IMG/VR virus record: IMGVR_UViG_3300020045_001610
Coordinates: 1 to 62,439 of that record
Source: a virus
Taxonomy: Duplodnaviria > Caudoviricetes
Reading direction: 5' to 3' (one strand)
Length of the DNA stretch: 62,439 nucleotides
Both the position numbers and the translations under genes were made by a program. Below the pieces are notes generated by a model. It did no database searches and had not been told where the DNA came from. It saw only the letters and a list, made by a program, of their open reading frames with translations. This document shows, piece after piece, positions 1 to 62,439 of the stretch (positions are counted from its first letter, which is position 1; each line of letters begins with the position of its first letter).

Positions 1-127
1 AAATTAAACGAACGTGCATAACAGTCGGTTGTATTAAAACGTTTCTTTGTCGCAAGCATTCGCCGCGAAGTTATTGTGATTGCTGCTTGAAGCTAATTAA
101 AACTAATGGAAAGTTTGGAGGTTTAAG

Positions 128-268
128 ATGACTTGGGAAGAATTTAAAAGGCAAGTTGAAGCGGCTGGTGTGACTGATGAAATGAAAATTGATTGGATTG
201 ATGTAGGTTCTTTCTTTGATGACGAAGTTAATGTGTCGATTCACAATAGCACTTTCAAGGTATCTTGA
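128..268 (+). CDS. hypothetical protein (46 aa)
   Basis: GGAGG RBS, ATG 128, TGA 266-268; read manually. Confidence 0.55.
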   Translation: MTWEEFKRQVEAAGVTDEMKIDWIDVGSFFDDEVNVSIHNSTFKVS

Positions 269-269
269 T

Positions 270-509
270 ATGAGCATCTGGACTCAATATCGAGAACCGA
301 AGTTTGCCCCTGAATGCAAAGACACTTCGTATTTGAAAGTTATGATTAACAAACTTAAAACTGAAGTTGACTACGGTAGAATTGATAATGAGCGGGCTTG
401 TAAGTTTATTACTGAAATGTTTACCAAAACAAGTTTCACTGACAAACAGAAAGCTAAAATTGAAGAGTTGTTTAAAAACATTGAAAGGAAGCGAAATGAA
501 AGAGCCTGA
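270..509 (+). CDS. hypothetical protein
   Basis: ORF 216..509, start moved to ATG 270 after upstream stop. Confidence 0.55.
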   Translation: MSIWTQYREPKFAPECKDTSYLKVMINKLKTEVDYGRIDNERACKFITEMFTKTSFTDKQKAKIEELFKNIERKRNERA

Positions 510-636
510 CAACAAATATCTCGGTTACATTCAATTTGGCTTAGGCGTATCTCTCGCTGCAAATTCAAACGTTAATATTTACGGACTTTGCGTTGGAGTT
601 TTGCTTATACTGCTTGGCGCGTGGAGGTTAAAATGA
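496..636 (+). CDS. small membrane protein
   Basis: AAAGGA RBS; hydrophobic C-terminus. Confidence 0.5.
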   Translation: MKEPDNKYLGYIQFGLGVSLAANSNVNIYGLCVGVLLILLGAWRLK

Positions 637-800
637 ACAGAACTGAATGGGAATCCGAAGTAAACAATTATCTGTCTTTACTTGGTGAAGATAAAATTGA
701 AAGTAAACATCTTGATTTTTATTGGAGCAACAATTGGGATGCTATGAGCACAGCTTCTCGAATTAAAACTAATTTGCTCGGCTGCGTAGGTGCTAAATGA
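633..800 (+). CDS. hypothetical protein
   Basis: GGAGG RBS, ATGA overlaps on both sides. Confidence 0.55.
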   Translation: MNRTEWESEVNNYLSLLGEDKIESKHLDFYWSNNWDAMSTASRIKTNLLGCVGAK

Positions 801-1171
801 AACCTTCACAACTAGCAAAAGACAGCGAACATTCTCACCAGAGCGCCCTGTTCGCTTGGGCTGCATTGAGCCGTCAAACTTATCCTGAACTTTCAATGAT
901 GTTTTCGGTGAAGAACGAGGAAAAGAGCGGTTCTGCGATTGTGGGCAGTAGGTTTCGTGCAGCGGGAGTCAAAAAGGGTGTTTCTGACGTAGTATTACCA
1001 ATAGCTAGAAAAGGTTGCCACGGCCTGTTCATAGAGATGAAAAAGCCAGGAGGTAAAGCGTCAAAAGAGCAGCTTGAATTTGGTGCTAATGTGCAAGCTG
1101 AAGGCTACGGTTTCTGTGTATGCGACAGTTGGGAAAAGGCGCGAGATGTGCTGATTTCATATTTAACTTGA
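797..1171 (+). CDS. VRR-NUC domain nuclease
   Basis: GVKKGVSD...LFIEMKKPGG...SKEQ...GY motif set. Confidence 0.85.
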   Translation: MKPSQLAKDSEHSHQSALFAWAALSRQTYPELSMMFSVKNEEKSGSAIVGSRFRAAGVKKGVSDVVLPIARKGCHGLFIEMKKPGGKASKEQLEFGANVQAEGYGFCVCDSWEKARDVLISYLT

Positions 1172-1196
1172 CACAACTGTAATGTTATGGCATAAG
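1168..1196 (+). promoter_or_regulatory. sigma70-like promoter
   Basis: TTGACA-17-CATAAG. Confidence 0.5.
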
Positions 1197-1221
1197 ACCT
1201 AAAACTTAAACGGAGGTAAAC

Positions 1222-1773
1222 ATGAATTTGGACACAGATTTGCTGTACAATAAAAGATGGAAACGCAAACCTAAGTATGGTAGCGTAGTAATTTACTTGC
1301 TTTTGTTTGTAGTAATTTTGATAGTTGTTGAACACGATTTTTCCCACAAAGAGCCAAAACCTGTACTGAAACCCATATCCTCTCACGGCAATGCCGCCAC
1401 CAGCCCTCGAAATTTAGCCATGACGGAGTTTTTTAAGCGAAAGGGTAGTCCTGACCCTCAGAGGATGGCTACGGCTGTTCTAGGGACAAAGAGGCCGCGT
1501 CTGATGGCTTCAATTGCAATTCGTGAATCCAATGGAAATCCCAAAGCAGTTGGGGACGGTGGAAAGAGCAAAGGAGCGTTTCAAGTTCAGAAGCATTGGG
1601 GTAAGGTTTCGCACGATCCAGTTGAACAGGCAAAACAATCTGAACGAATTTTGGAAGAACTTCTTGCTGATAATAATGGGAATTTGAAAAAGGCATTGTC
1701 TGCGTATAATGGTGAAAAGACCAAAAAAGTTTATGCCAATAAAATTTTAGCAAGTCTCACAGAAATTCCTTGA
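1222..1773 (+). CDS. lytic transglycosylase (SLT-like) with N-terminal membrane anchor
   Basis: IAIRES (catalytic Glu), GAFQV, AYNG; hydrophobic N-terminal segment. Confidence 0.8.
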   Translation: MNLDTDLLYNKRWKRKPKYGSVVIYLLLFVVILIVVEHDFSHKEPKPVLKPISSHGNAATSPRNLAMTEFFKRKGSPDPQRMATAVLGTKRPRLMASIAIRESNGNPKAVGDGGKSKGAFQVQKHWGKVSHDPVEQAKQSERILEELLADNNGNLKKALSAYNGEKTKKVYANKILASLTEIP

Positions 1774-1798
1774 CATTGAAAAGTAAGTCTGGTAGAAG
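1770..1798 (+). promoter_or_regulatory. sigma70-like promoter
   Basis: TTGACA-17-TAGAAG with extended TG. Confidence 0.55.
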
Positions 1799-1804
1799 TT
1801 GTTT

Positions 1805-1992
1805 AACGATTGGAACTGAAATGACCTCAACCGCATCACGGCGCTGGATGGTTCAGTAGAGTTCGCTCGGTAGGATTCCGACAATCGTTTGATTTAAAAT
1901 TAAGTTTGCGTTGCTTTGAGGGCAATTAATGCTAGGCTTTAAGTAGTCAACAAGCCAGCCTTGGGTATTGTTGATCGACCTGAACAACGCAA
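1805..1992 (+). ncRNA. two tandem candidate structured RNAs
   Basis: 8-bp closing stems 1805-1812/1882-1889 and 1906-1913/1985-1992, internal hairpins, downstream of a promoter. Confidence 0.4.
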
Positions 1993-2034
1993 TTCAAATT
2001 AGCATCACAAATCAAACAAGAAAGGGGAGAGAAA

Positions 2035-2646
2035 GTGGCAAAGCTAAGTAAGTTGGAACAAGCAGCGGTTGGTATGATGCCTGAAATTGTGGCAGCGACT
2101 CAAGCAGGTAGTTTTCTTTACAAGTCGGCGTTTGATGTAGCGTACTTGATTGAAAACTGTCTCGTAGAACAGAATGAAGAAATGGTTAACGAGGATGGTG
2201 AGTTTGCAACAAGGGCTACGCAGGTTGGCATTGCATCGCAAACAGCTTCGGCTGAAACTAAGGTTGCGGAACCCAAACCCGAAAGGAAAGTAAAAATGAC
2301 ATTTGAAATTGAAAACATTACAGTAACTCCTGGTAAACGTGGCGGCGGAACTCGTACATCGCAGTACCCAATTGATGCTCTTGAAGTCGGTCAGTCCTTC
2401 TTTATTCCTGCATCCGAAAAACACCCTGAACCCGAGAAGTCCTTGGCTTCCATGCTGTCCGGCGCAATGAAAAAGTATGACGTTGCTGATCTGGATGAAG
2501 CAGGTGTTCAGAAGACCAAAGAAATCACAGTGCCGAAGACCGGCGAAAAACGCACCATTCCTGCTATGAAACACACACGCAAGTTCACGCTGGTTGCTGC
2601 TGAAAAAGACGGCATCAAGGGCGCGAGAATAGGCAGAACTGCTTAA
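2035..2646 (+). CDS. putative phage DNA-binding protein
   Basis: RTSQYPIDALEVGQSFFIP...GARIGR motif recalled from siphovirus DNA-binding proteins; strong RBS. Confidence 0.6.
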   Translation: MAKLSKLEQAAVGMMPEIVAATQAGSFLYKSAFDVAYLIENCLVEQNEEMVNEDGEFATRATQVGIASQTASAETKVAEPKPERKVKMTFEIENITVTPGKRGGGTRTSQYPIDALEVGQSFFIPASEKHPEPEKSLASMLSGAMKKYDVADLDEAGVQKTKEITVPKTGEKRTIPAMKHTRKFTLVAAEKDGIKGARIGRTA

Positions 2647-2672
2647 TTTAACAATTGCCTGTGGAAGGATAT

Positions 2673-2709
2673 GAAAGGCTCGTTCCGTGGGGTGCGAGCC
2701 TTTCTTTTT
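2673..2709 (+). terminator. rho-independent terminator
   Basis: GAAAGGCTCG/CGAGCCTTTC stem plus T tract. Confidence 0.8.
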
Positions 2710-2758
2710 AAATTTATAAGGTAAGATTTCTCACTTCAAAATCCAAAAGGGCTCAATT

Positions 2759-3022
2759 ATGACCTCAGACGAACTCAAAAAATTACAGCAAGAAATTAAC
2801 CTTGACGCTACGAGCATGTCTTTATGCCTCGGTTTAACAATACACTGCTACAGGAAGTATTTGTACGGAGAAAATCAAATACCTGCAAAAGTTGAACGCG
2901 CTGTTTTAGAACTCCGTCAAATAAATGAAACTTTCTTCAACGAAATGGATTCTCGCGTTGACACTAGAATTAAAACGGAGCGAACTACCTTCAACCCTAA
3001 TTTAGTTCTTGACAATCCTTAA
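2759..3022 (+). CDS. HTH (XRE-like) protein
   Basis: MSLCLGLTIHCYRKYLYGENQIP resembles XRE helices 2-3. Confidence 0.55.
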   Translation: MTSDELKKLQQEINLDATSMSLCLGLTIHCYRKYLYGENQIPAKVERAVLELRQINETFFNEMDSRVDTRIKTERTTFNPNLVLDNP

Positions 3023-3037
3023 TTGTGGGGATACTGT
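3009..3037 (+). promoter_or_regulatory. sigma70-like promoter for lysis genes
   Basis: TTGACA-17-TACTGT. Confidence 0.45.
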
Positions 3038-3067
3038 ATCGCAAAATCTGACTATATGGGGTTTGCT

Positions 3068-3514
3068 ATGAAAGTAACCGAACACTTCACTTCTGAGGAA
3101 CTTCAACAGTCCAACACAGCAACCCGACTTGGTTTGCCCAACGTTTGCCCTCCTGAACTTACGGCCAATATGCTGAAGGTTGCAACACATCTTGAGCAAA
3201 TAAGAGGTCATTACGGCGTTCCTGTTCACATACATTCTTGTTATCGTGCTCCTGCTGTTAACGCCGCTGTTGGTGGTTCTGCTACTTCTGCTCATAGGTT
3301 TGCACTTGCCGCAGACTTTACAGTTGAAGGAAGGGGTATTAAGGAAGTTTGTGAATGGTGTTCGCAAAACGTAGTAGGCTATGACCAAATAATTTATGAA
3401 TTTGGGGAAAACGGGTGGATACATATTGGATTTTCAAATAACAGCCCTCGCAAGCAATGTTTAACTGCGACTAAAGTTGGCGGAAAAACAGTTTATGTTC
3501 AGGGTTTTAAGTAA
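3068..3514 (+). CDS. endolysin, peptidase M15 family
   Basis: SCYR..VNAAVGG..SAH...AADF and WIHI Zn motifs. Confidence 0.88.
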   Translation: MKVTEHFTSEELQQSNTATRLGLPNVCPPELTANMLKVATHLEQIRGHYGVPVHIHSCYRAPAVNAAVGGSATSAHRFALAADFTVEGRGIKEVCEWCSQNVVGYDQIIYEFGENGWIHIGFSNNSPRKQCLTATKVGGKTVYVQGFK

Positions 3515-3580
3515 TGGCCCACAAACGCTGCGATTATAACCCTGAAGTTTTCTGTTGCGATTGCCAACTGTGCACCTTAG

Positions 3581-3799
3581 ATGAAGACGTTTCCGAATCT
3601 TAACGAAACTATTGCTGAAATAGCAAACTGGAATTATTGGAGTCGCTACATGGCAGATGACTATCACGTTTGTACTGTGACTAACATTCGAGAACTTAAA
3701 GTTAAAGATGCTCCTAGTAAATGTGAAACTTGCGGTTTTTGTGAACGTAAAAGATTGAAACAACTTGAAATTAACAATGTTCAACAGGGGCCGTTGTAA
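3581..3799 (+). CDS. hypothetical protein
   Basis: ORF with CxxCxxC. Confidence 0.45.
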   Translation: MKTFPNLNETIAEIANWNYWSRYMADDYHVCTVTNIRELKVKDAPSKCETCGFCERKRLKQLEINNVQQGPL

Positions 3800-3967
3800 A
3801 TGGCAAATGTACCAAATGACAAAACAGGAAAGAAATGTCACTTCTTCAAGAAGTGTAAAACTAAATTTACCGAGTCTTCACCGACTTTAACTATAAACAA
3901 ACCAAACGGCGAAAGAGTTTTAGTATGTGTCGCGTGTCATAACGCTCATTACGCTGCTGGCGAATAA
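3800..3967 (+). CDS. small Cys/His protein (55 aa)
   Basis: manual ORF MANVPNDKTGKKCHFFKKC...CVACHNAH. Confidence 0.5.
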   Translation: MANVPNDKTGKKCHFFKKCKTKFTESSPTLTINKPNGERVLVCVACHNAHYAAGE

Positions 3968-4004
3968 TAAAGTTTTAAGCAACAAACAATAAAGGAGATT
4001 TAAA

Positions 4005-4544
4005 ATGAAAAGTTTATTTGTACTTGTGATTCTTGCTTTTGCAACAGTTTGTTTTGGTGCTGACGCTGTAGTTACTCCTGCCCCTTCCGTTCCGTTCGGG
4101 GATACTTTGTCAACTCTTCTGAGTCAAACAATTCTTCCGATTCTTGGCGCGTTGGTACTCGGTTTTGTTTCTTGGGCTGCTAAGTATATTGGTTCAAAGT
4201 TTAAAATTGAAGCTTTGACTACCAATAATGAGTATTTGAATAGACTTGCTGCTCAAGGTGTAGCTTTTGCTCAAGAGAAGGCTGCAAATTATGCAAAGCA
4301 GGCACAGCCTTTAAGTAGCAACGATAAGTTAAACTCCGCTATTGCCTACGTTATGCAGATGGCTCCTAAAGTATCTCCTGAACAGGCTCAGAGTCTTGTT
4401 ACTTCAGCTCTTGCTATGCTGCCTGGTGTCGGTGCTACTGGTGACGCGGCGGTTGGTGTTGTGCCTGCAATTACCGCCACTTTGCCCGTCGTCAATGTTA
4501 CAGGATCTGTATTGGCGAGTGCTCCATTACAAGTTAATCCATAA
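4005..4544 (+). CDS. holin-like membrane protein
   Basis: TM segment then LAAQGVAFAQE...KLNSAIAYV as in LL-H-type holins; lysis context. Confidence 0.6.
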   Translation: MKSLFVLVILAFATVCFGADAVVTPAPSVPFGDTLSTLLSQTILPILGALVLGFVSWAAKYIGSKFKIEALTTNNEYLNRLAAQGVAFAQEKAANYAKQAQPLSSNDKLNSAIAYVMQMAPKVSPEQAQSLVTSALAMLPGVGATGDAAVGVVPAITATLPVVNVTGSVLASAPLQVNP

Positions 4545-4545
4545 T

Positions 4546-4842
4546 ATGTGGGTATCAATTCTCTCAATACTCGCTTACCTCGTACCGTTCATATTAGATG
4601 CGTGGCAAGCGAGTAGTCCTGAACGAAAGAAAGAGGCTGAAGATGCTGAACGTCAAACACTCCGTAAGGCTATTGCAACTGACGATGCTACTGCTATTAA
4701 CAGGTACACAGATAGGCTGCTGTCTGATGTCAGTCTGCCTACAACGGGAACAGCCTCAGATAGTTCTGGACAGCAACACAGTGCAGATAGTACAGCCGAA
4801 GGAATCAGTGACCTTCTCGGAACAAAAGTTGTGCTTTGGTAA
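4546..4842 (+). CDS. i-spanin (Rz-like)
   Basis: N-terminal TM plus helical domain after holin. Confidence 0.55.
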   Translation: MWVSILSILAYLVPFILDAWQASSPERKKEAEDAERQTLRKAIATDDATAINRYTDRLLSDVSLPTTGTASDSSGQQHSADSTAEGISDLLGTKVVLW

Positions 4843-4900
4843 TGAAGCTGCTGCTAAACTTTTGGAATTAGCGAAGAAAGGTAAGGATTGCAAACCGTGA
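4643..4900 (+). CDS. o-spanin (Rz1-like lipoprotein)
   Basis: overlaps i-spanin in +1 frame; AAGAGG RBS; hydrophobic leader ending QIGC. Confidence 0.5.
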   Translation: MLNVKHSVRLLQLTMLLLLTGTQIGCCLMSVCLQREQPQIVLDSNTVQIVQPKESVTFSEQKLCFGNEAAAKLLELAKKGKDCKP

Positions 4901-4994
4901 GTGCAACGTACTTCAAATATGAGAAAGACGTGATTTACGTGCCGTTCTTTTGGTATGTTAATTACGTTGGTCATTGCTAAGAAAGGAATTGAAA

Positions 4995-5210
4995 ATGTAC
5001 CCGTTAAACGAAGAATTAACCGTTGAAGAACTCGCAAAAGAATTGCATGAAGCAGGCCGAGAAGCTGTTGAAAAGAATTGCATTGTTCGCCGTGACGTTC
5101 CCACAAAAGGCTTTATCGAATGGGATGAACTTGACGACATGGCAAAAGAAGGCAGGTTGATTCAGGCTCGTTTCTTGATTAAACGCAATACAATTCGACC
5201 TAGAGACTGA
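4995..5210 (+). CDS. hypothetical protein
   Basis: AAAGGA RBS, ATG 4995. Confidence 0.6.
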   Translation: MYPLNEELTVEELAKELHEAGREAVEKNCIVRRDVPTKGFIEWDELDDMAKEGRLIQARFLIKRNTIRPRD

Positions 5211-5211
5211 C

Positions 5212-5616
5212 GTGCCAGCAGCTCCAAGACGCCCCTGTCGCTCGCCAAATTGCGGCGTACTTGGCACAACGCCTTATTGTGAAAAGCATACAATTAAGAA
5301 AGAAGCTGAAGTTCGAGTTGAAAGAATCAAATACGATAAAGAGCGCGGCACTTCGGCAAGTAGGGGTTACGGTAGTCGCTGGTCAACTTACAGTAAGCAA
5401 TTTAGGGTTAATAACCCGCTTTGCTGCATGTGCCTTGAGCGCGGCAAACTTACGAAGGCTGAGTGCGTCGATCACATCATTCCTGTCAGCGGCCCTGACG
5501 ATCCTTTGTTTTGGGAGCCTAGCAATCACCAGTCGCTTTGCCATAGCGACCACTCATTAAAAACGGCCAAGGAAGACGGTGCGTTTGGAAATACGAAAAA
5601 GGATAGGTTTATCTAA
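5212..5616 (+). CDS. packaging-associated HNH endonuclease (HK97 gp74-like)
   Basis: RGYGSRW...NPLCCMC...VDHIIP...NHQSLCH..H..KT; next to TerS. Confidence 0.9.
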   Translation: MPAAPRRPCRSPNCGVLGTTPYCEKHTIKKEAEVRVERIKYDKERGTSASRGYGSRWSTYSKQFRVNNPLCCMCLERGKLTKAECVDHIIPVSGPDDPLFWEPSNHQSLCHSDHSLKTAKEDGAFGNTKKDRFI

Positions 5617-6134
5617 TGGGAACAAATCGCGGCGGCGGCAGACGGCCAACGCCCACACATTTGGCAATCGTGGACAAGGCCCACCAACATCGCCACTATA
5701 ATCAACCCTCCCCCTCAAAGGATTGGCCTGAAGCGCCTGGGCGTCTTTCTGAAGCCGCCAAAGCTATCTTCGATAACTTGGTTGAAACGATAGCTGAACT
5801 ATACCCGCCGTCTGCCTCTCACGTTGAAATGCTTGCCTTGTACGCCGAACATAAAGAACTTGCTATATTCTTGGATGCCTTCTTGCGCGGCTACGATGAA
5901 GTAGAAGACCGTGAAACCGGCGAGTTGCAGCGCGTGTATCGTGGCCTTACTTATCTCAGTGGTAACAACATGATCCGCTCCAGGCCGGAAGTGCAAATGC
6001 TGAAGGATGAACGCAAGGCTTGTACTGACATATTGCGCGAGTTTGGACTTTCCCCCTCGGCGCAGCGTTCGGTGAAAGTTGAGAAAAAACAAGCGGTGAA
6101 AAATGCTTTTGCAGACCTTGACGAAACTGGTTGA
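5616..6134 (+). CDS. terS: terminase small subunit (P27 type)
   Basis: GRRPTPT start, APGRLS, EFGLSPSAQ. Confidence 0.85.
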   Translation: MGTNRGGGRRPTPTHLAIVDKAHQHRHYNQPSPSKDWPEAPGRLSEAAKAIFDNLVETIAELYPPSASHVEMLALYAEHKELAIFLDAFLRGYDEVEDRETGELQRVYRGLTYLSGNNMIRSRPEVQMLKDERKACTDILREFGLSPSAQRSVKVEKKQAVKNAFADLDETG

Positions 6135-6159
6135 CAAAGTATTAAAGTTGTGTTACAAA
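6131..6159 (+). promoter_or_regulatory. sigma70-like promoter for terL
   Basis: TTGACA-17-TACAAA. Confidence 0.55.
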
Positions 6160-6176
6160 GCTTCAACATAAATTAA

Positions 6177-6264
6177 CAGGTCGGATAGGACTTGTTCACG
6201 AATACGCGAGTATAACTTGCGTTGCTGCCAGCCCCTTCATCGTCTATCCACGTTGTTGGGGCTG
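6177..6264 (+). ncRNA. kissing-loop cis-regulatory RNA, copy 1
   Basis: hairpin loop GGATAG complementary to loop CTATCC; same architecture at 42439-42528. Confidence 0.6.
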
Positions 6265-6282
6265 TGCTATTTTAGGAGTGTT

Positions 6283-9183
6283 ATGAATTACGCCGAAATT
6301 GCATTGCAATATTGTCATGATGTTTTGAACGACACTTTGCCCAATAGGAAAGCTTGTAAATTAGAAAAGCTGTCATGCCAACGTCATCTGAATAACTTGG
6401 CTCAACAGGACGATCCTGACTACCCCTATTATTGCGACGATAGGGCCGGTATTAGGCACGTCAAATTTTTGTCGAAGTTGCGCCACTCAAAAGGAAAATG
6501 GCGAGGCCAGCTTTTTGTTCCAGAACCTCACCAGATTTTTTATCACTTCTGTCTTTTTGCATGGAAGAAAAAATCTACAGGATTTAGAAGATTTAATAAA
6601 GCGTATCTAAAAATACCTCGAAAGAATGGCAAGGCGATTTCGATCAATACCCCTCTTCCAACACCTTTAGGTTGGACAACTATGAGTGAAGTAAAAGTTG
6701 GGGATTTGTTGTTTGATGAAAGTGGTGAAATTTGTACTGTACTTAACGCAAGCCCTGTTGCTTATGATAAGGAATGTTTTAAAGTAACTTTTGATGATAA
6801 CAGCTCGATGGTTGTTGACAAAGAACATTTGTGGACTACTTTCGACGCCGGTTCACGCCAAGCTATATCAAACTCAGGTATTAAAAACTACCCTTCAGAT
6901 TGGCCTGCGTGGAAATCACCTCGCGGTAAACAAGCCAATACTATTGATACGGAGCAAATTTTAAAAACACTTGACGTTAAGCCTGGATATAAAAATCATT
7001 CCATACCTGTGTGTGGTTCGATAAATATGCCTGAAGCAAATCTTGAAGTAGACCCTTTCATTTTAGGGGTTTGGCTGGGAGATGGTTCTAGTTCCTCCGG
7101 TTCTGCTCGTATAGCGGCTGATCATCTTAACGGGGATCAATCTTTAATTCGAGAAGAATTTCATCGCAGGGGTTATTTGACGACTACAATATCAGACCCT
7201 GTTCAATTTACTGTAACGGGTTTATTGCGCCAACTTTTTGATATAGGTGTAGTAAATAACAAACACGTACCTCAGCAATATTTAAGGTCTTCTGTTGAGC
7301 AACGTATGGACTTGCTGCGCGGATTGATGCTGACTGATGGTACAATTACAGTTCAAGGACAAGTGAATTTTGAAAATACAAATGAAAATTTAATCGAATC
7401 TGTTTTAGAACTTGCTGTTTCGTTAGGCCAAAAAGCTCGCAAACAATGCCTCACAAGGTTGACGTTGACTGGCAAATCAGTGTGGAGGGTTGAATGGTCG
7501 CCTACGTTAGATGTATTCGGCTTAGGTAGAAAATCCGAACGATTGAAAATAGGTAGTGCTCAATCAATTCGTCACCATCATAGAATTATTAGGAGTGTTG
7601 TTCCGGTCGAATCTGTTCCGGTAAAATGCATTTCAATTGATTCAAAAAACAATCTATATTTGGCAGGAAGACATTTTGTACCGACCCATAATAGCTTTTC
7701 GTCAGCGGGGATAGGTCTTTATATGGCCTTCGCTGATGGAGAGAATGGTGCGGAATGCTACTGCGCTGCGACAACTGAAGCACAAGCGGGAATGGTGTTT
7801 GCCCCTGCATGGAGCATGGTTCACATGGACAACGACCTGAAGGAGGCATTTGGACTCACTCTTGCGGGTACAATTCGCAACCCCACTAGCATATATCGGG
7901 CAGACGATCTTAGCCGGATGGAACCTATTATAGGTACGCCAAAAGACGGAAGTTCACCGAGCTGCGGAATTTGTGACGAGCTGCATGAGCACCCCTCAAG
8001 GGCTTTATATGACAGCCTTGACACCGGAATGGGTGCTCGCGAAGCCCCACTTTTGGTGGCCATCACGACTGCTGGAATTAACATTTCTTCATTCTGTTAC
8101 GAGCTTGAACTTGAAGCAATTCAAATTTTGGAAGGGACGTTAGAAAAGGAAAATGTTTTTGTAATGATCTTTGGTATTGACGTTGATGACGATTGGCGTG
8201 ACTTTGAAGTATGGCGCAAAGCCAACCCGAATTTAGGCGTAAGTATAAATGAAGAATATCTACTTGGCAAATATCAAGATGCGATGACAAACCTTTCACA
8301 GAGGGCCATTTTGCTCACGAAGCACTGCAACGTTTGGGCCAACGCAGGCGCAATGTGGTGCGATATGAATAAGTGGAATGAAAATGCAAGACCTGATATT
8401 AAAATTGAACAATTCTTAGGTAAAAAAGCAACTATTGCAATTGACCTTGCGAGCAAGATCGACATCGTAGCTGTTGAAATAATGTTTGAACTTGAAGACA
8501 TGCAATACAAAATATGCCCTCGTTGCGGCGAGCAAGTTCTATGGGAAAACGAAACATACATTTGCTCTAAGAACAATGCCGAAGGTGGTTGTAGCTGGCA
8601 GCGTAAATCTTCTAAGCGAACAATGACATTTAGTAAATTTTATTTGCCGGAATCCACCGTGCTGAAGAAGGAAAATAATCATTATCAATTGTGGGCAAAC
8701 GAAGGCTTGCTTACGGTAACTGAGGGTGAGCGAACTGACTTTCAAAAGGTAGAAGAAGATTTACAAGAACTTTGTAAATTGTTTATTGTGAGTGAAATTG
8801 TGTTTGACCCGAAGGAAGCGGCGTATCTCATACAGAACATTCAAAAGTGGTTTGGGGGTGAATGTATCGAATGTAATCAGTCGCCAGCGATGCTTTCTGA
8901 ACCTATGAAAGAGTGCGAAGCGATGATTGTCGATGGATGTTTCCTACATGATGGAAATAAAGTATTGACTTGGATGTTTGGAAACGTTATAAGACGACAA
9001 GGTAAAAGCGGCGGTAATGTTAAGTATGCTTATCCGTCGAAACAAAGTGAAGGATTGAAAATAGACGGAGCCGTGGCCTGTATCACAGGATTGTCACGTA
9101 TAATGACTTACGATACCGATTCGGGAGATTCATACAATGCGCGAGCCGCGAAGGGACAGTTGGAGATATTACGCGTAATTTAA
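6283..9183 (+). CDS. terL: terminase large subunit (intein-containing)
   Basis: Walker A PRKNGK|S split by intein, ICDELHE, ITTAG, IAIDLA, KIDG; AGGAG RBS. Confidence 0.93.
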   Translation: MNYAEIALQYCHDVLNDTLPNRKACKLEKLSCQRHLNNLAQQDDPDYPYYCDDRAGIRHVKFLSKLRHSKGKWRGQLFVPEPHQIFYHFCLFAWKKKSTGFRRFNKAYLKIPRKNGKAISINTPLPTPLGWTTMSEVKVGDLLFDESGEICTVLNASPVAYDKECFKVTFDDNSSMVVDKEHLWTTFDAGSRQAISNSGIKNYPSDWPAWKSPRGKQANTIDTEQILKTLDVKPGYKNHSIPVCGSINMPEANLEVDPFILGVWLGDGSSSSGSARIAADHLNGDQSLIREEFHRRGYLTTTISDPVQFTVTGLLRQLFDIGVVNNKHVPQQYLRSSVEQRMDLLRGLMLTDGTITVQGQVNFENTNENLIESVLELAVSLGQKARKQCLTRLTLTGKSVWRVEWSPTLDVFGLGRKSERLKIGSAQSIRHHHRIIRSVVPVESVPVKCISIDSKNNLYLAGRHFVPTHNSFSSAGIGLYMAFADGENGAECYCAATTEAQAGMVFAPAWSMVHMDNDLKEAFGLTLAGTIRNPTSIYRADDLSRMEPIIGTPKDGSSPSCGICDELHEHPSRALYDSLDTGMGAREAPLLVAITTAGINISSFCYELELEAIQILEGTLEKENVFVMIFGIDVDDDWRDFEVWRKANPNLGVSINEEYLLGKYQDAMTNLSQRAILLTKHCNVWANAGAMWCDMNKWNENARPDIKIEQFLGKKATIAIDLASKIDIVAVEIMFELEDMQYKICPRCGEQVLWENETYICSKNNAEGGCSWQRKSSKRTMTFSKFYLPESTVLKKENNHYQLWANEGLLTVTEGERTDFQKVEEDLQELCKLFIVSEIVFDPKEAAYLIQNIQKWFGGECIECNQSPAMLSEPMKECEAMIVDGCFLHDGNKVLTWMFGNVIRRQGKSGGNVKYAYPSKQSEGLKIDGAVACITGLSRIMTYDTDSGDSYNARAAKGQLEILRVI
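6634..7692 (+). mobile_element. class 3 intein with LAGLIDADG endonuclease (353 aa)
   Basis: starts AISINTP, EHLW, VKCISID, PTHN|S; LGVWLGDG and LRGLMLTDG. Confidence 0.88.
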
Positions 9184-9186
9184 TCC

Positions 9187-9215
9187 TTGCTTTGCAACGT
9201 AGTTTGTGTTATAAG
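9187..9215 (+). promoter_or_regulatory. sigma70-like promoter
   Basis: TTGCTT-17-TATAAG with extended TG. Confidence 0.5.
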
Positions 9216-9272
9216 TTATTCCACAAGTTATCTCACAAGTTTGACACTACATTTTAAGAAAGGAAATTTGGA

Positions 9273-9512
9273 ATGGGCCTTCAAGACGAACTGCGTGACG
9301 CAAAGCAATCAGCTAAAACTCACGAAGCTATTTGCCAAAATTTAATTGAGGAAAATAAGAAGTATCGCGCTGCGTTGGAAACAGCAGACCGGCGTTTGCG
9401 TGACATTGCCGCAAGAAATGGTGGCCCAACTTGGCTTGAAGCTAAACAAACTTTGAAGAGTGATTTAGACTTAATTCACGACGGAATACACGAAGCTTTA
9501 AAGGAGAACTGA
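9273..9512 (+). CDS. hypothetical coiled-coil protein
   Basis: AAAGGA RBS. Confidence 0.6.
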   Translation: MGLQDELRDAKQSAKTHEAICQNLIEENKKYRAALETADRRLRDIAARNGGPTWLEAKQTLKSDLDLIHDGIHEALKEN

Positions 9513-9513
9513 C

Positions 9514-9735
9514 ATGAAAGTTGCTATTATAAAAGAATCTGGTAGTTTGCTAGCCGTTTGCTCTACAATGAAAGTCGCAGAAGATTCTTTAAAGTTTTCT
9601 TATCACAAAAGACCTCAAGACTTGATTGAAACTTTCAGGGGCTTTGAAAAGATTGAATTTCAAGTTGCAGAGCCTATAGTTAAAACTTTTATTATTTATA
9701 CAACTGATGTAATTGAAACTATAGAACATTTATAA
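9514..9735 (+). CDS. hypothetical protein
   Basis: AAGGAG RBS. Confidence 0.6.
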   Translation: MKVAIIKESGSLLAVCSTMKVAEDSLKFSYHKRPQDLIETFRGFEKIEFQVAEPIVKTFIIYTTDVIETIEHL

Positions 9736-9748
9736 AAGGAGTCCTGAA

Positions 9749-9943
9749 ATGGAAATGCAATTCTTAACACTGCTGAAAGATCATAATGATTTTATGGATT
9801 GGCGTGATTTATGGTTTCCTGACGCAGATGATCTTGAAGAGCCGACGCACTTTCCCTGCTACGCAACGTCTGAATGTGTTGGTTGGGCTGACGTAGAAGT
9901 TGAAGGCGATTGCAAAGGCGACGCTCTGTTTTGGCCGCATTAG
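9749..9943 (+). CDS. acidic hypothetical protein, possibly truncated by premature TAG
   Basis: AAGGAG RBS; frame continues 14 codons past TAG. Confidence 0.55.
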   Translation: MEMQFLTLLKDHNDFMDWRDLWFPDADDLEEPTHFPCYATSECVGWADVEVEGDCKGDALFWPH

Positions 9944-10003
9944 CTTTATCACGATGATGTTGAAGAAATGCTTGAGAATTTGGAGTGAGAAAGGAATTTG
10001 AAT

Positions 10004-10201
10004 ATGAAAATCGGGCAATACGTAGCTGGTATGTTCAAACCTCAAATGCCAAATTTAAAAGTTACAGTTCGAGGTATAACTAAAGTGGTAGCAATTCATT
10101 GCACTAAATGCGGTATTCTAGTCGGCTATCGGCGTTTCGATGTCGATATACTTTGTGTTAATTGTGGGCAAACGCTATTGAGCGAGAAAGGGGAGTGCTA
10201 A
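10004..10201 (+). CDS. zinc-ribbon protein
   Basis: CTKCG...CVNCG. Confidence 0.55.
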   Translation: MKIGQYVAGMFKPQMPNLKVTVRGITKVVAIHCTKCGILVGYRRFDVDILCVNCGQTLLSEKGEC

Positions 10202-10581
10202 TGGAAATTGACAAAATTGCAAGTTTGCAACTACAGCCTGACGATATTTTAGTTTTGAATTATCAAGGTAAATGTAGCGACAAATTGTATGAGCATTTAA
10301 AAGCGACACTTGAACGCATTGCGCCAGGACACAAAGCATTAATTCTCGAACAAGGTATGACTTTGCAAGTTCTCAAACCTGTTCTTAAATGGACTTCTGA
10401 CTTACCGACGCAAGAGGGTTGGTATTGGTGGAAGATGTTTAACGGAACGGTAAAAGAATGCGTAGAAGTTTCGTTAAGTTCTGCCGGTCAGCTTGTAGTT
10501 GACGACGGCGATGAAGTGATTAGTTTGCCGACTTATGGTGGTGAATGGTACGGCCCAATTGAGCCGCCTGAATATCCGTAA
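10201..10581 (+). CDS. portal-clip-like domain fused to Trp-rich domain
   Basis: N-half aligns by eye with portal segment; C-half WTSDLPTQEGWYWW. Confidence 0.55.
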   Translation: MEIDKIASLQLQPDDILVLNYQGKCSDKLYEHLKATLERIAPGHKALILEQGMTLQVLKPVLKWTSDLPTQEGWYWWKMFNGTVKECVEVSLSSAGQLVVDDGDEVISLPTYGGEWYGPIEPPEYP

Positions 10582-10597
10582 AGGAAAGGAGGACTAA

Positions 10598-10807
10598 ATG
10601 GCTTGCGATATTTGTGGTAAAACCGGAGTTCCGTTGCAGCAACTTACCGATACGTATAAGACTGCCAAAATTAATGATCTTTGTGATGATTGTATGCGTG
10701 ATGTAAATAAAGCTCTTAGTGACATTCGATCTATGACTTATAAGATGAACACTTCTTTAACACAAAGATTTATGAATGTTATGAAAGAAAAATTTTTGGG
10801 GTGGTAA
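10598..10807 (+). CDS. zinc-finger protein
   Basis: CDICG...LCDDC; GGAGG RBS. Confidence 0.6.
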   Translation: MACDICGKTGVPLQQLTDTYKTAKINDLCDDCMRDVNKALSDIRSMTYKMNTSLTQRFMNVMKEKFLGW

Positions 10808-10823
10808 AAATAAATCTTGACAC

Positions 10824-10835
10824 TATCTGAATATA
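10824..10835 (+). promoter_or_regulatory. TATCTGAATATA box 1
   Basis: exact 12-mer also at 20690 and 28622; TTGACA at 10817. Confidence 0.55.
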
Positions 10836-10935
10836 GTGATACTTGAATATCCAACAAACGAGTTCCGCTTAACTACAAGCGAGATTTGCCGAAACAAACT
10901 GTTACCTTTGCCGGATAATAACCGACCAGGAAACC

Positions 10936-11136
10936 ATGTTCAAAAAACTTCTTCGCATAATGCCCGACATGTCTGTCTGCTTATTCCTTCTTGGAATAAT
11001 TGCCGTCTTTTTCGGCGTCTATCAGCTTTCAATCCCCAGTTCATACATTGTACTCGGTATCATGCTTATTGCTACGGCGCTTGTTAAAGCTCGCGCTGAG
11101 GCTATTGCTAAAGCTAAGCCTATTGGTGAAAACTAA
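10936..11136 (+). CDS. small two-TM protein preceding portal
   Basis: two hydrophobic segments; common position in HK97-like phages. Confidence 0.7.
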   Translation: MFKKLLRIMPDMSVCLFLLGIIAVFFGVYQLSIPSSYIVLGIMLIATALVKARAEAIAKAKPIGEN

Positions 11137-12485
11137 TGGGATTTCTCAGTTCGCTCTTTGAAACTCGTGCTTCAGTTGGGCCTTCCGTAAATATTAGCAA
11201 CGGCGGCGATTCGGCGTTAGCAGGTATGTTCGGCGGCACCGCAGGAACGGCTTCAGGCCAGAATGTTAACTCCGACACAGCATTAAAGATTTCTACCGTA
11301 TGGGCTTGCATGAATCGTCGTGGTAAAGCCTTCGCAATGTTACCGCTGCATGTTATGAAGGAATTGCCTGGAAACGGTCATGAGATAGCAAAGTCGCATA
11401 GACTATACAAGCAGATGCACTTGAAGCCTAACGCTTGGCAGACATCGTACGAGTGGCGCTTAACCGGCATGACACATCTTCAATTACGCGGCAACTTCTA
11501 CAATCTGAAGATAAGTACACCAGGACGCGGCCTGAATCAGCTTGTGCCGCTTGATCCTGATAGAATGTGGCCGTTTGTTATCACGCCTGCCGGTATCACC
11601 TATTACCTGAACGACAGCAGCCCAACGCCGCCTGCTGGCTCTAAATTGTTCTATCAGTATTTTGCGGTGAATGCTCAAAGTGAAATCTACACCGCTGACG
11701 AGATATTACATTTCAGGAATACGTCAACCAACGGTATTGTGGGCAAGACGTTAATACGTTTAATGGCTGAATCTGTCGGCCTGTCAATGGCAATGGAAGA
11801 ACAGGGAGCGCGATTGTTTACGAACGGCGCTCAAATTGGCAAGGTGTTTACTCACCCTGCTAAACTGGACGATCCGGCGTTTGACAGACTGAAGAAACAA
11901 CTTGACCAATATTCAGGCGCGGCTAATTCCCACAGAACAATTATACTTGAAAATGGAATGGATATTTCAAGTTTAAGTATGACGATGCAAGACAGCCAAT
12001 TTATTGAATCGAGAAAATTTCAAGTTGAGGACATCTGTTCATATTTAGATATTCCAATGATGCTAATTCATCGTTCGGGCGACAAGAATCAAACGTTTGC
12101 CAGTGCTGAAGTAATCATGCAAATGTTTATAACTTTGAACATGCAGCCTGATTTTGAAAACTTTGAACAGCGTCTTAAAGTAGATTTGCTTTACGACTCA
12201 GAACAAGATTACTATTTCAACTTTGACTTTGATGAACTTATGCGCGGCGATACAGCAGCAAGAGCAAGTTACTATCAGGCGCGTTTAAATACAGGCTCTC
12301 TGACACCGAACGATATTAAACGTAAAGAGGGTGAAAGCCCTTATGCAATGGAAGAGTGTGATGCTGTTTATATGGGTAGCGGTATACAGGCGGCAAAGAA
12401 CGTATTGAATCCGCCTGAGCCTATAGCTAAGCCTGAAGTTAAAGTTGAACCAAAAGTGGAGGACAAAAATAATGGCAAAGAATGA
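11136..12485 (+). CDS. portal protein, HK97 family
   Basis: VWAC...LPL, PNAWQT, LRGNFY, ILENGM, QFIESRKF, LTPNDIK. Confidence 0.95.
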   Translation: MGFLSSLFETRASVGPSVNISNGGDSALAGMFGGTAGTASGQNVNSDTALKISTVWACMNRRGKAFAMLPLHVMKELPGNGHEIAKSHRLYKQMHLKPNAWQTSYEWRLTGMTHLQLRGNFYNLKISTPGRGLNQLVPLDPDRMWPFVITPAGITYYLNDSSPTPPAGSKLFYQYFAVNAQSEIYTADEILHFRNTSTNGIVGKTLIRLMAESVGLSMAMEEQGARLFTNGAQIGKVFTHPAKLDDPAFDRLKKQLDQYSGAANSHRTIILENGMDISSLSMTMQDSQFIESRKFQVEDICSYLDIPMMLIHRSGDKNQTFASAEVIMQMFITLNMQPDFENFEQRLKVDLLYDSEQDYYFNFDFDELMRGDTAARASYYQARLNTGSLTPNDIKRKEGESPYAMEECDAVYMGSGIQAAKNVLNPPEPIAKPEVKVEPKVEDKNNGKE

Positions 12486-12654
12486 AATTAAAATAGTTGA
12501 AGAAGTAAAGCCCGAACTTACAGTGGCCGAACTTCAGCAGGAAATTTTTAACGTTAAACTTCGGTACGATTCTTTGCTGAACTATCTTAAACCTCTTCTT
12601 TCACATGACGCGCTTGTTCTTCTTGCTGAAAAGAAAAAGGAGATATTTGCATGA
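12472..12654 (+). CDS. hypothetical protein coupled to portal and bfr
   Basis: GGAGG RBS; overlaps both neighbours. Confidence 0.55.
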   Translation: MAKNEIKIVEEVKPELTVAELQQEIFNVKLRYDSLLNYLKPLLSHDALVLLAEKKKEIFA

Positions 12655-13121
12655 AAGTTTCCGGCGATATAATCAACATGCTAAACGCTCGTTTGGCTGA
12701 AGAACATGCTGCTTATGTTCAATACACTACTCATGCAAGTATGGTGGCTAATCAAGGCTACGCTAAACTTGCAGCTTACATCAAAGAACGTGCTGAACAA
12801 GAACGCGAACATGCTCAGGAACTTATTGATCGTATTCTTTTTCTCGAAGGTACTCCAATCTTTGAAATAGTTGCTCCTGTAACTGTGGGTAAAGATGTTG
12901 TTGAAATGTTTCCTCTTGACCAAACTTCTGAGATTAACGCTATTGCTGGTTACGCTGAAGGTATTAAGATTTGTATGGCAAGCAACGACTTTGGTACACG
13001 TAGGTTGCTTGAGCATATTCTTGAAGAAGAAGAATCACACCTTAACAAAATTGAAGAAAATATAAAGCAGATTGTAAATTCTGGAATTGAGAACTATTTG
13101 ATTGTTCAAATTTCAGAATAA
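12651..13121 (+). CDS. bfr: bacterioferritin (heme-ligand Met52 replaced by Arg)
   Basis: colinear with Bfr: E18, Y25, E51, H54, E94, E127, H130; RILFLEG.P; GIENYL. Confidence 0.9.
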   Translation: MKVSGDIINMLNARLAEEHAAYVQYTTHASMVANQGYAKLAAYIKERAEQEREHAQELIDRILFLEGTPIFEIVAPVTVGKDVVEMFPLDQTSEINAIAGYAEGIKICMASNDFGTRRLLEHILEEEESHLNKIEENIKQIVNSGIENYLIVQISE

Positions 13122-13131
13122 AGGAGTTTTT

Positions 13132-14061
13132 ATGAAACCTGAAATTAGAGATTTTGGAATTGAAATGGAACGAAGAACCTATGCAGCAGAACTGCGTATA
13201 GAACCTCCTTCCATTGGAAAGAGAACTCCGACAATAAGAGGTTACGCTGCAAAGTTTAATAGTCTTAGTGAAGTAATGCCGATGAAAGATGCTGACGGTA
13301 AGCAGATTTACTTTCGCGAGCAACTAATGCCAGGTTGCTTTGCAACAGCAATTCCAGTGTCTGACGTGCGTAGTTTATTCAACCATGATGTAAATCTCAT
13401 CATGGGGCGTACTTTGGCAGGTACTTTGAGAATTAAGGAAGACGACGTTGGTTTAGCATTTGAGAACGACCCGCCCGACACAACGTACTCACGCGACTTG
13501 CAAATTTCAATGCAACGGGGCGACATTACAAACTGTAGCTTTGGTTTTAACGTAGCTGCGAAAGGTGATAGTTGGGAACGCGATAGCGCAAACCCAGGTC
13601 AGTTTATTCGATCTATTCATACTATATCACGGCTGTATGATGCAAGTCCTGTGACGTATCCTGCTTACGTAGATACATCTTGCGCTCTGCGTTCAATGCA
13701 CTCTCAGATTGATGTTGAAGAAGCTGCTGAATCAAAAGCCGCCGCAGATAAATTGGAAGAACAACGCAAAATGGAAATGGAAAGTTTGGAATTGGAATTA
13801 ATGTTAGCCGAACATGATTCCGAAGGCTCTCCTGAAAAACGGGTAGACATGGGTTACGCTTCTTACAACACAATAGGCACTTGTGAGGAATGTAACGAAG
13901 AAGGTTGTCTTTGCCCAACTTGCGAAAATGTTAAAAATTGTACCCTTATGACTAAATCTGAAGGAGGTACTTGCACCAAATGTATGAAGCCTAGATGCCT
14001 GTGTTTAACGTGTCCAAATACCGACAAAGCCACGTTGATGAAGATGAACTATTTGTATTAA
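13132..14061 (+). CDS. HK97 prohead protease with Cys-rich C-terminal extension
   Basis: GYAAKFN, FREQ, LFNHD, GRT..GTL, CSFGF, SPVTYPAY. Confidence 0.92.
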   Translation: MKPEIRDFGIEMERRTYAAELRIEPPSIGKRTPTIRGYAAKFNSLSEVMPMKDADGKQIYFREQLMPGCFATAIPVSDVRSLFNHDVNLIMGRTLAGTLRIKEDDVGLAFENDPPDTTYSRDLQISMQRGDITNCSFGFNVAAKGDSWERDSANPGQFIRSIHTISRLYDASPVTYPAYVDTSCALRSMHSQIDVEEAAESKAAADKLEEQRKMEMESLELELMLAEHDSEGSPEKRVDMGYASYNTIGTCEECNEEGCLCPTCENVKNCTLMTKSEGGTCTKCMKPRCLCLTCPNTDKATLMKMNYLY

Positions 14062-14111
14062 GCAGAGCTGTAAACCCGCGAGGGAATTTTAAGTAATAAA
14101 AGGAGATTCAA

Positions 14112-15356
14112 ATGGCAACTTTGAACGAACTCCGCGATCTTCGCGGGACGGCAGTAGCAGAAGCACGAAAGATTAAAGACACCGCCGATGCAGCGGGTCG
14201 CCCCCTGAGTGCTGAGGAAAGATCAAATTTCGATCTTTACATGAACGATTCGATTAAGTACAAAGCTCAGATTGATGACGAAGTTCGTCTTCAGGACACT
14301 GAGCGGGAACTGGCAACTGTAGCAATTGCTGCCGCTGCTGACACACGCGGTAAAGGTGCAGACCCTCGGGATGAGTTTCGGGCTGACGCTTTCCGCAAGA
14401 TGATTTTGCAGGGTGAGCGTCATCTGAACATTGACGAACTGAACTCGCTCACCAAAGAGCTGATTACCACTCGCGGTCTTTCTGCCGGTACTGACATCAA
14501 GGGTGGTTTTACTCTCACCCCACAGGAATTTGTCAATCAGCTCCTGGTCAACGTCAAGAACCGTGTGTTTATGCGTGGACTTGCTACCATCATCCCTCTC
14601 AACGGTTCGATGTCTTGCGGCGTTCCTACCCTTGATACCGATGTTGGCGATGCTGATTGGACTCCTGAAGTTGGAACTGTCGGCGAAGACACCAACATGG
14701 AATTTGGCAAGCGTGAACTGAAACCACATCCTCTGTCCAAAATGGTTAAGGTTTCCGAACCTCTCCTGCGTAACTCCGCTCTGCCGGTTGAAGGTATTGT
14801 CAATGATCGTATGGGCTACAAGTTCGGCGTGGCAATGGAGAAGGCCTACCTGACCGGCAACGGCTCGCAGCAGGCTCTTGGTGTATTCACTGCAAGTGCT
14901 GATGGCGTTCCTACTTCTCGCGATATTTCCGAAGGCAATACCGCAACGGAAATCACCGCAGACAACCTGATTGCTGTTAAGTACAGCCTGAAGGCTCAGT
15001 ACATGAGCACAGCACAGTGGCTGTTCCACCGTGACGCTATCAAACAGCTCGCACAGCTCAAAGACGGCAATGGTCGTTATATGTTTGACCTTTCCGACAA
15101 ATCCGGTGTGCCTGATATGCTGCTCGGTCGCCCCCTGATGATGTCTGAATATGCACCTAACACTTTCACCACAGGTCAGTATGTGGGTATGTTTGCAGAC
15201 TTCTCACACTACTGGATTGCAGACAGTCTCGCACTTCAGTTCCGAAGATTGAACGAGCTGTTTGCTCTGAACAATCAGATCGGTTTTATCGCCCGTATGG
15301 AAACAGACGGAATGCCAACCCTCAGTGAAGCCTTCAGCAGAATCAAGTTGGGGTAG
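14112..15356 (+). CDS. major capsid protein, HK97 fold with delta domain
   Basis: N-terminal coiled coil, GGFTLTP, LTGNG, LKDGNGRY, ADFS. Confidence 0.95.
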   Translation: MATLNELRDLRGTAVAEARKIKDTADAAGRPLSAEERSNFDLYMNDSIKYKAQIDDEVRLQDTERELATVAIAAAADTRGKGADPRDEFRADAFRKMILQGERHLNIDELNSLTKELITTRGLSAGTDIKGGFTLTPQEFVNQLLVNVKNRVFMRGLATIIPLNGSMSCGVPTLDTDVGDADWTPEVGTVGEDTNMEFGKRELKPHPLSKMVKVSEPLLRNSALPVEGIVNDRMGYKFGVAMEKAYLTGNGSQQALGVFTASADGVPTSRDISEGNTATEITADNLIAVKYSLKAQYMSTAQWLFHRDAIKQLAQLKDGNGRYMFDLSDKSGVPDMLLGRPLMMSEYAPNTFTTGQYVGMFADFSHYWIADSLALQFRRLNELFALNNQIGFIARMETDGMPTLSEAFSRIKLG

Positions 15357-15394
15357 TTTTGAAACGTATTTTTTAATTAACATTTAAACTTAAA

Positions 15395-15416
15395 AGCCGC
15401 TCTTAATTGAGCGGCT
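15395..15416. terminator. hairpin after capsid gene
   Basis: AGCCGCTC/GAGCGGCT; no T tract on + strand. Confidence 0.45.
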
Positions 15417-15431
15417 ACAAGGAGAAACAAT

Positions 15432-15872
15432 ATGGAAAACCTCAGTGCAAATACTAAAATTAGCCAGGTTGTGACTGTTGCTGCTGGCGCGTCAGGTTCA
15501 ACTGACATCAAAGGCTCGACGATTGATATGTCTAATTACGAAGGCGTAACTTTTGTAGTTCCTTTCGGTCCAATTACCTCCGGCGCGGCAACTTCGATCA
15601 AAGTTCAAGGTGCTCCTACCGACGTTGACGGGGATTTTGCCGACCTCGAAGGTACAAGTCAGACTGTTGTTGACACCGCCGACAACACTACCTTTTACAT
15701 CGACCTTGTAAAGCCTCAGAGTCGCTATGTGCGTCTGTACGTTGCTCGCGCAACTCAGGCTTCAACTTGTGCAGCTCTTGCTGTTCAGTATAACGGTCGC
15801 GTCAAACCCGCAACTCACGGAACAGGAGTTTCCGGTGAACTGCATGTTTCTCCTGCTGAAGGTACTGCTTAA
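15432..15872 (+). CDS. putative capsid decoration protein
   Basis: follows MCP; IDMSNYEG, RYVRL beta-rich pattern. Confidence 0.6.
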   Translation: MENLSANTKISQVVTVAAGASGSTDIKGSTIDMSNYEGVTFVVPFGPITSGAATSIKVQGAPTDVDGDFADLEGTSQTVVDTADNTTFYIDLVKPQSRYVRLYVARATQASTCAALAVQYNGRVKPATHGTGVSGELHVSPAEGTA

Positions 15873-15943
15873 TTCGGAATTGAACTTAACTATTAACTGA
15901 AGGAGAGGGCTGGCAACGGCCCTCTTGTAAAAGGAGCTTTATC

Positions 15944-16540
15944 ATGGGATACAACGGCAAAGTATATCGTAAACAGGGTGGCAACGAACTGGTTGTTGCC
16001 AACGGCGGAAAGATTACAGTTAAAGCGGGTGGTTCGATTGATCGTGGCCTGAATCTTCGTATTCCGCTTCTTTCAGGGCGTACTGCAACAGGCGCTCCAA
16101 TTCTCGTAGCGGCTGCTGTTGCAACTGATTTTATTCCTTCTATTTCGGCAACCAACACGTTTAATCTTGCTGGAACAGTTTCAAACAACAACGCCAAAAC
16201 CAACGATGTTCTTTATGACATTGTATTGCCGAATGACTACGTTGCAGGTACGAACGTAACTGCCTACATTGCTGCTGGTTACGCAACTTCGGGCGGAACT
16301 GTCAGCCTCGCTACCGTTGATCTTGTTGCAGGTCTTGCAACTGACGCTGGTGCTGCTGGTGCTGATATTTGTGCTACTGCTGCAATCACAATTGCCGCCG
16401 ATACAGCCGAACATGCTTTCACGATTACCGGAACAACACTCACCCCAGGTTGCCGCATTGCGTTGAAAGCTACCGTAGCAATCACCAACAACAACGCTAC
16501 AAACACAACCGGATACATTTACGCTCTACGACTTGCATAA
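15944..16540 (+). CDS. putative head decoration/fiber protein
   Basis: YNGKVYRKQGGNELVVANGG N-terminus; Ala/Thr/Gly rich. Confidence 0.55.
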   Translation: MGYNGKVYRKQGGNELVVANGGKITVKAGGSIDRGLNLRIPLLSGRTATGAPILVAAAVATDFIPSISATNTFNLAGTVSNNNAKTNDVLYDIVLPNDYVAGTNVTAYIAAGYATSGGTVSLATVDLVAGLATDAGAAGADICATAAITIAADTAEHAFTITGTTLTPGCRIALKATVAITNNNATNTTGYIYALRLA

Positions 16541-16581
16541 TGATGCGCCCTTCGGGGCGCTGATTTTGGAAAGAGGTTAAA

Positions 16582-16899
16582 ATGAAAATCAAAATGCTTA
16601 CCACAAAATGCGGCCCTGTTTCTTCTGAGAATTGGGTTGAAGGTCAGAAGCGCAATGTGTGCGACGAAGAAGGCGAATATTGGATCAAGATGGGCGTTGC
16701 CACCTTGATTGAAAAATCAGTTGTCGCTCCTGCTGAGAAAGCTGTTATCACAGCTCCTGAACGAGCCGTTATCAAGCCGACAGAAACAGCTAAGGTCGCA
16801 GTATCCCCTGAACCTGTCAAGGCTACTGTAGCGGCCCCTGTGAAGCCTACAGCAGTTGCTTCAGCCAAAGCCGCTACTTGGGGAACACCCGCAGCATAA
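16582..16899 (+). CDS. hypothetical virion protein
   Basis: Ala/Pro/Val-rich repeated tail; RBS. Confidence 0.6.
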   Translation: MKIKMLTTKCGPVSSENWVEGQKRNVCDEEGEYWIKMGVATLIEKSVVAPAEKAVITAPERAVIKPTETAKVAVSPEPVKATVAAPVKPTAVASAKAATWGTPAA

Positions 16900-16908
16900 G
16901 GAGTTATA

Positions 16909-17226
16909 ATGTCTCAGTTACCAAGAGATTCCGATGGAATGAAACTTCAAGGCTTTATTCCCGATCCTGCCAAATCACAAGTTAACTCTGCAATTACTGG
17001 AACTAAAGTATTTAAAAAAGGTTCTGGTGCAGATGATGATATTACAGGTTGGCTTGCTCTAAAAGTAGTCGCTTCGGCTGCAAGCACTTACTACTTCAAC
17101 AGCGATAGCACCAAAACCATGCCACTTCCGGCGAATGTTGAAGTGGCAATTTTTGTCACTAATTCAGCAATAACTCAAGTTAGTTTGGTACTTGGGGCTG
17201 GAACCGCAAGCGTTCAAGGGATGTAG
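16909..17226 (+). CDS. hypothetical virion protein
   Basis: AAGGAG RBS. Confidence 0.6.
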   Translation: MSQLPRDSDGMKLQGFIPDPAKSQVNSAITGTKVFKKGSGADDDITGWLALKVVASAASTYYFNSDSTKTMPLPANVEVAIFVTNSAITQVSLVLGAGTASVQGM

Positions 17227-17239
17227 TTTCAGTGAATTG

Positions 17240-17275
17240 AAACCGGATTTAATTTTACGTTTAAATCCGGTTTTT
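17240..17275 (+). terminator. rho-independent terminator
   Basis: 13-bp stem AAACCGGATTTAA/TTAAATCCGGTTT plus Ts. Confidence 0.7.
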
Positions 17276-17306
17276 GCTTACTGAAAAAGATTTGTCGGAG
17301 GTATTC

Positions 17307-17696
17307 ATGTTAAGTCTTGCTAAAAATAATACACCTGCTTATGACTATTACAGCAATGGTGACGGTACTGATCCTGTAGTAATATCAGCTACGCTTGATA
17401 ACACAGGTGGTACTTCCAATACAGCGACTGTTACAACCTATCTGATTGCTACAACTTTTAAGTACACTGGAATTTCAGTAACTGTTGTTAACGAACAAAC
17501 AGGTATTGATTGGAAGTTGTCGCTTGATAACAGTACGTGGTTGGATACTGTAACGCCTGCTGATTTGAACGGGCTTAGCGCTGACGCCAATCATGTTGTA
17601 TATGTTCGGGGTGTAGTAACCAACGACGGTACAGTTGCTACCGGAGTTTATTCAACCCCTGACATTAGAATAACTAGCACTGAAAATCCAGTATAA
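17307..17696 (+). CDS. hypothetical virion protein
   Basis: GGAGG RBS; Thr/Val-rich. Confidence 0.6.
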   Translation: MLSLAKNNTPAYDYYSNGDGTDPVVISATLDNTGGTSNTATVTTYLIATTFKYTGISVTVVNEQTGIDWKLSLDNSTWLDTVTPADLNGLSADANHVVYVRGVVTNDGTVATGVYSTPDIRITSTENPV

Positions 17697-17708
17697 GGGG
17701 AATTTCTG

Positions 17709-17861
17709 ATGATAAGAAGCGTTAAAATCAAAATAGGGCAACCAGAAGAATTGGAAGCAATTTTGCCCGTTGATCGTGTTGTAGAAATTGACGAGGACGG
17801 TAGGTGTAGTCTATTTGACCAACAGATTATTATAGCTCATGAACAGATAGAAGAGGTGTGA
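17709..17861 (+). CDS. hypothetical protein (50 aa)
   Basis: manual ORF filling the gap; AAGGGG RBS. Confidence 0.5.
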   Translation: MIRSVKIKIGQPEELEAILPVDRVVEIDEDGRCSLFDQQIIIAHEQIEEV

Positions 17862-18202
17862 TGATGAATGGGATACCGATAAAGGGTAGTGATAATAATC
17901 AATACGTTACTCGTACTGAAACCGGTGTAGATGGTAAGGAAACGCAAGTAGTTGCAGGCCAATCAGACACATTCTTGCGCCGCTTGTTCCGCACATTAAA
18001 CCGTCTCACTTTCGACGTGTCAGGACAGTTACGAACAGCCGTAGCTGGTTCGGTATCAGTCAGCAGTGGGGTCGTGACGACTGTAGGTACTATGACCACC
18101 GGAAACATAGGCTTTAGTGACATGGGTAAACCTGCAACAGCAATGATAGTGAGTCGGCAACTTGCGGCGTGTGGCACGCAGCGCAACCTACGGAGACCTT
18201 AA
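17861..18202 (+). CDS. hypothetical protein
   Basis: GAGGTG RBS. Confidence 0.6.
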   Translation: MMNGIPIKGSDNNQYVTRTETGVDGKETQVVAGQSDTFLRRLFRTLNRLTFDVSGQLRTAVAGSVSVSSGVVTTVGTMTTGNIGFSDMGKPATAMIVSRQLAACGTQRNLRRP

Positions 18203-19633
18203 ATGGACATGATAAATGATAACATACGAGTCACAAACCTACCAGAGTGGGAACAGATGATGTTTGCTCCCGCAACGGGCATTGCGGGAACTAACATTGT
18301 CGATGATAACAAACGGTACATTTATGAGTATTTCCAGACATCAGCAACAGCTGCACAGTTTTGGAGATACGACACCTGGAATGACACTTACCAGCAGTTA
18401 GCAACACCCCCTACTCAGACAGGCACAGTTGCTAATATGACGTACACAGAGGGCGAAGGTGGTCAATGGTCGGGCCGCACGTTCGGAGCTGTATATCTGT
18501 TCGTGGGCAACGGGACTGTTTGTTACCTATACCGTTATAATGTTGCCACTAACACATGGAGTGCTGCACTTAGCACTGTCGGCATCCCCGCTGCATTCGC
18601 CACAGATTGTTATTTGATGCATCCTGGCCCTAGTCGTAACGGATGGGAGGGTGGTTATCACGCAGGAGTATTGCGTACTATCACGTTAGGTGCAGACGTA
18701 GCAGTAGGTGCTACCACAGCACCAGTAGCGGCACTACCTGAAGCACTCCCCGCAGGAGCGCGTTTACGGTTTGGCACGTTTGACATAACTCTCTCGGCAG
18801 CAGTATCAAGAGGCGAAACAACGCTTCCAGTAACAGCCCTCCCGCAAGGCATCGGGGTTGGCACAATCTTGATGACTGCCGGAGGCGATGACGTGATCCT
18901 GTCAGCTGCGGCATCGGCAGGCGCAACCAGCGTATCTGTTTACCCATTATTCAGAGGTATGGCGAGCGGCACAGTTATAACAGTTGAGCAGTTTGTAGTG
19001 TTAACAGCCGCAGCTGCTATATCAGCAGTATCAATTACTATTGCCGCAGCACTCTACACAATAAGCACAGCCGCAACAGCACTCTATTACGGGCAGATAT
19101 ATCTAGTAGGTAGCAACGCGACGGTTATGTACCGGTACAATAAAGGCGCAAACCTTTGGTACACTACAAGCGCGAACAGTGGCAACCCTGCTATTCCAGC
19201 ACTGCCAGGATCAGCTGGTCTGGGTTGTGCATTAAAATGGCTACCTGCATACGCACCGGATAAGTTGTGGTGCCTACGTGGAGGTGCGACAGCAACCTCG
19301 TATATATACGATCTTGTGGCGAATGCCTGGGCAACAGAGACATTTTACCCATCGACTGAGACGTTCACTACAGGCACTACAGTTGCCAGCCGTTCAATCG
19401 GAGGGAAGCAAACCACGCTCTTGATTCAGAAAGACGCAACAATGAGAATTTACGAGGGCAACCCCGCTAAGAACTCGCTTGAGCCAGCGTTTACGCAGTT
19501 CATTTATCCTACAGGCGCAGCGGTAGTAGGCGATAAAGCAACGTGTATCGTCACCCCAGATGGCCTTGAGTATTACTACATGCTGTTGCCGTCATCTACA
19601 TCATTTCTACGCACTATGCTACTTGACCGATAA
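18203..19633 (+). CDS. Kelch-like beta-propeller virion protein
   Basis: repeated FWRYDT..., LYRYNVATNTW, YRYNKGANLW, YIYDLVANAW. Confidence 0.6.
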   Translation: MDMINDNIRVTNLPEWEQMMFAPATGIAGTNIVDDNKRYIYEYFQTSATAAQFWRYDTWNDTYQQLATPPTQTGTVANMTYTEGEGGQWSGRTFGAVYLFVGNGTVCYLYRYNVATNTWSAALSTVGIPAAFATDCYLMHPGPSRNGWEGGYHAGVLRTITLGADVAVGATTAPVAALPEALPAGARLRFGTFDITLSAAVSRGETTLPVTALPQGIGVGTILMTAGGDDVILSAAASAGATSVSVYPLFRGMASGTVITVEQFVVLTAAAAISAVSITIAAALYTISTAATALYYGQIYLVGSNATVMYRYNKGANLWYTTSANSGNPAIPALPGSAGLGCALKWLPAYAPDKLWCLRGGATATSYIYDLVANAWATETFYPSTETFTTGTTVASRSIGGKQTTLLIQKDATMRIYEGNPAKNSLEPAFTQFIYPTGAAVVGDKATCIVTPDGLEYYYMLLPSSTSFLRTMLLDR

Positions 19634-20355
19634 TGTTATTAGCTCTTTACCCAGCTTGGGGTAGTCAAACAACAGCGATTGAATCTTATTTTAATTTATC
19701 TGCTGTTGTTAGCTCGACAATAACAAACACTACAGATTTATCTGGTGTAATTAGTAATTCAGTGCTTAACATCTCAGATACTTACGCTGTAATAAAGTTA
19801 AGTTCAACAAAATATGTTGACTTAAAATCTTTAATTTCCAACCAAGAATTAAAGTATGTTGATTTAACAAGTATCGTTAAATCTAGTTTAAGCAGTACCT
19901 TTGATACTTCTTCTGTATTGCATTCAAGTTTTATTAATTATTGTGATTTGTCTGCAACTGTAAAAACAGCAAACGATATATCTACTGATACTATTTTAAA
20001 AGTTTTAACTTCAGTTCAAAAATTAGTAGACACAACGACTCAAATTACTACTTCAGTTTTAGTTTTTGTTGACACAAATTCGCAAATAACAAATCCTTAC
20101 GAACTGTCTGTAGATGCTTCAGGCCACGTTAATACTTACGAACTGTTGTTAGTAGATATGCAAATAGGTATTGTTAACATAATCAGATTACCTGCTGACT
20201 ATGTTTTATTGCTTGTATCTACAACGCCTTATTCGTTTCAAACTAATTCTGTTTACGAGTTTACTTCTTCAGCACACACTAATTGGGATGTTTCAGCGCC
20301 TGATTTAAATTTAACATCTCAAAGTGGATTTATTTTAAATGTAATTCCTGCTTAA
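19633..20355 (+). CDS. Ser/Thr-rich 14-residue repeat protein
   Basis: Asp every 14 aa over about 11 units. Confidence 0.6.
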   Translation: MLLALYPAWGSQTTAIESYFNLSAVVSSTITNTTDLSGVISNSVLNISDTYAVIKLSSTKYVDLKSLISNQELKYVDLTSIVKSSLSSTFDTSSVLHSSFINYCDLSATVKTANDISTDTILKVLTSVQKLVDTTTQITTSVLVFVDTNSQITNPYELSVDASGHVNTYELLLVDMQIGIVNIIRLPADYVLLLVSTTPYSFQTNSVYEFTSSAHTNWDVSAPDLNLTSQSGFILNVIPA

Positions 20356-20370
20356 TATTGGAGAAAACTA

Positions 20371-20679
20371 ATGGCAAATATAAAGCGCGGCGACAGTATT
20401 GAGCGTGACGTAAAAAGCCCTAATGTAACCGACTTTACCGGCTGGACAGGTACTTGGGGTCTTTTTTCCAAAGTTGGTGGAACTGCTTTAAAAACAGGTT
20501 CTTTGACGGTAAGCAGTGACAAAAAATACATGCTATGCCGCGTACCTCCTTATACTCTCAGTACAGCCCCACCTCTCGGTATCTACTACCTTGAAATAGA
20601 AGTCTTCAGTTCAGTTTTAAATATTCGTAAAACGATCCAAGAAGAAATTGTTTTTACAGCTACAGGGCTGCTTGTTTGA
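20371..20679 (+). CDS. Ig-like virion protein
   Basis: IKRGDS...GIYYLEIEV. Confidence 0.5.
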   Translation: MANIKRGDSIERDVKSPNVTDFTGWTGTWGLFSKVGGTALKTGSLTVSSDKKYMLCRVPPYTLSTAPPLGIYYLEIEVFSSVLNIRKTIQEEIVFTATGLLV

Positions 20680-20689
20680 CTTGCAAAAA

Positions 20690-20701
20690 TATCTGAATAT
20701 A
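20690..20701 (+). promoter_or_regulatory. TATCTGAATATA box 2
   Basis: intergenic, upstream of head-tail genes. Confidence 0.55.
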
Positions 20702-20769
20702 TGGATAAATGTATTGACATTGCTGCACGTTTCGGATATGGGTAAGACATATTGGCGTGAGGGTTTACT

Positions 20770-21372
20770 ATGAAACTTGTTTGCACAACACAACCGTTAT
20801 CGGAACCTATTGAACTCATTGACGTTCAAGGGCAAATTCGTGCAGACGATCTTTCCGCAGAAGCCTCAACTATTGCCATTTTTATCCAAGCTGTGCGCGA
20901 ACGAGCTGAACAAATAACTCGTCGCGCTCTTGTCAGCCAAACTTGGGAATTAACTCTTGACTGCTTTCCTTACGGTGCAATCAACCTACCGAAACCGCCG
21001 CTACAAACCGTAGATTCAATTAAGTACATTGACCCCGATGGAGTTGAACAAACTCTTAACCCCGCGCTGTATAGAGTTCTGCTTGGTGGTGAACCTGGAT
21101 TAGTACAACCGGTGTACGGAACCTCTTGGCCGACTACTTTAAACGATCTTGAAACTGTTAAGATTAAGTTTACTTGTGGGTATGGCCCAATCGCTCCTGC
21201 CGAAACTTTGAATATTCCAAAAGCAATTATTCAGTGGATGACTTTGCAGGTTGCAAACCTCTACGAAAACAGAGAATCGCAAGGCGTAGCAATGGGGCGC
21301 AGTACGGTGTTTAACTTGGACGCTACTTTGTGTGATGGGCTTCTTGAAAGTTATCGTATTACTAGATTATGA
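20770..21372 (+). CDS. head-tail connector (gp6-like)
   Basis: EPIEL, ITRRALVSQTW, LPKPPLQ, LYENRE. Confidence 0.9.
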   Translation: MKLVCTTQPLSEPIELIDVQGQIRADDLSAEASTIAIFIQAVRERAEQITRRALVSQTWELTLDCFPYGAINLPKPPLQTVDSIKYIDPDGVEQTLNPALYRVLLGGEPGLVQPVYGTSWPTTLNDLETVKIKFTCGYGPIAPAETLNIPKAIIQWMTLQVANLYENRESQGVAMGRSTVFNLDATLCDGLLESYRITRL

Positions 21373-21695
21373 GGTCAGGAACACTCAGGCATCGCGTAAG
21401 GTTGGAAGTACCCGTTCAAGTAAAACAGGCAAATGGTTCTGTAGTTACAACTTGGAATTTATACCGTGAAGTTTGGGCTAATCTTGAAACATTAAAAGGT
21501 TTTGAACGACAAGTTGCAACAACTTCATGGCCTGCTTCTGATGTTAAGATTTCAATGCGCTACGTTGCCGGTTTATTGCCCACAATGAGAGTTGTTTATA
21601 ACGGAAGGTCTTATTCAATTCTCGGTATTGCTGATGATGAAGAAAGACACCGTGACGTGACTTTGACAACTCAGACAGGGGTTACACTTTTATGA
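21369..21695 (+). CDS. head closure/adaptor (SPP1 gp16-like)
   Basis: MRSGTLRHRV, VWA, MRVVYNGRSYSI. Confidence 0.88.
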   Translation: MRSGTLRHRVRLEVPVQVKQANGSVVTTWNLYREVWANLETLKGFERQVATTSWPASDVKISMRYVAGLLPTMRVVYNGRSYSILGIADDEERHRDVTLTTQTGVTLL

Positions 21696-22120
21696 TCCCA
21701 CTCGAAGAACAACTAACAACGATTTTAACGCCTGTTTGTGGCGATGAAATATATCCAATAGGTCATCCTGATCCTGACGGTCTGATTGCAAGCGTAGCAA
21801 ACACTTTTACAATCTTCACCGTAGTTGGCGGTCAGTCTTACAACACGCTTGAAGGTGACGCTGGTATATCCAGAGTACGCTTGCAGATTTCAACGTATGC
21901 GATGGATTACACAGAGTTTAAAGCAACTCAGCGAGCAATTGCAGCAGCAATGCAAGCTTCCAACGTATTAGCAAACGGATGTATTGACTCGCATGAAGAT
22001 GTTTACTCAAAAGTAGGAGCTTTGAAAAACGTTTCAGTAGGTGCTCCAACTGAAGGTAAAGAACAAGATACCAAACGTTTTTACGTGCACGCTGAATGGT
22101 ATATTTGGATTCAAGAATAA
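21692..22120 (+). CDS. tail terminator-like protein
   Basis: position; RLQISTYA. Confidence 0.65.
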   Translation: MIPLEEQLTTILTPVCGDEIYPIGHPDPDGLIASVANTFTIFTVVGGQSYNTLEGDAGISRVRLQISTYAMDYTEFKATQRAIAAAMQASNVLANGCIDSHEDVYSKVGALKNVSVGAPTEGKEQDTKRFYVHAEWYIWIQE

Positions 22121-22145
22121 ATTTAATGTTGTGTTTGGAGGGTTA

Positions 22146-22505
22146 ATGTCAACTCAAGAACTTGACGCGAGTTTGGAAATATTATTAGAAACTCTTCCTG
22201 AAGAACACGAAGGAAATAGACGTAGTAAATATTCATTAACTAAACATGATGCCAAACTTATTGCAAACATGATTCAAGTTGGTGTAAATAATCAAGGTTG
22301 CTCCATAGGCTTGACCGAACAGCAAATGGCCGCTATTAAAGAAATACCTCACGGTATGTTTAGAGATATGCGAGATATTGTCAAAGAACGCCGAAGAGTT
22401 TTAAATGCAATAGGTTTAATGACACTAGCTGTCCTTGGTTGGCTTGGGAAATTAATATTTGAAGGAATTGATTGGCATAAGTTTTGGAGTGTATTTCACA
22501 AATAA
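22146..22505 (+). CDS. membrane protein with C-terminal TM
   Basis: GGAGG RBS; AIGLMTLAVLGWLG. Confidence 0.55.
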   Translation: MSTQELDASLEILLETLPEEHEGNRRSKYSLTKHDAKLIANMIQVGVNNQGCSIGLTEQQMAAIKEIPHGMFRDMRDIVKERRRVLNAIGLMTLAVLGWLGKLIFEGIDWHKFWSVFHK

Positions 22506-22553
22506 GTTACGACAACGAGCCGTAACTATCAAGTTCAAAAAAGGAGAACCACG

Positions 22554-23204
22554 ATGTCATCAGGAGCTATTAGCGCACAAGGTTCAAAGATTTATCAGGG
22601 TACAGGAACGGCTTCACCTATTACAATCACTGCAATCAGCAAGGCATTCAAAGGTGAAGTTACTGGGACTTGTACAGGGCTTACGAAAGGTAATCGTGTC
22701 ACTCTCGCATCTATTGTGGGTATGACCGAACTGAACGGAGTTGTTGCAACGGTACTTGACGTCACAAGCACAACTTCATTTATCATTGACGTTGATACTC
22801 GTGCAATGACTACTTACGGTAGTGCAGGGACAGCAACACCGGTAACTTGGACACAGCTCAAAGAACTTGACACGTTTGATCCTTCAGGAGCTTCGGTTTC
22901 TGAATTGGATAAGACAAATCTTGACAGTTCCGCTAAAGAATTTTCAGCAGGTATTGTTGACAATGGTACAATTTCTTGCGGTATGAAGTATGTCGCTTCT
23001 GATCCAGGCTTGATTGCAGCTAAGGTCGCCTTCGTTGCCGGAACAACTTGCCAGTACAAGCTGGTTGTTCCCAACGGTGATATTTACTCGTTTCAAGGTT
23101 TCTACAAGGAATGCCCAACCATGCCTTCAGGTGGTGTAGACAAGCTTCTGACGGGCAAGTTGTCTATTCGCGTTGACGGTGCTGTAACTCTCACACCGGC
23201 ATAA
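22554..23204 (+). CDS. major tail (tube) protein
   Basis: AISAQGSK, TNLDSSAKEF..G.VDNG, YSFQG. Confidence 0.85.
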   Translation: MSSGAISAQGSKIYQGTGTASPITITAISKAFKGEVTGTCTGLTKGNRVTLASIVGMTELNGVVATVLDVTSTTSFIIDVDTRAMTTYGSAGTATPVTWTQLKELDTFDPSGASVSELDKTNLDSSAKEFSAGIVDNGTISCGMKYVASDPGLIAAKVAFVAGTTCQYKLVVPNGDIYSFQGFYKECPTMPSGGVDKLLTGKLSIRVDGAVTLTPA

Positions 23205-23357
23205 CCCATCTTTGAGCGGTTTAAAGTTAGGCTGAAAAATCTAATTTTTGGTAAACCTTGAAGCTGTTCAGTTTATTTAAATTCAATTTGAGGTCTGATA
23301 AATGCCGAATCGGAAGTAGTTACGGTGTTGACAAGGAATCGTTGGCTGTCAATATAA

Positions 23358-23531
23358 TTAGAATTTTCTACTAGCTTTATTAAAAGCTTCTGCCGATTGG
23401 TTAAGCCCCAACTTTAACATCATTTCCAAGCAAATAAGTTCACACTTTGAGCTTAATTCCGTACCTGTTAAAGTTTCAGCGGCTACAACAAATTGAAAAG
23501 AATAAATTTGGTCAACTTTTGAACGTTTCAT
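23358..23531 (-). CDS. 57-aa moron protein with own promoter
   Basis: manual ORF MKRSKVDQ...; AAGGAG RBS; TTGACA-17-TAAAAG at 23603-23575. Confidence 0.55.
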   Translation of the reverse strand: MKRSKVDQIYSFQFVVAAETLTGTELSSKCELICLEMMLKLGLNQSAEAFNKASRKF

Positions 23532-23660
23532 TTTAATGCTCCTTTTGAAACTGTAATTTGCAAACTGTACTTAACTTTTAACATTAACTTTGAAGTTTGT
23601 CAACAACTATTCAACAGGGAATTTAATTCCCATACTAAACGTCAGAAAGGCGATATTGCA

Positions 23661-24062
23661 ATGAGTTTTTTAACCCGCGACCAGATGTTTGAAGAAGGTG
23701 CTTTAAAAACCAAAGTAGTCACACTGAAGAACGGCGAAGCAATTGTTTCACAGATCGGCGGTGCTGATTACATCACACTTTGGTCTGATCCAAAGAATCA
23801 AAAAGTAGTTGATGGTAAAGACGTAATTGATATGGCTCGTTTTACACCAGCCCTTATTTCTTACGCAGTTGTTGACGAAGCCGGAAACAGGTTGTTCACT
23901 GAAGCTGATGTTGAACGACTTGCACGTTTTAATTCAGATGTATTTCTGAAGCTTGCTGATCCAGCACGACGGTTGAACGGTCTTTCTGGTGAAGAAGAAA
24001 AAAACTCCGACGGGAGCCAGAGCGACTTGCCCTTTTCAGACTCTGCCTCCATCTCGGCGTAA
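23661..24062 (+). CDS. tail assembly chaperone G
   Basis: VVDEAGNRLF...EEEKN; position. Confidence 0.85.
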   Translation: MSFLTRDQMFEEGALKTKVVTLKNGEAIVSQIGGADYITLWSDPKNQKVVDGKDVIDMARFTPALISYAVVDEAGNRLFTEADVERLARFNSDVFLKLADPARRLNGLSGEEEKNSDGSQSDLPFSDSASISA

Positions 24063-24430
24063 GACACCCTGACGAACTGGTTGCCGGAAGCCACGCCACG
24101 TTGCTGAGAATCCCCCTCGGCACGTGGCGTGGCGTAAAGCGCGAGTTCTGCATCAGATTACCAGGGAAGAGCGGCTTGACGGCAAAGCAGTTGAATGAAT
24201 GGTTTGCCTACATGAACATCGAGCCGTTTGGAAGTATTTGGGATGACATCAGACATGCTCAAATTCAGGCAATGACGGCCAACCTGAACAGAGATTCAAA
24301 AGCTAAACCTGAACCGTACAATGCTGATGATTTCAGGAACTTTAAAGAACGTAAAGAAGACGAAGTTGTTCGCGAAGAAGACACTGACATTTTATCAGCA
24401 CAGATTAGATCGCAAATTTTTGGTATGTAA
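23999..24430 (+). CDS. tail assembly chaperone T part via -1 frameshift
   Basis: A AAA AAC slippery site; -1 frame reads LFRLCLHLG...EWFAY..IEPFG. Confidence 0.8.
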   Translation, partial: KKLRREPERLALFRLCLHLGVRHPDELVAGSHATLLRIPLGTWRGVKREFCIRLPGKSGLTAKQLNEWFAYMNIEPFGSIWDDIRHAQIQAMTANLNRDSKAKPEPYNADDFRNFKERKEDEVVREEDTDILSAQIRSQIFGM

Positions 24431-24432
24431 GG

Positions 24433-24479
24433 AGAAGCCTGCTTGAATTGACATAACGTTAAATTAAGCAGGCTTCTTT
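24433..24479 (+). terminator. terminator-like hairpin
   Basis: AGAAGCCTGCTT/AAGCAGGCTTCT. Confidence 0.55.
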
Positions 24480-24490
24480 GTGGGTATTGT

Positions 24491-24994
24491 ATGAGCTACG
24501 GCTATTCAGATTCAATTCAAATAACAGGGCTTGCGGAACTGCAAACCAAACTCACAGCTTTTGGAGAAAGAGTTGCCAATCAAGTCACTCAAAAAGCCTT
24601 AAATGAAGGTGCTAATTTAATTAGAGACGAAGCTAAACAGTTAGCTCCTGAATGGGAAGGTTATGTTACTAAAGATGGCAGAGTTGTCTTAACTCACAAC
24701 TTAAAGGTCAACGGTGTTTACATAAAGATTTGGGCTGGAAATTTAAAAAAGAATATAAAAGCCAGAAATGTACGAAGAACTGAAAAAGGTGTTAAAAAAG
24801 CACAAACGTATGTGAAGCTTAAAGAATCTTGGTACGCAAAATTTGTTGAGGGTGCTGTAGAGGGTATTGAAAACGGCACTTCACGTCAAACACCACACCC
24901 TTTTATGCGGCCTGCTTTTGAAAATAAAAAAGACGAAGCTGTAGGTCTTTTTGAAAAATATATAAATGAAGAAATTGTTAGCGGGAGGTTATAA
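24491..24994 (+). CDS. HK97 gp10-like tail component
   Basis: ITGLAEL, GNLKKNI, GTSRQTPHPFMRPAF. Confidence 0.88.
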   Translation: MSYGYSDSIQITGLAELQTKLTAFGERVANQVTQKALNEGANLIRDEAKQLAPEWEGYVTKDGRVVLTHNLKVNGVYIKIWAGNLKKNIKARNVRRTEKGVKKAQTYVKLKESWYAKFVEGAVEGIENGTSRQTPHPFMRPAFENKKDEAVGLFEKYINEEIVSGRL

Positions 24995-27900
24995 TGGCTA
25001 GTAATGTTGAAGTAAATTTAATTGCTAAGACAAGTGATTTTGAAGATAAAATGACAAAGGCGACTAAGACTTTTGAAGCGTTAGCTTTTAAAGGTGCCGA
25101 TTCTAACAAAGCTTTGTCTAAGTCTTTTGAGCAATTAAATAAAATAGCGTCTAGCGAACTTTCAGATTTACAAAAAGCCTTTAATGCTTTGCAGGTAAAG
25201 GGTGATTTTGGTATTGGCGTTCAGAAAGATAAAATAGCGGAAGCTAAACGTTTTTACATACAGCAATTTAATGAAATTAGAAATAGTGCGGAAACAAGTG
25301 CTGCTGAAACAGAACGTGCTTGGACTGGTTTGAAAAATGCTTTTAGTAACATAAACAAAGCTAACGGGGTAGGTTCGTCAGGAGATTCTAATTTTAAAGT
25401 TCAGATGCAAGCGCAGCAAGAAGCGAATACGATGAACGATAAGTTTAACGATATGCGTTTGCGTTCGGATGCGAAGATGCACGAAGAAGCTTTGCGATTG
25501 AATCAAAAATTTAATGCTGAAAAATTGCAATCTGAAATTAAAATGCAAGAAGAGGCTTATCGCTTAAATGCTGAATTTAATGCTAGAAAAATAGCCAGCG
25601 ACAAGGCTCTTGCAATAGCAAAAATGAATGCATTAGGTGAAGCTTTCGTAAAAGAAAATGAAATGTTAGCAAACGCGTATCGAATGAATGCTGAGTTTGA
25701 CGCTAAAAAGATAGCAAACAACAGAGCTGCTGCCGTCGCCAAGATGAACGCACTTGGGGATGCGTTTGTAAAAGAAAATGAAATGTTAGCATCTGCTTAC
25801 AGGATGAACGCAGAATTTAATGCAAAGAAGATTTTGAATGATGAAACTTCGTTGCGTAAAATGACATTGCTCCACGCTGAAGCAAACGCAATGAACGCCA
25901 AGTTTAATGCAGGCGTTGGTGAAACAGCAGCCGCTGCTAAAGAGGTCGGTAACGGAATTAGTGGTTGGTCGCTCGCCTCAGTAATGGCAATAGCAAAAAT
26001 ACAAATTCTTTATTCTATAATTAACAACATTATGAGCGCAGTAGCTTCAACCCCAGGTGTTGCTGCAAAAGCCATTGAAGACTTTAACTCTGCTGCAATT
26101 ACCAACGCAGCCTTGATAACCTCAATGCAAGGTAACGTCGGAGATGTTGGTAAACGCTATCAGGAAAACAAAGTATATGCTTTGGCTGTTCAAGAAGTCC
26201 TTGTGAAGATGGATGCTGAAACATCAGCTTCTGCACAGAACCTTTCCGATATGAACAGGGCATTTATTGCTCAAGGGGTGATTCTTGACAGCAACAACAA
26301 AAAGCAAGTCGAAGGTTTTAAGAATACGGCAAATGCAATTGAAGCGTTAACTCACGGTAATAGCAATCAGGCAATGCAGTACACCCAAGAAGTAAAATCA
26401 ATGCTAAAGGGTGAAGACCGTGCAGGCAATCAGCTCTTTCAAGCATTAAATGGAATGGATAACGGGAAGCTGAAAGAGCATTTAGATGAATGGCAAAAGA
26501 TAGCCAAAGAAACTGGAAACTACGGTTATGTTCTTGAAAAAATAGGCCCAATGCTACAAGGCTTTGCTGCTGCTCAGGGTGATATTAACAACTTGTGGTC
26601 TACCACCAAATCAACAATGGCTACAATCCGTGATGATATATTGCGCGGTGGTCTGGCTCCTGCTTTTGCTGAGATAGTATCGGGTATGAAAGAAATCAGC
26701 AAATGGGCAGAAGATAACAAAGTTGCAATACGAGCATATTTACGTGACTCATTTAGAGATATAAAAATCGTAGTAACTACTATGTGGGAATTTAGAGATG
26801 CAATTAAAGCTGGTGCTGAACTCGCTCTTTGGGTTGGTATTGCTACCGGTATCGGTTCTGTAATTTTAAAATTGGAGGCTATGCGTACTTCAATCGTAGC
26901 AATAAATCTTGCCACCGGAAGTGGGTTTTTACCTAAACTTTTAGCGTTGGGCGGTGGTGCTGTAGTTGGTGTTGGAGGCATGATTGCAGGTGCTGGAATT
27001 ATTGGTAAAGGTTTATATGACGAAAGAACTGCGGCTGCTGAAGGTAGAAGTATAGCATCGCATTTAGGTAATACTCCTGAAGCAAATGCGTTGCAAAGCG
27101 GTCAGGCTATGATGTGGATGCGACAACAAAAAGGGCATGAAATGGATAGTGCCTTGAAGTTGCAGCAGTTGATTCAAAGTGGAGTTTTTAAAGCAATTGG
27201 TAAAAATGATGGCGGTGAAAACGATAGTCCTTACGATGCTTATACTGATTATCGTTTGACATTGGATAAAACCAAAGAAGCGTTGTTTAATTCAAAAATA
27301 AATGGGATCAAACCTCCAAAAAACTTAAAAACAGGAGGTGGGTCTGAAACGGAAAATGCTGATTACACAGACCGTTGGAATGCGTATGTTGATTCTTTAC
27401 GCTCTTTTGAAAATAAAGGTGAAGGTAACTCTTACGAAGGTCAAATAAAAAAGATAAGCGAAAGTCTTGACAATCTTAAAGCGGCGTATAACGGGTTGGA
27501 TTCTGCTCACAAAAAGCTTTCGGATAATTTACACGGTGGTAGTTCGATAAAATATTTTGAATCTTTAGCAAAAACGGCTAAAGACACGGCTTGGTATTTA
27601 AATAGCCAAAAAGAAACAACCGAAGGTTTGAATCAAGTTGCTTCAGAAAAAGCTTTGTTTAATATAAATAACATGAATGGTGATTTGTCAACAGATCGTT
27701 ATAAAGTAACACCTCTTTCTGAATATCGTCTAAGAACTAATAATACATACTCAATACCTCAAGATGGTAAAGATTTAGAAGCCGAAATTGAAGCTTCTAA
27801 GAAAATGCAACACATTAAAATTCAGTTAGATAGAGAATTACTTGCAACCAAACAATCGGAAGGCGATCAGCGACGCGCTCTTGAAGTGATTAGAATCAAC

Positions 27901-28593
27901 GACGAACTTGAAAATAAAATAACAGAAATAGAAGCAATTAAAAATCTGAATGGTGATTTAATTAGCGCCGAACAGCAGAAATGGGATTTGATGTTGCAAG
28001 CTGAAGAAGTTTATAACGCTAGAAAAAAACAACTTACCGAAACAAATTGGACTGCTGTTGGTAATATTGTTGGTGACAATCTTGGTAAAGTTGGTGATAT
28101 GTTGATGAAAGGCAACAAGGAGCAATTTGAAGCCGGTAAAAAGTTTGCAATAGCTTCGGCTATGATTAATACTTATATGGCTGCTTCTAGTGCTTTTGCA
28201 GGAGGCGTTAAGGCCGCACCTGGGCCTTGGGGTGTTGCTTTAGGTATAGCGTCTGCTGCTATTGCTGTAGCTGCGGGTATGACACAGGTTGCTGCAATAG
28301 ACTCACAACAATATCAAGCTAGAGAATTTGGTGGCCCAGTAACAGCAGGTCAGTCGTACATTGTTGGCGAAAAACGCCCTGAGCTGTTTACCCCAGGGGC
28401 GAGCGGCACAATTACCCCTTACGTTCCTCAAGGCGGTGGGGGTACAACTTCAATAACTCAAGTAATTCAAGTATCGACAGGGGTTGCTGATACAGTACGT
28501 TCGGAGATAGGTAAGATGCTCCCCATGCTTCGCGCTCAAGCTGTTTCGGCAGTTGCTCAAGCTCAACGTGGCGGTCAAATGCAGCTGGCTTAA
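24994..28593 (+). CDS. tape measure protein
   Basis: 1199 aa helical, 40-aa repeats, GGPV..G..YIVGEKRPELF C-terminus. Confidence 0.9.
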   Translation: MASNVEVNLIAKTSDFEDKMTKATKTFEALAFKGADSNKALSKSFEQLNKIASSELSDLQKAFNALQVKGDFGIGVQKDKIAEAKRFYIQQFNEIRNSAETSAAETERAWTGLKNAFSNINKANGVGSSGDSNFKVQMQAQQEANTMNDKFNDMRLRSDAKMHEEALRLNQKFNAEKLQSEIKMQEEAYRLNAEFNARKIASDKALAIAKMNALGEAFVKENEMLANAYRMNAEFDAKKIANNRAAAVAKMNALGDAFVKENEMLASAYRMNAEFNAKKILNDETSLRKMTLLHAEANAMNAKFNAGVGETAAAAKEVGNGISGWSLASVMAIAKIQILYSIINNIMSAVASTPGVAAKAIEDFNSAAITNAALITSMQGNVGDVGKRYQENKVYALAVQEVLVKMDAETSASAQNLSDMNRAFIAQGVILDSNNKKQVEGFKNTANAIEALTHGNSNQAMQYTQEVKSMLKGEDRAGNQLFQALNGMDNGKLKEHLDEWQKIAKETGNYGYVLEKIGPMLQGFAAAQGDINNLWSTTKSTMATIRDDILRGGLAPAFAEIVSGMKEISKWAEDNKVAIRAYLRDSFRDIKIVVTTMWEFRDAIKAGAELALWVGIATGIGSVILKLEAMRTSIVAINLATGSGFLPKLLALGGGAVVGVGGMIAGAGIIGKGLYDERTAAAEGRSIASHLGNTPEANALQSGQAMMWMRQQKGHEMDSALKLQQLIQSGVFKAIGKNDGGENDSPYDAYTDYRLTLDKTKEALFNSKINGIKPPKNLKTGGGSETENADYTDRWNAYVDSLRSFENKGEGNSYEGQIKKISESLDNLKAAYNGLDSAHKKLSDNLHGGSSIKYFESLAKTAKDTAWYLNSQKETTEGLNQVASEKALFNINNMNGDLSTDRYKVTPLSEYRLRTNNTYSIPQDGKDLEAEIEASKKMQHIKIQLDRELLATKQSEGDQRRALEVIRINDELENKITEIEAIKNLNGDLISAEQQKWDLMLQAEEVYNARKKQLTETNWTAVGNIVGDNLGKVGDMLMKGNKEQFEAGKKFAIASAMINTYMAASSAFAGGVKAAPGPWGVALGIASAAIAVAAGMTQVAAIDSQQYQAREFGGPVTAGQSYIVGEKRPELFTPGASGTITPYVPQGGGGTTSITQVIQVSTGVADTVRSEIGKMLPMLRAQAVSAVAQAQRGGQMQLA

Positions 28594-28621
28594 ACCGCTT
28601 GACAATTTGAATTAATCGTAG

Positions 28622-28633
28622 TATCTGAATATA
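28622..28633 (+). promoter_or_regulatory. TATCTGAATATA box 3
   Basis: 17 bp after TTGACA at 28599. Confidence 0.55.
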
Positions 28634-28652
28634 TAAAGTATTGAGGTAACAA

Positions 28653-29252
28653 ATGACAATTTCTGAGTTTCCTACAATAATCCCCAACTCTTGCGATTGG
28701 GGTCTTCAAGCAAACACTCAAAACTCGCGTTCGAGTTTGAACGGAGCTGTTCAAACCCTGGCACTACCTGGGGATATTTGGACAGGAACTTTAACCTTTA
28801 CAAATTTAAAAGATGCCGAAGCTCGCGTAATGAGAGCCTTTATAACCTCTCTTCGTGGGCAGAGTGGTCGTTTTTATCTCGTTCCTCCGTCATATACTAG
28901 AGCAGGCATAGGCACAGGCACGCCGCTTGTCAAAGGTGTTAATCAAACAGGTTCTAGCGTAGTAACGGACGGATGGACTGCCAATCAAACCGCAGCGGTA
29001 TGTGCTGGTGATTACATTACAATTAACGATGAATTGAAAATGGTAACTGTTGATGGAAATACAAATTCTTTAGGTGAAGTGACTATTTCATTTGTGCCTC
29101 CTATTCGTGTTTCTCCTGCCGATAATGAAGCTATATCAGTTGTTAATCCAACAGGTATTTTTATGTTGTCTGACGCAAAACAAGCTCGCTGGCAAGTACA
29201 ACCAACTCCTATTTACGCTATGAGTATTGCGGTTGAAGAGGCTTTGGTATGA
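28653..29252 (+). CDS. distal tail protein
   Basis: follows TMP; SLRGQSGRF, GDYITI. Confidence 0.75.
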   Translation: MTISEFPTIIPNSCDWGLQANTQNSRSSLNGAVQTLALPGDIWTGTLTFTNLKDAEARVMRAFITSLRGQSGRFYLVPPSYTRAGIGTGTPLVKGVNQTGSSVVTDGWTANQTAAVCAGDYITINDELKMVTVDGNTNSLGEVTISFVPPIRVSPADNEAISVVNPTGIFMLSDAKQARWQVQPTPIYAMSIAVEEALV

Positions 29253-29830
29253 GAAATCCCGAAGCCACAATAGCAGCTGCGATGATAGATACTGTAGTTC
29301 GAGGTATTTACTTTGTAAAATTAGCTTTCGATTCAGGAAATGCCTGCTGGCATTCAGGGTTTAATAATATTGAATTTAACGGAGATACTTACATCGGGGT
29401 AGGTACGTTATCTAACGTATCCCCTGCTAAAGAAGAGTCAGGAGTTAAAGCTTCAGGGGCGACTGTTGGTTTATCGGGTATTAAAGAAGAAATTGTTTCC
29501 TTACTTTTGAGTGAACCTTATCTTAATCGCAAAGCATATATTTACTTTGTACCGCTTAACGAAGAAGATATGCCCGTAGTCACATCCCCTTATTTATTGT
29601 TTAGAGGTAGTATAGACGACGTTAGCGGAATTATGGGCGAAAATGCTAGTTTTTCAGTACAACTTAAATCTCGTTTTGCAGATTGGGAACGTTATCGGAA
29701 ATTGCTTCTAACTGATATTGAACAACAACGTATTCACCCTGGGGATCGGGGTCTTGAATATATTTCCCAAATATCGCAAATGAAAATTATCTGGCCTAGG
29801 GCAGCTTTCCTGCCTGACGCAAGGGACTGA
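29249..29830 (+). CDS. tail tip protein
   Basis: YIGVG...LFRG..D...QQRIHPGD.GLEY. Confidence 0.75.
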   Translation: MRNPEATIAAAMIDTVVRGIYFVKLAFDSGNACWHSGFNNIEFNGDTYIGVGTLSNVSPAKEESGVKASGATVGLSGIKEEIVSLLLSEPYLNRKAYIYFVPLNEEDMPVVTSPYLLFRGSIDDVSGIMGENASFSVQLKSRFADWERYRKLLLTDIEQQRIHPGDRGLEYISQISQMKIIWPRAAFLPDARD

Positions 29831-29833
29831 CCT

Positions 29834-32800
29834 ATGGGGTTTCTTGATAAATTATGGGACGACATGACTCACGGTGGAGTTTTAAACGCCTTGGTCGGAA
29901 ACGCAGCAGACCCTCTCAATTCGGTTTCTCATGCTCTTGGGCTTAATTCTCAAGCTGATTATTTTTGGAAAAGTGTCACAGACCCCCATGCGATGCTTGG
30001 AATGGCTGCAAGTGATTGGAGCGCAATTAAACATTGGCTTGTTCCAGACATGCGCCGTGACCGTGAAGTTCAATCACAAGGCGCTACAACGGCTCGTAAC
30101 GTTATTTATGGCCGTACACGTGTGGGTAGTCAAATTGCTTACGCTGAATCTACCGGCGACAAAAATGAAATATTGCATTTAATTTTTGTTCACGCAGGCC
30201 ATGAAATTGACGGTTATGAAGAGTTTTATTTTGACGACAAGCTTGTAACGTCTGCTGCAACTTCTTGGGTAATTGCAGCACCGTATACAGGTAAGGTTGT
30301 TATTGAACAATTTGACGGTTCTCAAACGACAGCTTGTGCTTCTTTAATCGCCGCTTCAGCAGGCGGTTGGACTGCGGATCACAAACTTTTAGGTTTGGCT
30401 TATACTCATATAACGTTGACTTATGATGAAGCTGTATTTCCAGCAGGTCTACCTACAATAAAAACAGTAATTCGCGGCAAGCGAGTTCTTGATACCAGAA
30501 CCGGCGTTATTGCGTGGAGTGATAATCCGGCTTTATGTGAGCGTGACTATCTTTTCACTTCTGTTGACGAAGGTGGAATGGGGATTGAAGCCGAAGAGAT
30601 TGACGAGAATCAATGCATAGTCAAAGCCAACATTTGCGATCAATTAGTTGAAAGCAACATTGCGCTTGATGTGAATCACAATCCTGTAACGCCTGGGGTT
30701 AAATCTCTTTACAAGCCTGTAACATCCTCGCTTGAAAAAAGGTATACGCTGAACGGGGTGATTGTTCTTGACGGCTCTCCTGCCAGTTTTGTTCGTACAA
30801 TGCTTACGGCAAGCGCAGGCGATGCTGTTTATTCAGAAGGGCGTTGGAAGCTTTTTGCAGGCACTCCTGCTGCGTCGGTTGCTGACATTGACGAGTCGTG
30901 GTTAAACGGCGGTCTTTCGTTTCAAACAGGCGCTAATAAGAACGATAAAAACAATTCAGTTAAAGGTGTATTTACAAACTCTAACGATTATTGGGCAGAC
31001 ACTGAATTTCCTCCTGTTCCAATACTTATAAGTACGCCGCCGAACGCTTTATATTGGGATGTTTTAGCTACTCCGTTGCAATACAACGCCGATTCAACTT
31101 ATTTGCTTGGTGCTTATGTAACTTGGGTAAGTAAAGTTTATAAAGCAACTGCTGCTGTACCTGCAAATCACCCGCCTCCTGAAAATGGTTATTGGGTGCT
31201 TGTCGAAGCCCATGACAATTCGTTGGAATATCCTCCTTTGTATACCGTTCAAAGAGGCGGTGTTGTTTACAAATCTTCAATTACCGTTCCTGTAGCGCAT
31301 CCTTATTTAGCAGCTGACGGCGGTGAAATACTTGAAGCCAACTTAACGTTACCTTATACAATAACTTCGTCAGAAGCGCAACGTTTGGCTAAAATAGCTC
31401 TTGAAAAATCAAGACAAGCTTTTACTTTAGCGTATCCTTGTAATCATAAAGCTTTTAAGCTTGAAATCATGGATGTTGTGACGGTTTACAACAGCCTGTT
31501 AGGTATGGCTAAAAAGTTCAGGGTTATTGGATGGGAATTTTCTTTATTGGGAGGTACAAACCTTTCTTTAATTGAATATGACGATTCTATTTATAATTGG
31601 ATTCCAGGTGACAGTACGCCGGTCGTAGCTCCCATAATTACAAATTTACCCGATCCTTGGGTTGTCGCACCTCCCACTTCGTTTACAGCCACTGAAGTTC
31701 TTTACACTGGCGTTGCTGTTGCCAATACTAAAAGCAGACTTGATCTTTCATGGACTTCAGCGCAAGCTTCAGGTTCTTCTTATGACATTCTGCTCGACGG
31801 TGTTGTTGTAAAAAATACCACTGATACAGTTTATTCAATCAACGATTTAGCTCCTGGAACTTATACAGTTTCGGTACGCGCAAGAACTACTTTAGGAACT
31901 CTTTCATCTTGGGTGACTTTAAATAAAACTGTCGTCGGCCAATATGTACCTCCTGTAAACGTTGCTTCTTTTACAGCTTCTTTTGTGGGAAACCTTGTCA
32001 AACTTGCATGGATCCCTAATAGCGAAATTGATCTTGCGGGTTATGAAATTCGTACAGGTGTTTCCTGGGCTACCGGGACAGTTCTTCAAGCGGCTTTAAT
32101 GGGTAACGGATACACGTATAGACCAACTGCAAGCGGAGCTATTACCTTTTGGATAAAAGCGTTTGACACGGCGGGAAACGAATCCCTTGTTGCCTCTACA
32201 GCGAGCGCAACAGTTCCAACTGCTGACGTTCCAACTGCAATAAATACAGTTTCTCAATTCCTTGAAATTGATCTTGATATTACGTTTGACACAACTCGTC
32301 AAGATACACTCCAAGTAGAGATTCATGCTGCAACTACAAATAATCGTTCAGTGGCTTCGCAGATAGGTACTTCAAAAGAGAAACGCTGGAAACATCGTAA
32401 TTTAAATAACGGCGATACTTGGTATTACTGGACTAGAATAAATACTGTTTTTGGTGAAACAGGTTCTTGGTATCCTTCTGGTGTTAATTCAGGTGTAGTT
32501 GGGTCGGCTTTAAATGATCCTAAGAGAATGGTTCAGTTAATGAATCCTGACATTACTGACGCTAGTGTTGTTTCGTATCTAGCTGACAGCACTTCTCTGT
32601 TAAAACTATTAGACACAAGATCAATGCTTTTTGAACTCGGCGTTGTTGGCCCAGGTGTAACCGCCACTTACACCGATGCTTTAGCACAAGCAGCAAGTCA
32701 AATGAACGCTAACCAAACCTTACTTCAGTCCTTAAATAGTATTGTAGCGGGTTTGGTTGTTACTGAGTACGACAACGCGACGGCTTACACTGTGGGAATG

Positions 32801-34423
32801 ATTGTAGATTATTTAGGTCAAACGTATCAATGTATTTTACCATCTACAGGTAACTTGCCCACAAATACTACTTATTGGAGTCCTATTTCAGGGTTGTATG
32901 ATTTAGTTAACACAATTCAACAGAACTTGGATACGTTAAGCGGAACGTTTACCTCTACGGCTGCAACCTTAACTGCCGACATTGCAGACTTAGCAAATCC
33001 TACTGACGGTAGAGTTACCCTTGCTGAAACTACAATATCGCAGCACGGAACCGATATTACATTACAAGGTACGGCCATAACAGGCCCGTTAGCCTTTGTT
33101 GTAGGAGCTGTAACTGAATCAGGAGTGGTTGTTGAAACTGCTGAAGATGTTCAAGGACTTGACACAACAATAAGTTCAGAACGAATTAAGCTGGATTCGG
33201 CAAACGCTGCCATTTTAATCGAAGCTTTCAGGATTGACAACCTGACGGGCCGCACAACCGCCGCTGAAATAGCAATTGATGGTGCTAATGGGGCAATCTT
33301 GCTGAAGGCTTCCCAGACGGCACTGGACGCTCTGACGGGTACAGTTGCAACCAAGGCTGCACAAATAGATTTGGATTCGGCAAATGCTGCAATTTTGCTT
33401 CGCGCAACATCAACAGATTTGACTGCTGCAATTTTAGTTCAGTCGAACTTGATAGGAATGTCCTTAACTTCTCCTGGGGCAACTTACACGCCTGGAATGA
33501 CACTTACTTGGTCAGACGCTTCGCACACAAAAAGCTTACTGCGTGTGTCAACAGATTCATTTCAAGTCGGCAATATAGTTTCAACTGTTTATAGTGGAAC
33601 TCGCGCTTATTTGGTTGACGAACTTGTTACTTATTCGTCAAATACTTATCGTTGTATTTTGCCGTCAACTGGCAATGTTCCCACAAATACTACGTATTGG
33701 GTACTTGCTACAGGTTTGAATTACAGACCTGTGTTCTCTGTGGGTAACGTTAATGGTATTTCTGCTGTTGGTATAAGTGGGGATTTATTTATTGACGGTT
33801 CTGTGAGTGCGAATAGTTTGGTTGCTGACTCTGCTATGATTACGTTTCTGAATGCTAGGAACATTGTGGCGGGGTCTGTAGCTGCTGATTGGGTTTATGC
33901 GGGGAACATTGATGCGGGTAATATTACTTCAGGTGTTATTACAGGTAGGACTTTTCAAACTGCAAGTAGTGGTGAAAGATTTGTTGTAGACGTTTCAAGT
34001 AAAGCTGCTCATTTTTACGATTCAACTGGTGCTGGAAAGGTTTGGATTGGTACTGCGTCTAACGGCGGGTTAGATTGCTACGCGGTTTACGGGTCTATTT
34101 CAGATGTACGTAACGGGTTAATAGGATTGTCGTATGGCGCTAGTGGGCTTATGGGCGCTAGCGTGGTAGGCGTTGGGGTAAAAGGTGTAGCCACAACAGG
34201 GCTTGGTGTTTATGGAACCTCCACCAGTGGTTCTGGTGTCTTTGGGTATTCGTTATCTGGGTACGGTGGTGAGTTTAATGGCGCTAAGGCTCCATTAAGA
34301 ATACAACCTTCTGTAGACAGTACAGCGCCTACTCACTCAGCCGATACAGGCGCAATATGGGTATCTTCAATCGGCAATTTCTACGGGTGCCGAGGTGGAA
34401 CCGATTGGGTTCTTTTAAATTAA
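29834..34423 (+). CDS. central tail fiber / host specificity protein (J-like)
   Basis: IYGRTRVG, WSDNPALC, FN3-like domains, DLAGYEIR. Confidence 0.88.
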   Translation: MGFLDKLWDDMTHGGVLNALVGNAADPLNSVSHALGLNSQADYFWKSVTDPHAMLGMAASDWSAIKHWLVPDMRRDREVQSQGATTARNVIYGRTRVGSQIAYAESTGDKNEILHLIFVHAGHEIDGYEEFYFDDKLVTSAATSWVIAAPYTGKVVIEQFDGSQTTACASLIAASAGGWTADHKLLGLAYTHITLTYDEAVFPAGLPTIKTVIRGKRVLDTRTGVIAWSDNPALCERDYLFTSVDEGGMGIEAEEIDENQCIVKANICDQLVESNIALDVNHNPVTPGVKSLYKPVTSSLEKRYTLNGVIVLDGSPASFVRTMLTASAGDAVYSEGRWKLFAGTPAASVADIDESWLNGGLSFQTGANKNDKNNSVKGVFTNSNDYWADTEFPPVPILISTPPNALYWDVLATPLQYNADSTYLLGAYVTWVSKVYKATAAVPANHPPPENGYWVLVEAHDNSLEYPPLYTVQRGGVVYKSSITVPVAHPYLAADGGEILEANLTLPYTITSSEAQRLAKIALEKSRQAFTLAYPCNHKAFKLEIMDVVTVYNSLLGMAKKFRVIGWEFSLLGGTNLSLIEYDDSIYNWIPGDSTPVVAPIITNLPDPWVVAPPTSFTATEVLYTGVAVANTKSRLDLSWTSAQASGSSYDILLDGVVVKNTTDTVYSINDLAPGTYTVSVRARTTLGTLSSWVTLNKTVVGQYVPPVNVASFTASFVGNLVKLAWIPNSEIDLAGYEIRTGVSWATGTVLQAALMGNGYTYRPTASGAITFWIKAFDTAGNESLVASTASATVPTADVPTAINTVSQFLEIDLDITFDTTRQDTLQVEIHAATTNNRSVASQIGTSKEKRWKHRNLNNGDTWYYWTRINTVFGETGSWYPSGVNSGVVGSALNDPKRMVQLMNPDITDASVVSYLADSTSLLKLLDTRSMLFELGVVGPGVTATYTDALAQAASQMNANQTLLQSLNSIVAGLVVTEYDNATAYTVGMIVDYLGQTYQCILPSTGNLPTNTTYWSPISGLYDLVNTIQQNLDTLSGTFTSTAATLTADIADLANPTDGRVTLAETTISQHGTDITLQGTAITGPLAFVVGAVTESGVVVETAEDVQGLDTTISSERIKLDSANAAILIEAFRIDNLTGRTTAAEIAIDGANGAILLKASQTALDALTGTVATKAAQIDLDSANAAILLRATSTDLTAAILVQSNLIGMSLTSPGATYTPGMTLTWSDASHTKSLLRVSTDSFQVGNIVSTVYSGTRAYLVDELVTYSSNTYRCILPSTGNVPTNTTYWVLATGLNYRPVFSVGNVNGISAVGISGDLFIDGSVSANSLVADSAMITFLNARNIVAGSVAADWVYAGNIDAGNITSGVITGRTFQTASSGERFVVDVSSKAAHFYDSTGAGKVWIGTASNGGLDCYAVYGSISDVRNGLIGLSYGASGLMGASVVGVGVKGVATTGLGVYGTSTSGSGVFGYSLSGYGGEFNGAKAPLRIQPSVDSTAPTHSADTGAIWVSSIGNFYGCRGGTDWVLLN

Positions 34424-34749
34424 TTTACAGCGGGAATTTTATAAAAATGTTCAAAAGTAATTGAAGACATTTTATAATTGGAGTTATTTATAGCACAGCT
34501 TATTTGGTTCCAAGTGCCTATAAATTTTATAGTTGCAAAACCCTCTGAACCAGGTTCGTTTAAAAAGGCATAAATAAAATCATTTCCACAATCTTTAACT
34601 GAGGTTGGAAGCACTACGCTTTCAATTAAAGCTTTTACTAGAATTAAATCGGTTTCGTTAAAATTAAATTCTGGGCTTTTTTCAACATAATTCGGATCAC
34701 CACAACCAACAAGCAAAGCACAAACAACAAGAACAATTAAAACTTTCAT
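34420..34749 (-). CDS. lipoprotein, candidate superinfection exclusion
   Basis: lipobox LVGC; own promoter TTGACA-16-TATATT (34810-34783). Confidence 0.65.
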   Translation of the reverse strand: MKVLIVLVVCALLVGCGDPNYVEKSPEFNFNETDLILVKALIESVVLPTSVKDCGNDFIYAFLNEPGSEGFATIKFIGTWNQISCAINNSNYKMSSITFEHFYKIPAVN

Positions 34750-34820
34750 AAAACACCTCTCAATAATTTAATTTGTAAGTTCAATATAAACCTTAAATTT
34801 TAAATGTCAAGGAGAAAACA

Positions 34821-35885
34821 ATGTCAACTAAAATAATTACCGTAAGTGCAACCCCACCAAGCGAATCTTCAGGCGCAGACTACAACAAAGGCGCTCCGTT
34901 AAATGCTGTTGAGTTCGATCAGAACTTAGTTAATTTTAAAGCTGCTATTGATGGAAAAATGCCCCTCACCGGCACTGCTGGTGCTGTTGCGTTCGGGGCG
35001 GTGACGGCAACTAGTGGCGTATTTGGGAGTGGGACAAACACAGTGCAACTTGGGCCTAAAACGGTCCTGTTTTACAATACTGGTACAAGTGATGGCCTGA
35101 TCCAATCTGCCGATGATTCGTCTATTTTTACCAACTTTTCTATCAACAAAACTAAGACAGCCTTATTTGCTAATAATATTGAAGTTATGCGGGTGCAGGC
35201 TGGCAACGTCCTCATAGGCACAACAGATTCACTTACGTCTTCTAAACTAGATATTAAATCAGATATCCCACTTGGACTGGTTAGCAGTGCTTTTGTTTCT
35301 GGTGTATCGGGTGCTTCATTGCACACCTTCTTTGGCGGCTCCGGTGCTACAGCTTACGCTCAAATATCTGCTCTGTCAGGCGGGACTCTAGCCGCCGGTA
35401 CGCTTAGTTTGCAGCCGTATGGCCAAGCCCTAATTGGCAGCACAGTATCAGCAACGGGCGGCGTGGCTAAATGTGAGATAAATGGTGGGTTGTATGTTGG
35501 GGGGAATATGTCACTGACAAACACATCTAATGTTTTTATGCACATGACTCCTGCAAGTGGAGCAGGGGTTTATTTTTCTAATGATAGAGTGGGGAGTTCC
35601 TATACATTTCGCACATCAGTCAGCGCCGCAGGCGACAGAGATGCTTTGGTTATTTCCTCCACTGGCCTCTCCGTAACTGGTGGGATAAGTGCGAGTGGCG
35701 TAGTGCTAATTAACACCTTGTCTGATAACGGGACGGGGGCAGAACTACAAGTAAATGGGCCAATATCTATAGGATGGGCTGATAGCGATCCTTCGGGCGG
35801 AAACGGCACAATATATTATGACTCCGCAAATGACAGATTGAGAGCATTTGTTGCAGGGGCGTGGAAAACAATTACTGTTTCGTAA
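34821..35885 (+). CDS. side tail fiber / receptor-binding protein
   Basis: KGAPL..EFDQN N-terminus; GNVLIGT-type repeats. Confidence 0.75.
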   Translation: MSTKIITVSATPPSESSGADYNKGAPLNAVEFDQNLVNFKAAIDGKMPLTGTAGAVAFGAVTATSGVFGSGTNTVQLGPKTVLFYNTGTSDGLIQSADDSSIFTNFSINKTKTALFANNIEVMRVQAGNVLIGTTDSLTSSKLDIKSDIPLGLVSSAFVSGVSGASLHTFFGGSGATAYAQISALSGGTLAAGTLSLQPYGQALIGSTVSATGGVAKCEINGGLYVGGNMSLTNTSNVFMHMTPASGAGVYFSNDRVGSSYTFRTSVSAAGDRDALVISSTGLSVTGGISASGVVLINTLSDNGTGAELQVNGPISIGWADSDPSGGNGTIYYDSANDRLRAFVAGAWKTITVS

Positions 35886-35912
35886 TACTTAAACATTAAA
35901 GGAGAAAACAAA

Positions 35913-36170
35913 ATGTCAACAATACAAACTAAAACAATCGAAGTAATCCCAGACCGCACACAGCAGATAGTTATAAATAAAGCATTCGGTGTAACCCCGA
36001 CGATCACCACAGTTGACGAAAGCATTGTAGATGGTATCAGCAGAGTGACAGGCAATATGTCCACGCAGTTCAGTGCAGAGAACCCCTTGCACATGCAGCT
36101 GTATGCTGCCCTTGAGGCTGTTGTTGCGGAGATGCGTGTGCAAAGGGATGCTCCGGTGGTAGAAGCTTAA
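35913..36170 (+). CDS. fiber-associated small protein
   Basis: AAGGAG RBS; follows fiber. Confidence 0.55.
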   Translation: MSTIQTKTIEVIPDRTQQIVINKAFGVTPTITTVDESIVDGISRVTGNMSTQFSAENPLHMQLYAALEAVVAEMRVQRDAPVVEA

Positions 36171-36173
36171 TCA

Positions 36174-36211
36174 ATAAGCGCCTTCAGAGTTTAGTTTCTG
36201 ACGGCGCTTAT
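36174..36211. terminator. terminator between convergent arms
   Basis: ATAAGCGCC...GGCGCTTAT. Confidence 0.7.
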
Positions 36212-36217
36212 CTCTCT

Positions 36218-36691
36218 CTATTCGATTAACGAAACAATTCCCTCAGTTTCAAAACCGTCAATATCTTCAGGTAGCAGATCGAAAGATATTTTGTTTAAAA
36301 CTATTTCAGATTCTTCCTGCATCATTTTGTCATATTCAGCAGATTGCTTTTTAAAATCTTCAATTGCTTGACTGTATTTATCAGTCACCTCAGCAAAAGC
36401 TTTTTCAAAAGCAAATATGTCAATAATGTCATATTTGCTCAATTCTTCGTTAACTTTCACCAGCTTTGCGTTACCCGCTTCATCTTTGTTTGAGTGTTCA
36501 ATTGCAAGCATTGCTCTCTTCTGCTCATACTCAAGATACTCTTCAGATGGCTTCTTGCCCTCGTTTAACAATTCAAGCTCTTTCTTGATAAGTTCGCTGT
36601 TTCTAGCTACCCATACGGTAAACTTCGGCCCTTTGTGTCTACGCACATTCTGTAAAGCTGATAACATACCTTCCAATTCGCATTTTTTCAT
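36218..36691 (-). CDS. hypothetical helical protein
   Basis: AAGGAG RBS. Confidence 0.65.
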   Translation of the reverse strand: MKKCELEGMLSALQNVRRHKGPKFTVWVARNSELIKKELELLNEGKKPSEEYLEYEQKRAMLAIEHSNKDEAGNAKLVKVNEELSKYDIIDIFAFEKAFAEVTDKYSQAIEDFKKQSAEYDKMMQEESEIVLNKISFDLLPEDIDGFETEGIVSLIE

Positions 36692-36710
36692 AACTTCTCC
36701 TTTTGTTTAT

Positions 36711-38642
36711 TCAGAAAAACTTTAGTTGTTTTTCTGTTTTTAAATAACCGATGTCGTAAAGTATAGATTTAGTTTCTTCAACGTATCTAGCATAATCAAT
36801 ATTGTTTGGGAATGACGTTGGTAAATCCATAAGAGGAAACGCACCATCGCTTTTTGGAACCTTGTTACCTGTAGCAACGTAATTTATGGTTCCGGTAGTT
36901 CCCTTAGTATAAATCCATCTAACAACCTTGCCTAAATAAACTCCATCTTTTTCACCAGCACCTCTAACTTCTCGAACCGTCACAAATTTTGTAAGGTCTT
37001 TGCAATCTTGAATTGTTTTTTCAATCGGAACGTTACCCACAATAAGAGCAACTGCCGCGTCAACACAAATCAATGAAGTCGGATTCTTTTGCAGCCCTGG
37101 CGTTGAATAGCAGCCTTTAGCCTTGCATTTGCCGTCAAGTTTAACAGCCAAGTAGTTGTTGACATCTTTGAAGTACACGGCTGAATACCTAGTTTCTTCA
37201 GTCTCGAAGTTTGTCACTCGCTCCCATTCAGTAATTAATATATTCAGATGTTCATATCTATTAATGGGACATTTTATAACTATTCCATCCGTATTACCGC
37301 TTACAACTGGAATACCCGAAAGTTCGATTGACTCAATTAACATTAACAATGAAAGTTGACCTGAAACTGTAACTTGAAACATAAGGTCTGGGCTGTATAA
37401 TGAACTGTACTTACTAGCAAGTTTGCCGAAGCTGCCGTTGATTGTAATCTTAAGTGAATCTGCTGTAATTTTATCACCTGACTTTTTAGCTTTAAGTCTA
37501 CGATTAACAATGCTTTGATAGACCTTAAGAAAGTTTTCAGTAAGTTGCTTTGGAAAGAGTTTTTGATTCAGTATAATCATCGGGTAGTATGAACTTACGT
37601 CACGATCAATTAACAACGTAGTTTCATCTGCAATATGTGAAGCACATTCTTCAGTTGAATGCAACCCGCCGATACCCATACGATAGCTGGAATGACCAAC
37701 TTTAAGTGACTTTAAAGTTGAAAACTCAGGAGGTTCAATAACTGAACCATTTTCGTGAATAATAAAGTTTGCGTTTCGTACAACTTCGAGCATATTTTGA
37801 AGCAACGGGGTTTGAAACTTAATGTAGTCTGGAACATTATATTTGTAGATTGTTCCTGGTTCAATTGTAGGTCGTTTGGCCCAATACCCATTGCTCATTT
37901 TAACTTCTGAACAAATAACCGCTTCTGCTATTTGTGCATCCGATTTAGACCGCAAATCCTGATTATAGTCGTGTGATAGAACTGAACGAAGCTCTAATTG
38001 TGGGGATAATTCTTTTAAAAGGTCAAGTGTACCTTCGAGGTCATTAACGCAGTAGTTGCGAACGTTTAACATTTCTTCGGACGACAATGTTTGGTCTGGA
38101 TTATAAGGTAAATCCTGAAGTCGCTTTGAGTGCATTCGCCCCATATACTTTTTAAGTGACGCCGATAATGGGGCTACTTCAATGAGGTCAATATGGTTGA
38201 TTGATCCCATTTTGAACTTGAACGCCTTCTCGACGTCTGAAGGTCGCCAATTCTCTCTGATAATGAAGTCGGTAACGTTCTTTAGTGTTTCGGTCGTTGC
38301 GCCATTAAGTGCAAGCCATGTTAAAGGCATGTCGTATGAAATACTATTGAACCCACAGATTGTGAAGTTATGGAGAACAAATAGCAACTTGTGATAATCT
38401 AAAACTTTATCGGCAGTTCTCTCGAAGTAAACTATTTTGTTTGAATAGTAGCATCTGAACGCAATCAACCAATACGTAGAATAACACTCAGTATCAAACA
38501 CCAACACTCCACCCTTAGCAGCATAAAGTTCATCGTCTGTAAACAACTCAAACGGAACTTCTTCACGCTCTAAAGCGACTGTTGAAGTCTTTGTACGTTG
38601 TTTACGTTTAGCTGGTTCGTTTGGTAGGTCGAAGAATTTCAC
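36711..38642 (-). CDS. DNA polymerase (family B-like) with 3'-5' exonuclease
   Basis: FDTE, FNSISYD, YCVND; DVSSYYP, KITINGSFG, NTDG. Confidence 0.9.
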   Translation of the reverse strand: MKFFDLPNEPAKRKQRTKTSTVALEREEVPFELFTDDELYAAKGGVLVFDTECYSTYWLIAFRCYYSNKIVYFERTADKVLDYHKLLFVLHNFTICGFNSISYDMPLTWLALNGATTETLKNVTDFIIRENWRPSDVEKAFKFKMGSINHIDLIEVAPLSASLKKYMGRMHSKRLQDLPYNPDQTLSSEEMLNVRNYCVNDLEGTLDLLKELSPQLELRSVLSHDYNQDLRSKSDAQIAEAVICSEVKMSNGYWAKRPTIEPGTIYKYNVPDYIKFQTPLLQNMLEVVRNANFIIHENGSVIEPPEFSTLKSLKVGHSSYRMGIGGLHSTEECASHIADETTLLIDRDVSSYYPMIILNQKLFPKQLTENFLKVYQSIVNRRLKAKKSGDKITADSLKITINGSFGKLASKYSSLYSPDLMFQVTVSGQLSLLMLIESIELSGIPVVSGNTDGIVIKCPINRYEHLNILITEWERVTNFETEETRYSAVYFKDVNNYLAVKLDGKCKAKGCYSTPGLQKNPTSLICVDAAVALIVGNVPIEKTIQDCKDLTKFVTVREVRGAGEKDGVYLGKVVRWIYTKGTTGTINYVATGNKVPKSDGAFPLMDLPTSFPNNIDYARYVEETKSILYDIGYLKTEKQLKFF

Positions 38643-39649
38643 GAACTGACACCTGCGATAGCTCCACGAACGCCGTAGCCATAGAAGAACGCAACATTGT
38701 GGGAATAAAAGTCAACAGTTTCAATGCACGATTCAATACGTTTCAGTCGTTTGATGTTAAATGCAGGGCCGTGACGCAAACCGGCGACTTCACAAACAGC
38801 TCCTTCGTGTTTGTCCCTGTGAGATTGCAACGCACCGTCTACGAAGTAAACTGTCTTTTCAGCTTCTTTACCGTTACTAAAAGGCTCTACGTTGTTCAAT
38901 GCTTCAAAGAATCCTTTAGGCAAAGGTTCAGGTTTAGACGGCTTGTTTAATATTACATTTATATCAGGCCAGCTTTCTTCGTAAAGTTGAGAACGCAGCC
39001 AAGATTCATCCTCAAAGTACACTGTGCAACTGTTATCTGAGCGACCAAACTTAGTTAATTTCTTTTTAGTATTAATTATTGCAGTAACGAACGCTTTGGG
39101 TAAAATGCAAGTCGGTAGGTTCAAACCATGCCATGCCTCAAGCAGAACTGCTCCGTCTGAAGCAAATGCTGAGTTCTCACGAATCAGAATTGAGCATTCG
39201 ACTATCCTTTTCTTATCAGAGTCAACAGTGAAGCCGCTTATCTGTTCTAATTTGTCACGGAGAACGTCTGAGATGCCGCACAAGGGAGGATCGGGAGCCA
39301 ACGCAGGCATACCCTCATGCCAACAGGGAACGAAGCAGGAGAACGAGCCTGATTTTATACTAAGCCTGCCTTCAAGCTCAGTAATGGAAACATCCTTTGT
39401 CGTGCGTTCCAAGGCTGCAATCAGTTTATAAGTATTTGGTGCAATTTCAAGAGTTTCCTCAATCTTTGCACCTGCGGTAATTGTGCCGTTAAACGCCATC
39501 GCCCAACCGTTATGAAGCACACAATGAGTTTTATAAGGTGCATCATCTTCAGGCTTTTGAGCTACTGAGATAAAACTTATAGCATTAATTAAGTTCTGGC
39601 AAGTAGGTGACAGTGATTTCGATTTAGTTTTGCGGGGTGCTTTTGCCAT
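38639..39649 (-). CDS. putative sliding clamp-like protein
   Basis: coupled to polymerase; position and AFNG/ASDG/WP pattern as in PA73-like phages. Confidence 0.65.
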   Translation of the reverse strand: MAKAPRKTKSKSLSPTCQNLINAISFISVAQKPEDDAPYKTHCVLHNGWAMAFNGTITAGAKIEETLEIAPNTYKLIAALERTTKDVSITELEGRLSIKSGSFSCFVPCWHEGMPALAPDPPLCGISDVLRDKLEQISGFTVDSDKKRIVECSILIRENSAFASDGAVLLEAWHGLNLPTCILPKAFVTAIINTKKKLTKFGRSDNSCTVYFEDESWLRSQLYEESWPDINVILNKPSKPEPLPKGFFEALNNVEPFSNGKEAEKTVYFVDGALQSHRDKHEGAVCEVAGLRHGPAFNIKRLKRIESCIETVDFYSHNVAFFYGYGVRGAIAGVSS

Positions 39650-39662
39650 TTCAATTCCTTTC

Positions 39663-39872
39663 TTAAAAAGGGAGTTCAATGCTCCCCCATTCGCCACAAG
39701 CTTTAGCAATTATCTTTGCAGGTGGTCGTTGATCGTACAGAATGCAAACTTCACGTTCAAGTTCAAATCTAGTGCAATTTAAACACGAACGCAACTGCGT
39801 GTCAAGTATAAAAATGAGTTGCTTGCATAATTCTTCAGACAAATCTTTAATCGCTTGTTCGCGTTCTGTCAT
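39663..39872 (-). CDS. small Cys protein
   Basis: SCLNC...C...RPPAKII..C. Confidence 0.55.
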   Translation of the reverse strand: MTEREQAIKDLSEELCKQLIFILDTQLRSCLNCTRFELEREVCILYDQRPPAKIIAKACGEWGSIELPF

Positions 39873-39885
39873 TTGAAGCTCCGTT

Positions 39886-40110
39886 CTAAGATTGTTTAAT
39901 AACATTGTCACGAATCATTTGCTTGTAAGCTTCTATTTTATAAAACTTAATTTCAAGTTGCTTTATCAAATTGTCAGCACAAGCAAGTTCTTGCATAATA
40001 TCGGCATCTTCAAATACCCATTCATTTTGAGATAAACCACCCAAACTGTATTGGTCAAGTTCTCTAGCTTTTTCAAATATTTCGTATCTGTTATTCAGTT
40101 TATATTTCAT
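39886..40110 (-). CDS. hypothetical protein
   Basis: ORF in operon. Confidence 0.55.
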   Translation of the reverse strand: MKYKLNNRYEIFEKARELDQYSLGGLSQNEWVFEDADIMQELACADNLIKQLEIKFYKIEAYKQMIRDNVIKQS

Positions 40111-40111
40111 T

Positions 40112-41809
40112 TCACCACTCCACAGATTTAATTTCAGGATATTGCAAATCAGTTTGCACGTTTATACGCTTTGGGCAACGCAATTGACTAACATAAATAA
40201 GTGCGTCGTCTACTGTAATTGGAACTGGTAAAGAACTTCGTTGCTGCCACCAGCTAATTGCCTTGTTTTTAATCATACCTTTAGCTTCAAACGGTACGTA
40301 TTCAGAATGTCTTTGCAGTCCACAATAGTAAGAAACTTTCAAACAAGGAACACCTATTGCATTCTTTTTAGAGTTGTGCTTGTGATAGATAACTCTTGTC
40401 ACGTCGAACGTTTCAATTACAGGTTCACTGAACTCTGTACTTAAAAACTCAGCAGTTCCTGCGTCGGCAACAAGTTTAGTTTTGAAAACGAACTCAGCCC
40501 CACAACCTTCATCTGATGGATAAGGTTTACCACCGCAGTAGCGAGCTGAAGCATGATTATACATTCCACAACCTGAACCTTCTTTAACAGACTTTTCTTC
40601 GCAGATTCGTATAGGCGCATCCCCAACTTTATCACCTTTCTTTGTGGGTATATTCGGAGCGTCTATTGGCCCCAACCTCTTACGGTTGCCAGCAAAATCA
40701 AGCACCAATGCGTTGCGCTTAACGTAGTCAAAACCTTTGACATATTGCTGAGGGTTGTTGAAGTCGTAAGGTCTAGTTAACCTCCCAAGCATCTGAACCC
40801 ACTTTGAAGCTGACATTGTAGAGCGTAGCATTAAACAGAAGTCAATTGGTGGAAAGTCGTAACCAGTTGTGAACTTTTCATTCCCACATACAACCTTGAT
40901 TTCACCTGACTCAAATGCTGTAAAGCGTTTATCGCATTCAGAAGCAGTCAGTTTTGAATGTATTGCAACAGCACTTACACCGAAGCTTTGAAGTATCTCA
41001 GCAGCCATTTCGCTTGTTTTTATTCCAGAGCAAAACGTCAGCCCACAATTGCGAGCGTAGATATAAGGTAGCGATTCCTTTACTGCTTCGTATATAACTT
41101 TTTCAGTAGCATCTTCAAGCTGCCTTACAGCAAAGTCGCCGTTCATCATTTTTATAGAAGTTGTATCTACTTCAATGTTTGTTCGTAGCGGTATCAATGG
41201 CGCAAGATACCCTAAATCTATAAATCTTCTGAAACAAGCGGGTGTTGAAAGGTCAATACAAATATCGTCAAACGTTTCACCGTCTGTTATTAAACCTTGC
41301 CCACTTCTATACGGTGTTGCCGTCATTCCAATTACTTTTAAGTTTGGATTTATCTCTTTAAGTCTATTTATAATTTTTTGGTACATCGTATTTTCATCTT
41401 GAGACACTAGATGTACTTCATCAATGAAAATTATATCTCTATGACCAAATGCGTCAATATTATTAACTGCCGAAGCTACACCAGCTACTACAATTGGGTG
41501 CGCTGTATCTTTGCTATTTAACCCTGCTGAATAAACTCCAAGTGCCGCGTCAGCCCATAATAACCTAATTGCCTTAATGTCCTGGGTGAGAATCTTTTCA
41601 ACGTGCGATAAAATCAACCAACGTTGATTGCACCATTGAGTAAATGTTTGATAAACAAAGCCTGCTAGTATAAGCGATTTGCCACAACCTGTTGGAATCA
41701 CTGCAATAATGTTTCCATCGTTGCCCTGCCGGTAATAATCAGAAAAGGAATTAATAGTCTCTATCTGGTAATCACGCAATTGAATTTCTTTGTGGACTTG
41801 TAAACTCAT
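40112..41809 (-). CDS. SF2 helicase (RadD/YejH-like)
   Basis: LRDYQ, PTGCGKS, DEVH, TATP, QMLGR. Confidence 0.92.
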   Translation of the reverse strand: MSLQVHKEIQLRDYQIETINSFSDYYRQGNDGNIIAVIPTGCGKSLILAGFVYQTFTQWCNQRWLILSHVEKILTQDIKAIRLLWADAALGVYSAGLNSKDTAHPIVVAGVASAVNNIDAFGHRDIIFIDEVHLVSQDENTMYQKIINRLKEINPNLKVIGMTATPYRSGQGLITDGETFDDICIDLSTPACFRRFIDLGYLAPLIPLRTNIEVDTTSIKMMNGDFAVRQLEDATEKVIYEAVKESLPYIYARNCGLTFCSGIKTSEMAAEILQSFGVSAVAIHSKLTASECDKRFTAFESGEIKVVCGNEKFTTGYDFPPIDFCLMLRSTMSASKWVQMLGRLTRPYDFNNPQQYVKGFDYVKRNALVLDFAGNRKRLGPIDAPNIPTKKGDKVGDAPIRICEEKSVKEGSGCGMYNHASARYCGGKPYPSDEGCGAEFVFKTKLVADAGTAEFLSTEFSEPVIETFDVTRVIYHKHNSKKNAIGVPCLKVSYYCGLQRHSEYVPFEAKGMIKNKAISWWQQRSSLPVPITVDDALIYVSQLRCPKRINVQTDLQYPEIKSVEW

Positions 41810-42150
41810 AAACAATAAGTCTCCACTTTAGCAGCTTTACCACGCCGTACCATATCGGCAGTACCTGCTCCGCCTGGAAACGCTAGAATCATGTCAGGGC
41901 AAGCAAATTCAAGCATCCATTGGTTACGAATCGAACCTGCTTTGTTGTCGTAGCAATCCCAATTTGTATCGCATTGAAAACACGCAATTCCATGCAGTTT
42001 AGTCCATTTCTTACTAAGTAAGTCAGCACCTTTAGCGCCACCTTGAATAATACAAATTGTACCGAAGTCAAGCAAAGCTCTGTCAAGAACTGAGAATAGA
42101 AACGATTCGTTGTTGTATGTTCTGCCGCCGCAGACTAGGATTCGTTTCAT
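41806..42150 (-). CDS. YspA/SLOG-family protein (DUF2493-like)
   Basis: ILVCGGR, GGAKGAD, AGSIRN..M, AFPGGAGT. Confidence 0.85.
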   Translation of the reverse strand: MKRILVCGGRTYNNESFLFSVLDRALLDFGTICIIQGGAKGADLLSKKWTKLHGIACFQCDTNWDCYDNKAGSIRNQWMLEFACPDMILAFPGGAGTADMVRRGKAAKVETYCL

Positions 42151-42297
42151 TCAAAGCAATCCTGAAGCGAATTGCAAACCCACATGTTATCGTGGAAGTC
42201 GCTTACTATGAATTGCTCGTTTGACGTTTCAAAAGCCCATCGTTTGCAAGCTATTTTTAGTTGCGATTCTGAATAGTTCATTTGTTTCTCCTCTAGT

Positions 42298-42417
42298 CTA
42301 CTCGCAACCCTGCAATTCCCATTCGGCGCGGGTGATTACTCCAATATAAGGTATCTTTTTGGATTGCCCAATGTATACTGCAATCACACCGTCCTGGTAT
42401 TTAAGCCAAGTTGTCAC
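42298..42417 (-). CDS. 39-aa protein downstream of RNA motif copy 2
   Basis: GGGAGG RBS, GTG start. Confidence 0.45.
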   Translation of the reverse strand: MTTWLKYQDGVIAVYIGQSKKIPYIGVITRAEWELQGCE

Positions 42418-42438
42418 AGAAAACCTCCCTGAAATATT

Positions 42439-42528
42439 AAAACCTCACAAAGACCGAGGGGCATTCGATCTAAGGAGGCTTTAACCTCGCAATTACTTGC
42501 GAACTGATAACAAGTCATGCCCGACTTG
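42439..42528 (-). ncRNA. kissing-loop cis-regulatory RNA, copy 2
   Basis: loop GGGCAT complementary to loop ATGCCC; after promoter TTGACA-17-TACTAT. Confidence 0.6.
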
Positions 42529-42576
42529 ATGTTTTATGTGCGACGGATAGTAGCTGAAGTTTGAGTGTTTGTCAAG

Positions 42577-42744
42577 TTAATTTTCGTGAGTTGCACTAAT
42601 TTCAAAAGTTTTAATTTGTAAAACAGTTCGTTCGCTTTCATTGTAACTTAAATAAAGTTCAAACCATTTATTTAAAGCAAACGATTCAAGTTCGTTTTCT
42701 GCTGTTACTAACAACCTACCTTTACTTGATATTTCAGCTTTCAT
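42577..42744 (-). CDS. hypothetical protein
   Basis: ATGA overlap with nuclease. Confidence 0.5.
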   Translation of the reverse strand: MKAEISSKGRLLVTAENELESFALNKWFELYLSYNESERTVLQIKTFEISATHEN

Positions 42745-43634
42745 ATTATACTCTCCCAAACTTCACAAGCGAGTTTAATTGAATCCTTCGGTATAATTGC
42801 ATCCCATTGTTCACAGTACCATTCAGCCGAATCTACAGGATGCGATTTGCGACAACTACGACAATTAACTAACGCAGGTTCATTTGAATGACATACTAAT
42901 TTTGCATCACAATACTGGCATTCGTAATAGCTTTGGCTCATACTAATTCCAGCAGGAGCGACTTCGCTGAATATTATCATCTCTGCCTTTTTCTCAAGCG
43001 AAGCCCCTAAGAAATGATCCAGCTTCACAAGTTCAATATGAAGGTTGTCATCATTTTTGCAAACTGAAATATAAAGAGCGTGTTCAAGACCTAGCTTATA
43101 TCCATACATCGACATCTGAGCAAAATGAACAGGCTTGTAACTTTTAACACCTTCTTTAACAAGCTTATCAAAGTTACTTACTTTTGCGCCTTGTTTACCA
43201 AGCCCTTGCGTTTTATACTCAATTAAGATAGAACCTACGTCATCTCTATAACCAATACCGTCAACAGAACCTCCAAAATGACCTTTGCAAGCAGATATTC
43301 TAATTTGCCTCTTCCCTTTGTCAAGTTCTGTATCATCTTTGTGGGCATCGTCAAACTCTCTGACAGTAAATCCAATACCTTCAACTAAGGCTTTCAGCTT
43401 TGGTTCTTCAAAATGCCCACGATGGAGCAGTCTTTGCATTCTACCATCAAAATGAACATAGAACGTCCATCTAAATTTCAACCACAAAAGTTTACTACAA
43501 GATTGACCTATCTCCGACGCTCCGAGATGTGATCTAAATCCGTCGTCAAATTTAATTTCGCAATATTGGTCAATTTCATCCTTTATCTGCCGCGACAGTT
43601 GCGCTAGTGCGCCTGGGGTGGTGAGGTCTAACAT
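42741..43634 (-). CDS. PD-(D/E)xK (Cas4/RecB-like) exonuclease
   Basis: RSHLGAS...C, GSVDG, IEYKT, QMSMY, C-terminal CxxC..C. Confidence 0.85.
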   Translation of the reverse strand: MLDLTTPGALAQLSRQIKDEIDQYCEIKFDDGFRSHLGASEIGQSCSKLLWLKFRWTFYVHFDGRMQRLLHRGHFEEPKLKALVEGIGFTVREFDDAHKDDTELDKGKRQIRISACKGHFGGSVDGIGYRDDVGSILIEYKTQGLGKQGAKVSNFDKLVKEGVKSYKPVHFAQMSMYGYKLGLEHALYISVCKNDDNLHIELVKLDHFLGASLEKKAEMIIFSEVAPAGISMSQSYYECQYCDAKLVCHSNEPALVNCRSCRKSHPVDSAEWYCEQWDAIIPKDSIKLACEVWESII

Positions 43635-43855
43635 TCAAGACCTTGCTCTTTCAGATAAGCTATAAACTCAGGATTAGGTATTATCGCAACTGCTTTCAAT
43701 TCATAGCCTTTAATATTGTCCTCAGTTCTGTAAGCGATTGTAAATACAAAATTTGGAGTTTCTGGAAGACTGTCTTTTAATATTTCAAGAGTTCCTATTT
43801 GTTCATTGGTATTAAATTTGTCTGCTAAAATTGGAACTTTGATATATTCTTTCAT
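43628..43855 (-). CDS. hypothetical protein
   Basis: RBS AAGGGG. Confidence 0.55.
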   Translation of the reverse strand: MKEYIKVPILADKFNTNEQIGTLEILKDSLPETPNFVFTIAYRTEDNIKGYELKAVAIIPNPEFIAYLKEQGLEC

Positions 43856-43867
43856 TATAACCCCTTT

Positions 43868-44062
43868 TTAAAATTTAGTACAAAGTTCTAAAGCTTGCTT
43901 TTCGTCAAAACCGGCAGACAACAACGCGTCGTATTTGGCTTTTGCAAGTTTGGCTTGTTCAATAGCATACAGAATTGCAATTGGCATCATCACTTTAAAG
44001 TTTTCAAAGTCACTTTTAAGTTGTCGCTCTTTTTCTTCTTTTGTAAATATTGGTGTTTGCAT
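43868..44062 (-). CDS. hypothetical protein
   Basis: AAAGGA RBS; AGFDEKQALELC. Confidence 0.6.
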   Translation of the reverse strand: MQTPIFTKEEKERQLKSDFENFKVMMPIAILYAIEQAKLAKAKYDALLSAGFDEKQALELCTKF

Positions 44063-44128
44063 AAAAATCCTTTTAAAGTCGTAGCTACTCAGAGGACGGC
44101 GCTGTTGCCAACGCCGCCGACTCAATAT

Positions 44129-44770
44129 CTAAGCAGGTTTGGTCGCCCAAGGGGGAACTGAAGTTGCCGCCGGTGTTGCAGCCGGTGCCCCCCATGCAGG
44201 CGCAGCAGGAGTTGCTGCCGGTGCAGCTTCGACAGGAGCGCCCCAAACAGGCGCGGCTGGTGTGGCAGCGGTTACAGAAGGTGCTGGTGGCTGAGGCGGT
44301 GCAGCAGGAGCCGCTGCCGGTGCTGATCCTGGCGCTGAACCGGCTTTGCTGCCGTCTGCGTTCAAAACGTACTTGATTTCGGTGTAACCCTTTGCGGCGG
44401 CTTCTGCGTCCTTCTGAAGACCGACAACCATCCTCAGCGGGATATTATGCAATTGAGCCGTATTTGCAAGCTGCTGGACATGGCAAACATGACCAAGTGC
44501 AGACAATTGACCTTTTGCGATGTTTGCTGCAACTTCACTGTCACTGAAGTAGTTGACGCGATAGATACCTTCAGCGCCGGAATGCTCGCCCTCAATAATA
44601 CGAACGTCGAACTTGATGTAAGCTGCGTTCGGTTTGTTGGCAACCGGCACAACTTCAGATTCGGTAATTACTACCAAATGACCTTTTGAATCTGATACGG
44701 GAAGCTGATTGCCACCTGTTGCTGGTGCTACGCTGTTGACATCAAAAGCTTGTGGGAATTGGAAACTCAT
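44129..44770 (-). CDS. ssDNA-binding protein (DUF669-like)
   Basis: GGAGG RBS; OB-like N-part, Ala/Pro tail ending PPW. Confidence 0.75.
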   Translation of the reverse strand: MSFQFPQAFDVNSVAPATGGNQLPVSDSKGHLVVITESEVVPVANKPNAAYIKFDVRIIEGEHSGAEGIYRVNYFSDSEVAANIAKGQLSALGHVCHVQQLANTAQLHNIPLRMVVGLQKDAEAAAKGYTEIKYVLNADGSKAGSAPGSAPAAAPAAPPQPPAPSVTAATPAAPVWGAPVEAAPAATPAAPAWGAPAATPAATSVPPWATKPA

Positions 44771-44997
44771 AACTAAATTACCTCCTGGATTTGGGCTTCT
44801 TGAAGCCACATATTTTTGCTTTCTTTTTCAATGAAGAGAATGAAATATTTATTGACTCCGTATGTGTGAGCACAATCGTCAATAATACCTTCTCCAAATG
44901 GGGTTGAAACCTTCTGACCTGATTCAAACTTAAACTCAACAACTTTCATTTTAAACTCTCCTATGTGTTGTGATTAGCCTCGTGAGGCTTTGATTAT

Positions 44998-45195
44998 CTA
45001 CGCGCTGGCATTGGAGCGCAAGGTGGCACACGGCGGAATTGAATACTTTGCATCTTCTTTTGCAATAATGCTTCGCAGCAAAGTTTGTTTAGATTCGGAA
45101 CGACTTTTATTATCGCCACTGAGATGATTCTTGTTGTGGTATTCAAGCATCTCAATCGCCAAAACTTCTTCAACGATGTCTCTAATTTCTGACAT
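44998..45195 (-). CDS. hypothetical protein
   Basis: AAGGAG RBS. Confidence 0.55.
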   Translation of the reverse strand: MSEIRDIVEEVLAIEMLEYHNKNHLSGDNKSRSESKQTLLRSIIAKEDAKYSIPPCATLRSNASA

Positions 45196-45208
45196 AGTTT
45201 AGCTCCTT

Positions 45209-45433
45209 TTAAGCCACTTTAAGATTAACTACTAGATCAATAAACCCTTGGATTGTGTCAAGTTGTGTAATTGCATCGTCATCCAAAGTTACATCAAATT
45301 CATCTTCAAGACTTAGTGCAAATTCAATCCTGTCAAGTTCGTCAGCATCAAGACTGTCAAGAGTTGAATCGTTTTCTACTTTGCAACCAAACTGCTCTGC
45401 TGCGATTTCTTTTACTCTTTGTTCAATGTTCAC
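45209..45433 (-). CDS. acyl carrier protein-like, Ser-to-Glu at attachment site
   Basis: IEQRVKEIAAEQFG...DADELDRIE..LSLEDEFD...IDL aligns with AcpP. Confidence 0.8.
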   Translation of the reverse strand: MNIEQRVKEIAAEQFGCKVENDSTLDSLDADELDRIEFALSLEDEFDVTLDDDAITQLDTIQGFIDLVVNLKVA

Positions 45434-45450
45434 GGTGTAACCCCCTGAGT

Positions 45451-45639
45451 TTAATACGAACCGTTTTCTATACGTTTTTCTTCAGCAGCAGGTTTATAAA
45501 CGTTGCGCCAAAACTTAGCTTCGTCTTCCCAACCGCTCGTGTCTTCATTTGCTTTACCGCAGTAATAACCCATTTTGTTAGCGATAATTATCAGCCAAAC
45601 AAAAAGAATTACATTTAAAACTAAGCTGAGTTCAAGCAT
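45451..45639 (-). CDS. small membrane protein
   Basis: N-terminal TM. Confidence 0.5.
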   Translation of the reverse strand: MLELSLVLNVILFVWLIIIANKMGYYCGKANEDTSGWEDEAKFWRNVYKPAAEEKRIENGSY

Positions 45640-45650
45640 TGTATTTACTT

Positions 45651-45866
45651 TCAGTTAACTTTAATAAACCCCTTTGCAACTTGCCGCTGACGACGCGCAA
45701 CTTCAGAACTACCTTGAAGGCGTGGTCTGACTGCGTTGCTTCGGCTCCATTTATCGCCGCGTGTTACCATGCTGAGTGCTTCTTTACGTGAAAGTTTTGG
45801 ATTTGCTGCGAGGATTTCTTTGACTTGCTGATAGACGGGTTTTTCATAATAATAGTCGTGTCTCAC
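45651..45866 (-). CDS. basic hypothetical protein
   Basis: AAGGAG RBS. Confidence 0.55.
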   Translation of the reverse strand: MRHDYYYEKPVYQQVKEILAANPKLSRKEALSMVTRGDKWSRSNAVRPRLQGSSEVARRQRQVAKGFIKVN

Positions 45867-45925
45867 TTATTCTCTCCTTTCTTCAGGCTGTGCCTGAGTA
45901 GTTATTTGCTGCTTTGTTGCGAATA

Positions 45926-46309
45926 CTACTTAGCAATCTGGATATCTGGTAAAATTGCAGCCGGTTTGAAAACCACGCGATAGTGATATGGACTGGCGGC
46001 AACAGGTTCCATTTGTTCAGCAAAGTAAGTCACGTTGTCGGATAGGCCGAGATAGTGTTTCTTGTATGTAGACGCGCCGGTTTTGCATGTAACTCTAAGA
46101 GTCTTGTCACTTGGTTCCAGTGAACACAACCCTTCGACAGTCAGCATGTACTCGCCGGTAATACCGTTGTAAAACACAATACGCCGCATTACTTCAAACT
46201 GATCCGCTGCTTTGGATAGGTTTTGCGACACTACGTTTGCGTCGGTAGTACAACCTTGTATCCAGCAAAGACAACTTACAATCAATGTTAACACTACAAA
46301 CTTTTTCAT
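45926..46309 (-). CDS. phage lipoprotein
   Basis: IQGC lipobox; RRIVFYNGIT, KHYLGLSDNVTY. Confidence 0.75.
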   Translation of the reverse strand: MKKFVVLTLIVSCLCWIQGCTTDANVVSQNLSKAADQFEVMRRIVFYNGITGEYMLTVEGLCSLEPSDKTLRVTCKTGASTYKKHYLGLSDNVTYFAEQMEPVAASPYHYRVVFKPAAILPDIQIAK

Positions 46310-46497
46310 AAAGAACTCTCCTTTTAATTTATTTTACAGCTTGCCAAACAATTCATCAATCATTTCGCACCGGTCTTTACCATTCAGCGGCAACTTCAAA
46401 CCAACGCCAGTTTTGAGACATTTAAAAACAGCTTCGTCGCCGTACTTGCCGCAACAACCTTTGAAGTATTCGAGATATTTCTTGACTTGACCGCGCA

Positions 46498-47343
46498 TTA
46501 TTTTAACTCCCTGTTATAAAGATCACGTCCTGAACTTTTGAAGATAGCATCAGCGAGGTAGTTCCACCCGTCAACTTTTGGAATTGCTATTTCGCCAGAT
46601 AATCCAAAACGATTTTTTGCAACATAAGCAGGAGTTCTGTCTACGCCGAGCATTCTACCTTTATTTGCGCTTATTCCCTGACTGAAACTTTCACTTGTTT
46701 TTGACACAAACATTGGTTCAAATAAAAATCCTACCAAGTCTGCCCACTGGCATAATAGCTCTCGCTTACCTGACGTTTTATTATTCTTCGGAGAATGCAA
46801 CAACAAATCCCATTGCTGATATTCACCGCTCGTCGGGTCGAGAACCTTCGACGCAAATACATGACAAGGTATTACAATGTTAATTCCGGCGTAAGTTGCG
46901 AGATCATCACAGACGGATAAAAATTCATTGCAAAGTTCATTGGCGCGGTCATAAGCTTTGCCGTAACCACCAAGCGTACTTTCCATTGTGACACCTTTAG
47001 CATTGCCTGCTTTCCAACCTGGATCGGCCTGAACAATCTTGCTGTGAATCATACGCTCAAGCGCAGTGCCGGAATCAGGAATGATTGTCTTGTAGGCAAA
47101 TGTACCTTTCTGAGCCGCTGTAGTTATCTCTTTCATAAGACTCATAAGTTCGTCATAAGTCTTAATTAGAGGTGTCTTATTGCAGCTTATACCAGCAAAT
47201 CCTTGCTCAAGAGGAATCAGGAGCGGCTTTGGAGCGCCACAGGCTAGAGTGGTCTTCCCGCACCCCTCGACAGCCCCTATCACGACTCTTACGCCGGTTG
47301 TTGTCTGAAGGGTATGCGTTACTTGACTCAATAAATTACTCAT
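46498..47343 (-). CDS. AAA ATPase (AAA_24/Sak4-like)
   Basis: GAVEGCGKTT, IPDS, GGYGK, AKNR. Confidence 0.85.
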   Translation of the reverse strand: MSNLLSQVTHTLQTTTGVRVVIGAVEGCGKTTLACGAPKPLLIPLEQGFAGISCNKTPLIKTYDELMSLMKEITTAAQKGTFAYKTIIPDSGTALERMIHSKIVQADPGWKAGNAKGVTMESTLGGYGKAYDRANELCNEFLSVCDDLATYAGINIVIPCHVFASKVLDPTSGEYQQWDLLLHSPKNNKTSGKRELLCQWADLVGFLFEPMFVSKTSESFSQGISANKGRMLGVDRTPAYVAKNRFGLSGEIAIPKVDGWNYLADAIFKSSGRDLYNRELK

Positions 47344-47549
47344 TAGTTCGCCGCCTTTAGTCGTGGATCAGTTAGTTTAGGATCAAGTTTGTTAACAGCT
47401 TTAATAAAGCAGTAAATGCAAATGTCATCACCTAAATCTAAATTAATTTTAAGTTTGTTTTCAAAAGTAATTATATTTGGCATCAAAATATTTTCATCAA
47501 CTTCGCAACCGCAAACGTCACAGGTATATTCAGTTACTTGCTTTCGCAT
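47343..47549 (-). CDS. zinc-finger protein
   Basis: CDVCG...DICIYC. Confidence 0.6.
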   Translation of the reverse strand: MRKQVTEYTCDVCGCEVDENILMPNIITFENKLKINLDLGDDICIYCFIKAVNKLDPKLTDPRLKAAN

Positions 47550-47640
47550 TCTTTAGCTCCTGTAAAAGCACCGCGTCTAGTACATCTATAAACTGTGTAC
47601 GGATACATTATATTGCAACAACTCCACCAAGCTTCAGTTA

Positions 47641-47775
47641 TCATTCTTCACTCCCACTAAACAGACATTCACCATCAGGTAAACAGCGCTTATCGTGCGT
47701 TAAGTCAGTGCAGTTAGTCATACAATTAGCACACTTTCCGCAGGTATCTTTTTGGTCGCATTTGTCGCAGGTCGT
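47641..47775 (-). CDS. 44-aa Cys-rich ORF with ACG start
   Basis: GGAG-5-ACG; 8 Cys incl CxxCxxCxxxC; ATGA overlap downstream. Confidence 0.45.
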   Translation of the reverse strand, partial: TTCDKCDQKDTCGKCANCMTNCTDLTHDKRCLPDGECLFSGSEE

Positions 47776-47794
47776 AACAACTCCGAATAATAAT

Positions 47795-48030
<236 letters not shown>

Positions 48031-48049
<19 letters not shown>

Positions 48050-48366
48050 ACATCCTCCGAACAGCAGAGAGTTGCAATCACGTTAAGTTCGTTAAATTCA
48101 ACAGGCAAAGGGCATTTATCGAGAATTGTATTAGCAAGTGGTCCTTTTTCAGCAAGTTCACCAAGACCTTTCGTTGTTCCCCAACGACGAATTACGGCGG
48201 CTTTTTCAAGCTTGCAGGCAGTTCCTTCTTTGGAGAAGTAACCAATCATATTCCAGCCGCGAGGAAGAATTACAATTTTGATATTGCCAGTTGGTTGATA
48301 AGTTTGAACGCTATCAGCTCTTACGTATTTTGTGTCGTCAATAGTGATTGTTTCAGGCTTGCTCAT
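48031..48366 (-). CDS. DUF6948-like protein
   Basis: IRRWGTTKGLGELA..GP; family recalled as neighbour of Gly-repeat ORFs. Confidence 0.65.
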
Positions 48367-48389
48367 TTCATTCTCCTTTTAGTTTGATG

Positions 48390-49322
48390 TTACAAAAGTT
48401 CAAGTTGTTCAGCCGTCATATCAGCCTGATTACGAAAATGTTGAAAGGTGAGTATTCTTGGCTTTCTTAATGTCCCAAAAGCCTGATACTTAAAAGTAGC
48501 GATTGAATTTCTGTATTCTTCAAAATGATCGAAAATGTACTGAGCTTCTGAATGTTTCAACTTACCTATACCAAGTCTAATCTCACCCCATTTTTTGTTG
48601 TAGCCGATGAAGCCTCCGAGAGTTCCTGCTTTCACTTTACCAGCTTTGGCTGAGGATCGTTTGGTTCTGCCAAGTTCATCTTTGTAAGCCTCGTTGGTGT
48701 TCGTCATTTTTTCAAAGTAGCCAGTTATCCTGCATTCTTCGGTAACAAAAGGCTTGCGGCGAAGCAGGTAATGTTCTTTGAGCGTAGAACGACCGAACTT
48801 GTACTTGCCCATAAGTGAGCGTCCCATAGCACCTTCATAATCATTATCGAGGCACCATTTTTCAAAAACCATCCACTCTTCAAGGTTATTACAAAGGGCT
48901 TGCGGCAACAGCTTGATATGGTGTTTGGCTTCTTCAGGTATTGACTGAAATAGGACGGTAAGGCGCTTTAACCGTTCGTCAAAATTACACGTTTCGTTCC
49001 ATTTGTCAAATACCCAATAAACAAAATCAGGCTCGCCATCGAAAGAAGTTACGGCTGATTGAACCTCGTTAAAGCTGTGTGTTCCAGGCAGTTCGGGGTT
49101 TTCCAAATTGCGAAGTAACAGCTCGCCATCAAGACCTTCGACATAAAACTTTTTGAGAATGTTGTATATATAAACGTTTTCAATTGGTTTTAAACTATTT
49201 GTCAAAGGTTGATTGTCGTCTTCAGCGCAGCGGTAGCCGTCGCACTTGATGGAGCCATATAAAGGAAACTTTAGTTTGTCAAGATCTCTGTTTTTAACTG
49301 TTACTGGTTTCATAGGTTTCAT
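48390..49322 (-). CDS. ATP-dependent DNA ligase
   Basis: KCDGYR, LDGEL, VFD, YEGAM, YKFGRST. Confidence 0.9.
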   Translation of the reverse strand: MKPMKPVTVKNRDLDKLKFPLYGSIKCDGYRCAEDDNQPLTNSLKPIENVYIYNILKKFYVEGLDGELLLRNLENPELPGTHSFNEVQSAVTSFDGEPDFVYWVFDKWNETCNFDERLKRLTVLFQSIPEEAKHHIKLLPQALCNNLEEWMVFEKWCLDNDYEGAMGRSLMGKYKFGRSTLKEHYLLRRKPFVTEECRITGYFEKMTNTNEAYKDELGRTKRSSAKAGKVKAGTLGGFIGYNKKWGEIRLGIGKLKHSEAQYIFDHFEEYRNSIATFKYQAFGTLRKPRILTFQHFRNQADMTAEQLELL

Positions 49323-49392
49323 TTTGTTCGCCTTTCTGTGTTACAAGATGATTCTTTATCTCATACTACGTTTTTGATTGTCAAGGGTTATT

Positions 49393-50052
49393 TTAAAGAT
49401 CGTCAAAAATAACTGGAATAAGTTTCTTAAATTCAGCAAGTGCTGGATACATTAAATATTGCATTGATTCATCAGCATGACTATCTGCACGTTGTTTGAA
49501 TATATGTCGTAATTCTTCAAGATTTGCCGTAATCTCTACTTCAGTTTTACAGTCGTTAGGAAGTACGCCGCGAGCGCGTTCGGGTTTCCAACCTTCTTCT
49601 ATTAATACTTTGTAACTATGTTCAGCTTGCAGCATTGAACTTAACCATATTGTAGCAGTGGTACTACCTTTAAAGTTGCTAAATGATTTAAATACACCCT
49701 CTTCAATTTCATCGTGAAGATAAAAAGGAATTACAATAACGAGTTCACCGTTATTCTTATTACTGTAATTGCAGTACCTCTGGCTCTCCTGAAGAAAATG
49801 AGCCAAACCATGACGCACGATTTGATGGCTTGTCGATCTACTACAAATAAGCTTCATACTTGCCTGCTCGTGCCGCAATACAGAAGTATGTTTCTTATTG
49901 TGAACCAGATCGTACATGAAATCATAATTTGATTTAGGCGAAGCCTTTTCAGGCTTGTAGCAGGTATTTGCCTTAGCTCGTAACCTGCTTAGAATATCAG
50001 CGCCGGAGCGCATTTCGGGATCAATTATGAAAGACGGTTTAACGAGTAGCAT
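49393..50052 (-). CDS. thyX: flavin-dependent thymidylate synthase
   Basis: SHQIVRH...QESQRY, ERARGVLPN, TANL. Confidence 0.85.
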   Translation of the reverse strand: MLLVKPSFIIDPEMRSGADILSRLRAKANTCYKPEKASPKSNYDFMYDLVHNKKHTSVLRHEQASMKLICSRSTSHQIVRHGLAHFLQESQRYCNYSNKNNGELVIVIPFYLHDEIEEGVFKSFSNFKGSTTATIWLSSMLQAEHSYKVLIEEGWKPERARGVLPNDCKTEVEITANLEELRHIFKQRADSHADESMQYLMYPALAEFKKLIPVIFDDL

Positions 50053-50578
50053 TTTGTTCCTCCTGATATTTAGTAGCTGCTAACTGGCAATAATGCGCGG
50101 CTTTATTAAAGTCAAGCATTTCTTGTCCTGGGCGCTGGTTCTTGCCAAAGCGGTTAAGATACTTTTTAGCCTGTTCGACAAGCTGTTTGCTGTCCCATTC
50201 GGACGCTTGATCTTCGCCCTTATCGCCGTATTGAGGCACAGTGTATTCTTCAATGTGGGTAAACACTTCATCTGCAAAGCAACTCCAATCGTTGCCGCGT
50301 TTGGAAACTGTTTTGCAATGAAAGGATTCTAAAAATTCAGAATCAGAACTGTTTAAAGTAATTGTTTCAATTTTCATTCCGCCTTCAAGCAAGACTCTTT
50401 CAGCAGCAACGTCACGATTAACTGCACAATCTTCGGTAAAGTTATCATTTTTAAATATATGATTTTTTAAAGATTCAACTCTCGCGCCGGTTTCTGAAAT
50501 AAGTTGCATTTCGGCTTTTAGCAAACTAGCACATTCAAGCAGACGTTCGAGTTCTTCAACGCTGTAAATTTTACTCAT
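50039..50578 (-). CDS. protein with DUF3310-like C-terminal domain
   Basis: KYLNRFGK...D.NKAAHY. Confidence 0.5.
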   Translation of the reverse strand: MSKIYSVEELERLLECASLLKAEMQLISETGARVESLKNHIFKNDNFTEDCAVNRDVAAERVLLEGGMKIETITLNSSDSEFLESFHCKTVSKRGNDWSCFADEVFTHIEEYTVPQYGDKGEDQASEWDSKQLVEQAKKYLNRFGKNQRPGQEMLDFNKAAHYCQLAATKYQEEQNATR

Positions 50579-51016
50579 TTAAAACTCCTTACCTCCATGA
50601 CGATACGCTCTACCTTTATTATATTCAGATTTGGCAATGATTGCTTCGGCAATCCTCAGACCCTTTGCCGCGCCATAATCCATTATACGAATGATTACGT
50701 CAGCAAGCTCTGCTTCAGAGCCTTTGAACTCAGGTATGTGGGAATCGGGCGGATTGCCGTGGCGAAGTGCTTCAAGACATTCTGAAAGTTCAGAGTGCAT
50801 AAGAGCAATCATTTCGCCGTCATTTCTGTCACCTTCCCACCAACCTTTTTCAATTGCATTTTGGTTGATTTCAGCGGCTTTGATGTTGAACATTGTAACA
50901 AAATCTATTATACCTGTGTCTTTTTTGCCGCAGTTACATTCGTGATAGTTGTGTCGCGTCATCGCAAGAACTTCGGGATCATTTAAACTTAGCGCGTCAG
51001 TTCGGCAGTTGCTCAT
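50579..51016 (-). CDS. MazG-like NTP pyrophosphohydrolase
   Basis: HSELSECLE...ELADVIIR...YN..R. Confidence 0.85.
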   Translation of the reverse strand: MSNCRTDALSLNDPEVLAMTRHNYHECNCGKKDTGIIDFVTMFNIKAAEINQNAIEKGWWEGDRNDGEMIALMHSELSECLEALRHGNPPDSHIPEFKGSEAELADVIIRIMDYGAAKGLRIAEAIIAKSEYNKGRAYRHGGKEF

Positions 51017-51108
51017 TTATTTTTCCCCTTTGCAACAGGTTTAGCAAATCCAAACTTCAAGTCAAATGCTTCGCGTTCTTCTTTTTGCTTTGCTGTTTCT
51101 TTCATTTG

Positions 51109-51291
51109 TCACTCCTTTATTTTGGCTGGTATGAAGTCAATTCGTTCGGTTTTACCATTATATCTATTAGCACAAGCTATAGCGGAACCTTTATTAGCAT
51201 ACGCTTTTACAGCACGACCTGAATTGTCAAACGCTATGTATACACAATCTACAGTGGAAGTTGTAATCGGATATTTTTTTCTAACATTCAT
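51109..51291 (-). CDS. hypothetical protein
   Basis: ORF in operon. Confidence 0.5.
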   Translation of the reverse strand: MNVRKKYPITTSTVDCVYIAFDNSGRAVKAYANKGSAIACANRYNGKTERIDFIPAKIKE

Positions 51292-51470
51292 ACTTCAGTT
51301 AGCTCGTCAACAAAAACTTCAATGACACATACTGAAAAGTTTTCAGGTTTATCGTCAAGCTTAATAAAGCATAAACCTGCTTTTCTATGACAAGGGTGTA
51401 AAACTTCGTTAAGTTCTTCAACTGTTGCAAGTCCAAATTTTTTATGTCTTACTCTTGTGCCGGTTTTCAT
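51288..51470 (-). CDS. hypothetical protein (SH3-like)
   Basis: GTRVRHKKFGLATV. Confidence 0.5.
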   Translation of the reverse strand: MKTGTRVRHKKFGLATVEELNEVLHPCHRKAGLCFIKLDDKPENFSVCVIEVFVDELTEV

Positions 51471-51481
51471 AGTAGGTTCCT

Positions 51482-51694
51482 TTATACAGCGCAAGCTGCG
51501 TTATTTTTAAGATGTGCTATTTTACGTTCAAGTATCGAAATCGAACCTTGCAAGCGGCGAACGGTTTCTTTTTCAGAGGACAAATACTCAATGACTCGCA
51601 AAGCTTGTTCGTCGGTTACAGTATGCTTAAATTCAGCAAGCCAATTAATTGCTTCTTCGTAGTTACTTATTAAACATTCGTCGCGTCTGGGCAT
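51482..51694 (-). CDS. hypothetical protein
   Basis: AAAGGA RBS. Confidence 0.55.
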   Translation of the reverse strand: MPRRDECLISNYEEAINWLAEFKHTVTDEQALRVIEYLSSEKETVRRLQGSISILERKIAHLKNNAACAV

Positions 51695-51726
51695 TTGCTT
51701 TCCTTTCAGTTCGTTTTGTGAAATGC

Positions 51727-51828
51727 ACCTTACACGCTACTTTTTTAACAGTCAAGTGAAAAATGTATACTTTTGTCAATTTTTTTAACATTTATTCGCT
51801 TGACGTTTTGTAAACACTGTGCTAGGTT
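51727..51828. promoter_or_regulatory. divergent promoter pair
   Basis: leftward TTGACT-17-TAAGGT (51755-51727); rightward TTGACG-17-TAGGTT (51800-51828). Confidence 0.65.
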
Positions 51829-51856
51829 TCGCTCACAATTTGCTGAAGGAGAAAGT

Positions 51857-52063
51857 ATGATTACCCACAAATTACGAGATAAAACATTGAAGTTATTGAG
51901 GGAACGCAAGGCTAACGTTAAGCTTTCAGACATATCTGAAATTACAGACTTACCTTTAACTTGGTTAAAGAAGTTTTGTTACGAAGGTGACGACATTTGC
52001 CCGTCAGTTTCGTATATAGAAACTCTTTATGAATTTCTGACTAATAAGAAGTTGAAGATATGA
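51857..52063 (+). CDS. HTH (Cro-like) protein
   Basis: LSDISEITDLPLTWLKKF...PSV. Confidence 0.7.
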   Translation: MITHKLRDKTLKLLRERKANVKLSDISEITDLPLTWLKKFCYEGDDICPSVSYIETLYEFLTNKKLKI

Positions 52064-52245
52064 CTCAACATCACGACCTACGCTTCCACGTTATCCGCGA
52101 CAAATCCAACAAAAGCGAAATGGTTTACAGCTTTGACGGCGAACGTTGCCACGTATGCAATATGCCAACTGAAGTTGGCGCTGATCCGTCGCGTCGGTAT
52201 TGTAGCAACAGTAAATGTAATGCTTTGATTATTTTGGAGGTATAA
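52060..52245 (+). CDS. zinc-ribbon protein
   Basis: CHVC...CSNSKC. Confidence 0.55.
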   Translation: MTQHHDLRFHVIRDKSNKSEMVYSFDGERCHVCNMPTEVGADPSRRYCSNSKCNALIILEV

Positions 52246-52412
52246 TGATTAAGAAACTAGCTTTAGCATTCTTGGTTTGTTTGGTACTGAATGTAATTGC
52301 ATCTGCTGTAAACATATTTGCAAAGTATTACTTTGATTGGTTTCTTAACTCGTCATTCTTCTTTGCTGGTATGATTTACGAATGGTATTTAATAAAGAAA
52401 TTGGAGTTGTGA
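52245..52412 (+). CDS. small membrane protein (55 aa)
   Basis: GGAGG RBS; manual ORF. Confidence 0.5.
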   Translation: MIKKLALAFLVCLVLNVIASAVNIFAKYYFDWFLNSSFFFAGMIYEWYLIKKLEL

Positions 52413-53252
52413 ATGAAAGTCCTTTCTTTATTTGACGGCATCTCTTGTGGGAAACTTGCGCTGGATCGCGCCGGTATTAACGTAAGTCATTACGTCGCTT
52501 GCGAAATTGACAAATACGCAATTCAAGTTAGTAAAGCAAACCATAAAGATATTGAACACATAGGTGACGTTACTAAACTGACATTTCAACCAGATTATTT
52601 TGATTTACTTATCGGCGGTTCGCCTTGCCAAGGGTTTTCATTTGCAGGTAAAGGTTTAAATTTTGAAGACGAACGAAGTAAACTGTTCTTTGAATACGTT
52701 AGGATTTTAAACGAAGTAAAACCTGAATACTTTTTGCTTGAAAATGTAGTAATGAAACAAGAATTTCAAGACGTTATTTCTGGTTATTTGGGTGTAAAAC
52801 CAATTAAAATCAATAGTTCACTACTAAGTGCTCAGAACAGAGAACGTCTTTACTGGACAAATATACTGAACGTAGCACAACCGGAAGATAAAGGTATTGT
52901 TTTATCAGATATATTGGAAACGGATTATAGCTTTAAACTTTATATCAAGATGAATAAAATTAAGAATTGTCATACCAAAGCAGGTTGTTTGCATGGAACT
53001 GCTAACGCAGCGGGTAATCATTCACAAATGGATGTTATTGTAAAAGATAACGAAGTTGTACCTCTAACAAGTACAGGTAGAATTGACATTCATATTAATC
53101 CTAACGTTCGTAGATACAACATAGTTGAATGCGAGCGACTTCAAACACTACCTGACGGTTACACAAAATCAGTTTCACCTTCTCAAGCGCATAAGCAAAT
53201 AATAAACGGTTGGACTGTTGATGTAATTGCTCATATTTTATCATTTATTTAA
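52413..53252 (+). CDS. C5 DNA cytosine methyltransferase
   Basis: FDGISCG, GSPCQGFS, ENV, QNRER, ECERLQ. Confidence 0.9.
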   Translation: MKVLSLFDGISCGKLALDRAGINVSHYVACEIDKYAIQVSKANHKDIEHIGDVTKLTFQPDYFDLLIGGSPCQGFSFAGKGLNFEDERSKLFFEYVRILNEVKPEYFLLENVVMKQEFQDVISGYLGVKPIKINSSLLSAQNRERLYWTNILNVAQPEDKGIVLSDILETDYSFKLYIKMNKIKNCHTKAGCLHGTANAAGNHSQMDVIVKDNEVVPLTSTGRIDIHINPNVRRYNIVECERLQTLPDGYTKSVSPSQAHKQIINGWTVDVIAHILSFI

Positions 53253-53283
53253 AATTCAATTTAATATATACAAGGCGGGATTA

Positions 53284-55620
53284 ATGGAACGCTATGTACC
53301 TGAAGAACTCCGCATTAAAATGCCGTGGATATTATGGCAGTCACGTCAAGATTCACCTGATACAAAAGCTACTAAATTACCAATTGACCCTTACACAGGC
53401 CGGTTAGCTTCAGTTACAAATTCTGCAACTTGGGGCGCTTTTGAGCTTTGCTACAGCATAAAGCATTGCGCTACAGGTATGGGTATAGTCTTGCTCAAAG
53501 CGTTGGGTTACACCTGCATTGACCTGGACGAGACAGACGATCCCGTTGAACAAGCACGTCATCAAGCTATCATTAAAGCGTTCAACTCATACACCGAATA
53601 CTCACAATCTGGAAAAGGGTATCATATATGGGTTCGCGGCGTAGTTCTAATGGGTAGACGACGCGGTAAAGTTGAGATGTATTCAGACGGAAGATACATG
53701 GCGACAACTGGCAACGTATTTTTAGACGTACCAATACGTGAATGCCAAGAACTTCTAATGAGTTTATGGGATGAACTGGAAGTTAAAGAAAAGATAACAT
53801 CGGATATAGATAACCCTGAAGTTCATACCGACACTGAGGTTTTGACGTTTGCTTCCAGCGCAGCGAACGGACAGAAATTTATTGATCTTTGGGAAGGTCG
53901 GTGGCAACTGTACTATGACGATGAAGTTACAAAAGTAAGTTGCAACGAAGCAGATTTCGCACTTATAAATATTTTGGCCCACTACACTCAAAACAGAAAT
54001 CAAATTACACGTTTGTTTTTAAGTTCTGCGTTAGGAAAGCGTGAAAAAGCAAAACGCACTCAATACGTAGGCTACATGTTAAGTCGCGCCTTTGACAGAA
54101 TTCCGCCACCTTTAGACTTATCGGCGCTTCACGCCAATCTCGAATTACAACTTCAGGCTTCGAGAATTAAGCCTGAGTCGGTTATTGCGCCACAACCCAT
54201 AGCACCGGAGCCTGTTAAGCACGTTGAGCATCATAGCAAGCCTCAGAAACATTCAAAAAACGATATATCTGGATTTACATATACAGTACCCCCAGGGCTG
54301 TGCGGCGAGCTCGCTATGTTTATTCACAATGCTGCACCCCGTCCGGTTCCTGAGATTGCGATTGCCGGTGCAATTGGATTAATGAGTGGTATTTGTGGAC
54401 GTAGTTATAATGTAAGTGGAACTGGGCTTAATAATTATATATTTTTGTTAGCCAAAACCGGACGGGGCAAAGAGGCGATGGGTTCTGGAATTGGTAAATT
54501 AATAAACGCCGTAGTTAAGACTGTTCCAGCAGCTACAGCTTTTTCAGGGCCGAGTAAAATTGCATCTTCCGAAGCACTTTTAAAATATATTTCTAAAACG
54601 TCAAAATGTTTCTTATCTATAATGGGTGAGTTTGCTGATAGTTTGAAACGTATGTCTAACGACAGTAGAAACCCTGTTCAACAGGGAGTTCGACAAGTCA
54701 TGCTCGATCTTTATAATAAGTCTGGAAATGGAAATATTTTAGGTAATTTAATTTATTCAGATAAAGATAAAAACACCGAAGTTATAACCGCACCGGCATT
54801 TTCTATTTTAGGAGAAGCTACTCCTGAAAAGTTTTATGAATTATTATCCAAAGATATGATAACTGAAGGTTTACTTCCCAGGTTTTGTATTATTGAATAC
54901 AGTGGCCACAGAGTACAGTTAAACAAAGAACATCACAAAGCAATCCCTTCGCAACAGTTAACAGACCGTTTTGCAGCTTTGTGCACCTATTCCCTACAGT
55001 TAAACAATGGTGACAATTCTTTGGATGTTGTTTTAGATTCAGACGCTCAACGGTTGTTTGACGAATTTGATATGTACTGTGACAAAAAGATAAATAGTGG
55101 AAGTGAGATAAATCAAGAACTTTGGAACAGAGCACATATAAAAGCGTTAAAAATGGCGGCGTTACTGGCAGTTGGTTGTAACTACATTCAGCCGGTAGTT
55201 AACGCCGAATGTGCAAATTGGGCTTTAAATCTAGTAATTAACGATGTTAAAAATATACTCAGTCGTTTTGAATCAGGTGAAGTAGGTTTACCACAAGTAC
55301 AGAATGAACAATTTATTGACATCTACAAGGCATTTAAAAAGTATATGAAAGAGGATTGGCAAGCGGTTAACAAATACGTAGGCGCTTCGCTAATTACTCA
55401 CGAAAATCATTTGGTTCCGCATAGCTTTATAACAGCACATTGTAGGAATAAAGCTTCTTTTAAATCTGATCGACTAGGGCCAGTTAACGCAGTTAAGACA
55501 ATACTTCAGTCAATGATTGAGTCGGGTGATATTCAAGAAGTAAGTCCTTTGGATAAACAAAAATATAACCTTCCAAAGAACGGCAAAATTTATGCTCTTT
55601 TGAATTTGAGTTTAATATAA
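53284..55620 (+). CDS. primase-polymerase fused to DUF3987-like ATPase/helicase
   Basis: IDLD, EYSQSGKGYH, EMY; AKTGRGKE, GLLPRF. Confidence 0.85.
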   Translation: MERYVPEELRIKMPWILWQSRQDSPDTKATKLPIDPYTGRLASVTNSATWGAFELCYSIKHCATGMGIVLLKALGYTCIDLDETDDPVEQARHQAIIKAFNSYTEYSQSGKGYHIWVRGVVLMGRRRGKVEMYSDGRYMATTGNVFLDVPIRECQELLMSLWDELEVKEKITSDIDNPEVHTDTEVLTFASSAANGQKFIDLWEGRWQLYYDDEVTKVSCNEADFALINILAHYTQNRNQITRLFLSSALGKREKAKRTQYVGYMLSRAFDRIPPPLDLSALHANLELQLQASRIKPESVIAPQPIAPEPVKHVEHHSKPQKHSKNDISGFTYTVPPGLCGELAMFIHNAAPRPVPEIAIAGAIGLMSGICGRSYNVSGTGLNNYIFLLAKTGRGKEAMGSGIGKLINAVVKTVPAATAFSGPSKIASSEALLKYISKTSKCFLSIMGEFADSLKRMSNDSRNPVQQGVRQVMLDLYNKSGNGNILGNLIYSDKDKNTEVITAPAFSILGEATPEKFYELLSKDMITEGLLPRFCIIEYSGHRVQLNKEHHKAIPSQQLTDRFAALCTYSLQLNNGDNSLDVVLDSDAQRLFDEFDMYCDKKINSGSEINQELWNRAHIKALKMAALLAVGCNYIQPVVNAECANWALNLVINDVKNILSRFESGEVGLPQVQNEQFIDIYKAFKKYMKEDWQAVNKYVGASLITHENHLVPHSFITAHCRNKASFKSDRLGPVNAVKTILQSMIESGDIQEVSPLDKQKYNLPKNGKIYALLNLSLI

Positions 55621-56478
55621 ATCAGTGTCGTCAATTGAAATATGTTCAATTGGAAATTCAGCAAGCATTAACTCTTCTTTTTGTTTTCTTATGGTTTCTT
55701 GTCTCTTTATAACTGAAGCAGCTTTCTTTTCCTTACCTTCAGGCGTGTTCCAAAATTCTTTTATTGCAGCGGCTCTTTTAGCTACCGTTTCAGGGGATTG
55801 TGGTTTTGTTTTCTTGCCTTTTTGCCAAGCACTCTTTTTAGCTAAGGTTTCAGGTGAATCTTTTCTACCAATGTTATTTTTAGCCATTTCATAGCAGCGT
55901 TCAATTGCGCCTGGGGTTGCAGGTCTTCCAGTTGCGGCTATTACCATCTTATCTCTTGACTCTCTAGTATGCTGTTTTCCAGTAAAGCCAATTTTACGTT
56001 TATTTTTAACTTCTTCGCTTGCATTCAAAGCGTTAATTCTTCGTTTTTCCCTTGTTATTTCTGTTACAGGAGGTCTTTTCTTTGCCGATTCACTCATTCT
56101 ATTGCAAATTTCAGCATTTCTTTTCTTACCTGTATTTTTAAGTCTTATTTTTTCACGAGTTTCTTCGGTAACTGTTCTTGTACTTAAACCTAATCCACCT
56201 AGGGAATGATTGGTTAAATTTGCGCCTAAAGACCTCATATAAGCAATCCAAAATATTTCAGCTTCAGGCCATTCACTAAAATGATTTAAAGTTTCCAAAA
56301 TAATAATTTCAGGTTTATTCGGTTTTAAAGACCTAATCCAATTTGCACAGTATGTTCTACGGTTAGGATTGTCGTGGCAATGAGCATAAAGCCTAAGTCC
56401 AATATCTACCGATTTTCCAACATATCTAACTTCCGATGTAAATGGATCAAGTAACGCATAAATATGGGTAGGTTTCAT
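55612..56478 (-). CDS. GIY-YIG homing endonuclease with NUMOD3-like repeats
   Basis: HIYAL...YVGKS...R, E..WI, LTN; repeated ETREKI. Confidence 0.85.
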   Translation of the reverse strand: MKPTHIYALLDPFTSEVRYVGKSVDIGLRLYAHCHDNPNRRTYCANWIRSLKPNKPEIIILETLNHFSEWPEAEIFWIAYMRSLGANLTNHSLGGLGLSTRTVTEETREKIRLKNTGKKRNAEICNRMSESAKKRPPVTEITREKRRINALNASEEVKNKRKIGFTGKQHTRESRDKMVIAATGRPATPGAIERCYEMAKNNIGRKDSPETLAKKSAWQKGKKTKPQSPETVAKRAAAIKEFWNTPEGKEKKAASVIKRQETIRKQKEELMLAEFPIEHISIDDTDLY

Positions 56479-56600
56479 TAATCACCTCTAATTTATAATG
56501 GATTTGACAATTTGTAAATGAGATATAGCATTACCGCAAGTACAAGTCAACCGAAATAAATTGTTAGGTAATTACAAGCAGTTAAGGTAACCACCGAAAG

Positions 56601-56651
56601 TTAATGCAATATAAACAAAAGTATTAGCAGAATGATTATTAGGATTAGCAT
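56601..56651 (-). CDS. 16-aa hydrophobic peptide, copy 1
   Basis: MLILIIILLILLFILH; AAAGGA RBS. Confidence 0.55.
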   Translation of the reverse strand: MLILIIILLILLFILH

Positions 56652-56848
56652 GATTTAGTCCTTTCGTAATAACCTTTTAAACCAAGACGTTGAGCAATTC
56701 TATCACATTCAGCGCAATACATTTCAGAATCACGTTGATACTGTAGCAGAAAATTAACATTGCTAATTGTCGGTGCATATTCCATTTCTTTTAAATGCTT
56801 ACGTTGCTTTACAGTTAACCTTTGAGGTACTGTCTTTTTAGCTTTCAT
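56645..56848 (-). CDS. hypothetical protein
   Basis: GGAGG RBS. Confidence 0.55.
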   Translation of the reverse strand: MKAKKTVPQRLTVKQRKHLKEMEYAPTISNVNFLLQYQRDSEMYCAECDRIAQRLGLKGYYERTKSC

Positions 56849-56852
56849 AACC

Positions 56853-57089
56853 TTAAACCTCCCCTTGTATTGCTTCATCACTTGTAACACCTTTACAATC
56901 ACGTTTCAACTGTTTTAAAGCATTAGCAGCAATCTTTCTGTCAATTTCTTTATTGATATAAGTTAAACCTTGAATCAGGAATAGACAAGCTTTCTTAGTA
57001 CCTACATATACAACAAGTTCACCTGACGGAAAGTTGTAGCGTCTTGTAGCATGTTTAGTTCCTTTGTTTATGTGTTTGCATAGTGTCAT
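56853..57089 (-). CDS. hypothetical protein
   Basis: ORF track. Confidence 0.55.
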   Translation of the reverse strand: MTLCKHINKGTKHATRRYNFPSGELVVYVGTKKACLFLIQGLTYINKEIDRKIAANALKQLKRDCKGVTSDEAIQGEV

Positions 57090-57249
57090 TTTACACCGCC
57101 TAATTTAGCGGTTATACTAACTTCAGCTAAAAGTTTTTCAGCATCAGGAAAGCCAATTTCTTTTAATTCGTTTACAGCATCAGAAAAGCTCTTTTTGCCG
57201 GTCAAAATATCATTTGCAAACGGTCTAATGTGTTTCATTAGAAAGGCGT

Positions 57250-57588
57250 TCATTTTGCACCGCCAGTTAAGCGGGAAATGAAAGCCTGAACGGTTAAGTC
57301 ATTACCTGGATACGGGCCTCTAATGTTGTATGCTTTGCAATCTTTGGCACAATTGCACAAAATAACATGCTCTTGTTGTGCCGATTTAAGTGAATGCTTA
57401 ACAGCTACAATATTGCCAAGTTTTAGCGGTTTACCAAAATCTTCAATTACATTCTTTTCAACAATAAAAACATCATCATTTAAATTGTCGTAACAATCAC
57501 GACAGAAAGCATCTTCGTTATTGCCATAATAAACTTCATTGAAATGGTTTATAGTTTTGCTGCATTTATCACAAGTTTTATATTTCAT
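57250..57588 (-). CDS. zinc-finger protein
   Basis: CDKC...CRDC; AAGGAG RBS. Confidence 0.6.
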   Translation of the reverse strand: MKYKTCDKCSKTINHFNEVYYGNNEDAFCRDCYDNLNDDVFIVEKNVIEDFGKPLKLGNIVAVKHSLKSAQQEHVILCNCAKDCKAYNIRGPYPGNDLTVQAFISRLTGGAK

Positions 57589-57817
57589 TAGCTTTAGTCT
57601 CCTTTATTGTAGGTAATTTAAGTCAGTTAAGGAACTTTAGACAGTTAAGAAACTGTAGACAGTTAAACACGTTCAAAATAATCCAATGCTGCTAACGCAC
57701 CTTGCCCATAACCAGCTAATGTAAAAGCTTGTGCAATTGTGTCACCTTTAACAATTTCTTCTTTACCGTCTAACCAGTACAGTTTATAAGTATTCATTTT
57801 AAATCTCCTTTTAACAG

Positions 57818-57868
57818 TTAATGTAATATAAACAAAAGTATTAGCAGAATGATTATTAGGATTAGCAT
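57818..57868 (-). CDS. 16-aa hydrophobic peptide, copy 2
   Basis: same peptide; alternative in-frame ATG at 57880. Confidence 0.5.
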   Translation of the reverse strand: MLILIIILLILLFILH

Positions 57869-57901
57869 GACGGCAACCATTCTAACTTCCAGCGGTAACA
57901 G

Positions 57902-58261
57902 TTAAGGGTTATGTATTTGTTTAGCACCACGTAAAGCAGCGATTCTCTTTTGATCCATTTGATACGAAAAGCGACTAACTACAGTTAAGTTGTAACCGAT
58001 TGCAGTTAACTCCTTATAGAGCGGTATAAACTCTTTTTCCTCTTTATCATTATAAAACATCGGAAAAGCTCTTTTTGTTCCGTCAAGCGTAGCTTTACCG
58101 CTGCCATGTTGACCGTTGTGCATGTAGTTAAGGCAATTCAACACGCTGTTATCTCCTGGCAATTCGGGAAACAATGCTATAACTTCATCGTCTGGAAATT
58201 TGCGGAATATTACTTTTGTTTTTTCTTGTATTGTTGCGTCAATCTTGCTTAGTTTACCCAT
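57902..58261 (-). CDS. phage early-type protein
   Basis: VIFRKF...IALFP...YMH.GQH; AAGGAG RBS. Confidence 0.65.
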   Translation of the reverse strand: MGKLSKIDATIQEKTKVIFRKFPDDEVIALFPELPGDNSVLNCLNYMHNGQHGSGKATLDGTKRAFPMFYNDKEEKEFIPLYKELTAIGYNLTVVSRFSYQMDQKRIAALRGAKQIHNP

Positions 58262-58460
58262 TTTGTTTACTCTCCTTTAAAGACAATGTTTAGTTATCCA
58301 GATTTTAGCAGCGTGTAAACTTTTGCATACTTGTGTAAAACCATTATTAAAACGTACTTGACAATCGTTTGAAGTTGTAAAAGTTGTTATCATATAACCG
58401 TGGTATATGACTAGCTTTTCCACAATTCACCCCCTTAACAGTTAAGTTATTTATCTACAG

Positions 58461-58657
58461 TTAACGATAATAGCGCAATCCATCTTCAGTGCATTTGATC
58501 CAGCATTTAGGTAATCCGTTCTTGTCTGCCCACAATTCAACCGGAAAGGTTTTGTAGTGTGTTGATCCTTCAACAAACTTAATTTCGCTCATTGTCGGGG
58601 TTCTATGTGCTTCAATTGTTTTAACGTCTGCTCTAAATGGTAAGCTTGATTTTTCAT
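58461..58657 (-). pseudogene. frameshifted small gene
   Basis: ATG with strong RBS is out of frame with the long ORF unless the A5 run is A6. Confidence 0.4.
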
Positions 58658-58719
58658 GGTTAATTCCTTTCTTTGTAGGTAATTAGTGACAGTTAAAGCA
58701 ACGGTTAACAGTTAAACAA

Positions 58720-59205
58720 CTATTTACAAAACCTTTTAGCAGTCATAAACTTAACATAGTTATCAGCCTGTTTATACGTTTTGAAACGTGCAATCAATTC
58801 TTTGTTACAGTAAACCGCTTGTGTATAAGTTGCATTATCGGCGGTTAACAATTCATTTCCAATTTCCCATAAACCAAAATCAAGTTTAGGATGTTTGTAC
58901 AAGCAAACGCCGGACGTTGTATAAATAGCAACTATGCAATGTGCAAGAATACCATCACCGCCTGAAGAGTTTTGATTATGTATAAGTAAAGGGATTTTTG
59001 ATCCGGTTGAGCGTCCGATATAACCGCAAACGTCATTTTCTTCATTCCAGCATTTTCCGGTTTTTGTATCACCTAAAAATATTCTTACACGTTGTTGACG
59101 ATTATAACAGTTTAAACCTGAAATAACTTTCATAACTTCAATATTTGTTTCAGGATTAAACCAATAACCATTATATTCTATTTCTTTTCTCGTTGTCTTT
59201 TTCAT
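58720..59205 (-). CDS. phage early-type protein
   Basis: RVRIFLGD.KTG..W.EE.D..GYIGRSTG. Confidence 0.7.
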   Translation of the reverse strand: MKKTTRKEIEYNGYWFNPETNIEVMKVISGLNCYNRQQRVRIFLGDTKTGKCWNEENDVCGYIGRSTGSKIPLLIHNQNSSGGDGILAHCIVAIYTTSGVCLYKHPKLDFGLWEIGNELLTADNATYTQAVYCNKELIARFKTYKQADNYVKFMTAKRFCK

Positions 59206-59278
59206 TGTAAACCCCTTTTAGTTAAAGTAATTGGTTGCAGTTAAAGCAAGTCAAGACAGTTAAGGCAATGCTTAACAG

Positions 59279-59470
59279 TTAACGCTTGACAAATTGAATA
59301 CATCCAAAAAGCGGCCCTGTTTTAAGGTGTAATTGTAAGCCTTGATCGTCAAGAAAATCAGCATCAAGCGCAAAATCATTACCGGTCAAAGGCTTGCTAG
59401 TTTCCAGCCAGTCTATTTTATTGCATTCTGTATTATGTTTATTCCAAAATTTGCAATCTTTACAATTCAT
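59279..59470 (-). CDS. Cys-rich small protein
   Basis: CKDCKFW...FGCIQF. Confidence 0.6.
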   Translation of the reverse strand: MNCKDCKFWNKHNTECNKIDWLETSKPLTGNDFALDADFLDDQGLQLHLKTGPLFGCIQFVKR

Positions 59471-59580
59471 AACATATCCTTTCCTGAATATATGATTTTC
59501 TGAATATCGTCTCTAAGCGGTCAAGATTTTACCCTATACGTTACCCTTGACCGCTTGCCGTTTGACCTTCCTGGGGCCTC

Positions 59581-59877
59581 TCAGGAGGTCAAAAATCTTG
59601 TTAATGTGACGGTATTTCCGATAAATTCGATTGTCTCACCTTTATAGATAACGTACCAGATTCCCTTTTTCTGAAATACCGTATAGTCAAGGTTATACTC
59701 TTGACTTGCTAAGTTCATTCTATTTTTAGTTGTATTTGTCTTATAGCCGCCGGTGTCAAGCTTTATTGTTTCACTATCAAACGATACAATTTTAGTATTG
59801 TGAAGTTCAATTTCAGTTCTACAACTATCATTGTTATAGGTTATACGTGTATTTCCCTTTTTGCATAGTTCTACCAT
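59581..59877 (-). CDS. phage early-type protein
   Basis: LHNT...GGYKTNTTKNRMN. Confidence 0.65.
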   Translation of the reverse strand: MVELCKKGNTRITYNNDSCRTEIELHNTKIVSFDSETIKLDTGGYKTNTTKNRMNLASQEYNLDYTVFQKKGIWYVIYKGETIEFIGNTVTLTRFLTS

Positions 59878-59979
59878 GATTTGTCACTCCTTTGTAATTG
59901 GATTGCTACATCTTACAAGCTTTAAAGCTTAAACAGTCAACAGTTAACAGTTAAGCTTTAAAGCTTTACATAGTAACAA

Positions 59980-60351
59980 TCAAAAATCTTGAATTATAAA
60001 GCTTGAACCGTCAATATCTATAACTTGTGTATATTCGCGTATTTTGTCAATTGTCGCTTCATAGTCAATAACACCCTCAATCGGTTCTGTTTCGTCGTCG
60101 CCTTCCTCTGGTTCTGTTTCCCATACAATGTAACTATCATTGTAAGCTTTTATAAACTCTTCTACGTTTTCATATTCAGTGTATTCACAGCACAATGCTA
60201 TAACGTCAAGTTCTATTTCTTCTCCCGTTACTTCTTCATATTCTTCCAAGTAATCAAACAACGCTTTTTTACCGGCGTAACTAAAATTGTTTTCGCGATT
60301 GCAATCAATAAACGCTTTTTCAAAATTATAACTACTAACAGTCGTTTTCAT
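59980..60351 (-). CDS. highly acidic protein
   Basis: about 34 D/E vs 8 K/R in 123 aa. Confidence 0.7.
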   Translation of the reverse strand: MKTTVSSYNFEKAFIDCNRENNFSYAGKKALFDYLEEYEEVTGEEIELDVIALCCEYTEYENVEEFIKAYNDSYIVWETEPEEGDDETEPIEGVIDYEATIDKIREYTQVIDIDGSSFIIQDF

Positions 60352-60449
60352 GGTATTTCCCCTTTTTAATTGTTTGATAATGGGTAACAGTTAACGTCCG
60401 TTTACTATCTCATATACTGCCCACAATAAACAGAGTATTCCGCCAGTTA

Positions 60450-60726
60450 CTAGCATTTCTCGAATACTCTTGAATAAGTAACTTTGTCAAAATATGCTGA
60501 ATCTTTCAATCCATGCTTTACAGCACGCTTGCGGTAAAGTTCCCAGACATCTCGCTTTACACCGTCACTGTGATAGTTACCCTCATTGTCATAATTTGAG
60601 AGTATAACAGTAGAACGCACACCGTAATTTGCCATTGTATCACCAAAAAAATTTCATACTGCTACAATCAAAGAAATGCAAACCACTACCTAATTCAACG
60701 TTATATTTAAGTTCTGAAGGTCTCAT
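60450..60726 (-). pseudogene. gene apparently split at a T7 run
   Basis: removing one T joins MRPSELK...MKFF to GDTMANYGVR. Confidence 0.4.
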
Positions 60727-60877
60727 TGTCTCAATTCTCCTTTATAGGTTTAATTTGTGGGCAACATGATTTACAGTATTTTTGTGCCTGTAAAGCCTTT
60801 TCATAGCTTTTGTGTCTGGATATTGTTTCGCCTTGCTCGTTTATTAGTTCGTATTTGAATATCATTTTAAACCGCCT

Positions 60878-61189
60878 TTAAACGTAAATTATAGTATTGT
60901 AAGAATCGAATGAACAACGATTGTCTTTTGCCGTAAAGGTATGAACAATGATAAATTTACCGTACTGATAAACTGTATCATTACCGTCAAGAGTTAATGA
61001 GCTAGTACCACGAAAAATCTTATTACCTTTACGAGTGCAAATTGTTTTAGTTAAGCTTGACGTGTCAATATTGATATTTGTGTCAAGCAATGTTTTTGTT
61101 TCGTCAAGAGTTATACCTTTTGCACATATCAGATATAAACCTTCACTTGTAGCTATATCGTAAAACTTTTCTTTAGTTATTTTTTGCAT
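60878..61189 (-). CDS. hypothetical protein
   Basis: GAGG RBS. Confidence 0.6.
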   Translation of the reverse strand: MQKITKEKFYDIATSEGLYLICAKGITLDETKTLLDTNINIDTSSLTKTICTRKGNKIFRGTSSLTLDGNDTVYQYGKFIIVHTFTAKDNRCSFDSYNTIIYV

Positions 61190-61234
61190 AACCTCACCCC
61201 TTTTAAAGTTTAATGATAACAGTTAATAGTTAAA

Positions 61235-61528
61235 TTACATTCTATCGTTACAAACAATCATACTAGTATATTGTCTACCGTCATTATAAAAGCATTCCAG
61301 GTCGGCTATAATCTCTTGTAAATTTTCGTCAATAGAGAAACAATCGTCAATAAGCATGTAACCGGATTCTAAAAAGCCTGTATTAGTTGCACCGCCGAAA
61401 ACAAGGCGCTTATCAGTAGCATAAATGTAGAAGTCGTGAAACTCGCCAGCGTTGTCTTGAAACTCAATTAAGCCAACATATTTTCCAGTCTCTTCAGCGT
61501 TTGAATAATCCCATTTTGAACTTTTCAT
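61235..61528 (-). CDS. acidic hypothetical protein
   Basis: AAGGG RBS. Confidence 0.6.
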   Translation of the reverse strand: MKSSKWDYSNAEETGKYVGLIEFQDNAGEFHDFYIYATDKRLVFGGATNTGFLESGYMLIDDCFSIDENLQEIIADLECFYNDGRQYTSMIVCNDRM

Positions 61529-61553
61529 AATATTTTCCCTTTTAGTTATTTAA

Positions 61554-61802
61554 TTAGCTTAAATACAATTCAGTTTTACCGCTATATGTTGTCCATCCTA
61601 ACCACGCTATACGACTGTCTAACATGCCTATAGACGGCCACACAAATTTAGTTTTAACTTCATACCCTACTTTTGGAACTTTGCCGGTAATTGATAAAAG
61701 TTTTGCTGTTTTACGGTCAATTGTCAAGTAACCATCCCAGCGTAAAACAGCTTGAAATTGAGTACCGTCCGGTAATGTTTTAATCACGTGTTCTGCTTTC
61801 AT
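61554..61802 (-). CDS. hypothetical protein
   Basis: AAAGGGG RBS. Confidence 0.6.
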   Translation of the reverse strand: MKAEHVIKTLPDGTQFQAVLRWDGYLTIDRKTAKLLSITGKVPKVGYEVKTKFVWPSIGMLDSRIAWLGWTTYSGKTELYLS

Positions 61803-61814
61803 AATTTACCCCTT

Positions 61815-61883
61815 TCAATGATTAGTGTAATAAACCGTACAAATTAGGATTGATACCAGAAACAAGTCAATTGCAATTTGCAT
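61815..61883 (-). CDS. 22-aa hydrophobic peptide
   Basis: MQIAIDLFLVSILICTVYYTNH; AAGGGG RBS. Confidence 0.4.
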   Translation of the reverse strand: MQIAIDLFLVSILICTVYYTNH

Positions 61884-61899
61884 TTAAAACCCCTTTCAA

Positions 61900-62079
61900 T
61901 TACTTTGTTTCGTGCATTCTAATTAACTTCATTCCAATACTTTCATTTTTAGCATAAAAACCGGTATCGTTTGAACAATTACGGATATAAACACGGTCTT
62001 TAATATCACCCGAAAGTCTTATTGTAAAAACCTTGTCGTTATTTAATCTGATAGTTGTTTCGTTGATTGTAAGTTTCAT
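61900..62079 (-). CDS. hypothetical protein
   Basis: AAAGGA RBS. Confidence 0.55.
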   Translation of the reverse strand: MKLTINETTIRLNNDKVFTIRLSGDIKDRVYIRNCSNDTGFYAKNESIGMKLIRMHETK

Positions 62080-62178
62080 TGTCATTCCTTTCGTCGTAAG
62101 ATACTTTATACATTGCAGGTTGCTTGCCAAGTTTTATATTTATTTTTATTTATTATTTACTTTGTCATTTCAACTACT

Positions 62179-62226
62179 TACTTACTTAGTTACTTATTTA
62201 ATTACCTACTTGGTTACTTACTTATA
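62179..62226. repeat. 4 x 12-bp imperfect tandem repeat
   Basis: TACTTACTTAGT/TACTTATTTAAT/TACCTACTTGGT/TACTTACTTATA. Confidence 0.7.
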
Positions 62227-62439
62227 CCTCATATCAGACATATAACTATCTATCACTTTATATAATACGTTGTAAACTATTGTTATCACTACGTTATATT
62301 AGCACCTCATATCAGGTAGTCATTACTTCATTTAAGGTATACTCTTTTAGCCTGTAATATCCTTTTAACTATATCGCACACGTAGCAACTACCATTCCAA
62401 AGTTCATTTTAGCTCTTAATTAAGACTTCTTAAAAACAG

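What the first reader, a model, noticed from the sequence alone, without database searches (positions are those of the whole stretch)
56579..61233. Polar, phased CAGTTAA array across the early region
Seen: copies at 56579, 56812, 57264, 57624/42/60, 57815, 57899, 57982, 58003, 58439/58, 58690/709, 59238/57/76, 59941/48, 60388, 61220. All are in one orientation, and most clusters are spaced 18-19 bp. Several extend on the sense strand to TTAACTG-N5-AATTAC just before an RBS. A rough expectation is under 1 copy. Inference: iterated protein-binding sites, mRNA processing or antitermination signals, or Chi/KOPS-like polar signals on first-entering DNA.
Basis: partly seen in the sequence, partly recalled or inferred. 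Interest (0 to 1): 0.7.

Follow-up and report, generated by a model that had tools for sequence, protein, structure and literature searches.

The report
Polar intergenic repeat array in a phage
A group of uncultivated tailed phages carries dozens of copies of one short asymmetric DNA word, all pointing the same way in front of their small genes, which most likely are docking sites for a regulatory protein that controls or blocks transcription in one direction.

Summary
All 21 listed CAGTTAA copies exist, all on one strand. A second-order Markov model expects 1.6 in this region. Five more copies lie at 54916-55490, antisense inside the 3' end of the convergent primase gene.

On the coding strand of the small-gene arm the word is TTAACTG. 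It is the invariant half of a ~19-bp bipartite element, C-TTAACTG-Y-N6-TTG(C/A)Y. Seventeen of 21 copies sit in the short spacers between a stop codon and the next ribosome-binding site, often as tandem pairs or triples.

The same co-oriented arrays occur in at least eight related uncultivated phage contigs whose arm genes are otherwise unrelated.

The units are not generic sigma-70 promoters, show no RNA structure, and match no Rfam family.

My best reading (about 35%) is a set of asymmetric binding sites for one DNA-binding protein. These would act like mycobacteriophage operators and stoperators, giving a direction-dependent shut-off of the arm and protecting the primase gene from antisense read-through.

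Rival readings are primase-linked iterons or priming sites, positive promoter elements, and RNA-level signals.

The Chi/KOPS and "first-entering DNA" ideas are not supported.

This is a new variant of a known kind. The nearest precedents are L5 stoperators and the unexplained T1/TLS repeats.

The parts
54904..55003 (-). three TTAACTG copies (+ strand CAGTTAA at 54916, 54955, 54997), antisense inside the primase gene; they lack the TTG second half
55469..55496 (-). two copies 9 bp apart (55481, 55490), antisense inside the primase 3' end
56567..56585 (-). single unit TTAACTG-N6-ATTACC. It lies 107 nt upstream of the start of the 288-aa homing-endonuclease-like gene. A TTGACT-17-TATATC promoter-like site sits between the unit and that start.
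56800..56818 (-). single copy inside an ORF; the only copy in the arm that is not at a gene junction
57252..57270 (-). single copy 17 nt upstream of the ATG at 57253, overlapping the 3' end of the upstream ORF
57612..57666 (-). three tandem units with 18-bp steps, ahead of the SD and ATG at 57588. The distal copy supplies the stop codon of ORF 57663-57797.
57803..57821 (-). single copy 2 nt before the SD of ORF 57663-57797. Its TAA ends a 16-aa hydrophobic mini-ORF.
57887..57905 (-). single copy supplying the stop codon of ORF 57902-58261
57970..58009 (-). pair, 21 bp apart, inside the 3' part of ORF 57902-58261. The same pair in G004 precedes the start of a 215-aa gene that is truncated to a remnant here.
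58427..58464 (-). pair, 19 bp apart, ahead of the GTG start at 58423. The distal copy supplies a stop codon.
58678..58715 (-). pair, 19 bp apart, ahead of the SD and ATG at 58657
59207..59282 (-). three units with 19-bp steps, plus a degenerate fourth (TTAACTA), ahead of the ATG at 59205. The spacer is orthologous to a four-unit array in G004.
59922..59954 (-). two overlapping copies plus a TTGACTG variant (a run of three heptads), set in the top of a long hairpin spanning 59925-59970
60376..60394 (-). single copy 43 nt upstream of the ATG at 60351
61208..61233 (-). single copy plus an adjacent TTAACTA variant, 37 nt upstream of the ATG at 61189. This is the promoter-proximal-most unit in the record.
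55612..62130 (-). arm of about 20 small, mostly ORFan genes that carries the array; it is convergent with the primase gene
53284..55620 (+). primase-helicase gene with AEP, DUF3987 and a C-terminal winged-helix-like domain. It is a candidate binder and the host of five antisense copies.
51857..52063 (+). 68-aa four-helix XRE-like HTH protein (P0001), first gene of the primase operon. It is a candidate binder, but a weak one.

Best explanation
What the element is. The CAGTTAA copies are the invariant half of an asymmetric, bipartite element of about 19 bp. On the coding strand of the arm it reads C-TTAACTG-Y-N6-TTG(C/A)Y.

What I think it does. I read the units as binding sites for one sequence-specific DNA-binding protein. 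They would work like the operator and stoperator sites of cluster A mycobacteriophages.
- Where units overlap a promoter, as seen in relatives, the bound protein would occlude it.
- Where units sit in the short spacer ahead of a ribosome-binding site, or antisense inside the convergent primase gene, the bound protein would stop RNA polymerase that travels in the arm's direction.
- The whole small-gene arm could then be shut off as a block, and its read-through could not run antisense into the primase gene. Primase transcription comes from the other side and would be let through.

Candidate binders. These are the 68-aa HTH protein that heads the primase operon, the winged-helix C-terminus of the primase-helicase, or a host factor.

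Shown versus inferred. The sequence anatomy, orientation, position and conservation are shown. Protein binding, the identity of the binder and the negative sign of the effect are inferred.
For: Asymmetry and the fixed second half. Over 92 units from six records, T occupies +14 in 80 and +15 in 73, while the N6 spacer varies.

One orientation, co-directional with arm transcription.
- The window has 21 against 0.
- The bipartite pattern, counted as arm orientation against the other strand, gives: G000 14/2, G001 20/0, G002 16/1, G003 15/2; G004 20/0, G007 4/1, G008 4/0.
- Reversed-pattern controls give 0-2 per record.

Short intergenic position. Seventeen of 21 units lie in spacers or supply a stop codon.

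The array continues past the last arm gene, antisense into the primase gene: 5 copies in the window, 9 in G004, 6 in L184 and 3 in G006. All are in the arm's orientation. There is no gene there to switch on, but a polar block would be useful.

Units overlie strong sigma-70-type promoters that need no activator.
- In G004 a 7-unit cluster ends in a TTGACA that is the -35 of TTGACA-16-TAGTAT.
- In L097 a pair covers TTGCTT-17-TGcTATAAT (the promoter is my reading of the printed sequence).

The units are not promoters themselves. No -10-like hexamer occurs at any fixed offset: 0-6 of 84 units at each offset from 20 to 59.

Precedent. L5-type repressors bind asymmetric sites in short intergenic spaces. 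Site orientation correlates with transcription, and reversing it abolishes repression (PMC9283540, passages read).
Against: - No binder is identified. The recognition helix of P0001 varies among array-bearing phages although the 7-mer is invariant.
- P0001 homologues also occur in 9 loci without arrays in the fetched +/-10 kb.
- G005, rated 93% complete, has 3 units but no P0001 homologue.
- No integrase was found in the record, so an 'immunity' role is doubtful (the record is rated 81% complete).
- Tandem arrays and restriction to one arm are unlike L5.
- The first genes of the arm lack units in the window, G001 and G004. This would suit an activator or antiterminator model equally well.
- There are no expression or binding data of any kind.
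Confidence: 0.35

Rival explanations
1. The units are iterons of the replication system. The primase-helicase would bind them through its C-terminal winged-helix domain. The clusters in or next to its own gene would be the origin, and the others would titrate or load the initiator.
For: - The units are bipartite 19-23-bp direct repeats in tandem and in one orientation, which is the classical iteron format.
- Units lie inside or directly after the primase gene in 7 of 9 phages.
- In G004, G006 and L184 three units sit in the variable linker of the primase gene.
- In L098 the only cluster (4 exact units and 1 variant) lies between the primase stop and an AT-rich region with its own repeats. It precedes no gene start.
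- The C-terminal 130 aa fold as a winged-helix-like domain (pLDDT 85.7). The best fold matches are Cdc53 WHB, Fur/PerR, TubR, MarR and ORC winged helices, at weak E-values of 0.1-0.8.
- From recall: lambda ori lies in the O gene linker, the P4 alpha protein binds iterons, and the N15 ori lies in the 3' part of repA.
Against: - There are at least 12 separate clusters over 6.3 kb, nearly all placed just ahead of ribosome-binding sites. No origin is known to look like this.
- G001 and G008 have no unit within 1.5 kb of the primase gene.
- The putative recognition helix varies among array-bearing phages.
- More distant primases with a homologous C-terminus have no such arrays.
Confidence: 0.22
2. 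The units are positive transcription elements. They would be activator or enhancer sites, or promoters read by host RNA polymerase after phage modification, analogous to T4 MotA-type middle promoters. Each delayed gene of the arm would be switched on through them.
For: - The units lie upstream of nearly every gene from the fourth gene onward, and are absent from the first genes of the arm.
- Both halves resemble -35 hexamers. TTAACT and TTGAC(T) are one or two changes from TTGACA, and the window's own operon promoters use TTGACG and TTGACT.
- G004 has a 7-unit cluster just upstream of a promoter.
- The T1/TLS repeats, which also carry a TTGnTA half, have been proposed to be enhancer or UP-like elements (PMC11447400, passages read).
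Against: - The proximal unit starts only 33-45 nt before the ATG and abuts the SD. A transcription start downstream of it would lose the SD.
- No -10-like element lies at a fixed offset.
- No Sigma70_r2 or T7-type RNA polymerase match was found in the record (the RNA polymerase control rang nowhere).
- None of the roughly 40 ORFs scanned hit a sigma or activator family.
- Antisense copies inside the primase gene would fire into the gene.
- The immediate-early ORFs are not conserved among relatives although the motif is invariant.
Confidence: 0.15
3. The units are an RNA-level signal in the polycistronic arm transcript. UUAACUG would act as a processing site, a binding site for a translational repressor, or a translation enhancer just 5' of the SD.
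For: - There is a constant geometry relative to the SD and start codon (peak at 33-45 nt).
- The orientation is strictly that of the mRNA.
- The 7-mer is sharp.
- The unit-bearing leaders are unstructured, so the motif would be single-stranded (z from +0.28 to -1.3 in 5 of 6 folds).
- From recall: the T7 gene 10 'epsilon' enhancer UUAACUUUA sits in the same place relative to an SD.
Against: - Copies antisense in the primase gene matter only if read-through occurs. The same applies to the L098 cluster, which has no downstream gene.
- The G004 cluster lies upstream of a promoter.
- The fixed second half and the tandem repetition are more typical of DNA sites.
- There is no Rfam match at E<=1.
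Confidence: 0.13
4. The units are strand-specific priming signals. The AEP primase would recognise the 7-mer on single-stranded DNA, as the NrS-1 primase-polymerase recognises 5'-TTTGGTTA-3'.
For: - The primase has an AEP N-terminus and a near-threshold match to the NrS-1 helix-bundle domain (25.0 bits against a cut-off of 27.9).
- NrS-1 uses an 8-nt template motif thought to fix the initiation site (PMC8718748, passages read).
- More distant primase relatives are enriched for TGTGGTTA/TAACCACA, which resembles the NrS-1 motifs.
- The word is sharp and strand-specific.
Against: - Priming sites should not need a partner half-site at +14, a tandem arrangement or an intergenic position.
- They should occur on lagging-strand templates genome-wide, yet outside the arm the word is at background.
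Confidence: 0.07
5. The units have no dedicated function. They would be a heptad-derived simple repeat, or a selfish linker that spreads with gene cassettes by recombination.
For: - Identical unit arrays flank unrelated genes. Between G003 and G005 identity is 46 of 58 around the units, against 30 of 120 downstream and 7 of 35 upstream, and the downstream proteins have no BLASTP hit.
- The window and G004 share a leader but not the gene behind it.
- The unit has a 3 x 7 layout, and TTAACTG/TTGACTG heptad arrays are common in Microcoleaceae genomes.
Against: - Strict orientation, exact conservation of the 7-mer against free drift of the N6 spacer, and embedding in the primase coding sequence all indicate selection on the word itself.
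- Recombination at the units is better seen as a by-product.
Confidence: 0.05
6. The units are Chi/KOPS-like polar signals, or signals on first-entering DNA.
For: Polarity and over-representation.
Against: - The word is confined to one arm and mostly to intergenic spacers.
- It is bipartite and tandem.
- The contig ends are not known genome ends.
- An HNH endonuclease, small terminase and large terminase cluster at 5.2-9.2 kb suggests the packaging site lies elsewhere.
Confidence: 0.03

Closest known systems
Operator/stoperator sites of cluster A mycobacteriophages (L5 gp71, TipsytheTRex repressor)
   Same: Both are asymmetric sites present in more than 20 copies. Both lie mostly in short intergenic spaces, with orientation tied to the direction of transcription. 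A few copies lie at promoters. (PMC9283540, passages read; here.)
   Different: - The L5 site is a 13-bp single site; here the site is a ~19-bp bipartite unit, usually in tandem arrays of 2-7.
- L5 sites are genome-wide in both operons; here they occupy one arm plus the antisense strand of the neighbouring primase gene.
- L5 is temperate and its 183-aa two-domain repressor is known. Here no integrase was found and no binder is identified.
- The sequences are unrelated.
21-22-nt direct repeats of T1-like phages (T1, TLS, Stevie)
   Same: Both occur in lytic siphoviruses. Both are asymmetric, predominantly intergenic and oriented with transcription. Both are bipartite with a TTG-containing 3' half (aaATAGCACnnnTTGnTAAAA). 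The function of the T1-type repeats is unknown, with stoperator, enhancer and UP-element roles proposed. (PMC11447400 and PMC4319613, passages read.)
   Different: - The sequence is different.
- T1-type repeats are single copies about 76 nt upstream of start codons and spread over the genome.
- Here the repeats are tandem, start 33-45 nt before the start codon, abut the SD, and are confined to one arm.
- Supplementary Table S1 of the TLS paper, which lists the repeats, could not be seen.
Replication-origin iterons lying in or beside the initiator gene (lambda O, P4 alpha, N15 repA; recalled, except for one sentence on lambda in PMC11447400)
   Same: Both are 19-23-bp direct repeats in tandem. 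Clusters lie inside the linker or 3' part of the primase-helicase gene, or just after it.
   Different: Here there are a dozen or more clusters spread over 6-10 kb of 5' leaders. This is not universal at the primase gene, being found there in 7 of 9 phages.
PeSL promoter/stem-loop cassettes of T4-type phages
   Same: Both are repeated regulatory spacers flanking small ORFan genes. Both mark the junctions where genes are swapped (PMC2839356 and PMC4122927, search listing only; here).
   Different: PeSLs are an early promoter plus a terminator hairpin. Here the repeats show no promoter geometry and no hairpin.
NrS-1 primase-polymerase recognition motif 5'-TTTGGTTA-3'
   Same: Both are a long, strand-specific word linked to an AEP primase with a helix-bundle domain (PMC8718748, passages read).
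   Different: The NrS-1 motif is a single-strand template signal with no partner half-site. Its genomic distribution is not described in what I read.

Membership tests
L5-type operator/stoperator system | asymmetric binding site | tested here: met
   The consensus C-TTAACTG-Y-N6-TTG(C/A)Y is not palindromic.
L5-type operator/stoperator system | many copies in short intergenic spaces | tested here: met
   Seventeen of 21 copies lie in spacers or at stop codons, while non-coding DNA is 17.9% of the arm.
L5-type operator/stoperator system | orientation follows the direction of transcription | tested here: met
   The arm has 21 against 0. Relatives give 15-20 against 0-2. Only one transcription unit carries the sites, so the rule could not be tested on oppositely oriented operons.
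L5-type operator/stoperator system | copies also overlap the early promoter (operator) | tested here: inconclusive
   This is seen in G004 and L097. It is not seen in the window, whose arm start lies at the contig end.
L5-type operator/stoperator system | cognate monomeric repressor with an HTH plus a second DNA-binding domain | tested here: inconclusive
   No such protein was recognised among the scanned ORFs. The P0001 profile hits a PDB 'Immunity repressor protein' (8bny) only at E=0.3.
L5-type operator/stoperator system | temperate phage (sites maintain prophage silence) | tested here: not met
   There is no PF00589 match in the record. The record is rated 81% complete, and other recombinase types were not searched.
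L5-type operator/stoperator system | orientation-dependent block of elongation by the bound protein | not testable with these tools
   This needs reporter or in-vitro transcription assays.
T1/TLS-type 21-nt direct repeats | consensus aaATAGCACnnnTTGnTAAAA | tested here: not met
   The consensus here is different, and only the TTG half is alike (PMC11447400).
T1/TLS-type 21-nt direct repeats | [quoted passage not shown] | tested here: met
T1/TLS-type 21-nt direct repeats | about 76 nt upstream of start codons, single copies | tested here: not met
   The proximal unit starts 33-45 nt from the start codon, and the units are mostly tandem.
Replication-origin iterons | 17-23-bp direct repeats in tandem and in one orientation | tested here: met
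Replication-origin iterons | located in or next to the initiator gene | tested here: inconclusive
   This holds in 7 of 9 phages but not in G001 or G008.
Replication-origin iterons | confined to one or two loci, with an adjacent AT-rich unwinding region | tested here: not met
   The window has at least 12 clusters over 6.3 kb. An AT-rich neighbour is seen only in L098.
Replication-origin iterons | bound by the initiator protein | not testable with these tools
   A winged-helix-like C-terminus is predicted, but binding is untested.
Sigma-70 or MotA-type promoters | -10 element at a fixed distance and a transcript start upstream of the SD | tested here: not met
   At each offset from 20 to 59, 0-6 of 84 units have a -10-like hexamer. 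The unit abuts the SD.
Sigma-70 or MotA-type promoters | phage sigma factor, appropriator or RNA polymerase present | tested here: inconclusive
   There is no Sigma70_r2 match. There is no PF00940 match either, but that control rang nowhere. Small ORFans cannot be excluded.
Chi/KOPS-type polar signals | a single short word dispersed along the replicon irrespective of genes | tested here: not met
   The word is confined to one arm, is intergenic, and is bipartite.
AEP primase recognition motif (NrS-1 type) | recognised on single-stranded template by the helix-bundle domain | not testable with these tools
   The helix-bundle domain match is just below the Pfam cut-off.

The most novel reading that the evidence does not exclude
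One site family serves both replication and transcription. The primase-helicase would bind the units through its winged-helix end, or read the 7-mer as a priming word. The clusters inside and beside its own gene would act as the origin. The same bound protein, on the co-oriented units ahead of every delayed gene, would form a one-way barrier. That barrier would switch off the small-gene arm when replication starts and keep its transcripts from colliding with the primase gene. This would be a built-in, direction-sensitive switch from transcription to replication in a non-integrating phage.
Probability: 0.15. Interest if true: 0.75.

Novelty: new variant of a known kind. Interest (0 to 1): 0.55.

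Why it matters
Asymmetric, transcription-oriented intergenic repeats are understood in only one phage group, the cluster A mycobacteriophages. Their counterparts in T1-like phages have been an acknowledged open question for twenty years.

This array offers a third, independent and unusually clean case:
- It has an exact 7-mer with a fixed partner half-site.
- It occurs in 20-35 copies per genome.
- It is conserved across phages whose arm genes are unrelated.
- It extends antisense into a convergent essential gene.

That last feature gives a specific, testable prediction, namely a one-way block. The case also offers two small candidate proteins that can be made and tested in vitro without knowing the host.

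The units also mark the junctions where small genes are exchanged between phages. They therefore bear on how ORFan gene arms are shuffled.

Tried and rejected
- **Triple-motif scan of IMG/VR.** It returned mostly collagen-like G-L-T-G coding repeats, which are false positives.
- **Search for cultured relatives.** DNA and protein searches of the phage collection found none. The primase is at most 46% identical, the capsid at most 45% and the DNA polymerase at most 53%. The host remains unknown. There are no tRNA genes.
- **Sequencing runs.** No RNA holder is listed. Only two DNA runs hold small shares, and I did not lay them.
- **Literature search for the word itself.** It returned only primer-type hits. 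I found no paper describing a TTAACTG/CAGTTAA phage repeat in these two searches.
- **Sigma-70 promoter scan of the arm.** It gave 33 sites against 30.3 +/- 6.3 in shuffles.
- **Promoter-like sites near units.** Few exist.
- **RNA structure.** Five of six leaders fold no better than shuffles. There is no Rfam hit.
- **P0001 as binder.** The co-occurrence is suggestive. However, helix 3 is variable, homologues exist without arrays, and one phage has units without a homologue.
- **Other over-represented words in distant primase relatives.** These are TAACCAC(A) and GACCACA. They are dispersed on both strands and are not analogous arrays.
- **Pattern scan of bacterial genomes.** It hit TTGACTG/TTAACTG heptad tandem repeats of filamentous cyanobacteria. 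A test for phage DNA in three such genomes found nothing. I draw no host inference from this.
- **Not used.** I did not use the metagenome-contig scan, read laying or complex prediction.

Full report
**The record.** The window is a whole record: a 62,439-bp linear contig of a tailed phage, rated 81% complete. Gene calling and family scans show four blocks.
- A long rightward block (128-36170) carries lysis genes, an HNH endonuclease, small and large terminase, portal, protease, capsid, tape measure and tail genes.
- A leftward replication block (36218-51791) carries DNA polymerase, clamp-like factor, helicase, Cas4-like nuclease, SSB, Sak4, ligase and thymidylate synthase.
- A short rightward operon (51857-55620) ends in a 778-aa primase-helicase.
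- A leftward arm of about 20 small, mostly ORFan genes (62130 down to 55612) converges on the primase gene.

No integrase, Sigma70_r2 domain or T7-type RNA polymerase was found. The control for the RNA polymerase family rang nowhere, so that blank is weak. No close cultured relative exists in the phage collection, and the host is unknown.

**The observation.**
- In 55612-62439 CAGTTAA occurs 21 times on the + strand and never on the - strand. A second-order Markov model expects 1.6.
- The rest of the genome is at background, with 9 and 7 copies against about 7 expected per strand.
- One-mismatch variants are not enriched, 26 against 22.
The Poisson P is about 9e-8.

**Anatomy.** The arm genes are on the minus strand, so the word reads TTAACTG in their sense.
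- I aligned 92 units from the window and five related records. The consensus is C-TTAACTG-(T/C)-N6-TTG(C/A)(C/T), with T at +14 in 80 of 92 and at +15 in 73 of 92, while the six bases between the halves vary.
- The bipartite pattern TTAACTG-N7-TT is almost exclusive to the arms. Counting arm orientation against the other strand gives 14/2 in the window, 20/0, 16/1 and 15/2 in G001-G003, and 20/0 in G004. Reversed-pattern controls give 0-2.
- In the window, 13 of 21 copies lie wholly in non-coding spacers and 4 more provide the TAA stop of the upstream ORF. Non-coding DNA is 17.9% of the arm.
- Of the four 'coding' copies, one sits 17 nt before the next ATG. Two precede a start codon that opens a 215-aa gene in G004 and only a remnant here.
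- Units come singly or as tandem pairs and triples. Steps are 18-19 bp in the window and mostly 21 bp (range 17-23) in relatives.
- An orthologous spacer has 19-bp steps in the window and 21-bp steps in G004, so helical phase is not conserved.
- The proximal unit starts 33-45 nt before an SD-preceded start codon and abuts the SD.

**Conservation.** I searched IMG/VR with the primase, with a two-sequence primase profile, with a profile of the small protein P0001, and with a bipartite DNA pattern.
- These searches found co-oriented arrays in G001, G002, G003, G004, G006, G007, G008 and the near-identical pair L183/L184.
- Their primases are only 46-57% identical to the window's. Most arm proteins have no homologue between records. 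The 7-mer is nevertheless identical.
- More distant primase relatives (29-36% identity), and L132 at 43%, have no such array.
- Unit arrays are shared between unrelated contexts. G003 and G005 are 46 of 58 identical around the units but at random level on both sides, and they encode unrelated proteins downstream. The window and G004 share a leader but not the gene behind it. The units therefore also mark recombination junctions.

**Beyond the arm.** The array does not stop at the last arm gene.
- Antisense copies, all in the arm's orientation, lie inside the primase gene: 5 in the window, 9 in G004, 6 in L184 and 3 in the part of G006 that is held.
- In G004, G006 and L184 three of them sit in the variable linker of the protein, and G006's three carry the complete second half.
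- In L097 and L099 a pair lies right after the primase stop, next to the bidirectional terminator.
- In L098 the only cluster (four exact units and one variant, 23-bp steps) lies between the primase stop and an AT-rich region with its own repeats. It precedes no gene start.
- G001 and G008 have no unit within 1.5 kb of the primase gene.
- At the other end, the first genes of the arm lack units in the window, G001 and G004.
- In G004 a seven-unit cluster sits immediately upstream of the arm. The TTGACA of its last unit is the -35 of a TTGACA-16-TAGTAT promoter-like site.
- In L097 a pair overlies TTGCTT-17-TGcTATAAT (the promoter is my reading of the printed sequence).

**What it is not.**
- It is not a generic sigma-70 promoter. 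No -10-like hexamer occurs at any fixed offset (0-6 of 84 units at each offset). The geometry leaves no room for a transcript start ahead of the SD.
- The window's own operon promoters are ordinary: TTGACG-17-TAGGTT and TTGACT-17-TAAGGT.
- It is not a structured RNA. Five of six leaders fold like shuffles. The exception is a long hairpin at 59925-59970 with the units at its top.
- It matches no Rfam family.
- It is not a dispersed Chi/KOPS-type word. Nothing shows that this DNA enters first.

**Candidate binders.** Two proteins are shared by the array-bearing phages within the stretches I hold.
- P0001 (68 aa, 51857-52063) heads the primase operon.
  - It models as four helices (pLDDT 82). Its best fold matches are XRE-type HTH domains such as DdrO, AcrIIA15 N-terminal domain, SinR and C proteins, at TM 0.60-0.67 but with non-significant E-values.
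  - Its family of 78 proteins is entirely metagenomic and unnamed. One member is fused to a GIY-YIG nuclease.
  - It is present in all array-bearing records where the region is covered. It is absent from G005 (three units, 93% complete) and present in nine loci without arrays in +/-10 kb. Its helix 3 varies among array-bearing phages.
- The primase C-terminal 130 aa model as a winged-helix-like domain (pLDDT 85.7; matches are all winged helices, at E-values of 0.1-0.8).
  - The domain has residues specific to the array-bearing group, but again a variable putative recognition helix.
- Neither protein is a convincing match for an invariant word, so a host factor remains possible.

**Interpretation.** The closest known behaviour is that of L5-type operators and stoperators. 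These are asymmetric sites in short intergenic spaces whose orientation follows transcription, and reversing the orientation abolishes repression (PMC9283540, passages read).

A polar block explains several features together:
- the strict orientation;
- the intergenic placement;
- the units that cover promoters needing no activator;
- the copies that continue antisense into the convergent primase gene, where a one-way barrier would stop read-through but let primase transcription pass.

I give this 0.35. It is a functional analogy and not membership, because there is no integrase, no recognised repressor, and the sites are tandem and confined to one arm.

The rivals are as follows.
- The iteron or origin reading (0.22) explains the repeat format and the clusters in and beside the primase gene. 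It does not explain a dozen clusters in 5' leaders.
- Positive elements (0.15) fit the absence of units from the first genes. They do not fit the geometry or the antisense copies.
- An RNA-level signal (0.13) fits the constant distance to the SD. It does not fit the promoter-upstream and gene-less clusters.
- Primase priming words (0.07) are suggested by the NrS-1 precedent (PMC8718748, passages read).
- A function-less repeat (0.05) is unlikely.
- Chi/KOPS-like signals (0.03) are unlikely.

T1-like phages carry an analogous, still unexplained 21-22-nt repeat (PMC11447400 and PMC4319613, passages read). That makes this a new variant of a known kind.

**Limits.**
- No expression or binding data exist, and no RNA holder is listed among public runs.
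- The host is unknown.
- Supplementary tables of the cited papers could not be opened.
- The metagenome collection was not scanned.

Noticed in passing
window 56601-56651 and 57818-57868 (minus strand): Two copies of a ~55-bp direct repeat each encode the same 16-aa, purely hydrophobic mini-ORF (MLILIIILLILLFILH). In one copy the stop codon lies in a TTAACTG unit.
   Followed up: partly
window 60450-60727 (minus strand): A gene appears split by a frameshift at a run of seven T (A on the + strand, about 60640). The DNA across the run matches one continuous hypothetical gene of Pseudomonas phage VCM-like phages at 69-70% identity. This could be a homopolymer sequencing error or a programmed shift.
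   Followed up: partly
window 59471-59580: This is the only long spacer of the arm without a unit. It holds two inverted repeats (aagcggtcaag...cttgaccgctt and gacctcc...ggaggtc) and two overlapping promoter-like sites. It may be an internal terminator-plus-promoter boundary.
   Followed up: no
window 62132-62224: The region near the contig end, upstream of the arm, is AT-rich with TTACTTACTTAG-type short tandem repeats. An AATTACCTAC word lies here on the opposite strand to its copies in the arm leaders.
   Followed up: no
window 6283-9183: The large terminase ORF is unusually long (966-988 aa). It matches terminase families in two separate stretches and has extra helicase-loader-like hits, which suggests an inserted element such as an intein.
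   Followed up: no
L097 16318-16580: A 24-bp tandem repeat (about 11 copies, core CCACATCG) lies inside a 258-aa ORF of a relative's arm.
   Followed up: no
L114, L126-L128, L130, L139 (TAACCAC/TGTGGTTA); L116, L122 and others (GACCACA): Phages with more distant primases are enriched for these 7-8-mers, for example 18 and 12 copies on the two strands against 2 expected. The copies are dispersed through genes. The words resemble the published NrS-1 primase recognition motifs GTGG and TTTGGTTA.
   Followed up: partly
L132 1-320: About twenty tandem 15-bp repeats (GCTCCGCGCAAGTCG-like) lie roughly 1 kb upstream of a related primase gene. This phage has no TTAACTG units and no P0001 homologue in the part held.
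   Followed up: no
L198-L277 (bacterial genome contigs): TTGACTG/TTAACTG heptad tandem arrays are frequent in Microcoleus, Tychonema, Kamptonema and other filamentous cyanobacterial genomes. The phage word equals one of these heptads, and the phage unit is 3 x 7 bp long in most relatives. No phage DNA match was found in three such genomes.
   Followed up: partly
protein P0021: One member of the P0001 family is a 183-aa fusion with a GIY-YIG nuclease domain. The small HTH module is therefore also used as the DNA-binding part of a nuclease.
   Followed up: no
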